Positions 1-64,000 of a stretch of DNA of 64,000 nucleotides are shown here, in pieces. The notes under the pieces were generated by a model that ran no database searches, had not been told where the DNA came from, and saw only the letters and a list, made by a program, of their open reading frames with translations. How positions within the stretch are numbered: the stretch's first letter is position 1; the number at the start of each line of letters is the position of its first letter. Source of the DNA: Tricharina praecox (taxonomy: Eukaryota); contig NW_026250404.1 in NCBI RefSeq assembly GCF_024521635.1, positions 2,046,001 to 2,110,000 of the forward strand. Direction: 5' to 3'. Position numbers and translations under genes: made by a program.

Positions 1-225
1 ATGTTGGATGATACTCTTCCTGCCGAACAGGACTTCGATATGGACGAGGAGGTAGAGGGTGAGGTGGATAAGGTGTTAAGCGAGATCATGGCCGGCAAGC
101 TGCAGAAGACTGGCGAGGTGCCTAGCACGCCCCTCACTGAGCCGGAGGTCGAGCCCGAGCAATTGGAGGAGGACGAAGCTGGTCTGGAGGATATGAGGCA
201 GAGGTTGGCAATCCTGAAAAGCTAA
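1..225 (+). CDS. VPS24: ESCRT-III subunit Vps24/CHMP3-like (Snf7 family), C-terminal fragment; 5' part lies outside the window
   Basis: Acidic 'DEEVEGEVDKVLSEI' helix and C-terminal MIM-like 'LEDMRQRLAILKS*', as in Snf7-family Vps24 tails. Confidence 0.8.
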   Translation: MLDDTLPAEQDFDMDEEVEGEVDKVLSEIMAGKLQKTGEVPSTPLTEPEVEPEQLEEDEAGLEDMRQRLAILKS

Positions 226-1904
226 GGGTATGAGTCGGCTGGAGTCTTGTTGCGTTGGTATCGGCGCGTTGGGTGCGGGCTTACGCGTTTATGGGTTCCT
301 TTACTTGCTGCGTATACTACATTTCGTCTGTTGCTTTCTTTATGGCTCTAATGTTTCCCTTTATCCGCGTGTGTGGTCCATTTGCGTTATACTGTCGCCG
401 TCTATACAATTCATGACATTTACATGCACATCTGCTGTCTCCGGGCCGCGAAGTCATGATAAAGGTCGAGTACATGTACACGCTGTGTATGTTGTGTTGT
501 AGCCCCAGGTGCATGTACGGCGGACGAACAGCGAGAGACAGGTGGACTTGTCTAACGGGATTTCTGTCAGCAGGTGTCTCTTCACGATCGTTTATGCATT
601 TCGTCCTCTTTTGCTGCTGCTAACTACAATCTTCAGCAATCTATGTATCTTCTGGCTAGCCGAAGGTTTCTTTCTCGCACTAGTATCGCAGCTGCGAAGA
701 CAGCGACTGGTTCACCTGGGACACGTCACACGTATAGAAAGGTGTGATATTTCACCGAAATATTGTCTGTCGTGAACTATCCTAACCCTCCTCGCTTTGA
801 CTGGGAGGTTCACCGTATGAGTGGAGAGTGATTGAATACTTGAAACTGGTCTACCCGAATGCTCTGTTCTACGCCCTGTGCTTTTCGTTTGGTTAATGGG
901 GGATTAGACGAGAGTTCTCGTCTGAAGAGAGGTCGGAGTGCTGACTGCAATATCTCTCCACCTTCTATGATCTGTTTTGTGACGGAACTCCGCGCCCCGT
1001 TCTAAGCAAGATCTAGGTGTTCGGCTTCATCCTAGATCTGAAGCAACGGGTTCTATGAAGTGTGCTACCCCTGATGGAAGATTCTCTTGAGCTCAAACCA
1101 TCAAGCTAGGTTCCGAGTATGCACAATGACGCCATTGGTTGGTCTGTGTCCAGTTCGCCAACTGCTCGCCAGTGATAGCAAGAGATCAAGCACCGCCACA
1201 TCTCACCGCGGCTGTGTCTCGAGTGATGCCTCGAGATGCGTCCAGAAGATAGAGAACAATCCACTGACACTGCACCAATATGCCCCAACGTACGTGCCGT
1301 CACAAGTTTTAGAATATACATTCAATACGGTAGTGCGCACCCTTCAAGGTAGAGTTGCAAATCATGGGTCCAGAGCTTCCACGTTAAGCACCGTGGGGTG
1401 GAAGAGGGAGACGAAGCTTCAACTGAAGTGCTATGCCTATGCGCATCTGTGAAGCACTCTTGGTTTCCCCCGCAACTAGTGCCGATATACCTGCGTAGGA
1501 TATGCTCACTCGCTGGAGCTCTCGTTGTCTAGTTGTTTCAATTGCAGTTTAGGGCTTGGCTTTGCGCGAAATGTGGCGGAGCCCTAGGACGACAACAAAC
1601 GCTGACGCTGCACTAGCCTTCAAGCAGCGAAATCACACTAGCGCCACTCCCTTAACCTCAACTCCCCCTTCCAACTCTCCCTTCCTCCTTCTCATCACAA
1701 CAACCACCGCGCGACAACAAGAACCTTTGACAACTCCCTCACCAACGACCTCGCGAAATAATAAGTTCCTTCACAACTCCTCTAACTACCACATCCTACT
1801 TCCCGCTCCGAACCATCCTTATCTTCCTCGGTCGCGTCTTCGTTGCCACTCATCCTATCAATATAACACATTCTCGCATTCCTTCACTCCCACGATCATA
1901 AGCA

Positions 1905-3643
1905 ATGGCTTCCAACCTTGACCGTTCGCTCGACGAGATCCTCGCTACCCGCCCTCGTGGTGCCGGTCGCCGTGGAGGCAAGCCGGCCGCAGCTGCTGTC
2001 GTCGGTGGTGTTCGCAAGCGCTCTTCCAGAGTTGCTGCGCAGAAGGCGAACGCTTCTATCGTCACCCCCACCAATCCCACCACCACCAGAGCTAAGGGCA
2101 TTCCCACTGGACCCTCTGGCAAGGTTTCGGCCTCTAAAATCATTGTCTCGAACCTGGTATGTCGTCCTGTTTACTTTCCTGCGACGCGACAGTTTCTAAC
2201 AGTCTTCACAGCCTTTCGATGTTTCGGAGCAGATGATTAAGGTACGTCGCTTGTACGACTGAGTCATGCCAAGCATGTCTCGAGGAGACGAGAACGCGTA
2301 CATTTGCAGAACGGAATCGAGAGCCATAAAGCAAGTTTTTGATGCAAAGTGTTGCCGCGAAGGCAACCCTCCTGTCGATGATCTACGCCAGCGTTCGAGT
2401 TATTCACGCGCGTTACGACATGTCGTAACATGGCACGATCTGGCACGCGCCCTTGGGCACATGTCATGATGCCGACCGTTTGGTTCACCCTTGAGGATCG
2501 AGATGACCTCTATCGACTTGGATTCGGTTTGGGATCACATCGAGAGGGCGGTGGACCATCGCGGAGTGGTTTCACCGGTTGCTTTACGGACGGGCGCCAG
2601 AGGGATCGCAGCAGAATCTATCCGATAATCGCCTGATGCTTCACGATTGCATCATGTGGTATATCTAGGGAAGGCTCATTCGCTTGGATTCTGCAGGCTC
2701 CCTTTGGGCCCATGGCTAATCATAGAATCCACCCTTGCTTCCGTTCTCGTCTCCTCATGAAGGCGATTTTCGGAAATTGGAGCTATCGAATGTTGTGGAC
2801 GATTTTCTAACGCAGCTTTTTTACTTCTTAAAGGAATACTTCCAGTCGGTCGTTGGACCGATCCGGCGCGCTACTCTCACCTATGGACCCACTGGACAGT
2901 CTCGCGGTGTCGCCACCGTCGAATTCCACAAGTCTGAGCACGCCACCCTTGCTGCTCAAAAGTACAACGGTGTCGAGGTTGACAGCAGGCCCATGAAGGT
3001 TAGTAGCATAGTTGTTATGATTTATGGGTTCTAACTGATTGAATATGCAGGTTGAATTGGTCGTTGACCCCAATGCTCCCGCCAGCTTTGCCGATCGCGT
3101 TGGGTATGTCCCAGATCTTCGACCATGTCCTATCGCACAACACTGACACGTATTTAGTGCGCCCAACAAGATTGCTGCAGCTAGGCCTAGGGCTGATGCT
3201 AGGCCCAAGACGACCCCCAAGCCTGTCGTCTCTACTGCTCGTGGACGCGGAACCGCTCGTGGCAACAAGACCGCCGGTGCTCGTGGTGGTGTCGGACGTG
3301 CTGGTAGTGGTCGCTCCAAGCCCAAGACTGCCGAGCAGCTTGACCAGGAGATGGCCGACTACTTCGGTGGTAACGAGACTGCCTCTGCTGCACCCGTCGC
3401 GGTTGTCAACGGAGGAGATGGCATGGATGATGATGCTGTTTTGGTTGGTACACCTTGATTTTCTGACCTTTGAAATCCGGATCGGTCTTGCGGATCATTT
3501 GATGCGGCTGATAACGGCGTCTGGAAGTCGGAAACCTCTTCCACAAACAAGACACTGGCTCCGTCGCCGATCCGGACCGCTTCTGGACCAGCTACACTGT
3601 GGGGAATAGTAAGCTGATTAGGACCTTTATCGTGCAACAGTAA
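1905..3643 (+). CDS. YRA1: mRNA export adaptor Yra1/Mlo3/ALYREF-family RRM protein
   Basis: N-box 'LDRSLDEI', RGG-rich linkers, RRM ('IIVSNL|PFDVSEQMIK|EYF...SRGVATVEF...YNGVEVD'), C-box 'KTAEQLDQEMADYF'. Introns 2157-2211, 2242-2833, 2999-3050, 3104-3157 and probably 3444-3640 (then TAA 3641-3643); if the last is unspliced the stop is TGA 3456-3458. Confidence 0.92.
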
Positions 3644-4483
3644 ACGGACACCTCACACAAGCGAATGAAGAGCCAACCTGTCGATAAAACGAAAATACTG
3701 TACCAAAGGGGAATACTGGGCTATCACGAATGGATGGGCACGGGGGCATATGATTTTCGGACAGGGAAATCATCTTCATACTATACTGTTTCTTTTTTTC
3801 TATGTCTTCGGGTTGGGAATCTCATGACTTGTACTTTTTCTATTCTTTTGTTCTACTGTGTGTTGGTTTTGCTTTTTTTTGATTCTGATTCTCGAATGGG
3901 GAGCGGTGCTTGGTTGCGTTTGGGTATCAGTTGGGCAGAATAGCATTTCTGTAATGTTGATGAGTGAGCGCGAGATACATCTGGGTTGGATGTCGTCTGA
4001 ATCGAGTGGGGCCATAGCGCCTTTCCTTGTGAACGAACCAAAAGCCATCATCATGACGTCCATCTAGTTCCAATGTTAGTGTCATCGATCGAGTGCGGAG
4101 GATCTACTTGGTCATGATCTGCCGCTCAGATCGTGCAGATACCCCTACCTCTTACCCCCTTCCACCTTCCCGCCTCTGCATTTACTTTACTTTATTTCAC
4201 CTCGTCGTACATACCAAAGTTGTACTCCTTTATTCCTCGTCTCCTTCGTATACACTCTATCTACTCTACTTATCGATGGAATGATCTTTCGACTGTTACA
4301 CGTACCGTCGACCACAACAGTTTCGAGGATATTGTCACAATCACCGGTGTTTTGCCACAGCCTCAGTAATTTTTGGATATCACGATTGAAAGCCCGAACA
4401 CAGGTTAGACGGTTTCAATGTGTGTATTTTTGTGGAAGCTTCGGGTGGGGTTGTAGGGAGGGAATGCTAATGGTGTGGTAGAT

Positions 4484-6612
4484 ATGCCGCCGAAACGCAA
4501 AGCCGCCGCTGCAGTCGTCGCTGCTGTGATCGAGAGCGACGTGAGTGAGGGTGGTGAGGGTGGTGATAGCGATGGGTTTGTTCCTGAGGAATCGGAGTCG
4601 GAGGACTCTCAGCCAGAAATGGAGGTGGAGGTGGACGGGGGGAAGAACGTGAAGCCTAAGGGCAAGGCTACAAAGAAGAAGGCACCGAAGGCGGCGAAGG
4701 AGAATGGGGACGGTGAAGGTGAAGGAGAGGAGAAGAAGAAACCAGCAGCCAAACGGAAGCCTGTGAAGAAGGAGCCAGAAGAGGACGACGAGCCCCGTGT
4801 TAGGGCGCCGGAGTTTAATAGCTCCTACGTGCCTATTCCGTTCAAGGGACGGATAGGATATGTGAGACACCACTCTCGCTACCTAAGGAATCATCGGATA
4901 CACATATGCTGATACGGTGTCTGTCTAGGCGTGTCTGAATACCTACCTCCGCACTAGCGTTCCGCCCGTCTTCTGCTCGCGCACATGTCGTATCGAAACG
5001 ATTCTCAAGCAGGGAGAATGGACGACAGCGGGACTTCCGTTCGTGCAATCCCTCGCCCTCCAGAACGCAAAGGACCTGTCCACCCTGATCCGCTGGAACG
5101 AGAAATACAAAATCCGCTTCCTTCGTATCTCCTCCGAGATGTTTCCCTTCGCGTCGCACGCAAAGTACGGCTACAACCTCGATTTCGCCCGAGAGACACT
5201 GGGCGAGGCCGGGAAGCTCGCAATGAAGTTTGGTCATAGACTTACGACGCATCCGGGGCAGTTCACGCAGCTGGGGAGTCCTAGGCCCGAGGTTATCAAG
5301 GCTAGCAAGAAGGATTTGGAGTATCACTCGCAGCTACTGAGCGGGCTGGGAATGGAGGGGCAGGCAGACAAAGACGCAGTGATGATCCTGCATATGGGCG
5401 GTATGTTTGGGGACAAAGGGGAGACGCTCGACAGATTTAGAAAGAACTATGCGGGATTGAGTGAGGATGTTAAAGCCCGCCTGGTGCTCGAAAACGACGA
5501 TGTGGTATGTATATCCCCCTCCCGCCGCCGCCCTCGGAATTGGAACGTGGCTGAAAACACAGATCTGGTCTGTGCACGACCTCCTCCCGATCTGCGAGGA
5601 ACTCAACATCCCGCTCGTCCTCGATTACCACCACAACAACATAATCCACGACGAGTCGATGCGGGCGGGGACCGAGGACATCCAGCAGTTCTTCCCACGG
5701 ATCAAGGCTACGTGGACGCGCAAGGGCATCACGCAGAAGCAGCACTACTCCGAGCCCTGCGAGGGATCCGTCACCGGCCGCGAAATGCGGAAACACTCCC
5801 CTAGAGTCCTTAACCTTCCGCCGTGCGACGATACGATGGACCTCATGATCGAGGCGAAGGATAAAGAGCAGGCCGTGTTTGAGCTGTACAGGAGGTATGG
5901 GATTGAGGACGGCGGAGGGGCGAAGGAGGTCGCGCCGCATGAGAGGAGTGATGATAATAGACCGCCGAAGAAGGGCGAGGCGGAGAGGGAGGAGGTGCCG
6001 GAGGAGGAGCTGGGAATGGGTGGACCCGAGGGAAGGGTGTATTGGCCGCTTGGGAAGGAGGAGTGGCTGACACCAAGGAAGAGGGTGCTGAAGAAGAAAG
6101 AGGTTGAAGATTTGGAGGATGGGGCGCCGGTGAAGAGTACGAGGGGAAAGAAGGTTAAGAAGGAGGAGAACCACGATAAAGAAGCTATGAAGGAGGAGGA
6201 TAATGGTGAAGAAGCGCCGGAACCGATGCCGACAAAGAAAGCCAGGCGGAAGAACGGCGTTAAGAAGGAGGATGATGGCGAAGAAGCGCCGGAACCTATG
6301 CCAGCAAAGAAAGCCAGGCGGAAGAACGGCGTCAAGAAGGAAATTGACGGCGAACAGCAGTCGACAGCACCACCACCAGCAAAAAAGTCCAAGCGCGCCG
6401 CAGGCCCATCCAAGTCCATTACATCGACCTCTACCCTCATCACACTGCCATACACAAACGAAAAACCCAGGCGTGGAAGATCCGCGAAGGAAATTGTGCA
6501 CCCGCCTCCCCCAACATCACTGATGGATCCGGAGTCGTCGGGGCTTAGTGATCTCGATATTATGGACACGGAGGATGTGGCGGTCGTGGTGGGGGAGGAG
6601 GGGGATGTATAG
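4484..6612 (+). CDS. UVE1: UV-damage endonuclease (UVDE family)
   Basis: Motifs 'GY|ACLNTYLR', 'FLRISSEMFPFASH', 'HPGQFTQLGS', 'MILHMGG', 'RLVLENDD', 'PLVLDYHH', 'KQHYSEP', 'DLMIEAKDKEQA'; introns 4862-4928 and 5505-5562; charged low-complexity N- and C-tails. Confidence 0.95.
6190..6341 (+). repeat. 72-bp (24-aa) in-frame tandem duplication in the UVE1 C-terminal tail
   Basis: KEEDNGEEAPEPMPTKKARRKNGV / KKEDDGEEAPEPMPAKKARRKNGV, followed by KKE. Confidence 0.9.
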
Positions 6613-9600
6613 ATGGTGAAGGGAGGAGGGACAAAAGGATGTTGTACGATAGTTGGGTTACATACATACTAAGTTTAATAAGAGTGGAATTGACTTGTAC
6701 CTATCTTGGCCGGATAGGATCACAAATGGGGGTATATATTCCGAAGAACGAGAAACCTCCACTACGAGAACCCTCGGCATTGCGAAATTGCAGAGGAAGT
6801 CACGAGTCATCACTCATCCTCTCACTTCATCTTGGATCACCCGACTGCCTGAAAACTGTGGCCAATCTAGGTCCCTGGAAACCTTGTTAGACCATCGGGG
6901 ATTTTCTGGCGGGCAACGATATGGCCGAAGGGGTCCCGGAGGTCGCTGGTCGCTGGGGGAAAGACGTGGCGGGCGGGAGTTGGGCGGAGGGCAGGGGCGG
7001 AACCATAAAAGGCCTGCTGCGGACTGATTGAGGACGGGCCGTGGACATGCAGACGGCGTGTATACCTATCTTACCGTGTATATACCGCTACGATCCGGAT
7101 AGTTAGCTATTACTTATGTCGCAAGCACTCACTCAATCAACGACCAAATCCCCCCAAAAATAAAATAAAATAAGGCCATGTAGGACTTTTCTGCTACCGT
7201 CTTCTCCTTCTACCTTCTCGGGGAGGGGAGGGGAAGCTGTGTCAAAAAACGCCGGCTCCAGTGCGGCGCATTCAGTGCACTTTCCATGTGCCATGTGCCA
7301 AGTGTGATTCCTTCGATCTCGGATCGTATCGGATCGGATCCGTTTGATCATTGACGGGCCTCAGCCCGAGCCCGAGCTCTGTCTGTCGGATCACGCCGGG
7401 CAGCGGTCACTTGACGGGTACATACCGGTACATACCTAACAGGAGGTAGGTGTCCATCAGCGCCGATATCTAGCCTCCTTCACGAGTTTGCATTCGGGTT
7501 CAGCTATCGAGCTCGCCCATCCCATGATTCCCATCCAACGGGCGCAGTTTCCAGTTTCCCAGGCTGGCCACACTTCTTGCAATTTCCTTGTTATTTTTTC
7601 CCGCCGCGACTTCAAAGATCAAAGAAGGCCAGTGAGATTCCATGTCGGGCTCATGTCCTGTCTCCTTGAGGTCCGCGGGGAATCCGCTTCACCTCGAGCC
7701 CACGGAGCTGGTTCACCGCTGCTAGGTATCCCCTCGCACTGCAGCCGCAGTAGTCCCAGCCCGCCCGCACAGGAAAACGCTCCGCTCCGCAGCCACGGCC
7801 CACGGCCAGCCAGCCAGCCAGCCAGCCCCACCGCGGAGGCGAACGGGATCTCGCATGGAACCGCGCGGTTCTGTGCTGCGCAGCGCATCCCGTTCACGTC
7901 CACGTCTACATACGTCTACGTCTACGCCTGTGTCTATGTCTAGGTAGTTCGTGCGCCACGCCACGACCCTTGTCGAAAAAACGCCAACTCCCGCGCCCTT
8001 GTCCGCGTGGACGAACTATGGTTTATGTGGGTTGATGATGTTTCACCGCCACGAAGTCGATCGGCCAGCTCGCCGGCCGCGAAAGCTCACGGAGCCTCAC
8101 TCGACCGCCTACCCCCCCCCCCCTTCCCACCCCCCACTCATTCCCCGCCCCCACCCACCTCGTTGCGTAAGTGCCCTCAATGTACCAGGTAGTATCTACT
8201 AGTATCTATTGCCGCGTTGCGTTGCGTTGGGACAACGTGTCGACGGCACGGGTGCACTCGGCGTCACTCGGGCGCTGCTCCTAGGACCATCTGCCGTGGC
8301 CGAGACGCGGGCCGGATGGGACGGACAGGAACAGGATCGGCACTGCCGTTTCGGGTAATGCTGGTAAATTAACCACGGTACATGGGGAGTATTGGGAGTA
8401 CTTGGGCGGGACGGGGGAAGGGGAGGGGCGGATTCGTATTCTTCTCGCGGGTAAGGCGGGGAGAGAAGACTAGGTGACTAGAAGGCCTGGGAGCCTGGGA
8501 ATCGTCGACTGAGTCTGCGCTGAGTCTGCACTGGCGGCGGCGGGAGCTGCGAGCGGGAGCTACGAGCTGGGTGCTGGGTGCTGGGATCACGGGGCGGTAA
8601 TTTCGATTCCGGTAACTGTGAAATGGAGGGACGCGGCTTTGGGTAGATTGGAGTATCTAGACCACCAGAGCCATGTGACCGAGCTTGGGCTTCCATCTGG
8701 AAGTATTCTCGAAATTACACGAGGTGGACCGTGGAACCGGAGGTCCGGAGCATGAGGTACGAAACCGAACCGGATGATGTTTACCAGGCGCCATCCGCAC
8801 GTATGATACCTACACTGCGAACAATCACGCAGCACCCCGGTTCTATGTGCGCTCTAGTGAGCGAGCGAGCGAGGCATCTGGCCGCAGATCTACGATGTCT
8901 CGCATTCGTACTCTCACCGCCAGCCGGAAGGTGCATTACGACTCATCACTCATCGCCCGTGAGCAGAGGCTCGGCCTTCCGCTTACTTGCCTACTTCTGC
9001 ACTTCTGCACTTCTTACCCATCGCTGTGTACGAGCGGAGTCCAGTCCAGTCAGAACTCCGTATGTACGATAGATACGGTGATCTGCGCCCCATCACGAGG
9101 CTGTCATATGAGGCCCGGTCGGTTGGTCGGTCGGTCGGTTCCCAGGTACATACTATACATACTATATATCTGTACATACTATACATACTATAGACATAGC
9201 ATGTATGTATGTACAAACGATCCCCTTGACATCCCTCCCGCCCTGCGTCGAGACTCTATAGATATGGAGGGATCTCGGCGCCGAGAAAGTGGGAGATTTG
9301 TTTGCGAATTTTAGGGCGCCGAGGTTGATGATTGGACGCGGCTATTGCGGGGCGGTAGAGTAGTAGTCAAGTGCAAGCACCTGGGGGCACGTGTATGTGT
9401 GTGTGGCCGCCGCCGCACGGGACAGCTCATTCGATTCTATTCGATTGGAACAACATGGTATGTATTCGAATCCTGGGAAGAAGAAATAATCATCCGCCGC
9501 GAAAGAAAAAAAAGACAGAAATAATTCTTTAATCAATCTGAAATCCGGCGGCGGGATGAGGGTTTATCTATCGAATTAGGGCTAAAGTGGGTAATTCCAC

Positions 9601-12600
9601 GCAAAACCCTGGAATTTATTCAATGCGGAATACCTAGAAAGTGGGGGGTATGGTGGTGGCGGATGGAGGTACGATACGGACATACGATACGTCGAATGTA
9701 CCGGGAGGAGGAGGGGTGAGTATTTTTGGGCCCTTCTCGGTTCGGAGCGAGGAGCGATTAGTTAGCGTCTTGTCCGAGCGAGATCCGAAGGGGGGAGCTC
9801 CCACGATCTAGAGGCGTGTCTTCCCTACGCTCCGATCGAGACATAGGCAGCTGTATATCGGGAGGGGGTGAGGGGCGACGCAGGTTTTCGCAACTCCGTT
9901 CCGGCGCTGAAACAACATGGACGCGCCGCTGCGCACTGCACCGCACCGAGCCCAACAAACACACTTGGGTAGAGTATTCCCATGTGCTGTGCTTACATAC
10001 CGGTACATACGATCGATAGATACCGTATCACCGTCACCCCACGTCCGTCCGCTCCAACAGCAGCTGGCAAGGCGAGGACCAGGACTTCGGAGATGCCGGC
10101 TTGCCCGGCGAGGGCGAGGGACCGAGCTCAGCGAGCAAACCACCACATAAAAAAAACAATAACTAAAATAAAACACACACACTTCCAACCGAGAAGGCAT
10201 TGAGTGAGTGATGAAGCCTCGAACCGCCCCGCCCCCCGCCCCCCGCCCCCCCGCCGAGCCGGCCAATGGCGAGCGGGCTTTCCACCAACACCCCCCGGCG
10301 ACCGGGGTGTGTGTTGCGGGTACGCATGTGTACGAGTTTCGATGCGTGCGATGCGTAGAGTACTCTACGTACCCAAGTAGTTGGAGAGTGCTCTACTAGT
10401 AGGTACTATACTTTGCCTGGGACTGGGACTCGGCGGGCGGGCGGGGGAGGGGGAGGGAGGACTGACATGATGATGGCCGCCAGCCGCAGGTAGGCTTTTA
10501 AGCACATGCATCGCATCGCATCGCATCACTGGTCGCCCCCACGGGTTGTGATGATAGCCAGTGATGGTGATAGTGGTGGTGATGTGATGGTAAGGTGATG
10601 GTGGGATATCCGGGTGGACTCGACGCACATGTAGGTACGTACTTGACGTACTTGACGGACTGAACAGCAGCAGCCGCCGCAAAGGCACAGGGTACATACT
10701 GTACACATCCCAAACGTTGAGGAATCCCATCCGGACGCCGCAGTGCACGCCTTGCCTTGCAGGTGTCTGGATGTCTGGATGTGCGTGTGGCCGGGGGCGC
10801 TCCTACATACCGGTACTAGGTACTTGGTGGAGTGCTTCACTCTACTCTATGTACTATAGACGCACAGGATTCCACCACTCCACCGCCGTGAGCGACGGTC
10901 CGGTCCGGTCCAGTCCAGTCCAGCCACTGGGGGGGGCCGCGGTCTGGATCTTGGTACATATTGGGGGGTGGACGGGTTAGATATTGCTACCCAACTCGAG
11001 GCTGGCGTCCGTCTCGCTGAATGGCTGGATATCGATATCGATGAGGATGAAGATGGGGAGGGGCTGGGGACTGGGGAAATGCTCCCTCCATCACTGGCAC
11101 TCACTCGCCAAGGCGAGGCATCGCCCAGTCTCCCCCCCCCCCACCTCGCCTCGTTCAGCCTAGTTTTTCGAGTGTTGGGAACATGCTAGAGGTCACATAT
11201 ACCTAGTATATGTAGATGGTTACCGTCGTAGTTAAGTGCTTACTCTGCAGAAGCGTTTGCTGTCTGCTGCTGTCTACTACTGTCTGCTCTACTGCTGTTG
11301 GGAATCCATAAATCCATGAATCCATGAATCCATGATGATGGCGGACCTACATACATACAAGATGCGTAATGATGATGCTGATGATGATGACGATGATGAT
11401 GGTGGGGCCTTTAATCTACTTACAGCACACTCATACGATTCCAACATTGCCCCGCCTTGCGGGGGGCTGTTGAAATTCGAGTTCGTTTGTTCTTATACCG
11501 TACTCTGGCTATACTAGAGTGGCCGGTCGGTCGGCTGGGTTGACAGCTGGTTATGGTGGTGGTGGGAGTGGGGATGATGCCGGTGTGCATCCATGGCGGT
11601 GAGGAAAAGGTGTGGCGCGACATAAGATGCAGAATTCGCGATTGGATTGGATGACATGTACTTTGCTAGTACCTACTGGTATGTGTGTTATGTTGCGGCC
11701 GGTACTTTCGCTCCTATCTGCTCTGTCCGCCGTGGCCCCAACTTCCAAGTCCATGGCCCCATCGTGATCGGTAACTATCATGATCAATTACCTACATGCC
11801 TTGCGGCTGTAACTCTTCACTTATGTACCGATAGCTACTGGTACCGTTGGGGGGTCATCACGTCCTGTCGGCACCTTGCACCTTGCACGCCGCCGATTAT
11901 GTACCATAGACGGAACCCCCCACGCCTGAACCACTCGTGGGGCCCACGGTTCCAACAGTTGCCATGCTAACCTACCATCCGCCATCCAGCATCCACCGTC
12001 CAACTGCCGCTGCTGCACAGTGCACACGCACGCACGCACACTTGGGATGAATTAGATGCTGTCGACCTGTCGATTGGATTCTCTCTCACGCTCACACTCT
12101 TTCCCTCTCTCTACCGTATCTCTCCCGATATCTACCAGGAAGGGGACGAGAGGGGGGCGGGGCCGATATAGCGAAAATTATGCGCTCGAATCGATCGTTG
12201 GGAATGGGTATGGAAGGAAACGCGAACGCCTCCTCCATCCAATCCTCCATCCAAACGGCCATCATGGGCTGCAGGAAAACTGTCTTACCCACAACTGCCA
12301 GAAAAGAACAGAACAGAACAGTTTGCGAACCTGCGGTAAGGTCGAGCCAACAGGCTTCCATCCCCCTCCCCTTCCCACCTCGATATTTTTTATTCCTTTT
12401 TTTTTTACCCCGGGTGCTAGTAGTTAATGGCTTCACACAGCAGCCCGTCCATTCGATCGAGCGAGCGGGCCCACCGACGTCGTTTCGCTCGCCAAGGCCG
12501 AGTCATCTCCCATGCGCATTGCATGTGCAGTATGTAAGTAAGAAGTGCCATGTATGTAGAGTATGTAGGCGCATGTATAGCGCAGTCCCCATCCAGATTT

Positions 12601-15600
12601 CTCAAAAGTCGGAAACCCGAAAAGAAGTCCATCGTTACTTCTTACTTACGCAGCTGGTAAGTTTGAGGTCAGCCCCATACGGTACCATATCTACCAGGTA
12701 CGTACTCGAGGTACATACATGGACTAGGTATGTGGAGTAACTGTCGACGCAGGAATCCCGCAAGCAGATCAGCAGAGTCGCCTCCGACCCTCCCCTCTCC
12801 TCTCCTCGAGCTAGACCAAGTATCATGTATTATACCAAGGCGAAACCCCCGCTCCCTTCCAACTCGACGGAATTAGCAGTTACATGCTGCTACCGACGGC
12901 CATGTACCGACTGCTACTGCTACCTACTGCTACTGCTTATGCGGGGTTTTTGGGCAAATCGGTACCTACCTGGACAGTGCGCAAGTCGCTATATTGCCGT
13001 AGGTATATGATATTTGATTTAATGTAACGATACCTTACATTTTAAACGTACAGTATGTGGAGTACCGTACGCGTGGTGAGACTTTTCCATGGTTTTGTTT
13101 TGTTTTTCTCTTTTTCTTCCTTCCTTCTTTCTAGAGTAGAGTACTTTCTCCCCGGCACTCCCCGGGAAATAGTATCGGGATGCAAACAAAAACACAACAG
13201 CAGCGACAACAACAACAACATCAGCATCATCATCGCGTGGCAGTCAGCACGAGGTGAGCAAAGCAAGCACCGCCAGGAGCAACGATGTCCGCAGTCCGCA
13301 GTGCGTAGTCCGCCGCCGCCACCGCCGCCGCCGGTTCGTTTTCTTTCCCAAAACTGACAATAACTGGAAGTCTGGAAGGCATGAGATGATGCAGTGGGGA
13401 CTGGGGACTGGGGAAGCGGGTCCGTCTTGCTATGTATGCTGTCTACCTATGCTGTCTATGCATATTAGTTTTAGTTGCAGCGTAGCTACTCTACTTGCAT
13501 ACCCATTGGCCGAGCGCCAGAGCCAGACGCAGGCCGAGTTCGAAGGAGCAAGCTGGTCGAGGAGTCGGAGTCGGGTGGGTTGGGTTGGATTGGTCACGGG
13601 GGCGGGGCGGGGCACCGAGTACTCTACATACACTCACTACGATTTCCGCCCAGACCTTACCCTGCGTGCGGTGTCCGAAGTTTTTCTTTCTTTCTTTTCA
13701 GATGGGGATCTCCACAAGGATATGAAACTGCCATCGCTGCAGATAGTGTCTGGAAGCGAGAGGGGGGGTGGTGGTGGGTGGTGGGTGGTGGATGGGTGGG
13801 TGGGAGGGTGGGGACGAGAGGGGAAGAGAGGCGGGGGATCGGTGCTTCGCATTGCAGCTGCCAACCGAGATGAGCGCCGTGGCGCTCCGCTCCTCTCGCT
13901 CGCTCATGAGGAGGGGTTCGAACTTCACAAGGGAAGAAAAAAAAAACGAAATAATTAACAAAAAATAAAAAAGCGAAACAAAACAAAAACAAAACATCAT
14001 GTCGGACCCGGGTCGGTCGGTAGGCGAGCCAGTGAGTGACGGCCAAGCAGGGAGGCTGGCCAGTTGCCAGCGAGCAAAGCACAAGCACAAGCACATGCAA
14101 GGAAACACGTAAGAAACCAAGCTGGAGAAGGGCGGGGAGGGGCGCGGCACAAACGGACGAAAGCACAGAACACAGAACACAGACGAACGCACTGCCGTGT
14201 GCGCCCGCCCCGCCCCGCCCCGCCCAGCAGCAGCAGCCTGTCCATCCAGATGATCTACTCTCCACCAGTAGCGTAGCGCAGTGGCGTGCAGTCATTCGTC
14301 CCCTCCTCCTCCTCCTCCTTCTCCTCCTTCTCCCGCAGAGCAGCACAGCGACGAGTGGCTGGGCCACTATCGCGTCGATCACATCAGTCTTCGATCGGTT
14401 CGGTCGAAGCCGGGCCGGCCACGGCGGATGGATCCTTCGGAACGGGCATAATCTCGCGAATCCTGCACTTCCCATCCCGATGCACTTTCCAGTGTCCACC
14501 CCACCTTCTCCGGCCACCATCGTATTTGCGGAATAGCACATCCTCGCTCGGTCGGTTCTCGAAGCGCGGCTTCGACCTTCGCGTGGCTGAGACTACGGTA
14601 CGGTACGGTACACACGACGCTGCGCTGCGTTGCGGCACGTTCTTACGTACGTCGAGCGCGTGGGATGGGATGGGATGGGACGGGACGGGATGGGATGTCC
14701 ACGATACCTACGGAGTTACCTGCGTAGTTTGGATATCCCCGGTGGAGAGCAAGAAAAAACACCAGCTGTTCCAACTTCCAACCGTGTTCCCTCGGGGCCA
14801 CGTTACACGCCCGGTAGATGGAGGACCACTCTACTTACAAACCTACAGCCACACAATGTTATGGTAGGTACCGTATCTATCTGTGGGCGCACGCACGCAC
14901 GCACGCACGGGTCGGCGACAGCGACGGCGACGCCCACGCCCACGCCACCGAAGTACCTATGACGTTGATGTCTCAGGCCAGCTAGCTAGAGTACCATAGT
15001 TAGGGGGACGACCGACCAGTGGAGCGGGTCGCTTCGGCGGGCCATCCGAGGTCGAGTCCAAGTCTAGACGCGTGGGTGGGGTGGCGTTTGTTTTTTGTTC
15101 GGATGGGAGAGAGGCATCACTGTCCATCATTCGCACACCATGGGGACGGCACCGGATAGATAGGCATGTACAATACATGTTGGCTGCGGACGCAGACCTA
15201 CTGTACCTACAGTATGTCGTGCAGAATGCGAACTTGTAACATGGAACCGGAACCGGAACCTGACGCTTGGGATGTTCATGTTGATCTCGGGATCGCTGTG
15301 CGCGCGTGCACTTGCGGTTGCAGACTTGCAGTGGCGCCCCCGCGGCCCCGCCGAAAAGCTCTCCAAACTTTCGAAATATCTCGTACATACGGTACGTTAT
15401 CTCGTATGTATGTACGTACTCGTGCGTGCGTGCGTGCGTGTACCGTAGGAGGAGCTATGGGGGCGGGGCGGGGCGGGGCGGGAGATCGTGGCCGCTACAT
15501 ACTAAATCATGCGGCGCCGCCACAGAGATGTTGCTTGGATGGATGGATTGATTAATGGGCCGTGGTGGTGGCGCCGAGCAGCTAGATAGGAAATCTACGG

Positions 15601-16195
15601 TACGGAGCGGAGCTTCAGGAGTTTACAGTCTGGATATCATTCCTGCAAGCGGCATTAACTAGCTCACGAATAGTGCACAACACCGTACATACGCACCCTC
15701 CTCCCGTGCTCCCGTCCGTCGACTTTTCCCGAGTCGTACTGGCCTCGGTACGGATCTACTAGCTACCTAGGTAGAAATCCGAGCCGCGCGGACTGACTTG
15801 CGAGGGGGCTTGAAGAGTACATCGAGTATGAGGTAGGTATTTACTTACCAATAGCAACACGCCCGACCACGCTCTCGCAACCACCACCACCACCACCCTC
15901 GCCACCACGGGCCATGGAACATACGGTACGGTAGTGCGCAACAGTAGCACGCAGTCCGGCCGGGCATCCATCCAGTCAGTCAGTCGGCCGCCCGATCAGT
16001 CGGTCCGCAAGCACCTGCAGTGTTGAGCGATACGCACATATACCAGGTACCTATACATCCAAGGAAGTCCCAAGTACGCACCCAGGTACTTACCCAGGTA
16101 CTTACCGACTCGACTTCTCCACTCTGGAGGGGAGCCTAAATTCTGCACTCGACGACACGACGACGACGTTCCGTAGATTGCTGTACCTAGGTAGT

Positions 16196-16250
16196 ACAAA
16201 GCCACAAAGCCACAAAGCCACAAAGCCACAAAGCCACAAAGCCACAAAGC
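16196..16250. repeat. 8-bp tandem repeat (ACAAAGCC) x~7
   Basis: Direct read. Confidence 0.95.
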
Positions 16251-19200
16251 TACAATCCTCTACTCTACTTATTTACTAGTAGTTATTAGTTCGCCAGCCA
16301 GCCATGTCGGCGCACACTGCACACGGTACGGTATATACCCCCGATACCTACCTAAGGCTATCGATTCGAGCCTGTAGAGTACCTACTTCCCGTACCTAGC
16401 CTGTGGGCGGCGGATACATCTGCCGGTAGGGTTGTTTTTCTGGTTGTTGTTGTAGAGTAGTTGGTAGAGTATATGTACCGTAGTATAGTATAATTGCACT
16501 GCACTGCACCGAACTGCACGAGTGGCGGCCGCCGCGGGACCGCGGGTGGAGGGGGAGGCTTTCTGTATGTATTGTACAATACATACTTGGACTACCTACA
16601 TGACGGTAAGAAGTACTCACTTACGCAGACTCTGGAGTAGGTAGGTGTGTACACTGTAGGTATGATATGTATCTAGGAGGAGAGCTCCGAAGCCTGGTCC
16701 GCATACCGTAGAGTACCGTAGAGTACTGTATCTAGAGTAGCGGCCGGGATCGACGCAGCCTTGTCTGGGACTCTGAGGGCCTGGTATATCTATATGTAGA
16801 AGTACCAGTAGTAGTAGTAGTCGTAGTTATAGGTACTCTATCTACCATCCGCCCTTCCCCCATGCGCGCAAGTGGCTCGTGTGTTAGTTAGTCCGATCGA
16901 TCAAGTGGTCCGTACTCTACCCGGAGTCTACCGTCTTAGGCCATTGAAGAATCAAAGTGTTCCGTGGCGGCGTATCACACTTGACGATTGCAATTGCAAA
17001 TGATTGATAACTACTCAAGTCCGGTACTTGCCTGCTTGATGGATGGATGATGGGAAGTGGAGAACAACCGCTGTTCTCCAGTTAACCCGGACCGCCACCA
17101 CGCACCTCGCACCTCGCGCCGAGTCGCCACCGGTAGTGTAGGTAGCTCCACTCGGAGTTTCAGTCTTTTAGACATCGGCCGGCTAGGTAGTTGGTGGTGT
17201 TCGGATTGCCAGTAAGGTAAGGCAACTGGGTACTAACTAGTATCTAAGCGCACGGTGCGAATCAAACGTGCAGGGACCATACATGCGAATGGTAGGATTT
17301 GGGAAAGATGGATATCAACCAGTATATAGAGCCACTTCATGTAGCAGCAGGGGGAAGCGGAAGTCGATGTGGGTACTCTAGTGGTAAATATCATACCCCT
17401 AACTAGTAGTAGTAGATACTAGTAGTGCATGGCCTCTGCTCTACTCTACTCTACCTACTAGTATGATATATGGCGACATCCCCAGCCAACCGGACACTGG
17501 GGTTCACGTCCATCGAGCGCACGCATCTACATATCGCGCACACACAGGGGAGGGGAGGGGATGGGGGCTCTTTATTTTCTGGTCCGTTTTTTGGTTTGTT
17601 TTTTTCTCTTCCGCGGCGGCGGCGGCCTCGGCTAGTCGCCTCACCTCACCTCACCTCTCGCTCTCCCGCGAGCGCTGGATAACGGCATCGGGGGCGGACC
17701 CAAGTACCGTAAGTACATCTTACTTACTTGGTTATTCTAAGTAGGAAGCAGAAGTGAAAGTATCCCTATCCCATGAGTTAGCCAGGGCGGAAGCGGATCC
17801 ATCCTCCACCCTCCAGGCACATATATCTCTACATAGGAAGCGAGGAACATGTAAGACAGTAAGACCTAAGCATATCCAGCAATCCAGCATGCAGCGAAAC
17901 GCGGAACAAGTTTGGCGTGACCGGCGACGGCGACCGCAAGCGCCACCCGGCCCCCGGGGAAAGTATCCAAGCCTTTTGGTTCGAATTCTTGCACCGACAA
18001 GACTCAAGAGTCCCGATACTACATACCGGTAGTACCGGTAGTACCGGTAGTTACTAGTACGGTATGTAGCGATTGCTGCGGATGCGGATGCCCATTACTT
18101 TTACTCGCGAGTCTTCCCCTGCCGTTGGAATGGAATAATCAAGGACGGAGAGAGTACTAACTACCTAGGTACTCAGCCCAATTGGTCCGCTGAGTGAGTG
18201 AGTGATCGAGTGGATGATTGATTGGGTGAGTGAGTGGGTGGGTGGGCAGCTACGGTTGAACGGACAGGAGTGCGCTCTCACCGCTTCGCCGGGGCCACCG
18301 TCCACGATCATGGTCGGGTCTACTATATACTACCGGTAGTAGTACCTAAGCAACCAGGTAGTTTGTCGCATTCTCCACATTCTCTGCGAGTTGCAATACG
18401 GTAGGTATCGTGTGATGGGCCGTCATAACTACAGAGATATATCATGTCTCCCGTACTACTAGTAAGTACAGCGGAGTGCGTGGGTAAGCAAGTAATTACT
18501 ACTACCTACTACTACTTCTACTACTAGGTATAGATGCCGCTACCTAGTACTGGTAGCTGTGTAGATGTGGCCTTGAGTACTCGACTTACTTACTCCGAAT
18601 ACATACAAAGGCAGGTACATGCTCAGGTACACGCTTTGGTACTTTTAGGTACAGTACATATACTCTACCCGCATCGCTTCTACTACCAAACCCCCGAACC
18701 GCCGGCGCCGCCGCTTAAGCCGGGGAAGCACTCTATAATATACTATATCACCAAGCTTTTGAGACATGGGGGTCACGGGAGGGAGGGAGGGAGGGAGGGA
18801 GGCGAACACAAGCTGCGTATTGATATACCTTGTAGATTGGTGTGGTGTGTATGGTAGAGTAGTAGGGTAGGAGTAGTAACTATGATGAAGAAGACAGGCA
18901 TGAGGAGGAGGAAAGCACCGTACCGTAGCGTAGGAGGAGGGGTGAAGGAGAAAGGGCCAGAGGAGTTGGAGGGGTCGTCCATCCGAACTCCGGACCAGCC
19001 AGCCTACTACACTCTAGCCTTGACTCTCTACTGGGTAATACCGTAGTAGAGGATAATGCCGTAGTGGCTGCCAAACGTATTTCGGTCCTGTCCTGTCCTA
19101 TCCTTCCCTGTCCTGTCCTGTCCTGTCCTGTCCTGTCCTGTCCTGTCCTGCTCGGGTATGTAGTTCACATACGATATTTTTCAAGTTGCGATGGAATTTT

Positions 19201-20922
19201 ATCATCTGCGTGCTGCACGTACCGTACAGAGCTAACCAAGCATGGGACGCCCCCCTCCCCCCTCTCCCGTCCTCGGGTCTCCGTCTGTTTCTGTTTCTGT
19301 TTCTACTTCTGTTTCTGTTTCTACTTCTGTTTCTGTTTCTGGGGCTGTAGAGTATCATATAGTAAGGTATAGTACACCACGGGTACAATCAATCAATCAA
19401 TCAATCTGTATGACACTGGGCGCGGCGGCAACGCACATCCATCGCCAGCCGGATCCAAGACTGACTCAAGTCGTCGTCCAAGTAAGTAATCCGCGTACGT
19501 ATGTATGTTCCACCGCCGCCAGGCTTCGAGCGTCGGAGAAGGAAGGGAGGAATGGAGGAAAGAAGAGACTCGAAAGGGAAGGGCGAAACCAAAAGAAAAC
19601 AAAAAACAAAACAAAAACGAATGCAAGGCCTCCTCGTATGATACGTAGCGAATCACCAACGCAATGCGGAGGTATCATGATCGCAAATCGCAAATCGCAA
19701 GACCTACATACATACCGGTACATACAAACGTCTAGCGTTGGCGTTGGCATCCGCTTCGATGCGGCGGTGTGGATAGTGGTGGTGGTGCTCTGCTTTGCGA
19801 TGTATGAGGTATGTGCTTCGGCAGTGTGCACCACCGTGTCGTGTCTGTCCGTCCGTCCGTCCGTCGATGCCGTACGGTATGGGACGTGCGGGGGCAGGAG
19901 AGGAGGAGGGGAGGATGGTGGAGGGGAGGATGATGGAGGGGAGGATGATGGAGGGGAGGATGGGGAAGGAGGGGCTCGGACGAACACAAAGCAAAGCAAA
20001 GCAAAAGCGGTGAACCGATCGAACGCCCCCAAGAGTTTGTAATCCTCCGCCGCCGCGATCAGCACGGTGCACCCCCCATCGTGCAATGTAATCGTGGACC
20101 CCACCGTCCCATCATCCCATCGTTCCATCGTCCCACCGTCCGAATGAGCGAGCCAGTGAGCCAGTCATCACGCCCGCGGTGGGGGCGGAGTGATGAGATA
20201 AGTTGTTCTGCACTGTACCGTACTGTATGTATGTCTGTCTGTATGTAGGTACCATGTATGCACACCGCACTCTACTCTACTCCACTCTCAAGTCTCAAGG
20301 TATGGTATGGAGAACGCATGTACATATGCTTCCAGTTGCCGACATACCCACCTACCCACGGGTTTAGCTATCGGGAGCCAGGATTCATTTTGCTTTGCGT
20401 TGCATGGCCGGTGTTTTGTCTGCAGATGTATGTAGCATATACACCGTTCGATATCACATCTGTCTGTCCTGCACTAGTTACATACATTGCCCATGCCATC
20501 GCGAGAGGGGGCGAAGGCGAAGGCGATGACGATGACGACGGTGACGGCGAAGACGAGACGTCGTAGACATAAAGTGCGCCTGCATCATTCATTGCATCTG
20601 GCATCCACCCTATCTATCTGCGTACACATGTTTCGCGAAAGCAGAGAGGAGCTCCAGAACTCCAGATCGTCCAGTCTAGAAGAAACCCGCAGTCGAAGTC
20701 GGTCATCACTCCGTCGGACCCCTCACCGTTCACTGCCCAGCCAACCAGCCAGAAAAAAAAGCAAACATTCCCTGAAACCAGTAGATAGACAGACCAGTGG
20801 ACTGTGCACTACTGTCATCGGTTCGGTCCGGTTCGTTCCAAGCCTCAAGGGCGGCACGCGGTAACGTATGTAGACCTCAACGTCAGTTCACGCTTCACAG
20901 TTCACGCCTCGCGGCTGCCTGG

Positions 20923-20937
20923 ACTGCTGCTACTACC

Positions 20938-20981
<44 letters not shown>

Positions 20982-20993
20982 GTCTGCTGCTGC
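20923..20993. repeat. Imperfect (CTG)n microsatellite
   Basis: Direct read. Confidence 0.9.
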
Positions 20994-22540
20994 TTCGTCC
21001 CATCTCTACACTACACTACACTCGCATACCTACCATACTTTTCGTTAGTTATTCTCGGCTGGTTCGCTGCTTTCGACGGTTCTGCCACCACCACCACCAC
21101 GCCCAGGAGGCGGGGCTATTATCGGTGTGATGGTGGGTGTGATGGTGGGATGGTGGGTGGGGGGAGAGTACGGAGGGGGAGGGAGGGACGGAGGGATGCA
21201 TGAGAGGGGTGGTGGGGCGAGCTGCCGGTCGAATCAATCAAGCGATTGCGAACCATTCGCGGCACAATCGGATTCTCGAGGGTTTGGCCGGAAAAGTAGA
21301 GGACACAGACTTAGTTACAGTCCAGAATCAGAGACTGGATCACCAGAATCGGGGGCAAGGACGCGGAGCCGTCGAGGATGAGGGGTGTGGACACACACAC
21401 ACAAGAAAAGCACACACACTCACACGCACACCCGGCTCTCAACATGACCGGCCACGGCCAGTGCTGCCACATACAGCCATGGCCACATCCTCGAATTCCT
21501 CACCCACACTCACCCCATACCCACTCCACACCCACTTGCAGATCCGACACACACACCCTCTCTCTCGCAGACCTAGAGACTGGACGGCTCCGTTGCATCT
21601 CCGCCTCGCAATGGCCGTAGGTGGATGTATGTAGCATGTACATCCCCCCTCTCCACGCCCCCTCCCCCCAAACAAACAAACAAAACCATGCGGCCTCGCA
21701 AGAAGACGGAACCCAGCAAAGATCAGGGTCCATGGGATGGGAAAGGGACATACAAGTAATATCGGTTTGCTGTTGGGCGGGGAATTCTGATGAACCCCGC
21801 CCTGCTGCTGCTGCTGCGCTGCACGCATAAAGCAACTGCAGCGCCCGACTGACTAACTAGGCCCAGAGCGGATCCGCTGTAACTACACTGCTTCTGCGTG
21901 CGGAAAGTCCAAGTGGTCTGCACGAATCTGCAGGCCCGGGGCCGTGAATGTGAGCGAGGAAGAGAGAGAGGGAGTGAGATAAATACACTTGGAAATACAC
22001 TTAGGAGAATAGGTAGATAAAGCTACTAGTACCGGAGACCTAGTAGCGAGCTCGCGTGAGTGACTGTGCGGGTGAGGGATGGCTGCCATGGATGATGGAC
22101 AGGACTCTTGCTTACGTCCACGCCCAAAGCCTTCTGCCCCGCGCTCATTCATTCGGCGGTTCGTCCAGCCATCCGGCAAGCCATCAAGCCCATCACGCCC
22201 ATCAAGCCATCAAGCCAGACATACGCCATCCATCTGCTTCTCCGTGCCTATCGCTGCCGTTCCATAGTATCGTACTTGCCCATCTAGATAGTCAGTTATG
22301 GCGTATTCTTACCAGAGTAGAGTAACCAACTTACATGCCCATTCGACAGAGAATAGAATCCGCTTCTGCCTCCTGGTCTTCTGGTCGCCAGTCCATCCGT
22401 TCCTCTCCAACCAATTAGCCCCAGGAACGGCTTGGAACCGAATCCAAGCGCCGGTTCTGACTGGACTGCACGCAATTCAACAGAGTGCTTGCAGATGTTG
22501 CTGCGGCTGCTCTGCTCTGCCAGCTACATACCGCTCGTGT

Positions 22541-22561
22541 GGGGGGGGGGGGGGGGGGGGG
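22541..22561. repeat. Poly-G tract (21 nt)
   Basis: Direct read. Confidence 0.95.
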
Positions 22562-22863
22562 CTCAAACGGACTGCAGGAGCTGGCAGTCAATCCACTGCC
22601 CTGGATGGATGCTGCCGGCCAGCCCCCAGCCTAGTTCCAGTGAGTATGTAGAGTAGATCGCCCTTGCCCTCGCTCGTGTGCCCCAGCTGCCCTCTCATCC
22701 ATCCATCATCCACACATCCATCCCTCCATCCCCCCCGCATCATCATATCCAGGGATTCCGATTCGAGCTTGTCCCTTTTTCGTCGTTACACCCAGAACCC
22801 CAATACCCTAGCCTCTTCGTCTGATTGTTGGTTGTCCCCAGCGACGACGACTACGACGACATG

Positions 22864-25568
22864 CCTCCTCCACTCGCCTCGCCTTGACTGTGCACCCACG
22901 TAACCGTAACCCCCCCACTCCCCTCCCCACCATCACCACCCCCCGCCCCGCCCCGCCCCGCCCCGCCCCTCTTCCGTAACCTTCCTACACCTCTCACCTC
23001 TTGCCTGCCCGCCTGCCTGTCTCAAGCTTAATCCTGTCAACCACCCGCTCGCTCGCCTCGCCTCTGATTGTTCGTCATCATCCGAAGCCGTTTTTTCGTT
23101 TCGTTTGTTTATTGCGGACGCCCGGGGGGCCCCGATCGACAAAATCATCAAATCATCCAATCATCCAATCACATCGTCGTTGCTTGCGTTGCGTTGCGTT
23201 TCAGCCCCGCCTCGCCGAGCGCTACAGGCCACACAGGCTACCGATCCGTCCGTCACTGAGCCTCCGGCTCCCTCCTCCGCCTTGTGTGTCGTTCCCGTAA
23301 CGTTTCCTTCCCACCAATCCCTCCCCCCAATCCCTCCCTCCCATCCCCAAGTAAGGGACAGCCGCCCTCCCCCCACACTGGCCAGTACATAGTAGTCCGC
23401 AAGGCCTGACCTCTCCCCCCAGCCCTGCCCAGTCCTGCCCTGCCCAGTCTAGTCCAGTCAATTCTCCTCCTCAACTCAAAAGGTTCACTGGCCCTGCCTG
23501 CCCTCGGCTTTCTGCCGCGTGGACATAGTTCGTCTGAGTCTGAGTCTGAGTCTCTGGTGGACGTGCCAGCAAGGAAGCAAGCACGACCTTGCCAGCCAGC
23601 CAGCCAGGCACCAAGCGCAGGGATTTGGCGGCAACGAGGAAGCTTTTCACGCCGGTCGGTGTGTGCAAAACATAAACAAAAAAAATTAAATTTATTAAAA
23701 AAAATAGGAAGATATAGGAAGAATATACAAAAAAAAGGTGTCTATCGGGGAAGGAGGACTACTATACGAAAGGCTCGAGAAGGCGGAAAGGAAAGGAACT
23801 GAAGAAGAAGAAGAAAACGAACAAGAAGAAGGGAAGAGAAGCAGAAGAAGAAGAGGAAGAAGAAGACGGAGAAGAAGAAAAGAAAAACACAAGAAAAAGC
23901 AAGGAATTAAGAAGGCCGTTATAAGGATTCGTTTGTTCCCGCCGCCGCGAGAGCTGTCGGAGGATCTCTGAGAAGAAGAAAAGAAAAAGAAGGAGACGAA
24001 GAAGAAGAAGGGGTCGGGAACTGGAACTGCAACTGCAACTGCGGCGAAAAAAGAAAGGAAATAAGGGAAGGACCGCCAGTCACAATCCACTACAAGAAGA
24101 ACGAGAAGAACAAGAATGAGCCGGTGAAGGGAGTGCGCAAAAGTCGGTTACGAGTGCACCGCGTTGATCCAGCCATAATTGTGAGTCCATCTTTGTTTGT
24201 CGGTTGGTTCAGGCCGCATCTCGTCCCGTCATCATCATCATCACCATCATCATCACCATCATCCAACACCACCATCGTCAGATATACCCATACACCCCAC
24301 CTCCTCCTCGTCCTTGTCCTCGTCCTCGTCCTAGTCCTAGTACTCCTCCTTGCCCTCCTCCTCCTCGCCCTCCGCCCCTCCTCCCATACCACCCCTACTC
24401 GGATACCATACCATCATTTCACCGTCAATTCCACAAAAGTAATCCAACCCACTAGTAGAGGTCCAAAGGCTCATCATCCTTGGTAAGCAAGAATCACAAG
24501 CAGGGCGAAGCGTTTGGACGGGACACGACATCAGGTGCAGTGTGCTTCCCGATACCACCCCTCCCAGCTCCCCTCCCACCCCTCTTCTTCCTACCAAAAG
24601 TCCCCAAAGAGTTCCACACGGACAACCCTTTTGGCACACACCCCCGCCATCTGCCTCATCCTCCCATTCGACCATCCACGTAGTCGGTGAAGGAGGAGGG
24701 AGAGGGGTGACATAGCAGAGGTTGGCACAGTGATTACGGCGGCGTTGAGGTCTTCCCGCTCCCGCATGACAGTCCTCATCATCATCTCCCTATCTGGCTG
24801 TTAGCATCACCTCATCTCTTTCCCTCGCCGTCAGCAAGCGAGCACTGGGAAAGCACAGGGTCCTCTCGTCCCTCTCGTCCGTCTCGTCCGTCCACCTCCA
24901 TCCCCACTGCAAAAGAATCCCTCCAGCTTCAGTCTTCTGAATCAGATACTGCTGTACGGAGCTCCATCGGGGGGCCTTTTCTTGCACCTGTACGTCTCCA
25001 GCATTGGGAGGGAAGAGAACGCTGTTCCAACTACTTGCTCCTGGCGCCAATCAAAAAAAAAAAAAAAAAAAGACCAAGCAGGGCCATTGAATTCCCCACC
25101 ATTCCATCCCGCCCTGCAGATTTGATACTATATATTCCGTCTGTGTCCCGCGCTCTTCTTCCGCACCTTTTCCTCATTGATAGCCTCTCTCTCGTCCACT
25201 CTACGGCTTCCCGTTATTTCGGCGAATCACCGATCAGTCGCGTGGCCGAGAAACAAAAACTGACCAACTTGCCACCCGTGTACACACGACCACGTCCGCA
25301 AGAGCTATACTAGCCGCAGCAAACGAAAGGAAGCTCGCTGTCCAGGGGACCACACGGCAAAGCTCCATCCGCTATCTGCCATCTGCCATCGACCATCTGC
25401 CAGGGAAGGAGACGAACGGGGCGGTCTTCCTTTTTAATTGTGTTGCCGCAGTACAAAACACCGGGAAAACGACTTGCCATCTCACAGAGGCCTTCCCATT
25501 CTATTCCATCTTGTTTATCAACAAGCTTCACGACGACAACAACAATAACAACAACCATAGCCACAACG

Positions 25569-25610
<42 letters not shown>

Positions 25611-25663
25611 CGGAAAGGAAGATCAGCCCCTACAGCTAGTTAGCCAGCGCAGCAGAACCTACC
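22864..25663 (+). promoter_or_regulatory. Putative very long 5' leader with two short uORFs (24116-24127 MSR*; 24766-24804 MTVLIIISLSGC*)
   Basis: Manual scan finds only two + strand ATGs in 2.8 kb while CAT is frequent; contains A19 (25053-25071) and an (ACA)n tract at ~25565-25610. Confidence 0.55.
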
Positions 25664-28272
25664 ATGAGAATTGGTAGCCTTCTCAACGATGGGCCCCCCT
25701 CGCCGACGGGCATCACTGCTCCCGCCACAGATTCTGCCACGCCTCACCCTCCATCGACCACCACTTCTTCCTCCTCCTCCTCCCACCAAACTGGTGCTAG
25801 GAATCCCGAGCCACGTCGGCTCGTGGGTCAAGCCACTGGCCTTATTAAGGAGCCTCTCGTCCACCATGGTAACGGTACAACATCGATACCATCTTCGACG
25901 TCCTCGCCTGTGCCAGCTTCGTCCTCAAACCCCCACATGATGTCGAACCTGCCGTATTCGCCATACCAACAGGCTCCGACTGTGTATCGTGAGCACACTG
26001 CGTCTTCCCGAAGTCCGTACAGTGAACCTTCCATCGCCGCTTCGACGGCGGCTGCTGGCTCACTGGAGAAATCCATGCTGCAGCAACACCAGCCCAACAG
26101 TACGTGGTTCGGGGGAAAGGCTATTGCGAGTGGTGGTGGTACGACTTCAGCAGCCCCGACCTTTCTTGGCCATGGCAACAGAGACCAGCAACAACCACAG
26201 CAACAACAACAGCAGCAACAACAGCATCAGCAACAACAGCATCAGCATCAGCATCAGCAACAACAGCATCAGCATCAGCAACAACACCACCAGCAGCAAC
26301 AGTCACTGCCTCGTCAACAGCAACAGAGGGCATTGCCGCCCTTCACATCTTTCGTAAACATGCAGCAACAACAGCCGGCAATGCCGGTCGAAGGCTCGAT
26401 ATCTCCACGGTCAACTGCTCACCAACCACCCCATGGTGGCCAGGGAACTGGTGGAGCCGGAAGCACGAGTTACTTCCCCAGCACCTCGTACGCGCCGCAA
26501 TACGCTCAATCGAGACCCAGGTCGTATGGTCAGCCTCAATATCAACCACAACACCAACCCCCGATACATGCGTACGCACCACCAACCGGCCAGTCCTCCG
26601 GGAGTGGCGGTGGGACCGCCGATCCATTGATGCGGTTTGCCGATGTAGCGATGGAGAATGCTACGCTTGGAGGTCGTCGGAGCCTCGAGGAGGTACTGGC
26701 AGTGGAGGTGCTCACGGGGCGGGGTGTAGTTGGGGGATGCATTGATGAGGGACGGAAGCAACGGGGTGGAAGGAATTCCAGCATCAATATAGAGTACGGT
26801 TCAGCTTTTTTCTTCTTTTTTGTTTGCACGTTCTGTTCCGACCTTGCTGACGAGCGTTGTACAGTCCGGCATTGAGGATGGCTACCACTCAAGAGGCACG
26901 CACTTCATCAATGGCAACGCAGACAGTAGATGATGCACCGCTGTTCCGTCCATCGCCGGAGCCCTCAACGCCCACCGGCTCATCATCGTCCGGAACAATC
27001 GTTGAAGCCCCCACACTGGCCAATAGACCGCCAGCAGTTGGCGGTAGTAGTTCGTCAGCCACCCACGAGTTCCTGAACGAAGAGCCAAAATGCTCTTACT
27101 GCGCCGGCTGCATGACGGAATCCCCGCTCCGAAAAGTGGTCTCTCACATTTTCGGCCGGAACAAACTCTCGACGCGGCAAATCCCCAAGAACGTGTGGGT
27201 CTACTACTGCCGAAAACATTACCAACGATCACGATACCGGAACCCTCGGGGCTTCGCCAGACAACAAGTACAGCTGGTCCGACGGCAGTGTGAGCGGCTG
27301 GAGCAGTGGGGCGGCGTCAGACAGTGGGTGATCAAGGTCCGTCGACGGGAGGAGCTGAGGATGAACCGGGAGGGTGACAACGCAGAGGATATCGACGACG
27401 TCGAGGATATCGAGGGTGATGATGGTGCCGCGGTGGTGGTGGACGACGAGATGGACGGCAACAGCGAGCTCGTGGTCAGCGGCGAGAGCAGCCGACGCTC
27501 CTCGACCGCCACACCTACACGACGAAGAAGCTCCGCCGGTGGTGGCTCGAACTGGCTCATGAAGTACACTGGCCCCGAGAGGACGATCGAAGACGTCTAT
27601 AAGCTCTTGGATAAAATCGAAGTCGAGGTGCAGCAGAACGGCGGGAAGTTCCCCGACGTCGAATTACTGCCGAACGTGGACTTGGCACTGGCGGTATCGA
27701 TAGGCGTCAAAAATAAGCCACACTCGGACGGGGACACTGGCGACGATGATGGCGGGCAGGACGCGGCGGGTGGCCAGAGTGGTGGGTCACCCAGGTCCCG
27801 GAAGAGACATCGTGCACCTACCGATGGCGGCACTCGCGACAGCAACAGCGGTATGGCCAGCAAAAAGGCCCGAGGATCGGACAAGCGAGGGGGAGCAGCA
27901 GACAAGGAACGAGCTTCGGATGCCGATTCGAACTATTCCATCAGTCCCCGAACCCGCACGCCCACATCCATGGATCCCTTCACCCAACACGGCTACGACC
28001 GCTCTTTCAGCAGCAGTAACGAATACCAATCGCCCCCTCTGCTAGGAGATACCAGCCACTCACCCTCGTCCGACGATAGTCACGGCTCCTCGTCCTGGGG
28101 TGGGAGAAACGCAAATAGCCCCCCATTCCCACACCAGTATCACCACCACCATCACCAACGCGGCGAATACATAATGCGCTCATTGGCGTCCCCCCATCAA
28201 CAGCCGTCCACATCGAGTGGACCGCAACAATTGGACCTAAGGACGTTTGGAGGATCGCTGACGGCCGTTTGA
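25664..28272 (+). CDS. ~845-aa polyQ/H low-complexity protein with a conserved fungal 'SHIFGRNK...WVYYCRKHYQRSRYR' domain (sometimes labelled ORP1-like); putative regulator
   Basis: Two long ORFs joined in frame by intron 26794-26864 (GTACGG, branch GCTGAC, CAG); good start context ACCATG; polyQ block ~26186-26325; basic NLS-like 'RSRKRHR' and 'SKKAR'. Confidence 0.8.
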
Positions 28273-29432
28273 GTGAGACGTGCATACACAGTTCGATATC
28301 ATTCTTGCTTTTGTATTCTTTTTTTTTACAGTTCTTTCCTTACCTCCCATTTCATGAAAAGCCAAACATCGGATCATTTTCTTTCTCTCTTTTTCCATTC
28401 GGCCATTGACAGTAGTACAAGCACGAGTATATCACGGCGTTTTTTCTTCTTTTTCTTTTTCTTCTCCTTGTTCTTCCTTCCATTTATTTCTTTCTTTCCA
28501 TGTCATATTCGCCTGCATTCTCTATTTTCTTTCCGCATTTCCTTTCCGTATTAAGACAAGCAGGATAGCAAACCATGGTTGAAGGTGTTTTTTTTGTGGG
28601 GGGCAGCATACTAGGTTGGGTCGGCCTGGTCGGCCTGGTGGGTCTGGTGGGTGGCGGTGGGGTGCGGTGGGCGAGGGGGGCTCTCTTTTGTTTGGTTTGG
28701 TTCGGTTGGGGGTATTAAACATTACAACGATCATGCACGCGCATACTTTACTTACATCTTACTTAAACAACAACAATTTCTGTCTGGGGCGGGGATGGGG
28801 ATGGGGATGGGGAGGGGAGGTGGTGGTTGGGAGGAAGAGGGTGAGGGTGAGGGTGAGGGTGAGAGGGTGAGAGGGGCGAGCGGGCGGGGGAGAGAGGAGA
28901 GAGCAATTGATACAATTGATATGATCTTTTTTTTGTTGCGGAATTTTGATGACACCTCGCGAGAAAATCGGGCTGGAAGACATAAGAGTGATGGGACGTG
29001 ATTGGCTGACGGCTGACGGAGGCTGACGGAGGCTGACGGAGATCTCTGGAGAGATTGACTACATACCAGCGATTGCGAATTTACCATCAGCTAGATGGCA
29101 GCACCACCACCATGCCAACCAAATACCCCAGCGATCCATCCAGCCAGTCTTGTAGTCTCGGTGCGGCTTGATCCCACTCCACTCCATTCCACTCTGCACA
29201 GCTTCCAAGTTCCCGTCCGGCTCTGCTCCCTATGTAGTGAGGTACCGGTACGTATGTATCGTGTTCGCAACTACAGTCAACTGTCAAGTGACCGCCGCCG
29301 CCCGGCGTGATCCATCATGCGACAACACGGTTCGGTTTCGTGCTCATCAATGGCCAAACGGATCCGATCCGATCCGAGATCGAACGAATCACACAGCGGC
29401 AACCTGTTACCTACCTACCTCGGTGCCCCACC

Positions 29433-29550
29433 ACTGGGCCACTGGGATACTGGGCCACTGGGATACTGGGCCACTGGGATACTGGGCCACTGGGATACTG
29501 GGCCACTGGGATACTGGGCCACTGGGATACTGGGCCACTGGGATACTGGG
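29433..29550. repeat. 16-bp minisatellite (ACTGGGCCACTGGGAT) x~7
   Basis: Direct read; essentially perfect units. Confidence 0.95.
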
Positions 29551-31333
29551 CTACCTACTTGAGTTCGTCGTTTGCTATGTAACACTGCCTCCCTTCCCTT
29601 CCCTTCCCCGAGAAGATGGCAGGAGAAGAAGCTGGCAGGATACCTATGTAGCCTCATTTTTGTTTGTTTATTTTTCTTGGGGGGGGGGGGGGATTTGGAG
29701 TGAGTGAGTGAGTGAGTGAGTGAGTGAGTGCTTGCGACACAAGTATGTAAGTAACAACATGGTACTAGGTAGTATCTGTATCGTGGCAGTATACACATAC
29801 ACATACATATACATAACACGTTATACACACGGTGCCGTCTGCATCCACGGTCCGCAGCTGGCCTGGCCTGTTCTGTTGTGGCTCCGCCCCCTGCCCGGCG
29901 GAGACAGGACAGGACAGGACAGGCGTTCATGGAATCTTCATGGAATCTCACTGGGCTGGGCTCCTTCGAGGTCCCCGTGGCGGGAAAAGGTTGAAAATTG
30001 CAATAGGTACGTCTGGCCTGTCTACTCTAGGGAATTGCGCCCGTTGGATGGAATGGGCGAGCGCGATAACTCAGCCCGAATACATGCTCGTGAAGGAAGC
30101 TGGATATCGCCGCTGATCGGTGCCCAGCTGGTCGGGCGAGGTCAGCGATTCCGCGATGGATGGCCACAATATTCTACACTTGATGACTGATGAGAGCGCT
30201 CAGAGCAGCTCTACGGCTCGTTGTTCTGTGCTTTTTAGAAGATTACGGTAGTTGTACACTTGACTTGTACTCGACGCCGTCCTGTGTGCACGCATGGCCA
30301 TGGTGGATCACTCAGTACATGGCCCTGCATAGCCGAGTACTTGACTTTTGGTCCTCGGGGTTAGTTGGAACTTAGGGGAAGAGGAGAAACCCGTCGGAAT
30401 AGTTACTAAAATAGTAGGCACATCGGTTGTCTAGTAGAGGGCTACATATGATTAGGAGGCGGAGTGTGGTACTTAAACAGTTATGGCCGAACACGGCCCA
30501 ATGCCTACACAACGGATGAAACACAAGGAAACCCGCCCTCGCTCGAGGTATGTGGGGTATTTGTGTGGGGTGTGTGGGAGATCAGAGAATGGGGTATGGG
30601 GGGATGAAATTTCTCTAGGCAACCTCCGAGTCCGTGTCCGTGGCCGGCCGGCGGAACCGGTCGAATGCAAGATGATGAAACAATTATGAACTCCAGGTTC
30701 GTCCCGTATTTGAGTCAAACCCCTCCGACCCGGCAACTAGTCCGGTTCAAGTTCTCCTCTGAGTCCGGTCCCGCCTCTCGGGCGAGAAAAACAACAACTA
30801 ACTGTGGGACGGGAGGGAGGGGAGCACCTGCACCCGTACTTGCCCCGGATCCAACCACGGGTTGTTCCACCGGTGAGATCCCTTCGGCTGGACGATAGCT
30901 ACTCTATTTACATACTCTAGATGTTGGATATATCGCCCGGCGGATGGGCTGGTTCCAGCCTAGACCTATGATAGTAGCGCAACTTGCTCTACTGTAGGTA
31001 GACTGCACGGATTCTTGCACCAAGCGATCACTCGTGACTCGACCATCCGCCTTTGAGCTCGACCACTAACCAGCGCAATCCGTGGTCACGGATGGAATCT
31101 CTTTAGTATATACATTAGGTAGGTAAAGGCGATAGGGCTCCCTCTCTACTCTACTATAACCCCCGCGGAGCTAGTAGGATAGCACTGCAAGGACACCTGT
31201 GTAGTCGCCATAGTCCGTAAAAGGCCGTACTTATGCGAAAATAAACTGAATCTCTCTCTTTCTCTCTGGTCACGGATAGAAGGAATAGAATAGAATAGAA
31301 TAGCACCTGTATGCAAGTGTTCTTGACGCTGAC

Positions 31334-31984
31334 TACAGTAGCAAAAAGTGGGATGCGAGTGATGCGGAAGGTCTCCAGTAGTACCACAATTGCTCGGAGT
31401 TAAATCCTGCAGTCACGGAGAATACAGATTTACTCTGGAATTTGTTTTATTCTTTCCTACAGTCTCAATCCTACGGTATGGAATAATTATACGCAGTGTT
31501 GTAAAGATGTGTTACTAAAAAGCCGGAATAACTACCGCAGTTCTTCCGGATGCAAAATATTACGCACTGTCCAGAATACCAGAGACCTACCAGCGAACTA
31601 CCAGAGAACTACCGTATTCGCACGACAACGTAGTACAGAGAAAAAGTTGCTATGCCAATCAAGTAGTTCTTAGACTGTAGTAGAACTATGACGACAAGAG
31701 TCCTACAGAAAGAATGCCGTGCTGAGCAGAATGCACCGGTCACTGAATTCGGTATGCATACGGTAGAGATTCTCCAGTTTCAACAATACGTACTGTGAGT
31801 AAGACGTGCTGTACGCAAGCAAATATTTACGGCTTTCTTGCAGTGCAGAAAGTGCTATGCCTACGGAATGAATACCGTAGAGGAAACTATACGGATTGAG
31901 CTGAATACAGTAGAGCTGTCGAGTCCCTACGGAATCGAGAAGTATTAGGCAGTGCCTACACTACGTAAATTGTACACTGCTGTA
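31334..31984 (+). mobile_element. Non-coding interspersed element, copy 1 (probable non-autonomous DNA transposon/MITE relic)
   Basis: Collinear similarity with the reverse complement of 44326-45112 (shared blocks e.g. GATGCAAAATATT, CGCACTGTCCAGAATACCAGAGA, GAGGAAACTATACGGATTGAGCTGAATACAG, CTACACTACGTAAATTGTACACTGCTGTA); ends TA|CAGTAG ... CTGCTG|TA. Confidence 0.75.
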
Positions 31985-34900
31985 GCTCTACCGGATTTCA
32001 GTGGCAAAATTCTTCACGTATTTGTGAATTCCAGATGGTTGTCACAACATGCACCATGTGTGGTTTCAACTTTCAAGTATTCGTCTCATTTCAGATATAC
32101 TAATAACTACTACTAATACTACTATTGACTACTGTAGGCCGGAGGGCACGTCGGTTCTGTCCGCCACGATGGCTGCCACCGCCGCTACGACGGGATCTGT
32201 ATTGCCCGCGGGGCTGGCGACTCATGCTTGAATCCAAGAACCTGCCATTGTAACCACCGATGTCCTTCCCGCACCATCCATGGGCTCGTTGCTCTGGAGT
32301 CTGGATACTGCGCTGGCCTCGCCGCAGATAACAAATGTACCTACCAAGACTTTGAGCGGATATCTGCACCGAAGCCAGCCAGCCAGCCATTCAGCAACCC
32401 ACAGCTCCTCTCCAACGCACCTCTGCCGCGTCGCCGCTCCCTGCAGGCCGCCACATACTATACATGCATCGATTGCAAGCCATGAGACGCATCCGTTACC
32501 CGTAAGCACCGCCGGCCATCCCCATCGGTGTTGCCGGCGCCGCTCGTGGTGGACACTGGACGATGCCCTACATATATAAGTACGCCGGCACGGTGCACGA
32601 TGCACAATGCACATAGGCAGACAACGACCAATCAATAACTAGCGATATCGATGTAGATTGCGCGGTGCACTGGTGCAGGGCAGGGGCGGTCGGGTGTGCT
32701 GTGCGGGTGCGTGTGCGGGTGCCACGTGTGGAACTGGGAGGGTGGGAGGGTGGGGAAGCGAGCGAGAGCTGTGTTGCAAACTTCAAAGGCTGCGGGCCTG
32801 CGGCACGGATGTGAACAGATGGGTGGAGGCGGAGAGAGGCGCGGTGAATGGTATGGTATACTACCTAGTACCGGTAGTAGTGATAGCTGCTGCTGAGGCC
32901 CGAGGGGGATTCTCTGACTGAGAAGTGTCGGCATCAGCGGATAGGTAGGTAGTTGCATCTCCTCTCCTCTCCGCAGGCAGGCGGGCCCGTGGTAAAAGCA
33001 TCTAATTTCTATCCCTGAGTAAGTACATACCGTAGTAGGTAGAAGAGCTTCACGCCCTGGAGACCGGATCGCGCTGTCGTTATGCAACTCGGACCGACCG
33101 CAGGCCGCAGGGTGCAGCACACATCCGTCCTGCGCTTCGTCGCCGTCTTCTTCTTCTTCCCATTCCTCCTCTTCTTTTTCGGCACATCCTGCATCCCTCG
33201 TCCCTCGATCTTCGTCCAAACTCTGCACCACCCCCAACCCCCAGAGCCGTGGTTCCGATCATGTGCCGGCGCTCATGTAGCATCCCACCCCCATCGAAAT
33301 CGAATCGGCGGGTATCCGATCGTGCTCCGCGTTCCGTGCTCCGCGCTCCGTGTTTCCCGTGTTTCCTGTGTTTCCTGTGCTAGGCCAGCGACGGAAACGT
33401 GTGGACACTGGTGCCGCGAGCGCAGCTGCGCAAGTCGACAGCGGCAGGATCCCGAGCTGCACTGCACTGCACTGCACAATGCACCAGCTAAAGATAGCCC
33501 ATACCGCTTGTCTGTATTATGTGTCGGTTGTTGGTGTCGGGGGAGTGGCGAAAAGGGACGGGCAGCGGGCTGAGACGGATCGTTGCATGGGATCGCGCGG
33601 ACGCACAGTGCACAATGCACATAGATGTTGCAGATCGATTGCGAGTTCATAATTTCCAGCTGGCATGTAGTGTGTACAGGACACGAACCGTCCGGTTGTT
33701 CGCAGGCTTCACTCGCTCCCTACTATATACCTAGGACAATTAGGACCAAACACGCAAGCCAGGACCGGAGTATACCGGTAGTAAGTAGAGTAACGATTGG
33801 CAAGAGGACTCAGGCCGGGGCGGGCAAGGTGGGTGAACGCTTCGGGCGATTCCCGCAACTCGTAACCCGCAACCCGGGGACCGAGGGTGGGAGTCGACTG
33901 CGGTCATGAAACCGTGGTCCGCCGCGTTTTTCGTTTTTGTTTGTTTCGTTCCGCTACGGATTAGAATCCTTATACCGCAAGCAATGTGCGCGGGGAGCTC
34001 CCAAACCAGGACGGTAAGTTACCTAGCAGATGTCAGTTGGTAAGTATTATTCGGACCAGATGTCCTACGACCGGAAGGCCCACCTACCTGATGTACCAGA
34101 CTACTTCTCCACCTCGGGGTCTTTTGAGCTCTTTTGGGCTCTTTTGGATTGGGCGAGCTCGAGGAGACATGGCAGGCAGACTGGCGAAACTGGCTGCGTG
34201 AGTCGTGGCAGCTGGGCTGCGGGGACTGCAGCGGTCGGAAAAAGCCGAGGGAAGGAGGGTAACCTGCGGGAGTGCGGGTGCAATGTGGGACCGTCCATCG
34301 TGGGGGTTGGAGCGAACAGTACTCTGTGCCCCATACCAAGCTTTGAGCTTCCCCACGAGGTAACTGAGTACTAACTAGTATGTACGTCCCGAATCTTCTG
34401 TGGGGAAGCTGTGGAAGTCAGAGATGCGGTGGTAGCTGCATACCTACGGTTTAACCCAAGGGCCAAAGCCACATGGCGATGGCGCTGCTGCTCTTACACC
34501 ACGATCCACTCGAACGGGAATTCCGCATCCGACCCGGTGGCACTTGGTACATACCTACACACAAGGAGTTATCTCCTCAAAGATGGGGGCCGCACAGGGT
34601 GCATAACTAACTACGTCCTCAGACGTTGCGGGGATTCGGGTCCTCGCTTTTCGCCATTACATTCACATTCCCACTTCCATCCCATCGAACTGCCGGGGCT
34701 GCGAATCTGCGATGCGCATCCCTCCGCGCGCACTGCAGAAATTAGAGTAGATGCGTGGTGGAAAAGTTTAAAAACTTTCCGCGCGGTACGCGACGTGATT
34801 TCAAGCTTTCGAGATTTTCGAGAGAAAGTTGGATTCTGGAAGCCACGGAAGATAGGTAGATACGTGCGGTTGCAAACGGAAAAAGTGTTTGCTATCTATC

Positions 34901-35977
34901 TATCTACCTATCTCTCCCGGCATAATTTGTATACAGGAGAATGGCGGTCTGCGGCAAAAGTCCCTGCATTCGGTTATCAATTTCCTCGACGATCACCGAG
35001 TGTAGGTACCACATATACTCGGGAGAAGGGTACGGACGTTGCTCCGGCGGCAAAAGCGGAAATGCCTGGCAATCGTCCGCACGCCCGCATAGCCATGGAC
35101 CCCAACGATTCTGGACCCCGGCCATGGATGGAAGGAGCCGACGATAAGTCTCCAGACGCGGCTGCCTCGTGGTCCGTGCTATTGCGGGGGAAAGTGGGGT
35201 GGTGGTGGGGGGGTTTCTTCAGGCTAGGTAGGTATGTAAGTAGGTATTTGTGTTTCTAATGCCATTCACAAAGCCTGCAGAGTTGCTTCTTTTCGAGGGC
35301 GTGGCGCTGAAACATCGTGAGTTTAGACCATCGGGCACCTCGGATTCATCGTCCCTCGGGGATGGTCAGTTGGCTGCAGGTACTATAGGTAGAGTAGGTA
35401 GAGGAGGTACCGGTATCTGGAGCCAACCTGCGTGGTGGCAATAAATGCAAAGCAATCGAGATGTCGAGAGTGTCGACCTGGGGTTTCCTGATGATGTATG
35501 TACAGCGGCATAACTACCGTAGCACTCTCGATGAGCACTGGTACCTAGAGAGTTAATCTCCATCTCTGAAGCGGACAAGAACGACGTCTCTGGCCAGGGA
35601 TTCTGCACCCTGGTGAGGGGGGGCAGCTTTCCGAAGATCTATGACCATGCCACCGAAGCGCGCAGATTATTCAACGGTGGCACACGCAATAATAACGAGA
35701 GCCAAACGGTCGTCCGCGCTCCGAAGTCAAAGAAGAGACCGCAGCCAACAGGAGGCAGGGCAGGGCAACGGCATCGCAGCAGAAGGGCCAGTGCAATCAC
35801 TGTCGGGAACGATAGAGGTGCATGTTAGGTTTCTTCCCCCTCTCCACCCCTTCCCCCACCAGTGAGCATCCACCGAGCTGCCGCTCTGCTCTGCTCTGTC
35901 GATTGCTTTTTTATTTTATTTTGCTCTGCTCTGTTGATTATTTTGTTTTGTTTTGCTCTGCTCTGCTGCTCTGCTCT

Positions 35978-36060
35978 GTCGATTGCTCAGTCGATTGCTC
36001 AGTCGATTGCTCAGTCGATTGCTCAGTCGATTGCTCAGTCGATTGCTCAGTCGATTGCTC
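35978..36060. repeat. 12-bp tandem repeat (GTCGATTGCTCA) x~7 within a (CTCTG)n-rich tract upstream of NTH1
   Basis: Direct read; degenerate units flank it from ~35885 to 36150. Confidence 0.95.
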
Positions 36061-36813
36061 TGCCTGTCGACGTTTCTGCTCTGCTCTGTTGATTGCTCTG
36101 TCGATTGCTCTGCTCTGCTCTGTCAATTGTTTTGTTTTGATCTGTTCTGCTCTGCGCGGCAGCTTATCCAACCCCTCCTCGCACACCCACCCTGCCACCC
36201 ACCCATTTTCTGACCTGCCGTCCATCACTACCCAACGTAGTGACGTCCCTTGGCTTCCCTCCTTCCTTCGCTTCGACTGGTTGCTTTGCAGCATCCCTGC
36301 GAGGACTTCCGTCATAGCTCGTCTGTGCGACCGCGCCCGGTATCAAACACGCAGCTCGCAAGTACTTGTGGTTACTGGAGCTACTCTACCAACTTGTCAG
36401 GACTTCTTGAGGTGTGAAAGAAAGTGAGAGAAAGAAAAAAAAGAAGACTGCAATCCCGTCTCAATCAAGTAGTCACTTCGCCTCTGCAGCAAACACGTCG
36501 AGTACTTAACCCCCGGTCCTCCCCCGCCCCGTTCTTCGACTGGTTATCTTCGTCATCGCCCTTCTCCTCCCCTCCTTCAATTCCTTCTCTTTTCGAACAT
36601 TCAACTCAACCTTACCCGACCTTCAACAGAGCTTCTGCTAAACTCTCCGAGCTGAAAGATAGCGCCAACTCTCTTCGGACTCCACCATCATCACTCCCTA
36701 CCTTCACCCCTCCACCACCTCACTCCTACACAATCCGACTACTACCTCACTCATAACCAGGCACACGTAAGGACAAACTGGCGGAAACACCAGTCTCATC
36801 TGTCCCTCTTGCC

Positions 36814-39734
36814 ATGTCGTCACAGTCGTGGAGAGAGGAGGAACGTGACCCCTTCTCCGAGGCACACATCTACTATGGCTCTGAACCTTGTAACTCAAAT
36901 GGCGGGTTGCCCCGAAGGGGATTGTCACAAGTAAGTTCCTGTCTCTTCTGTGCTGCCGTCACACGAAACACCCTTGTTCCTGTGCAAATGAAGTTCGGGA
37001 CGAGTTGAAAGAGCTAAAGGCGATCTCGCGAGCTGGGGGCCCTGGAGTTCAATCTATCTGTTTCGTTATCTCGAGTGTTTGGCTGACATTCAATTCTCAA
37101 TTTCAGGCTTACGAGTACAATGGTCCTCCGAGAACCACATCTCTCGAACACAAGCCTTACCGACGAGGATCACTTGGTGCGGACCACCCAGAGGAGACCC
37201 ATCCGCGTTTCGGCCGTAACTATTGCTGACATCTGACAGATGCATTCTCGCATCACCACCCGAGACAATTTGTAATCAATGTCGCGGAGACGATGGCTCG
37301 CCTCATTGCAGCAGAAGACACGGATGGTAATTTCCAGATCACCATTGAAGACGGTGGTCCAAAGGTACGTGACACGTCTTGGAAGCTTTCCTCCACCCCA
37401 CCCCTATACTGAACTGGTGTATTGTAGGTGATATCTTTGGGAACGGCAAACAGCGGCGGATATAAACGACACGAACTCCGAGGCACTTATGCGTTAGCCA
37501 ATCTAATGCAGGAGTTGACGATTGCGGAGGAATTCGGCAGAAAGCACATCATTCTCGATGAGGCGCGTCTGACGGAAAATCCTGTCTCCCGGTTGAGCCG
37601 TCTAATCAAGACCTCTTTCTGGAACGGATTGACCCGCCGTATCGACGGAAGTGTGATTGAATCAGTCACCAAAGATCCGAAAGCAGAGAGGATGGAGGAC
37701 CCACGGCCAAGGATCTATGTGCCGAAGCGGGCGCCCGAGCAGCTGATATACTATCAGAATGTGGCGAGAGATTATCCTGAGTTGAATCTCGACGTCGTTC
37801 AGCTGCCGGAAGTCATCGATGCCCAGTTCACATACAGTCAGTTGTTCCCCAAGCACCACATAGATTGATGGCTGACCTTCCTTCCCAGGCATCAATGAGA
37901 AGCCCGGTCTATTGGCGCTCGCAATGGAAAAGGTCGTTGGTCCCGATGGAAAAGAAGAACTAAAGGGATGGCCTTTCGTCGTTCCAGGCGGTCGGTTCAA
38001 TGAGCTCTATGGTATGTCTCGCTGCCCCCTTCAGCTTACTATTTCCAAAACCAAATCTCGGCGTGCTAACATCTTCCAGGCTGGGACTCCTACATGATCT
38101 CACTTGGACTGTTGCTCGACGGCAAGGAGCAACTGGCCAAGTCCATGGTGATCAATTTCTGTTTTGAAATTGAGCATTACGGAAAGATCTTGAACGCGAA
38201 CAGGTCATACTACTTGTCGCGTTCTCAGCCGCCGTTCCTGACCGATATGGCCCTCCGCGTGTACAGGAAAATTAAGCATGAGCCTGGCGCGTTGGAGTTC
38301 CTGAGGACCAGCATCCTTGCCGCGATAAAGGAATATTTTACCGTGTGGATGGCGGCACCTCGCTACGACCCGGCCACTGGTTTGAGTCGGTATCGTCCGG
38401 ATGGCATCGGAATTCCCCCAGAAACCGAACCAAGCCACTTTGATTCCACCTTGCAGCCATATGCTGAGATGTACCGGATGACGATTGACGAGTTCATCAC
38501 AGCTTACAACGAGGGCCACGTCCAAGAACCCGCCCTGGACGAATACTTCCTACATGACCGTGCTGTCCGGGAGTCGGGCCATGACACGACCTACCGGCTG
38601 GAGGGATGCTGTGCCGACTTAGCGACGATCGATCTCAACTCGTTACTCTACAAGTACGAGATTGATATCGCGAAGGTTATCCATGAGCATTTCAACGATA
38701 GTCTGATCATTCCGGCCGAGTTCTCTGTGCCCGGCTTCCCCGAATTGCGAGTGGGAACCAAGTCGACTTCCGCTCAATGGGATCGTAGATCACGGAAGCG
38801 TAAAATCCTGATCAACAGGTACCTCTGGAACGGACAGAAGGGAATGTACTTCGACTATGACACCATAAACCAGAGGCAGATGAACTACGAGTCGGCCACT
38901 GTCTTTTGGGCCATGTGGGCTGGCGTCGCGTCCCCCCGCCAGGCCGCCAAATTGGTAGAGGTGGCCATCCCCAAGTTCGAAGAGCTCGGCGGTCTCGCGA
39001 GCGGGACCGAAGCGAGTCGCGGTCCGCTGGGCATCGATCGACCCACCAGGCAATGGGACTATCCATAGTGAGTTGGCCCTGCTGCAATTCCCCGAGTGTT
39101 CTTCGTACTGACATGCATGTAGCGGATGGGCTCCACAGCAGATGCTCGCGTGGGTGGGATTGGAGCGATACGGCTATCATGAGGAAGCGAAGCGATTGGC
39201 GTACCGCTGGCTGTTCATGATCACGAAGGCCTTCGTCGACTACCACGGAGTCGTCGTCGAGAAGTATGACGTGACAAGGCCGGTCGATCCACACAGAGTC
39301 GACGCCGAATATGGAAACCAGGGTTTGGATTTCCGTGGCGTTGCGAGAGAAGGGTATGCATCGCAAACTTCCCTTATGCCCTTCCGCCTATGCTAACGTC
39401 CTTATCCAGTTTCGGATGGGTGAATGCGTCGTACCAACTAGGACTGACTATCGTTGGTTCTCATGCGAAGCGCGCCCTAGGTGCCTGTATTCCGCCAGAG
39501 CCGTTCTTCAACGCCACTGCGGCCGAGATGGAGGCGTTGATGAACGAGTTCGGCGCCAGTCCTCCACAGACGCCTGGTGCGAGCGATGGCAACCCCTTCA
39601 ACGACGGAGATCTTCTCACTCCGGCTGTGGTGGCTGTCGTTGATCCTTTCGACATCCTCGCGCAGTCCAATCAGGCTACGCCAGTCACAGAGCACATTAA
39701 TCCGATTGAGCAGCTGAGGGGAATCGCAGCATAG
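36814..39734 (+). CDS. NTH1: Neutral trehalase (GH37)
   Basis: Ca-binding '[17 protein letters not shown]', PKA-type 'RRGS', GH37 signatures '[15 protein letters not shown]', '[10 protein letters not shown]', '[10 protein letters not shown]', 'QWDYP|..GWAP', 'FGWVNAS'; about 7 introns (first 36931-37107). Confidence 0.95.
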
Positions 39735-40631
39735 AGTGGGGGTGGTATCGGGTTGGAGATTAAAAGGTTGTTCTGTACATTCCGGCGTCTTTTTTCAGCA
39801 TCATCGGCTTTGTTTTCTCGCGAAACGCATTTTCTCTGGTCATTTTCAGAAGCTAGGGACGCATTTGCTATACATTGTTCTCGTTCTCGGCTCTTTCTTT
39901 TTTTACTTTGCAAGTTGTACTAGACATCAGGAAGTTGGTTTTTCATTTTTTTTCACGCTTTACGATTTACCCTGTGTATTTGTCCTGTTACTTTGTTCTG
40001 TTGTTCTATTCTCATACTGAGGATCTATGGCGGCGGATCGGTGGGCGCCGAATAGTCTCTCTTGTCTTTGTAGATGGTTGATGTAACTGATTGTCCGTGC
40101 TCTTCGGCCGGGAGGACCGTTCGACGGATGTGCGAAGTGGAACACAGTTTATATCAGACTCTCGCACGGACCACAGTTTGCGTGAAGAGATTTGCCCCCA
40201 ATACATCGCCGTTGCCGAAATGTCCACAGCTTTTCCCCCGAGCCGGCAAACCACATATGGGCGAGGTTGTGTGTCAAGAAGTGCCCTTTACCGTTGCCGG
40301 TTCGGTTGGACCGGTCTGTACTGGTGTTTTGATCGTCCCGCTTTGCTTCATGGATCCGCTCGTATCACCACACCTTCACAGGGATAGGCGCGCCGCCCCC
40401 GGTCCAGCCAATCGAAACACCATTCCTTCTGCCACCACCACCACACGACATACGCTTTACCTATCACCTCCCATCTATCAATCATCTCTCTGCATATCCC
40501 CCCCGCCTTCGCCCCCCACAGCTCGTATCTCCCCCTCCCCGCTGCTGCCTGCCTAGCTTCCCCGCTATGCGCACGAATTGCTGCCGCAGGCATTGAAACG
40601 GATCCCGCAGCACACCGTCCACCCCAATCCA

Positions 40632-43600
40632 ATGCTTCCCACCACACCAGCCGCAGCAAAGCCCCACCGGCAGCCAATTATCTACCCGGCCACTGCTGGC
40701 CCTGCTGGGGTGAACGCCAATGGCCAAACATTCATTCTGTATCCAGAAAGCTCCTCATCGGTCCCCGCGGCGGGGCACATCCATCATCATCACCACCAGC
40801 TCCACCACTTCCCACCACCAGCAGCACCGCCCTCGCATCAACTAGCCATGCTGCGTCCGACGATGCCGATGAATCCCGCCTGGATGCCGTACCAACAGGC
40901 CCTGCCCACACCGGACCACAACCACCACCACAACCACGACCACCACCAGGAGGATCCGAAATCGTCGCCCCACAGGAGTCAGTGGTACCCGGATGTGTAC
41001 TCGAAATCCTTCATCTCGGATCATGAGCGCTCCATCAATATCTACCCCGCGTCGACGGTCAGGGCCCAGCCGCCACCGCGTGTGGACTTCGCCCGGTTCG
41101 TTGAGAACTTCGCGGGGAAGGGATTCCTGTCGCAATGGGTGCCCGCTGTGATGCCGATGGAGATGGCGACAAACGCTGTGGCGGTTAATAGTCGCCCCAG
41201 TGGCAGTGGGGGCGACAAGAGAGCGGGGAAGAATAAGAGGATCTCTATCAGATCACCGGCTACCGGAATGGAGATCGCGATCGGTCCGTTCGCGCTTGAT
41301 TCCGAAAACTACGGGGCACATTTCTTGAAGCTCCTGGCGGAGGAAATCGCGGCGGATGATACGATCAGTAAGAGCTATAATCTGTACAATGCTACGATCA
41401 TTCCGCAGGATCCTAGCCAGTTTCTGTTTCAACTGCAGCTGCCGGGGTTAAGGGAGAATACACCGATGGTCCAGCTTGGAGATCTGATTAAACTCAGGCA
41501 GGTCAAGCCGGGAATGCCAGGGTACTATCCGGTGTTTACGGGTTACGAGCACGAGACGTATGTTTACGGAATCGATAAGACGGTGGGATATGTGGTCCTG
41601 AGGGCGGATGGGCTATGGCTGGAGCCGGGAGGGAAGTTCAATGTGATTTTCGGAGTTCAGGAACAGCGGTGGGAGGGATGCAAGCGGGCGATTGCCAACA
41701 TTGGGAATTCGCTGCCGATTCCCGGCCAGAAGAAAACCGAGGATGGCACCGATACCGCCGAGCGTCCGTACTTGAAAAGGATGCTATTTCCGGAGAAGTC
41801 GGATGGGAAGATGCAGCACACGCTCACCCGAGGGGTATTTGAGACGCACTGGATCGATAGGGAGTTGAATTACGAGCAGGTAAGTGCACAAAATCTACCC
41901 CTCTCTTTGAACTGATTCCATAGGAGTCAATGGTATTTTGACTGTTGGACTACATTTTTTGTTGGACGGTCATGGATGTATTTGGTAGTTAATGGGATGA
42001 TCGAGTTTTACTGGTTTTGGTACGAAGTGAGATGTGTACTAAACCGCGTGTGTGTGTCCTGCAGCATAAAGCTGTTGATTCGATCCTGAGGCAGGATTAC
42101 GGGAGCGTTCCTTTCATAATATCCGGTCCTCCTGGGACGGGAAAGACGAAGACGATCGTCGAAGCAGGTACATATCTCGATTCCACCCTCCGTTGATGCA
42201 TCGTTCAATCGGCTGACTTGATACCGAATAGTCCTTCAGCTCATCTATGCACCTCGAACTCCAAGGCACCACATACTGCTCTGCGCCCCTTCGCAGGAGG
42301 CTGCTGACACTCTTGCCCTCCGGCTAGCCCAGCATCTCGACCCGACGGTGCTTTTCCGCCTGCAATCGAACACCCGGACGTTCTCGGAGGTCCCCATCAG
42401 GCTGATGACCTACACCCACATCGAGAACGACATGTTTTCGATTCCGGAGTGGAAAAAGCTCATGAGATTCCGGGTTGTCGTCTGCTCATGCCGCGATGCG
42501 GATATCCTGGTCCAGGCGCGATGTACAAATCGCGATCTCGGCCGTTGGGAGAAGAGCGTGGTAGACTCGTTGCGTGGAGTCGCCGAGGACTCGCCGGATT
42601 TTGTGGAGGTCGGGGAGAGTGTGCGTCTCCATTGGTCCGCTCTACTCGTCGACGAGGCTGCTCAGGGAATGGAGCCTGAGATTGTCATTCCTTTGTCGGT
42701 TGTTGCGCCACCAGAAGAGGCCAGCAGTGATAAACCCATCGTGGTCATGGTCGGGGACCAGCGTCAGCTCGGACCCATCACCGTGAAGGATGGGGAGCTG
42801 AGGATAAGTGCTTTCGAGAGACTGTTTGCTAGGCCGATCTACAGCGAACACCCGTGGCGAAGGGAGCTATATTCGACTTTTGGTGGCATCAAAGGTCGTT
42901 CGGAGGAGGTGACGGCAGATCTTCGAGCAAAGATGCTAGTAGGTTATCCATCATTTCCATGTAAACTGTGGTTACTGACGGAGGTGTAGCCGTGTCTTTA
43001 CCCAGCGTTCACCAACTTGGTCCGGAATTACCGCTCTCACGCAGCCATCCTTGCGGTACCTTCGGCGTTCTTCTACAACGACACCTTGATCCCCGAAGCT
43101 ACGGATTCAAGCGCCCTGGAAGGCTGGACCGGTTGGAAAGGATCCCCCGTCATGCCCGTAAAGCTGATACTCAACTCCGGCCTTGACGAATCTCACGAAG
43201 AAGCCATTTCATTCTACAATCTCCGCGAGATTAAGCTTGCGGTTGAAACCGTTCAGTCCCTTCTGTCGCCCGATTTCTGGCCTGAGGACGAAAACGGGAA
43301 AAATACAGTGCCCATCACTCCGCACCAAATCGCCGTGATGTCGCCTTTCCGAGAACAGGTTAAGCGCCTCCGAAAGGCCTTTAGGGCAGCGGATCTGAAT
43401 AAGGTCAACGTCGGACCAGTCGAGGCTTACCAGGGTGCCGAATATCGCTTCGTCATCATCTGCACTACGCGAGCCAGGGAGCGGTTCCTCAAGAATGACA
43501 GAGAGAAAGGCGCCGGCCTGATATTCGAGGAGAGGCGCGCCAATGTTGCCTTAACCCGAGCTAAGCAAGGCCTGGTCGTCATTGGCAACCCGTGGATCCT

Positions 43601-44021
43601 TGAGCGCGACAGCATCTGGCGGGAATGGATGAGCTTCGCCTGGCGCCACGACGCCGTCGACTTTGATTCCGAGGAAGACTTCAGCCCCAGGGCCAAGCAC
43701 AAGGAGAAGGTGTTCACTCCCGACCTCTCGGCTTCACCCGCCTCCTCCTCCGCCACTTCTGCCTGCGCCACACCAAAAACCTACGCTTCCGTTCAATCCG
43801 CGGGGAAATCTAAGCCTGTCAATGCATGGCGACCGCGCGGGGATGTCGAGTCGACAGGTCTGTTTAGTAGACTTGAGACGGCGTTGGTGTTCAGGTCCAA
43901 GGCGAGGGATGGCGCAGTGTTCGGATTCAATTCAGGATGGGATGAGGACGATCCCATGTTTCTGGCGGGAATTGCGGCGGAGGAGGAGGTTACGAGGCAG
44001 ATTGAGATCAATGGGTGGTAA
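40632..44021 (+). CDS. UPF1-like SF1B RNA helicase, MOV10/SDE3/Armitage-like
   Basis: 'LNYEQ|HKAV', Walker A 'GPPGTGKT', 'LLCAPSQEAAD', 'LVDEAAQGMEPE', 'GDQRQLGP', 'LVRNYRSH', 'VEAYQGAE', 'NVALTRAK'; introns 41880-42064, 42168-42231, 42939-42989. Confidence 0.88.
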
Positions 44022-44325
44022 TAGGTTGTTTTTTTCACTTTCTTCCTGGTATAATTTAGGGCGAAGGAGGTTTTTTTTCTGGTAATACGTGGGATGGGAT
44101 TGTCATTTTTTTTTGAAGGGAAGGTTTTTTTTTTCTGGTAATACGTAGGATGGAATTGTCATTTGTTTTAGGGCGATGAGATGAGATGAGATGGGATGGG
44201 ATGGGAATATGCTGTCTTCTGTGGTGTTCAATTGTTGCAACTTGCTGCTTGGTATTATTATTAGCTAGAGAATTGGCTTGATTGCTTTGATTTGACCGTC
44301 CATGCCATATACTACGTAAAAAAGG

Positions 44326-45112
44326 TACAGCAGTGTACAATTTACGTAGTGTAGACACTGTCTGAACTTCTCAGTTCTGTAGTGACTCGACAGCTCTGTA
44401 TTCAGCTCAATCCGTATAGTTTCCTCTGCAGCATTTATTTAGCAGGCCTACGGCACTTCCTGCCTTACACGAATGTCGTAAATGTTTGCTTGCGTACACT
44501 AGGTCTTACTCACAGTACTTTTCAGTGACCGGAATATTCTACTCAGCACGGCATTTCTTCCGTAGGCCTCCTGTCGTCATGGTGTCATGGTTTTACTACA
44601 GTCGGTAAAAAAGCCTTGTCCTTGTCGTACTCGGGCTGGCGAACTGTGGACAATCACACGATGTCACCTTCGAGGCCGCCGTGATATTCCATGAAATTCG
44701 AATCGACGTCGAGGTGCTTAACACCTTCACAGTCCGCCTACATATGTGTTGCTTTCGGCCATTCGATTACTGAAACTGGGTACTTGGTTAGCATGGCAAC
44801 GGCTTCTCTGCACCAGGTATGTTGGCGTGCGAATATGGTGGTTCGATGGTGGTTCTCTGGTATTCTGGACAGTGCGAAATATTTTGCATCTGGAAGAACT
44901 GCGGTGGTTCCTCGGGCTTTGTAGTAAGTGTATCTTGACAACACTGCGTATGATTTTTCGATACCGTAGAATTGAGGCTATAGGAACCAAAAAAATTCAG
45001 AATAAATCTGTATTCTGTATTCTCCTGAGATTATTGGATTTAAATCCGTGCGGTAGTACTACTAGTAACTGGAGACCTTCGGCATCAATCGGCCCCACGT
45101 TTTGCTACTGTA
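44326..45112 (-). mobile_element. Non-coding interspersed element, copy 2 (inverted relative to copy 1; ~135 bp longer, extra sequence near 44610-44760)
   Basis: Reverse-complement similarity to 31334-31984 with the same TA-flanked ends. Confidence 0.75.
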
Positions 45113-45387
45113 GTCATAGTGAGGGTATATAAAGCGTGATGTACCGCCGTCTATCCCTTGGATCCCTTGGATTGTCTTTGGAACTCTGCACTACGGTGAC
45201 TGAAGCTGGGGGTTTAGAGGACGGGAGAGCGCAGTGCGGGGTGTGCGGTAAGAGTGATGGTGAGTGCTGCGGTGAGCTTGGTGGGCAAACAAGAGTTACC
45301 GCCGCACCACCCATCATCCGTCACCGCATTGCAAGCCCACCTCCCTTCAGCCTTTAGCGCTGGTGATCCCATCCTGACATGCAGCCC

Positions 45388-45503
45388 CCCATTCAACCAC
45401 TCCCACCCCATTCAACCACCCATTCAACAACAAACCCTCATTCAACCTCCGCTCCCCATTCAGCCACACACGCTACATTCAACCTCCCCTCTCCATTCAA
45501 CCA
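45388..45503. repeat. Degenerate minisatellite with 7 CATTCA(A/G)C cores
   Basis: CATTCAAC/CATTCAGC recurring at irregular ~11-21 bp spacing. Confidence 0.75.
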
Positions 45504-46141
45504 CGCAAGCTCTGCTGCAGTAAATTCTCTTCTTCCTCGAACGAAGGGCCGAAGCATAACAGAGTGAGACGCAGTGGATATAGATATAGGCTTGGAGTTA
45601 CGCAGCTCACCGGTTATCACTCGACTTACCTCTTCCCTTCCGCCTCTGTTATCGCCATTATCACTCGGCGATACTTCGGCCAGCAAGAACCAACCCGCGG
45701 ACTCGGGGCCTACGTGCAGAAAGCCGAGTCGACCGAGTGATGGCTGCCGTTCAATGACGTTCAATAGTGCGCGACGGACGACCATGAGCGGCAGCGCCAC
45801 TCGTCTCCTCCTGGCGGGATTTCGATGTAGATCCGGAGTCACTCTTCAAACTTTGATAGCCCAGTCCTGGTACCGAATCGGTCTCTCCAACATCTGCCAA
45901 CCGACACCACGTGATTGTGATTTGTGGCGAGACTTTCCCGTCAGCATGTCCGTACTACCTAGCACATAGCAACGGGCTTCCGCACAATCGGCCCACAAAG
46001 CTTCTTGACTCTGGAACCCGTATGATAAAGTATGATAAAGTATGACAAAGTGAGCTGTTGTCCGGGTGGTGGATCGTCCGTCCGGACAATAGAACAGGGG
46101 ACTGGATGTAGGGTGGGGGCCGTCACGGGCGGGTTTCTAGG

Positions 46142-46203
46142 GCAGGTTTCTGGGGAACGAATACGTCCTGTGCAGGTTTCAGGAGAACGAATACGGCCTG
46201 TGC
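46142..46203. repeat. 30-bp tandem duplication
   Basis: GCAGGTTTCTGGGGAACGAATACGTCCTGT / GCAGGTTTCAGGAGAACGAATACGGCCTGT. Confidence 0.85.
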
Positions 46204-46897
46204 GGAGAGTGGAAAGCCTGGATATATCACTATAGTATAGGTGCCTATAGGTACCTACCTAATCACATGCTGCCTGCTACCTACATGGTCTATTGAGTGG
46301 TAGGTAGTCCGGTGGATACCGACGACGGAACAGGATTTGATATAGAAAATAAAGTTCTACCATGAGGTTTGGAACAGCGAGCGACTGATATGTAGATATA
46401 ATGCAGTCCGTAGAAATATGGGATCCAGATGGGCTCGGGTGATAGACAATGCCGGGGTAGGCACGCGAGTTGTGCAAATGACATGTTTAATAATCGTTTC
46501 AATCTTCTAAACCCATCGGCATGCCCGATATGACGCGGCAGCGGCCCGCTGTGTTGGTGGAAGCAACCATGGCAATCGCATCTTTCGCTCATACTGGCAC
46601 TTCCTAGGCTTTGTGAAGAGAAATTATGGACAAGTACTTCTTAAGTAACCACTGCCGTTTCATTAAAACTTTTAAACAAAAGCACGCACCGTCTATATAA
46701 CCGTACCGATACAGGGTATGATGCCACTGATTTATAGTGCCTATAATGCCACCTCCAAATATGTCGCCATAAAAACCGCAAAAAAATAATCCAAAAAGAT
46801 CTTGCAACGAATCGAAAATATCCCTCCCACGATGCCACCCTTGCACCCCCGCAAATATAACCCAATAGATCTAGATCTATCCCCCCCTCCGGGGCAC

Positions 46898-48724
46898 TTA
46901 GTCCAAGTTGATGGGGTGGTTCTTCCTGATTTGCGCGCCGTGCTTGTAGATCAACCAGATGGCCGGCACGAGGGCCAAACTGATGAAGCCGAGCAAGCTG
47001 TTTCCCCATCCGAGACCGAGCTTTGCGTACATGGGACCTCCAGCAAGCGGGAGGACTGCGCCGACCAAACTCCTGGTTGCCGTCAATGCGGCGACGGCGG
47101 AGGCGGCGTGCTCAACGAAGGCGTCGATCATGTAGGTCTGTCATTTCCATCCGTTAGGTTTTTGTAAAGAAGGGGGGGCGATAATAATGATGAAGGGAGA
47201 ACTAACCTGAACCGGCACAAAAATACCCATCATTCCAATTCCGAAGGGCATGATTCCAATGATGGGAACGATCCAGTGCGTCGCCTTGTCGGCCGACCAT
47301 CCGTACCAGAAGAGGGATATGGGGATCAAGCAAGCGAAGCCGGCTGACAGCGGCAGGCGCATCTCCGGTTCGGCGACGCCGTTATTGCGCTTCGCCAACG
47401 TGACCACCATCCTGTCATTTGTGACAGCCATGATCGCCAGCCCGATGAAGAATCCGATGCCGATGCCGAGGTATGCGAGGCCGGTGATCTCGGGCTCCCA
47501 GCCGTACTGCTGCGCAAAGACGAGGGTCATGCTGGTGAAGAGGAGATACAGGATTCCGTAGATCAACGACATGTAGATGCACATCAGAGCGCTGATGGGC
47601 GAGCGCGCGATAAGCTTGAGAGGCCGCGTCAAGCCGTTTCTCAACACCTGACGGGGCGTACGGCCGGGGTGACTCTTGTCGTACCAACTGATTAGGTCCG
47701 GGTTACCGGTCTCCTTCCTGAGACGAGCAGTCTTGCGGGCGATGAGGACGTGGGGGTTGGACTCTTCGTTGACCACAAAGATCAGCGTAGTGATGAGTCC
47801 TCCGGCAATCAGGAGAACCCAGTAAACCCATCTCCATCCGGCCCGCTGCGCCAGAAATCCACCGGCGATGGGGCCAACAACGGGACCGAATAGTGGGCCA
47901 AGGGAGTACATTGCTGTTGCCATGCCTCGCTGGTCGGGTGCGAAGAGGTCCGAGATGACTCCACCGCCGATAGTGAGACATCCAGAACCACCCACTCCAG
48001 CAAGGAAACGGAACGCAATCAGTGATCCTAGGTTGGGCGCAAGGGCGCACCCAATCTGCCAGACTACGAAGAAGATGTTACCACTATCTAGCACGCGTCT
48101 CCGCCCGTAGATCTCCGACAGTGGTGAGAGAAGTAGGGGACCTACGGCCCACCCTAGAACGAAAACCGAAACGACGAACGAGGAAAGTTCGCTGGAGTGA
48201 TTGTTGAACTCTTTGTTCATGAACGAGATTCCCGGCGCAAACATGGCGGAAGCCAGAGGACTAGGTAGCTGCAAGTCAGTAAACACGGAAGAATATGGCA
48301 CGGCGGGGTGACCGGATTGCGCAACGCACCTGATGAACGTGATCATTGAAACCAGACTAAGCATAGAGAACTTCTTCTTATCCGTCCAGTTGCGAGGGTT
48401 TTCCGGATCATCCTCACTATCCCATCCCACGATATTCCGGGAAAGATCTGTGAGGGGGTGCTCGTAATTGGTCTCCTCGACTTGCGACTTGTGACTCTTG
48501 TTAGTCGAGGTGCGTTTGAGTTCAAGTGATCGGCCGTGTTCGAGGTCCTTGCCATGGGCGAGCGGCGACTGTTGCGGTTTGATCTCTTCAAGCTCCATAC
48601 CGCTGCTACCTTGGGCCACTGAATGTGCCAGCGAACTGGTGGATGAGTTCGGGTCGACCATGGTGGAAGAGCTTGTCTGTGGTGGAGATACGGGGATTTT
48701 TTCGTTCGTACGATCCATGGTCAT
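46898..48724 (-). CDS. MFS multidrug/polyamine transporter, DHA1 (Tpo1/Flr1-like) family
   Basis: 'WDSEDDPENPRNW', motif A 'PLSEIYGRR', 'GPVVGPIAGGFL', 'PEMRLP', multiple TM segments; introns near 48329-48265 and 47207-47139. Confidence 0.92.
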
Positions 48725-49858
48725 TCCACTCTCCGAAGGAGGACGGAAGAAGGTGAAAGATCTTATAAATCCAGGCGATGCAAGGTGGGGGGCGGTGAGG
48801 AAATACTGGTTAGCAGGATAATATCCAAGGCGTCCCAGCTATGTGATTATGGTTGCTGCGGATCCCTGAACCGTGCCGGTGAAGCGAGACTCGAAGGGAA
48901 ATGTTGCGTCAAGATTCCGGTAATTTCTATCGATCAGGAGCTGCACCGAAGGGAATTGAACTGGCTTTAATAATCGAACAGATGAACCGAATAAAACGGG
49001 AATGCGGCGTGATGGTCAGAACAGGAACGAGGGACGTGACGACATCCACCTTGAAGGAGCGAATGAATAAATGTAGATGGACGGTTCGAGAAAGCTATTG
49101 GGGGTGGGTGTGACAAAAGGGCAGATAAACCCGGGCCTTAAGGCAGGGCCAGCGGCCGTTCGTGATGGTGACAGCTTGGGGAAGCGGATTCCGCCAGCAT
49201 CTCGGCTTCCGCCCGCAGCTCGGTTTCCGCCAGGGTCTTTGTGCGACATCAGGATAAGGGTTTCTCCAGCTCAATTCGCACCCCACAACAGCACGGATAA
49301 TGCATGCTAGCTGTGACGGATCTGACATGATTCGACGCGCGGGCTCCGAAAACGAGAGGGCGGAGCGGGAGACGTCTAGGTATGCATAGAGTAGTGCACT
49401 TGGAGCGGGTGCCGGGGAATAGGTGGGTATCCGAGCGCAGCTACACAGATAGGCGGCGTTCCATCACGGTCCGTTCCGACCGGTTTCACGTCGGGCAGAG
49501 TTATGCATACGCCGTGGCTTGGGGGTGCCAAGGTTCGGAGTAGGCATCTTCCACGTGTCCGCCACCATGAAGATCTCTGCGATACCCATCGTATCTACAT
49601 CGTGTGCCGGGTAGCCGGATGTTTAATTTGCTATGTATGCAGCGGAGTATCAGCCGAGTATCAGCCGTTGCCGACGTGTTTTGTGTTCATGCCAAGCTCT
49701 GCCCTCATAAACGAGTTCGTTTGGCTGAATCTTAACCTACATACGAACAAGCTTCTGAAATTCACACATATGTAGACACCATTTAAGTTTATATTCCGGC
49801 GGGTGCCGCCATAGTTAACGCCGCCCTGTTTATGTATACGAATGCTCTCGTGCGCTTC

Positions 49859-50961
49859 CTACGCTAACTTTTCCGCCAAAATCTTCTCACTCAGTGCCCA
49901 CAGACTATCGGTTAGTGTTTGATCCTGCGCCTGCTTTGACGGCTCTGTCACCTTGTTCGGAGGCGTAATCTGTTGACCTCGGCGTTAGCACCTTTCCTCC
50001 CTCCCCGAAAGCCCAGGCACCTGGCATCACTCACATATTGGCCGGTAATATTTTCTTTCTTGACATCCTCCGCAGTGGCGGCAAACAGCGCGGGTAGACA
50101 ACCATCGGTGATAGGGTCCTTCATGAACGTCCTCACGATGGGCGTCGCAACCTTCCCGAGGAGACCATACGCCTCCTCAGCCTGATCTGGTTGCGTAGTG
50201 TTCACGGCGCCCGGATGCGTCGCATTAGCGAAGATATTAGCCACCTCGCCGGGCCCGAGCCTTCCGTCGTTGAGCCGCTGCACGAGCCCCCGGATGAACA
50301 GGATCTGCGCGAGTTTTGAGCGGTTGTAGAGATACGACGGGCCGATGTCCGTGTTGATCTCGTCGACGCTGGCGAATTTGACGGAGGACGGTGCGGAGCT
50401 GTGGAGACTCGATGCTTGGACGACGATGCGGGCGTCGTGGTGCTCCTTCGCCGTCTTGCGGAGCAGCGGGAGGAGCGTCAGGATCAGATGCATCTGGGCA
50501 AGGTGGTTGATCTGGAAGTGGGTGTCTATATCTGGGGGTCAACATCTGGGTTCGAAACGGAGGAAGGCCAGACCGATGGGTATCTACATACCGAGACCGT
50601 CTTTCGACACATTATAAACGCCCACGCCACAGCCGGCATTGCATACCAGCGCATCCAGTCGAGTAAGCTTCGAGCTTAGTTCCTTCGCAGTCTTATCGAC
50701 CTGTCGGAGATCTCGGAGGTCGCAGTTGATGTACTCGATCTTGGACACATCGCCGTACTTTTGGAGCTCTTGTTTGGCAAGCGTGGCGTGCTCGGGAAGC
50801 TCGGAGAGCATGTACACACGCTCGGGGTTGTGGGAAAGGAGGTTTGCGGTGATACCGAAGCCGATACCGGCAGTACCGCCGGTAACGAGGAAGACCTTCG
50901 ACACGAGCTGGGGGATTGTGGAGCAGCTCCAGGTCGGCGTAGAGGAGAAAATCGAGGCCAT
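49859..50961 (-). CDS. Short-chain dehydrogenase/reductase (retinol dehydrogenase/WWOX-like)
   Basis: 'TGGTAGIG' Rossmann motif, 'LVCNAG', catalytic 'YNRSK', 'HPGAVNT', C-terminal 'LWALSEK'; two introns. Confidence 0.92.
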
Positions 50962-51727
50962 TGTGTGTATGTAACTGTCTGTCTGTCTGTCTGTCTGATG
51001 GAGCAATGCGTGAGCTTGGTGAAGCGTATGTAGAACCCATCGACGAAGCGTTTTTGTATGAAAGTAATTCTCGCGCCTACGTCAGATGCGTGTCGTACAT
51101 CTCGGACCCTGAGGTGGTTCCTGCTCAAGTCCGATCTCAAGCCTCGTCGCTCCATCTCTTGGCATCGTCCGGTGATCTACGGTACGATAATCCATGACGC
51201 ACTCCGGATCTTGTGTAACACTGGGCACTCTGAATCTTGTGCAACACAGAGCACTCTAGATCCACCCACAGACGTCTGACATCATGAAGTTTACTTTTTG
51301 GAGGCTCTCTATATGTAACTCAACAATTTTGTGGACTGCATTTTAGAATAACTCAAAACCTGCAGACCTAGGTTTGGCCCCAGAAGATACATACACACCA
51401 ACGCGTCCGACGCCGCTCGGGTAATCCTGCCGCCCAAACTCTCGAAGAGATATGTAGAGTTCCGAGGATCCGGCCATCTACGCGAGTGATTTTCAAAGTC
51501 GATCGGTGTCGGCGGACCGCCACACGGACATGAAGTAACATCCCGTAGGGATTATGATTAGATTATTTTAACAGAAAAAGAAGAAGAAGAAAAAGAAGAG
51601 AATTTCCAAACAAAATCTCCACACTAAAGCGTGTCGCCTCCACGGGAATTCCGCCTATTTCATTCACCGGTAGCCGTTATTCTGAACTACTGGTCTACGA
51701 TCTTGGACTTTAATCAGCCAGCTGGTT

Positions 51728-54700
51728 TTACGTTTCAAGGCATTGATATAGGTACTCACAAGTAGTCGGGATTGCCAGCGATTCACCCATTCTTCGCGGA
51801 AATCCACTTATCAGAACACTATCGGCGGATGTTCCCGTCAACGAAAGATAGATTCGCGCGCGCGCCGAACGTCCCAGCAATCGAAACGCGATGGGCAATT
51901 GGAAAGGATCCATGTTGCCGGGCGTGATGATGTTGCGGTATACGTCCGGATGTGACTTGCGGCTGAGGCGTGCGTATTGGCCGTGCGGGATGCCGAGAAG
52001 CCAGGCTGATTGGTAGAGGCGAAGTGCTAGCTTTTGCAGTGCTCGGGAGTCCGGCGGTAGTCGACACAGTATATATCCTGCCAGAAGTGTTGGTTAGAAT
52101 AAGCATGTACCAGAATCCAGTGCATCATCCTCCACCTACCTTCTACTGTGACATGTCCGTTTACGTCCACTTCAATCAGAGTCTCCTCAAAGTAAAAAAG
52201 CGACGCGACCAGGGTATTAGCCACGACCTGGAGCTCAGCGGATATGCTAGGCAAGTACGAGGTATTGACATGCTCGAAGAGCTGATCCATTTTCTCGACC
52301 TCGTCGAATTTGGGCAGGCCAATGCCAGTTTCGGCCAGATCGGGGTTTAGTCGAACATACTTTCTCTGCTTATCCTGGTCTCCTCTCTCGATGGCCAATT
52401 TTCCAATAAAACTCTTCCAAGCCCGTTGGCCGTTCGTACTGTCCTCTATGACTGTGTTAACAAACTTGAGCATTCTTTTAACGAACAATGAGATCCCCCG
52501 CTGATCCGCTTTAGGTACTACGGGCGGAGGTGGTACGGATGAATCGAACGCCGTTCCTATGGACAGGAGTATGTCTGGGTCTCGATTCTTGGATTCCGGC
52601 CAAAGCATTTTGCGCTCTTCGTTTGCCAACTCCGCGGGGTTGTTGAATTTGATGGCTCCATCGATGAAGGAGAGAGAACTGGATTTATGATAGAACGGTC
52701 TAAAGAACGTCGGCGCTGCGGTGGTGGCTCGGAGTCTTGATGGGGAAAAAAAAGTTAGCGCTTCTGAGTGATGCAGGAAAAGATTGACGAATCCTTACGC
52801 TTCCCACGTCTTAACCTCCTTATCCCGATTGGCCGCTCTCAGAAACTTGCATGGAGTGCCTGCGACGTCTGATGGGAGGTGGAATCGCGGTTAGTATCGC
52901 CCATAAACCATCAGTTTGGGGAGAAACGTACCACAATCCGTCCGTACCCTATTATAATTGGCGAGCAGAAAAGCCGTTTGGTCGGATTCTACACACGTAG
53001 TTACTCCCACGCGGGTTGCAACCGGGAAAGCCTGTGAACTGGAAGCCTGAGCACCGAAGAGTGGTTCCTGGCCGAATATCGACTTCAGGGCTTTTTCCAG
53101 TGACCCAGTTCTGTATCTGCTGTGGAAATATCCTTCAATCAATGTACCCAGAATAGGGGTGCCGGTGAGCACACGTTTCGTGAACGCCTTTGCTGCGAGA
53201 GTTTTGAAGTCTTCCAGGCATTCTTCGATTTCAACTTGCCGTATTCCCACGCCAAACGCTACTATTCCACCGCCGCTTTTCTCATGTCAGCCTTCCGGCC
53301 GGGCAGGAAACCTGTCGAGCTTACCTGGTTCCGATAATCAAATCGAAAAATTGTCGTATCGGTATACCAAGATCGATGCACCGCTCAAGTTGAGCCAAGA
53401 TTGCCAATTGCACAACAGACCGCATACCACCGCTAGTGTCCGAGATTGTGTCAGCTCCGCTTCTTTGAAGATGGAATAGCTGCTCATACCCGTCGAGTGT
53501 CAGAATTCGCAGCCCCGCAGTTGCTGGTTTCGACGCGATTATCCAAGGGGTCGGCCATGGATAGTCCACGTTGCAGCACAGGGGACAGACGGTGATTTCT
53601 CTCCGGCCTCCATTGATCGCTTCGGAGTAGTTAACAAAGCATCTGTCGCAGATGATATGGCCACAATACAGGATGTGCATCGGAACGCAATACAAGCATG
53701 AAAAGCAAGTAGTGTGACTCCCGGTCGCACCTGTTCCCCAAATATGTGTGTAGCTCCGTAACGTGTGATCGCGGTGCAACATGGCGACTACCTTTTCTTC
53801 GTCTTCATCCAAGCCTTCGGGTATATAAGTCTTCCTCTTCAGGTCCAGGAATTTGGAGAGGCGATACTTGAGCTTCACCAGGAAGTCCCTCCTTTGCTGT
53901 ACCTCGTTCGTATGGAAAGACGAAATATATTCGCCCTTTTCGAAGACCTTCCCTGTTTCGTCTTGGTGTCCTTTGTCATGGCATACGGCAACATTGACGC
54001 ATCGGTTTCCACGTTTGTCCCGTTTCTCACAACGCCAATGGTTGTTGTAAAAGTGAGTGAGTGTCTTCGCACAGATCTTCTTGTAGCGAAGGAAGACGGA
54101 CTCCATATGAACTGTGTCTATTGGTTAGATAGTAACGGTAATTCAAGCAAAAGGTAGTAGCACTCACAACGACCCGGAAGAAGTAATCTTGTCGCATTCA
54201 GCAACATGCTGGATGCCACCAGGCGAGAGAGCTCCACGGACAACTGTTCTCCTTCCAAATGCGGCTCTTTCTCCATGAACAAAGTGGCCGCCTCGATGAT
54301 GTGATCTTCGAAAGTCTTCCCGACTCGATTCTTCCGGGCGGCAGCCCTCAAAAAATTGAACGGCCTGTTTGCATGCGTGCAGAAATGCTCAAAGGACGCC
54401 CGAAGATATTGCTGCAGCTCGGAGCTCGAGAACAACATGCCAGACTGCTCCCGCCGTTTCCGGGAGTCCCATGCCGCTTGCTTGATCTCCCTGTACAAGC
54501 TGTCGTACTGAGTGTAGATGAGATGCGGCGGCCTGTCGGAGCGCGGAATACAGACGATTTTCACGCTGCTGAAATAGCATGAAAGAAGGTCTCCGAGTGA
54601 GTTAATCGCCTTCCCCCTTTCCTTCCACTGCTCCGCCAGCCGCCTCAATGACCCGGGCTCGTGGATTGCTGCGCTGAGGTCACCAAGCACCTTTGCTGTT

Positions 54701-56058
54701 GCTATGTCAGTGTCCCACCAGTTGAGAGAATGGGTGGTATTGTTCTAGTAACTTTTGTCAGTGAGTGCATTCTCGCCCAAAATTCGGACTTAAATAGTAG
54801 TATCATGCCTGGTTTTCTAGCGCGTTGACCGCCACTACAACGTGGGGAAGGGTGGGCTGGTTGACGGATTGTTCGAAGGCACCCTCTGCCCAATCGATGA
54901 GGGTTTGGATGTGGTTTTCGAGTGTTCTATCGGTGTCAGCTCCGATGTGGTCTTTGGAGAAGGAAACTCATGATCATAGTATGTACCGGAGCTCCTTCGA
55001 CACGAAGACGACAATGTCCGAGAAAGTGAATAGGACTCGCGGATAAAGTGTTGCGACCAGGTTCTCTCTCGTCACCTTCCCGTCCGCCCACTTGATCTCA
55101 TACTGTTGTGAGCGCTGTGCGTACATCATCTTACGCTGCTGCATCGGCGACGACCATACAGCCGGCGCGACCTGCGTTTGCCGGCTTTCGTAAATCGCCG
55201 GAGTGTTGTTTTTTGTCTTCCGCGAAGGCTCGCTGCCACTCGGTAGCGCAGCCGACGACAAAACACCCCGCAGGCGCTGCATAGGAGTTGATGATCGTGA
55301 CGTTTGCGGGTAATGGTATGGCTGCACTGCGGATCCGTCCTGAATGTCGCTTTCCATGGGCTTGCGGTTCCCGCCCTGTAGTCCTTCGCAGTCGGCGTAG
55401 TAGATCGGCCGCTTCGAGCGGTACGTTTCAGGATCGGGAAACAGATGGACATCGCCGCTCGTTGGAATATGAAGGTTGGCTCCAACTACGGGCGTGACCT
55501 CGGAGGAGTGTTTCAACTATGCGATATGGCGGTCAGTCAACAGGAAATGCTCCTCGGCAGCAGAGGCTAGAGTGGTTATCGCCTATTTCGCACCTTCATC
55601 AGAGCGTTGATCAATGTGCTCTTCCCGGCTCCCGTAGCACCCACGAAAGTGACAATGCACGGATACTGCTTCCGTGCTGCAGTCTCCTTACTGAACGCGA
55701 GATCATCGAACCGCTTGAAGTCCTGCAACATCCGCTTCCCGCTCTCATCGGCCGTGACTCCGAACCACTTTGTCGAAATATTCTCGATATGCCGCTCGGT
55801 CTGATTGACCAGATCCTCCTCGGGCCGCAGTATATCATGGATGAGCTTTGCGACGCCCAGCTCCGTTTTCTCGTGTTGTTCGGCCGTGGGTTTCCTCCGG
55901 CGGTGGAGCGGTTGCACCCTCCAGCAGTCCTCGCAGTACACCGCCTTGCATTCGCTGCACCAGGAGAGGCTTGGGTGGTCTTCATCCGGTTCTTCCTGGT
56001 AAACGCATTCGGCCGCCTCCCAGAGGAGGTGGGTGCTGGCTGTCGAGAGTGCTGACAT
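51728..56058 (-). CDS. Large multidomain protein: B-box-like Zn finger + P-loop GTPase-like domain + Cys/His cluster + RING-HC + patatin-like phospholipase
   Basis: 'CSECKAVYCEDCW..H..H'; 'GATGAGKST', 'PTSGDVH', 'YADCEG'; RING 'CFSC-x9-CGH-x2-CDRC-x~17-CPLC'; patatin 'LDG|GGMR', 'GTS|GG', 'TAAPTFF', 'IDGA'. At least 9 introns (e.g. 55593-55517, 54808-54745, 53489-53433); exact 3' end uncertain. Confidence 0.85.
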
Positions 56059-58135
56059 CGCTGGATCCGGTGGGTTTGGAGGAATGCGACATGAGTCTCC
56101 ACGACGCGACAACCAGGGTACTCGGGCTTTACATATGCCTCTTTACTCCACGAAGAAAACGAGCGAGTCACTGCGTTTACGAGGCAGTGCGCGCTTTTCT
56201 GACTGAGCACTCGCCGCTGTGCGCAGCTGCCGGGAAAAAAGCAAACGTTAATGTTGGCCACCAACCATCGCGTAGGCAGCTGATCCGCACCCGTGTTGTC
56301 AGTCCCACATTATTCAGTAAGACTGGAGACAGCGAATCATACAAGAAGTGCCGAGCATACTTTATCTAAACTTCAGACTTGAGGTCTGCCTTGGTTTTCT
56401 CCGTTCTCGGATGCATGCACTGCGCACGGATTTCTACATACCCACATCAGCAACGTGAGGCAATGCTACCTATGTGCGCCCGCGGGCGGGTGTGATATCG
56501 GCAGCCGCCATCATTACTCTGATCTCCTCCGGGAGATTCCCCAGGAAATCTCAAGTTCCGATCCCTATACATAGTAGGTATGCAGCAGACAGCATCCCAA
56601 GCAGTCGCTAGTTAGGCTTCAAGTCGCATAAATGCTGGTGTTAAGAGAGTGCGGGGTAGCTACCCTGCTGCCTGGTATATATCCCGGGCACTACATAGAT
56701 GCGGTATGCCTGTTGACGATCGTTCGATGCTCGCTAAACGTAGCGAAACGCCAAAACCCGACTTAACTACCGCCGAGTCCATGAAACGATTATGTTTGGC
56801 CGTACATGGAAACTCTAGGTATTAGCATCTGTAGGTTGGGCGGTGCGGAAGTTCGGATCGTACGTACGGAAGGCTTGCTAGAGAGAGAGAGAGAGAGCAA
56901 GGAATTGAATTGACTGTCTGCTTGGTATCTAGAGATGTAAAAAGAGCGGACAACGTGGGCGCACGGTTTATATACGACAAAAACCAGAGATGCATGCAGT
57001 GCTATACAGAACAACACCTGTCTTCCAATCCTCGAGCTTTCTCTTCCCACATTGCGAATGGCCATTGCGTGTCATATATATCTTCTCCCACATTACGTGT
57101 CCTGGCTTTTGAGTTTGCCAGGCTAGCTGTGGCGACGCACATTTCTTCAGCATCCACCTAGGCATGTAGAGTAGATGTTGATGAAGTCCACTTGGGGGAG
57201 GGGAGTCTTTTCCAAGCGCTGTCCGCCAGCATGAAATCGTAGTGTACCGTATCCGTGGGCACCGGGGGATCCCCTAGTCAGCAGATGGACTACTGTTCTG
57301 TTTGATCCTCCTCATATCCAGCGCAAGCGAGACCATAAAGGACGTACACACATGTTACCGGTAGTACTTTTCTCCATTGACGGTTGATATGTACCCAATG
57401 TACCCACTACATTCCTCCTAAGTAGGAATGAAGGGCAACTTCCCCACAACGCCCTTCCGAATGCGGCAGAAACTGTACCTATGCTCACTGGGCCCAGTGC
57501 CACGGTCCAAGCCGCCCCCGTCGTCGCAGAGCTTTGTCTCGATATCTATGTATGACGCCATCGAGGGCTTGAGTTCAACCGCAGGAACGGACAATGTGAT
57601 TTCCTGCACGTGCACGCTCACGACGCACTGCGCACAGTGATGCTCGAGACGAGGCACATGTGCGAGGAGGACGGTAGTACATGAGTACATTAAATACTTG
57701 TGACCGGCAGCAACACTCAGCTACCTATACGATCTGAGCCAGCTGGGAGCTGAGGGTATCGGAAGGTTTTGGGGGGTTTTGGGGGGTTTTCTCGGAATTT
57801 TTGGACCTACTTAGGTATGGTGCACGGGATGTGACTCGTGCTTCGTTCCTGTGATGGGCCGTGGTTGCTAGATTAGCTAGGTATTCGAGATCTTCATTGC
57901 ACAGGACTCAGGGCTGTGGTTTTGACTGTCAAGGTTCGATTCTTGCTTCCCCTACTGTTACAGAACACTCGGAATTGGTATGACTACTATTAGTATTATC
58001 TTCTCAAGCTAGAAACCCGAGCGTATCAAGACACGATCCAACTCCTCAACCCCCCACTCCCCTCTAGCACTACTTCCTTCCGAAACTCCTACCCTCTCAT
58101 GCCACCCTGGTGAAAGATTCTGGCAGAGCATTCCA

Positions 58136-61097
58136 TCAAACCATGCTCGCGAATGCCACGACCACCACCATAACCGCGACGCTCACGGCAGAAACCGCGC
58201 CCCAAATAGCGCCGAGACCACAATCCTTATAACCCACAGACACAGCAACACCGGCGACGATACCCGTAGTGATTCCCAACGCCACGACAACCAAGATACC
58301 CAAGAAACTCAACCCTTCAACGAAATACAATCCCCACTCCGGCCCCTGGCTCCCCGGTGCGTCGAGTCGAAGACGGGCTCGCCTCCTCGGTATATACCCG
58401 AAATCGGTGCCGAGTTGACCCCGGCTCTCTCGAGAATGGAAATATCGAAGCATGGATGTGCCGCTTAATGGCTGTGATCTTGCGGCAGCGGCATCTTCCC
58501 GGAAAACGTAGTGCTCTTGGCTTTCTAGAAGCGCTGGGGCGGTGATTTCGATGTGATCGCCGTCGGATATCTCGAACTAGGTAGTAGATAAACCATAGGT
58601 TAGTTTAAGGGTTACTCTCCTTTTCGGAATCCCTAATAGGAAATTCCCCCGGCGTGTCGATGAGAACTATGATTTGCTCTAATGAAAATGCGGCCTTTAG
58701 AAAACCCCATACGCTACCGAGAGCTAGGATGGTGAAGTCATGTGGACTCTAGGGTATTGTTAGGACCGGGAGAGATGGGGTAAGGCTTACCTTCACGAAT
58801 TCGATACGAGCCAGCATCCTCAAAGATATGCAACGCCTGATGCTACCAGTGATGCTATAGAATTCTTTCCGAAACGAATCAAAGATTTGTCGATCAGAAG
58901 TTGGGTCCGTGATTTGAATCTGCCGCAGTAGACACTCATGCCGAAAACCGTCCCGCAACCGAAGCTTACTGACATCAAAGCACAGTAAGATGTATTGCGA
59001 CTCGTGGTTTACGTTTGTAGTATCGGGTGAAGTCCTAGTCTCCTTATCCTGTGCGGCTTTGGAGATCCCATCGGACTCACTCGTAATGGAAGGAGTCTGG
59101 CCGGCAATTCCAGTAGCGGAAGATGACCATCCTTCCGATGTCGTCTCTGAAGACACCGCATCGGCCATTGCATCCAAAGGCAATTGAAGCGGTATCCTTT
59201 GGGATTGGGCCACAGAATCTCCGTTATATGTAAGCTCTGGCGGATCGAACGGCCACCAAGCCACTGGGAGCGGTAGTCCTTTTTCCAGCACATGCTGACA
59301 TCTAATCCATGTACGTCGAGCACAAGACGGGGGATGAGGATTTTGGGTTTCGACGTCGGAAAGGTTGACCTCTGCAACAATCCCGATGCTTCGATCCACA
59401 ATCTTGAATGAAACGTGTCGGTCGATTGAAACGCCACCGCTAGATTCCGGACTGGTCGTGCCCTGGACTCTCTCATGGTTATGTTTCTGCGATACATCTG
59501 ACAGGGAGCGTTGGAGTTGGGTTTCAATCTTGGCGGTATCGTCGTTCCTCGTTGGAAGCAAGGTGTGTCCAAGCCCAGCTGTCTCTCCAGAACTGGTTGC
59601 ACAGCACGAATTCTAGGTACTCGCGTTAGCAAAGATGGGTATATATGGTCGATAGTCAGTTGCAGGGCTGTCTTTGCGGAATTTCGGGTCCGTAGCATGC
59701 ACACGGAAACATATGGAAACTTCTGTGGGGCATTATTTAGGCGGGTTTTCTGGGGGTAATATCACCTCTGCAGGCAATCGTTCTTCCTCCGGCATCATCA
59801 TCACCTCCCGGCCCTCTCGGCCCAACCGAGTCCGCAGGTCTTTGCGAGCAGTCTCGAGCTTCATCTTCGCAAAGCTACCAATGGTGCTTTCCTCCTCAGC
59901 GAAAAATGTCTGCGGGTAGTTATCTGCATCCTCCATTTCTAAATTGTCCGGATCGTATGCTTTCGTCGCTGGTCTTTGGTGATTCTCTATATCTTCATAC
60001 CCCTGCAGCTGAGTTTTCCCTTTAATCCACTCGCCATCAGTCGTCAACATTCTGCGATATATCCCCGAACTCAAATCTTCATTGCGGGTTGGCGGCACTA
60101 GAGATTCAACCTCGACGGCTTCATCGCTGGTTGCAGGTAGTGGTGCAAGCTCAACCTCGGTGGCCGCATTGCAGGTCGTGGGCGGTGTCTCCGAGTCACA
60201 TGAATTATCGAACCACGATTGCAATTGCTCCTCCCCCGAGTCAGTTGAATCGTCGAGCCACGATCGCAAATGTTCCTCTTCCGAAGATTCTGCCGCTTCA
60301 GAACTTGTCGTCCACCATTCAGTCTAGATGTATGCGTTAGTCAATCGATTTAATGTATCATAGTAACCACCAAGTAGCGAGGGTAGGACGTATTTGTGAG
60401 GGCAGGGAGACAGTAGGAAGGATTTTCGAGGCATAGTTTACAAGTTACCATCGGGCGTCATCACCTCTCGCAGCTGGGGTTTTTCCTCCACCGACACGGC
60501 CGACTTCTCTCGAGGCTCCCCGGGCTCAAGATCTTTGTGGGCAGTCACCGTCTTCGCCCCTCTCTCGTCCTCGATGGGTTGGGCTGCCTTCGCAATGCGC
60601 TCCGCTGGCGGGTTGCAATCCACCACCGTCTCCGAAACTTTGGCCACGACGTCACCGAGGCTTTTCCTGTCGTCCAGGTTGAGCTTCAGGGAATCAGGGA
60701 ACATATGTTCCAAGTGCTCTGCGAGGGTCTGCATCGTCTTCAAGAGCCGTTTCGGGGCCTTTTTCGACCTGTGTTTTCTCTTGACCCAACCGCCTGGTTG
60801 GACCTGCGAAGCCTCGCAACTCCGGTAGTCTGCCTCCAGCCTGCGAACATGATCACAGAAGCTGAGGAGGTCGTTCAGTGGCATATCATCCCGTGACATC
60901 CTGTGGAGGATCGTCCGTAATCGTTCCCTGACTCGATCAAATTCTCTGTCTTCCGTGTACTTCATTTCGTCAAGAATCGTGCCGAGACGGGTTCTCGTCG
61001 TTCCAAGGCTGAGAGGTTCTATGTCGCCCGCGTCTATCATGGGCCCGTCCGCAGGAGGTTTGCCAGGATCAGACGTGAACCGGTGGATGTGATCCAT
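58136..61097 (-). CDS. Hypothetical protein with 'WWPFDPP / YILLCFDV / FVK|F / WGLYFVEG' domain and two C-terminal TM helices (copy A)
   Basis: Clear intron 58790-58577 (GTAAGC...CTAAC...TAG) joins ORF 59561-58791 to the TM exon. Upstream ORFs 60323-59733 and 61097-60438 have good acceptors (60324, 59613) but only weak in-phase GAG|GTGAT donors, so the 5' extent is uncertain. Confidence 0.65.
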
Positions 61098-62053
61098 AGC
61101 TGCGACGTGTCGGTTTTGCTTTCCGTATGCTCAAAGAGAGTACATACGGGGTGGGAGGGAGGGAGGAAACGATAAAGGAAGAACCGGCGGACAGGGACGA
61201 TTTGTATGGTGGTGGAGGCCTTCAGCTGAGTTTATGCGGCTCTCTATCAATAGGTAGTCATTCTGCAGGATTCTGTAAGAGGTCTGGTTAGATTACATCA
61301 AACACTGGAAGGACGATCAGGTAGATCATCCTCTTCGGTGCTTCAATGAGAGTGGTGATGGTTTCACCGCTGCGGTGATCAGTCTATGGCTTGTGCATGG
61401 GCAAAACAGGTCTCCGCTTTGGCCACCGATGGGGCATATGTAACCATATCCCTCGGCCGTGAGGCTAGGTGCTTCTTGACGTACATCCGAATCTTGGAGA
61501 AAGTCCATTGGCCGGGTGTCGCCACGGTTGAGTCGGGACTCGGGACGAGGCTGAAACCTCCAATGAGGCCTTCCGAACGACTACTTCTGAGACAGATAGG
61601 TATCATCCGAAAACACCCTTAGAAGCGCAAACTAAAGAAGAATATCAGCCATCAGCCTATCAGTTGTGCACTTGATGCGGCAGGGTGCGACTTTGCAACT
61701 TGGTGCTGTTGCAGTCATCGCGGCACTGGTCGTGTCCATTAAATTCGGCGCTCAATGCGGCCATCAAATGTGACAGCTCCGCAAAGTCGCAGCTGAGACA
61801 GGTGCACTCAATGCGGCAACGCGGGCAGTTCCCCACGGAAAAGTCGCAGTTGTAGTCTTTGCGGCAATTGTACAGCTGTATTTCTCGATGCGTCGTCCGA
61901 TTCGGATGTCGGCCGATAGTATCATCTGCATTGACTGCTATCGAATAGGACAAGCCACTCGCGACGATCGTTTGGCATCCATCAAACCAGACGCATCAAT
62001 TGTGAGTGCTTTTCCGAGGGCTTTTTGACAATGTGAGGAGAAAGGAAGCACAC

Positions 62054-62214
62054 AGAGAGGAGAGAGGAAATGGAAGGTTGGCTGTCTGTTCGATAGATGA
62101 TGATCGAGAAAGAAGAAGACGACGACCCTGCCAGGCCCGCCAACCTTAATTCCCACCAAACTTTGATGCCCACTGCTAACCACATTCGTCTTCTCCCGCC
62201 GACGGGTGTCCTCC
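62054..62214 (+). repeat. Direct repeat, copy 1 (~160 bp)
   Basis: Similar to 63825-63996 (TAGATGATGATCGAGAAAGAAGAAGA...GCCCGCCAAC...TTGATGCCCACT.CTAACCACATTCGT.TTCTCCCGCCGAC). Confidence 0.9.
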
Positions 62215-62521
62215 TTCCTCCCTATCTTCGCGTGTACGACTACGGCGTACATCACTACTACAAGTACATAATTCACAAACCCATCGCACCCGTGAATCAA
62301 TCACCCACTTCATCCATCAGTAGTACATGCATTTTCCCGATCGCGCAACCTGAGCGAGCTTATGACTCAAATCCGCCGATTTCTCCCGTCAAATATAAAC
62401 AACCCTTCCGCCCATCCAATAACACAGACTTCCACACCGCCACACGGCTCCACCAACTTCAACCATGGCGCGCATACAACTCCCATACCAAGTGCCTATT
62501 CGCACTAGATATGCCATAACA

Positions 62522-63711
62522 TTAAGCCATGCTCACCAACGATGTGAACACCACAGCTGCCCACAAGAATATGGCACCCACAGCGACACCTATGCCAAAG
62601 TTCTTCGAAACCACTCCAACAACGATGCCCGAGACAATACTGGCAACCATTCCAAACACAAACACGATGAGAACACCAAAGACGTTCAATCCTTCGACAA
62701 AATGCAATCCATATTCCGAACCACTGAGTCCGGCCCCTGGCCGGCAGAGTCAATTCAAAGGAGCCTTCTCGGTATGTATTCGAAAATTTGACTTGTTCGA
62801 CCCATTTTTCGAGAATGAAAGTGGCGAACGAGGAGTGTATCGCTCAACGGCTGTGTTCCGGCCTCCCCATTCTTGAAGATGTACCGTTGTTGATCTTCGG
62901 GAAGCGCTGGTCGAATGATGTTGACGTAATCTCCATCGTAAACGTTGAACTAGAAAAGCCACAGGTCAACTCTAAAAAATATTTTCTCAAATTCCCAAGA
63001 AGTGAGGATTGTGCTCGCCTTCACAAACGTGATATGAGCTAGTGTCTTCGGAGATAGGCTACGGCTAAGCCGACTGGCCCTGCTATAGTATTCTGTTCGG
63101 AACAAATCAAAGACTTCTCGATCAGAAGTTGGCTCCATGATTGGGACTTGGTGTAGATGACAATCGGTCGTGAACCGGCCATGGATCCGAAGCTTGCTCA
63201 CATCGAAACACAGCAAGATGTATCGTGGCTCGCCGACTATGTCCATATCGGATGCTGTAGTAAGCCCTTCCTCAAGCCGATGTTGGGCGGCGTCGTCGGA
63301 TGGACGTGCGGGCGAACTCTCAAGGGAAACTGCAGTGATGGGGGACGCCGATCCTACCGATGGCATGTGCGGAGACGCCGCATTGCCCGTTGAAACCGAA
63401 GGTATTTCGAGGCCCCGGATGGGAGGAGGAGGCGTCCCGTGTGCCTGAGCCGTGGAGTCCCCAATGCACGTGTACTCCGGTGGATCGAATGGCCACCAAC
63501 CTACCGGGCTTGCCACTCTTTTTTCAAACCAAATCTAGAAACTACTCCAAGCACGTCGAGCAAAGGATTTCGGGCCAAGATTCTGTGCTTCGACATCGGA
63601 AAATGGGGCCTCCGAAACGACCGCAGTAATCGGATCGATAGTCTGAGCCGGAAGGTCTTCAGGAACATCACCGATAGGATGAGTAGTCGACAGATGAAAG
63701 GGAGTTTTCAT
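62522..63711 (-). pseudogene. Disrupted paralog of the 2-TM gene (copy B)
   Basis: Aligns with copy A (SDVEAQN, WWPFDPPE, YILLCFDVSKLR, PTSDR, FVK|F, FHSR, YIPRR, GLHFVEGL, 2 TM) but has in-frame TAG at 63537-63535 (CAG in A), TGA at 62757-62755, a frameshift just before 'EYGLHFVEG', and a GC rather than GT donor after FVK. Confidence 0.8.
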
Positions 63712-63824
63712 GGCTGTTGGGTGTCGATGCTGATTCTCGTATGCTTAGAGGGGACTCTGGAGTCTGTGGGGAATGTGAGGAGGATATGATCAAAAAAAAA
63801 ACTAGCAAGGCGCGGTTGGTATAT

Positions 63825-63996
63825 AGAGGAGAGAGAGGAAATTGGGGGTTGGCCGTCTATTCGATACCTAGATGATGATCGAGAAAGAAGAAGAGGAAGA
63901 AGAAGACGACCCCGCCATGCCCGCCAACTTTGATTCCCACCAACGTTGATGCCCACTACTAACCACATTCGTTTTCTCCCGCCGACAGGTATCCCC
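63825..63996 (+). repeat. Direct repeat, copy 2 (reaches the window end)
   Basis: Similar to 62054-62214, with an expanded GAA tract. Confidence 0.9.
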
Positions 63997-64000
63997 CGAC

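Follow-up and report, generated by a model that had tools for sequence, protein, structure and literature searches.

The window, the whole stretch of 64,000 nucleotides of Tricharina praecox DNA that was analysed, carries on its minus strand an 11-exon gene for a protein of 1,261 amino acids, with the ATG at 56058 and the stop codon at 51664-51666. Along the chain follow a B-box-like finger, a large GTPase, a helical middle domain, a CCHH knuckle, a helical hairpin, a RING finger, a patatin domain and a C-terminal domain. The features are listed below with residue numbers of the protein (aa) and, in brackets, their basis.

51664..56058, minus strand: whole coding region (splice joints in the contigs of runs X1 and X2; homologue collinearity)
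56280..56360, minus strand: intron of the 5' untranslated leader, 81 nt (joint 56279 to 56361 in both runs)
56058-55594, minus strand: exon 1
55516-54987, minus strand: exon 2
54926-54809, minus strand: exon 3
54744-54168, minus strand: exon 4
54111-53490, minus strand: exon 5
53432-53325, minus strand: exon 6
53275-52932, minus strand: exon 7
52868-52799, minus strand: exon 8
52735-52140, minus strand: exon 9
52077-51760, minus strand: exon 10
51701-51664, minus strand: exon 11
55864..55983, minus strand: B-box-like zinc finger, aa 26-65 (Pfam scores under cut-off; profile match)
54661..55785, minus strand: large GTPase domain, aa 92-399, with introns 1-3 inside (family HMM 2.8e-83; homologue model)
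55615..55641, minus strand: P-loop (G1) GATGAGKST, aa 140-148 (read from sequence)
55382..55393, minus strand: G3 DCEG, aa 197-200 (read from sequence)
54047..54651, minus strand: helical middle domain, aa 403-585, with intron 4 inside (family HMM 5e-57)
53939..54046, minus strand: CCHH zinc knuckle, aa 586-621 (ligand conservation)
53570..53719, minus strand: RING finger, C3HC4 in the window copy, aa 695-744 (eight ligands with canonical cross-brace spacing)
52141..53530, minus strand: patatin-like phospholipase with helical tail, aa 758-1143, with introns 5-8 inside (family HMM 3.3e-98)
51785..52077, minus strand: small C-terminal alpha/beta domain, aa 1144-1241 (strands and helices at fragment residues 580-676 of the model)

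A spliced contig in each of the two public runs (4,651 and 4,316 letters) spans the gene from end to end. All ten coding introns and the leader intron, with GT/GC-AG borders, are absent from both contigs, and the two contigs differ by a single base across the gene. The joined reading frame runs for 1,261 codons with no internal stop; the exon that holds the ATG has an in-frame stop upstream of it, at 56143-56145, and the transcript extends upstream of 56361, beyond the leader intron. The frame had been ended at 51728 in the earlier note and exon 5 had been bounded differently. Both were corrected: a further intron (51702-51759) is removed before the last exon, and 54111 is the first position of exon 5. 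Intron 3 is of the GC-AG type. The motifs named in that note (N-terminal finger, G1, PTS, DCEG, RING, DGGG, GTSGG and DGA) do all lie in one spliced minus-strand frame, and their co-occurrence there is far beyond chance. Since the intron-free contigs of both runs cover the entire gene, the GTPase and patatin halves share one mRNA, whereas it had been allowed that cDNA might place them in separate genes. Four long homologues align collinearly with the window protein along its full length. No transmembrane segment was found in the protein, the top 19-residue hydropathy window reaching 1.59 and falling within core strands, and it has neither a CaaX box nor a transmembrane anchor. One transcribed gene occupies the locus; it encodes a predicted soluble multidomain enzyme, and its neighbours are ordinary metabolic genes.

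In the GTPase domain, the G1 lysine is present in all 184 ungapped rows of the 193-member alignment, while the Asp, Glu and Gly of G3 are kept in 190, 190 and 189 of the 193 members, respectively. The G2 region reads PTSGDVHLF (aa 173-181); the switch-I-region Thr is found in 180/193 and the G4 Asn in 189/193. G4 of the window copy is NALE (N366-A-L-E369) and that of the family N-A-[TS]-[DE], position 369 being Asp in 92 and Glu in 65 of the 193. GBPs and atlastins carry an RD motif at G4 and an arginine finger in the P-loop. The window GTPase has neither, and the fourth P-loop position, which we take to be the site of that finger, is Gly in 166/193 and Asn in 17/193. The insert at about aa 206-300 is variable and probably disordered.

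The GTPase fold was compared by means of a model of the homologue P0007, which is ~40% identical to the window protein (pLDDT 85.9 for the N-terminal half), and structural matches within 1 Z unit were treated as tied. VIA-align of this model gave Z 22.2 with GBP5 (rmsd 3.5 over 268 residues), 21.9 with GBP1, 21.4 with atlastin-1, 20.2 with SMG9, 19.4 with RNF112 and 19.1 with Sey1p, the matches to this class extending over 255-280 residues, whereas the ordinary GTPases YsxC and HflX gave 13.0 and 12.5. Foldseek ranked the same class first and in the same order, and language-model features place the protein near the GBP, RHD3 and SMG9 clusters. The middle domain is modelled as a helical bundle, into which the structural alignments with atlastin and RNF112 reach. 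Pfam GBP (PF02263) and RHD3_GTPase (PF05879) gave no match at E<=0.01 in 11 homologues and, among the window exons, none at E<=1, and a sequence profile retrieved neither GBP nor atlastin from the Protein Data Bank. It is therefore the predicted homologue structure that carries the class assignment. On that modelled fold, the predicted GTPase belongs to the GBP/atlastin/RNF112 class of large GTPases and not to the STAND/NLR ATPases, which upholds the class proposed earlier from the DxEG-type G3. The housekeeping proteins among the structural relatives, atlastin, Sey1, SMG9 and RNF112, were counted against a defence role.

Three zinc modules accompany the GTPase. The B-box-like finger has CxxC-x4-CxxC at aa 34-45 (C34, C37, C42, C45) followed by H52 and H62. 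It scores under the Pfam cut-offs (ANCHR-like_BBOX 19.4 bits, zf-B_box 16.8 bits), and the top sequence match of the family profile in the Protein Data Bank is B-box1 of MID1 (2ffw, E 0.0025); the first Cys pair that 133/193 and 107/193 members carry is missing from the window finger. The second Cys/His cluster of the earlier note (aa 591-612) is present, with its ligands reassigned: C591, C601, H608 and H612 are kept in 182, 182, 185 and 184 of 193 members and are invariant in alignment A4 (32 sequences), whereas the Cys of 'AVCH' is not conserved, Gly standing there in 110/193. A long helical hairpin, seen in the homologue model between the B-box-like finger and the RING, precedes the RING in the chain. 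The RING itself follows the pattern C699-x2-C702-x10-C713-x-H715-x2-C718-x2-C721-x17-C739-x2-C742. Seven of its ligands are each kept in 175-180 of 193 members; at the eighth, 123 members have His and 23 have Cys. Pfam RING families stay under their gathering scores both in the window (zf-RING_5 21.2 against 27.9 bits, zf-C3HC4 19.5 against 21) and in the homologues (best 26.9 against 27.9 bits).

The patatin domain has the oxyanion motif DGGGMR (aa 770-775), the nucleophile S807 within GTSGG (aa 805-809), whose codon is split by intron 6, and the catalytic D970 (52660-52662) within DGA (aa 970-972). As read from these motifs, the window copy keeps its Ser-Asp dyad and its Gly-rich oxyanion motif intact. 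Pfam Patatin scored 40-87 bits in all four long homologues tested; window exon 9 alone reached 22.6 bits against a cut-off of 27.7, the domain being split by introns. The C-terminal-half homologue model (pLDDT 83.4) matched potato patatin 1oxw with Z 32.4 (rmsd 3.3 over 318 residues), CBASS CapV with 30.9, iPLA2-beta with 30.6 and CapE with 29.6, followed by VipD (16.7) and ExoU (10.9), so that the earlier assignment of patatin was borne out by fold and by the DGGGxR, GxSxG and DGA motifs. Across the family, the patatin Ser is kept in only 127/193 members and the Asp in 143/193, the window copy being among those that keep the Ser, and repeated losses of the dyad affect whole clades. From these aligned residues the GTPase, with its near-invariant motifs, appears to be the conserved core, in contrast to the often lost patatin dyad. 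The small C-terminal domain gave only weak structural matches (Z ~6) and is among the more variable parts, with a mean pairwise identity of 0.32 against 0.51 for the GTPase core.

The N-terminal profile search retrieved at least 661 clusters (50% identity) at E<=1e-30. Among the matches listed, family members are labelled only hypothetical, PNPLA or DUF8392; the named organisms are all Pezizomycotina and run from Orbiliomycetes and Pezizomycetes through to Sordariomycetes, where the fungal class of most listed members is presumed. No Aspergillus, Fusarium, Neurospora or yeast name occurs among the 120 matches listed, which form a word-filtered list and not a genome survey. One to four copies per species were found among the matches listed, with four in Wilcoxina mikolae and three in Xylaria curta, and not the universal single-copy ortholog that the earlier note would have expected of a housekeeping lipid enzyme. 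The paralogue clades mix fungal classes, and the database relative nearest to the window protein is 41-43% identical with it. Of 277 sequences, 138 show the fixed architecture and the remainder look truncated; in alignment A1, the GTPase, middle, RING and patatin segments are each covered to >=80% by 30 of the 39 sequences. WD, ANK, TPR or LRR repeats were found neither in the window exons nor in 22 homologues with long extensions, while one of five further extra-long homologues tested has Ank and SPRY. The architecture is almost unchanged across a large Pezizomycotina family, on which our literature search found no paper. The one to four copies, the class-mixing paralogue clades and the patchy names among the matches listed do not resemble a housekeeping family. 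The fixed architecture, the lack of a repeat-type sensor, the ordinary neighbours and the one-base difference between runs were in turn counted against a defence role.

Each part of this protein has a known counterpart, in a different setting. With GBP, atlastin and Sey1 (RHD3) it has in common the G-domain fold, a following helical domain and a G3 of the D-x-E-G type; it differs in the fusion to B-box, RING and patatin and in lacking the RD motif, the P-loop arginine, the CaaX box and the membrane anchor. RNF112 (ZNF179/neurolastin) also combines a C3HC4-type RING, a GTPase of the same class and a helical middle domain in one chain, but its RING stands ahead of the GTPase, it lacks patatin, B-box and CCHH knuckle, in vertebrates it is specific to the brain, and the family profile detected no sequence-level similarity to it in the Protein Data Bank. 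Passages of PMC12012479 describe the GTPase domain of RNF112 as dimerising in the transition state and report E3 activity. The fungal protein recalls TRIM proteins in its B-box1-like finger and its RING, with a long helical hairpin lying between the two. The likeness to TRIM drawn in the earlier note is only loose because the domain order is permuted, from RING, B-box and coiled coil in TRIM to the B-box-like finger first and the RING ~650 residues later, with the GTPase between. A SPRY domain was found in only one relative among those tested.

Potato patatin, iPLA2-beta, CapV and CapE share the lipase fold with the window protein but have no GTPase or RING fusion, and about a third of the fungal family is without the nucleophile, unlike these enzymes. 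CapV is activated by the cyclic nucleotide of a partner enzyme, while in the fungal protein the presumed switch lies within the same chain. VipD is activated by GTP-bound Rab5 and ExoU by ubiquitin binding; both are effectors that bacteria secrete and that rely on factors of the host, and in the patatin fold they are distant relatives. By analogy only, these activators, a GTPase and a ubiquitin ligase, would have counterparts in the same fungal chain. The entry titles of solved structures include a CapV filament with cGAMP and a VipD–Rab5 complex. Patatin is described in part of bioRxiv 10.1101/2024.11.26.625400 as a canonical N-terminal effector domain of Sordariales NLRs. Those NLRs also join patatin to a P-loop NTPase, but with NACHT or NB-ARC, an N-terminal patatin and repeats, in contrast to the GBP-like fold and the patatin on the C-terminal side found here. 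NB-ARC reached 11.9 bits against a cut-off of 23.5 in the window exons, over the P-loop only, and NACHT 16.5 against 26.7 in one homologue. An NLR/STAND NTPase was rejected on these sub-cut-off scores, the GBP-like fold and the lack of repeats in the window exons, in agreement with the earlier view that this is not a classical NLR.

The best explanation, to which we give even chances, is a multidomain fusion of GTPase, E3 and phospholipase A with a conditional membrane function in a Pezizomycotina family. By binding and hydrolysing nucleotide, the GTPase would dimerise or form larger assemblies in the manner of GBPs, atlastins and RNF112. In the assembled state the RING fingers would come to lie close to one another, which would allow E3 activity, and the patatin domain would be placed or freed to hydrolyse membrane phospholipids. 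As assembly would drive both RING and patatin, the GTPase would be the conserved switch and the lipase and E3 its outputs. By inference from its relatives, the protein may thus be a phospholipase A and E3 ligase that assembles with itself and is gated by nucleotide.

A conditional role in defence, damage or regulated cell death at membranes, as opposed to core housekeeping, is the one we favour, with chances that fall just short of even. A non-self or cell-death role is plausible by analogy and from circumstantial patterns in the family; the fixed architecture, the missing repeat sensor and the ordinary neighbours are just as compatible with a membrane or lipid role outside immunity. A specific executor of fungal cell-autonomous defence or regulated cell death built on a GBP-type GTPase appears rather unlikely. 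In such an executor an intruding microbe, a site of virus replication, a damaged organelle or an incompatible fusion would be the trigger, the GTPase would polymerise at the membrane and switch on the phospholipase A and ubiquitin ligase of the same chain, and paralogues without the lipase dyad would work as regulators or as decoys.

Cell-autonomous immunity in animals has GBP-class GTPases at its centre, as membrane fusion has atlastin/Sey1; patatin lipases serve bacterial CBASS as death effectors and fungal NLRs as effector domains, and RING and B-box modules define the TRIM restriction factors. All these modules are united in one conserved fungal polypeptide, which offers a testable switch with two effectors per chain. 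The family could carry the GBP story into fungi, reveal how a large GTPase gates a lipase and explain why the GTPase is retained where the lipase dyad is lost, in a third of the family. If the defence reading is true, the protein would be to fungi what GBP coats combined with TRIM/RNF-type ubiquitylation are to animals and what CapV is to bacteria.

The foremost alternative, a serious one though less likely than not in our judgement, is a housekeeping or developmental enzyme of membrane remodelling and lipid homeostasis with no non-self or cell-death role. Its GTPase would, in the way of atlastin, Sey1 or RNF112, tether an organelle membrane or change its shape, with patatin editing the phospholipids or neutral lipids there and the RING controlling turnover. 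Atlastin-1 (Z 21.4), RNF112 (19.4) and Sey1p (19.1) are structurally as close to the model as the immune GBPs, and such a role would suit an architecture fixed in 138/277 sequences, the others seemingly truncated, the spread from Orbiliomycetes and Pezizomycetes to Sordariomycetes among the matches listed, the lack of a variable repeat sensor, the ordinary neighbours and contigs one base apart. It sits poorly with the lack of a transmembrane segment (best 19-residue window 1.59), with the one to four copies per species and the patchy distribution suggested by names among the matches listed, with whole clades that repeatedly lack the patatin dyad and with a nearest database relative just 41-43% identical. 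Should the role prove to be housekeeping, the dynamin superfamily would nevertheless gain a new type of enzyme with this family.

SMG9 has been argued to be a non-hydrolysing scaffold. A GTPase-like scaffold of this kind, with a constitutively regulated lipase or E3 and a nucleotide, possibly ATP in place of GTP, that is only structural, is improbable. It would agree with SMG9 among the top structural matches (Z 20.2, one entry AMPPNP-bound), with the missing P-loop arginine finger and with a G4 that departs from RD (position 369 Asp in 92/193, Glu in 65/193), but the G1, G2-region and G3 residues are near-invariant, as selection on catalysis and not on mere binding would give. That the fusion arose from faulty annotation or reading of two neighbouring genes (GTPase; RING-patatin) or of a pseudogene is scarcely credible: the database entries P0010, P0031 and P0042 do hold the N-terminal part only, but such short entries stop at contig or model ends, 30 of 39 A1 sequences cover the GTPase, middle, RING and patatin segments, and an artefact is refuted at this locus by the single spliced contig of each run, which covers everything in a frame open for 1,261 codons.

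The gene lies on the minus strand in eleven exons. A visual reading of the stretches between stops, with their GT-AG borders, gave the model, which was checked against homologues and against the contigs of two public sequencing runs, X1 and X2. The spliced frame codes for 1,261 amino acids with zero internal stops, and the translation is collinear with four long database homologues over its whole length. In each run, the two coming from two studies, a single contig (4,651 letters in X1 and 4,316 in X2) spans the gene with all introns removed. Eleven splice joints were read from these contigs, ten coding and one in the 5′ leader (56280–56360), and all are GT..AG on the gene's strand except intron 3 (54745–54808), which is GC..AG. 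Because the eleven introns are exactly removed, the contigs must be RNA-derived (the run type is not on record), while their depth is unfit for expression ranking. Evidently, this is one expressed gene. A pseudogene was rejected as the frame is open throughout its codons, and so was a pair of separate genes, since one spliced contig per run spans both the GTPase and the patatin halves.

The contigs place the start of exon 5 at 54111. The frame had been ended at 51728 in the earlier note, which has to be revised: the contigs show an extra, last intron at 51702–51759 and the stop codon at 51664–51666. Upstream of the ATG at 56058 an in-frame stop is found within the same exon. Over the gene, the X1 contig has no base different from the window and the X2 contig has one (C>T at 54537). 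This near-identity of the two contigs counts against the role in non-self response or cell death that the earlier note had proposed.

Both runs have contigs in which the GC-donor intron 3 is precisely spliced out; with a plain GT-AG gene caller, the GTPase domain would come out truncated or misjoined at this point. The intron of the 5′ leader measures 81 nt, and the X1 contig extends roughly 580 letters further upstream, either as a long leader or as a contig reaching into whatever lies there. A CT-rich simple repeat is present at 51565–51604, about 60–100 nt downstream of the stop codon, and since reads or contigs appear cut at it, they do not reach the transcript's actual 3′ end. In three soil metatranscriptome runs (X3–X5), next to none of the sampled words were present. 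Introns in the window are short (49–81 nt) with branch sites of CTAAC or CTGAC type, and overall the window resembles the chromosome of a filamentous fungus.

The motifs named in the earlier note were all recovered in one spliced frame of the corrected translation.

Motifs of the window protein (amino-acid positions; gene on the minus strand)
34–45, CxxC-x4-CxxC, followed by H52 and H62
140–148, G1 GATGAGKST
173–181, PTSGDVHLF
197–200, DCEG
591–612, second Cys/His cluster
C699 to C742, RING with all eight ligands there
770–775, DGGGMR
805–809, GTSGG, the codon of S807 being split by intron 6
970–972, DGA

Pfam searches on single exons gave only sub-threshold matches because introns split the domains.

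Pfam matches of single exons (score and cut-off)
zf-RING_5, 21.2 bits, cut-off 27.9
zf-C3HC4, 19.5 bits, cut-off 21
Patatin (exon 9), 22.6 bits, cut-off 27.7
ANCHR-like_BBOX, 19.4 bits, cut-off 27
MMR_HSR1, 19.6 bits, cut-off 21.9

In four long homologues, Pfam Patatin scored 40–87 bits. No transmembrane segment was predicted in the window protein.

The fold of the GTPase part was approached through a homologue. Residues 1–641 of P0007, a Geopyxis protein about 40% identical to the window protein, were modelled by AlphaFold2 with 39 aligned sequences (pLDDT 85.9, pTM 0.87). Foldseek against the Protein Data Bank put GBP2, GBP1, GBP5, atlastin-1, atlastin-3, RNF112, SMG9 and Sey1p at the top ranks, at E 4.5e-7 and weaker, with 63 matches at E ≤ 0.001. 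Comparison by VIA-align gave the following values.

VIA-align matches of the P0007 model
GBP5, Z 22.2, rmsd 3.5 over 268 residues
GBP1, Z 21.9
atlastin-1, Z 21.4
SMG9, Z 20.2
RNF112, Z 19.4
Sey1p, Z 19.1
YsxC, the first ordinary GTPase, Z 13.0
HflX, Z 12.5

Language-model features of another homologue indicated the same families. The GBP/atlastin/RNF112-like nature, guessed in the earlier note from the DxEG motif, therefore holds at the level of the predicted fold. Housekeeping relatives (atlastin, Sey1, SMG9 and RNF112) are equally close in structure, another point against a defence or cell-death role. Membership of the GBP/atlastin group is not complete. Pfam GBP and RHD3 found no match in 11 homologues or in the window exons, and a profile of the N-terminal module run against Protein Data Bank sequences returned P-loop-level matches and a B-box, that of MID1/TRIM18 (B-box1, E 0.0025, the best match), and neither GBP nor atlastin. 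At what we take to be the arginine-finger position of GBPs and atlastins, the family P-loop has Gly. In G4, GBPs and atlastins have RD whereas the family has N-A-x-[D/E], NALE in the window protein. A predicted complex of two copies of a homologue's GTPase domain with GTP scored 0.00, which gives no verdict.

The family was delimited by successive searches. Exon 5 as query picked 8 proteins out of 396 candidates, with 46% identity over exon 5 for the best hit. The N-terminal 580 residues of that best hit retrieved 38 proteins among 5,310 candidates, and Pfam Patatin is present in 34 of them. A profile was scored on 8,000 candidates, of which 163 proteins reached E ≤ 1e-10 (120 listed). An exhaustive HMMER search over 1.84 billion cluster representatives, using a profile of the N-terminal module alone, gave 2,186 matches to this module at E ≤ 1e-3, 1,544 at E ≤ 1e-10 and 661 at E ≤ 1e-30. 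Every organism named among the matches listed is, as far as is known, a member of Pezizomycotina (two were looked up), presumably of the classes Pezizomycetes, Orbiliomycetes, Dothideomycetes, Eurotiomycetes, Sordariomycetes (many Xylariales), Leotiomycetes and Lecanoromycetes. The distribution, apparently patchy, favours a defence or cell-death role, but the deep conservation disfavours it. The window protein is 41–43% identical to its closest relatives. Database names of the homologues are 'hypothetical protein', 'FabD/lysophospholipase-like', 'PNPLA domain-containing' and similar, and Pfam 38.1 catalogues part of the protein as DUF8392 (PF28431). A literature search, with subscription journals and supplements outside it, found nothing on the family, DUF8392 or six homologue locus tags.

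Seven segment HMMs built from homologue alignments were run on 276 fetched proteins and the window protein. All seven modules, in the order B-box, GTPase, middle domain, CCHH knuckle, RING, patatin and C-terminal part, were found in 138 of the 277, the window protein carrying seven of seven. At least the GTPase, middle domain, patatin and C-terminal part are present in 193, again including that of the window, and the remaining fetched proteins look like truncated entries. The long N- or C-terminal extensions of 22 homologues hold no Pfam domain except one SH3, at residues 174–221 of P0186, a truncated member whose N-terminal extension is long and holds this domain. Among five further long members, one from Chaetomium sp. 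(P0255, 1,735 aa) has ankyrin repeats and SPRY at its C-terminus, residues 1452–1730, beyond the patatin part. This is the sole repeat- or sensor-like addition among the extended members checked, and a fusion in the gene model is equally possible; TRIM proteins, too, usually end in a SPRY domain. With bare extensions and this single ankyrin/SPRY case, the architecture is essentially fixed, in contrast to the shuffled architecture of NLRs. An NLR reading was rejected, the GTPase part being GBP-like by predicted fold, and the earlier note was right to exclude a classical NLR. A fixed architecture without a variable sensor also argues against defence or cell death.

The metal-binding modules are kept to different degrees among the 193 members. 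Six B-box ligands are retained in 146–174. The two residues of an upstream Cys pair occur in 133 and 107 members, and the window protein is without this pair. C591, C601, H608 and H612 make the second cluster a CCHH site, kept in 182–185. Seven RING ligands are found in 175–180; at the eighth position, 123 members have His and 23 have Cys. For the patatin part, the last 729 residues of the homologue P0001 were modelled (pLDDT 83.4) and compared with 48,161 solved chains; potato patatin (Z 32.4), Acinetobacter CapV (30.9), iPLA2-beta (30.6) and CapE (29.6) indicate the fold class on this model. The C-terminal ~100 residues are predicted as a small alpha/beta domain that matches filamin and FnIII-like chains weakly, at Z about 6.

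The catalytic residues of the two enzymatic parts differ in retention. The P-loop Lys is present in 184 of 184 ungapped rows, G3 Asp and G3 Glu each in 190/193 and G4 Asn in 189/193. The patatin Ser is kept in 127 of the 193 members (replaced by Gly in 25, Asp in 19 and Asn in 12) and the Asp in 143. The GTPase core has the highest mean pairwise identity (0.51), the patatin core reaches 0.44, and the lowest values (0.25–0.32) fall in the GTPase insert, helical hairpin, patatin tail and C-terminal domain. Taken with residue retention, this pattern marks the GTPase as the family's constrained core; the retention pattern makes the lipase dispensable in many paralogues. A midpoint-rooted FastTree of 1,151 columns, which permits coarse statements only, places the dyad losses in whole clades, including a large Xylariales clade and one containing Teratosphaeria. 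Several deep clades hold members of the same fungal classes, and the window protein clusters with Pezizomycetes sequences, all with the dyad kept. Among the matches listed, species have one to four copies, with at least four in Wilcoxina mikolae and at least three in Xylaria curta. The variable copy number and the repeated loss of the lipase dyad both speak for a role in defence or cell death.

ExoU requires ubiquitin. Going by the titles of their structure entries, CapV forms a filament with activating nucleotide, and the VipD structure is that of a complex with Rab5. A preprint (bioRxiv 10.1101/2024.11.26.625400) describes patatin as a canonical effector domain in fungal NLRs; for OG0000027, its methods name MMR_HSR1 and RsgA_GTPase, which are weak Pfam matches of the present family too, a likeness only. 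By analogy, nucleotide-driven self-assembly of the GTPase would gate the RING and the patatin domain, and the GTP-gated oligomerising phospholipase/E3 pictured in the earlier note seems reasonable. Immune associations exist for all four module types and count in favour of a defence or cell-death role, which is itself drawn by analogy. On balance, we place a role in defence, damage or cell death slightly below an even chance. A membrane or lipid-homeostasis role would take about a third of the probability, and other possibilities the rest. Every module is already known singly, and RING with a GBP-like GTPase has vertebrate precedent; nothing in the literature search describes this family or the fusion of a patatin lipase with a GBP-class GTPase.

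The gene neighbours are ordinary, which again tells against defence or cell death, and no immune-type gene cluster was seen within the window.

Neighbouring genes in the window
49948–51081, minus, short-chain dehydrogenase, immediately downstream of the gene
47141–48838, minus, MFS transporter
about 40557–44021, plus, AAA_11/AAA_12 helicase (AAA_11 1.4e-12, AAA_12 1.5e-33)
38070–39068, plus, trehalase
4929–6612, plus, UvdE UV-damage endonuclease

The helicase gene is large and of the Upf1/Sen1 type, and a 452-aa open frame without Pfam match lies ahead of it. Two long plus-strand open frames without Pfam match (25640–26875 and 26851–28272) lie within 23900–28300, where strand asymmetry is unusually strong, with a GC skew of −0.26 at 24–26 kb and an AT skew of +0.20 at 26–28 kb.
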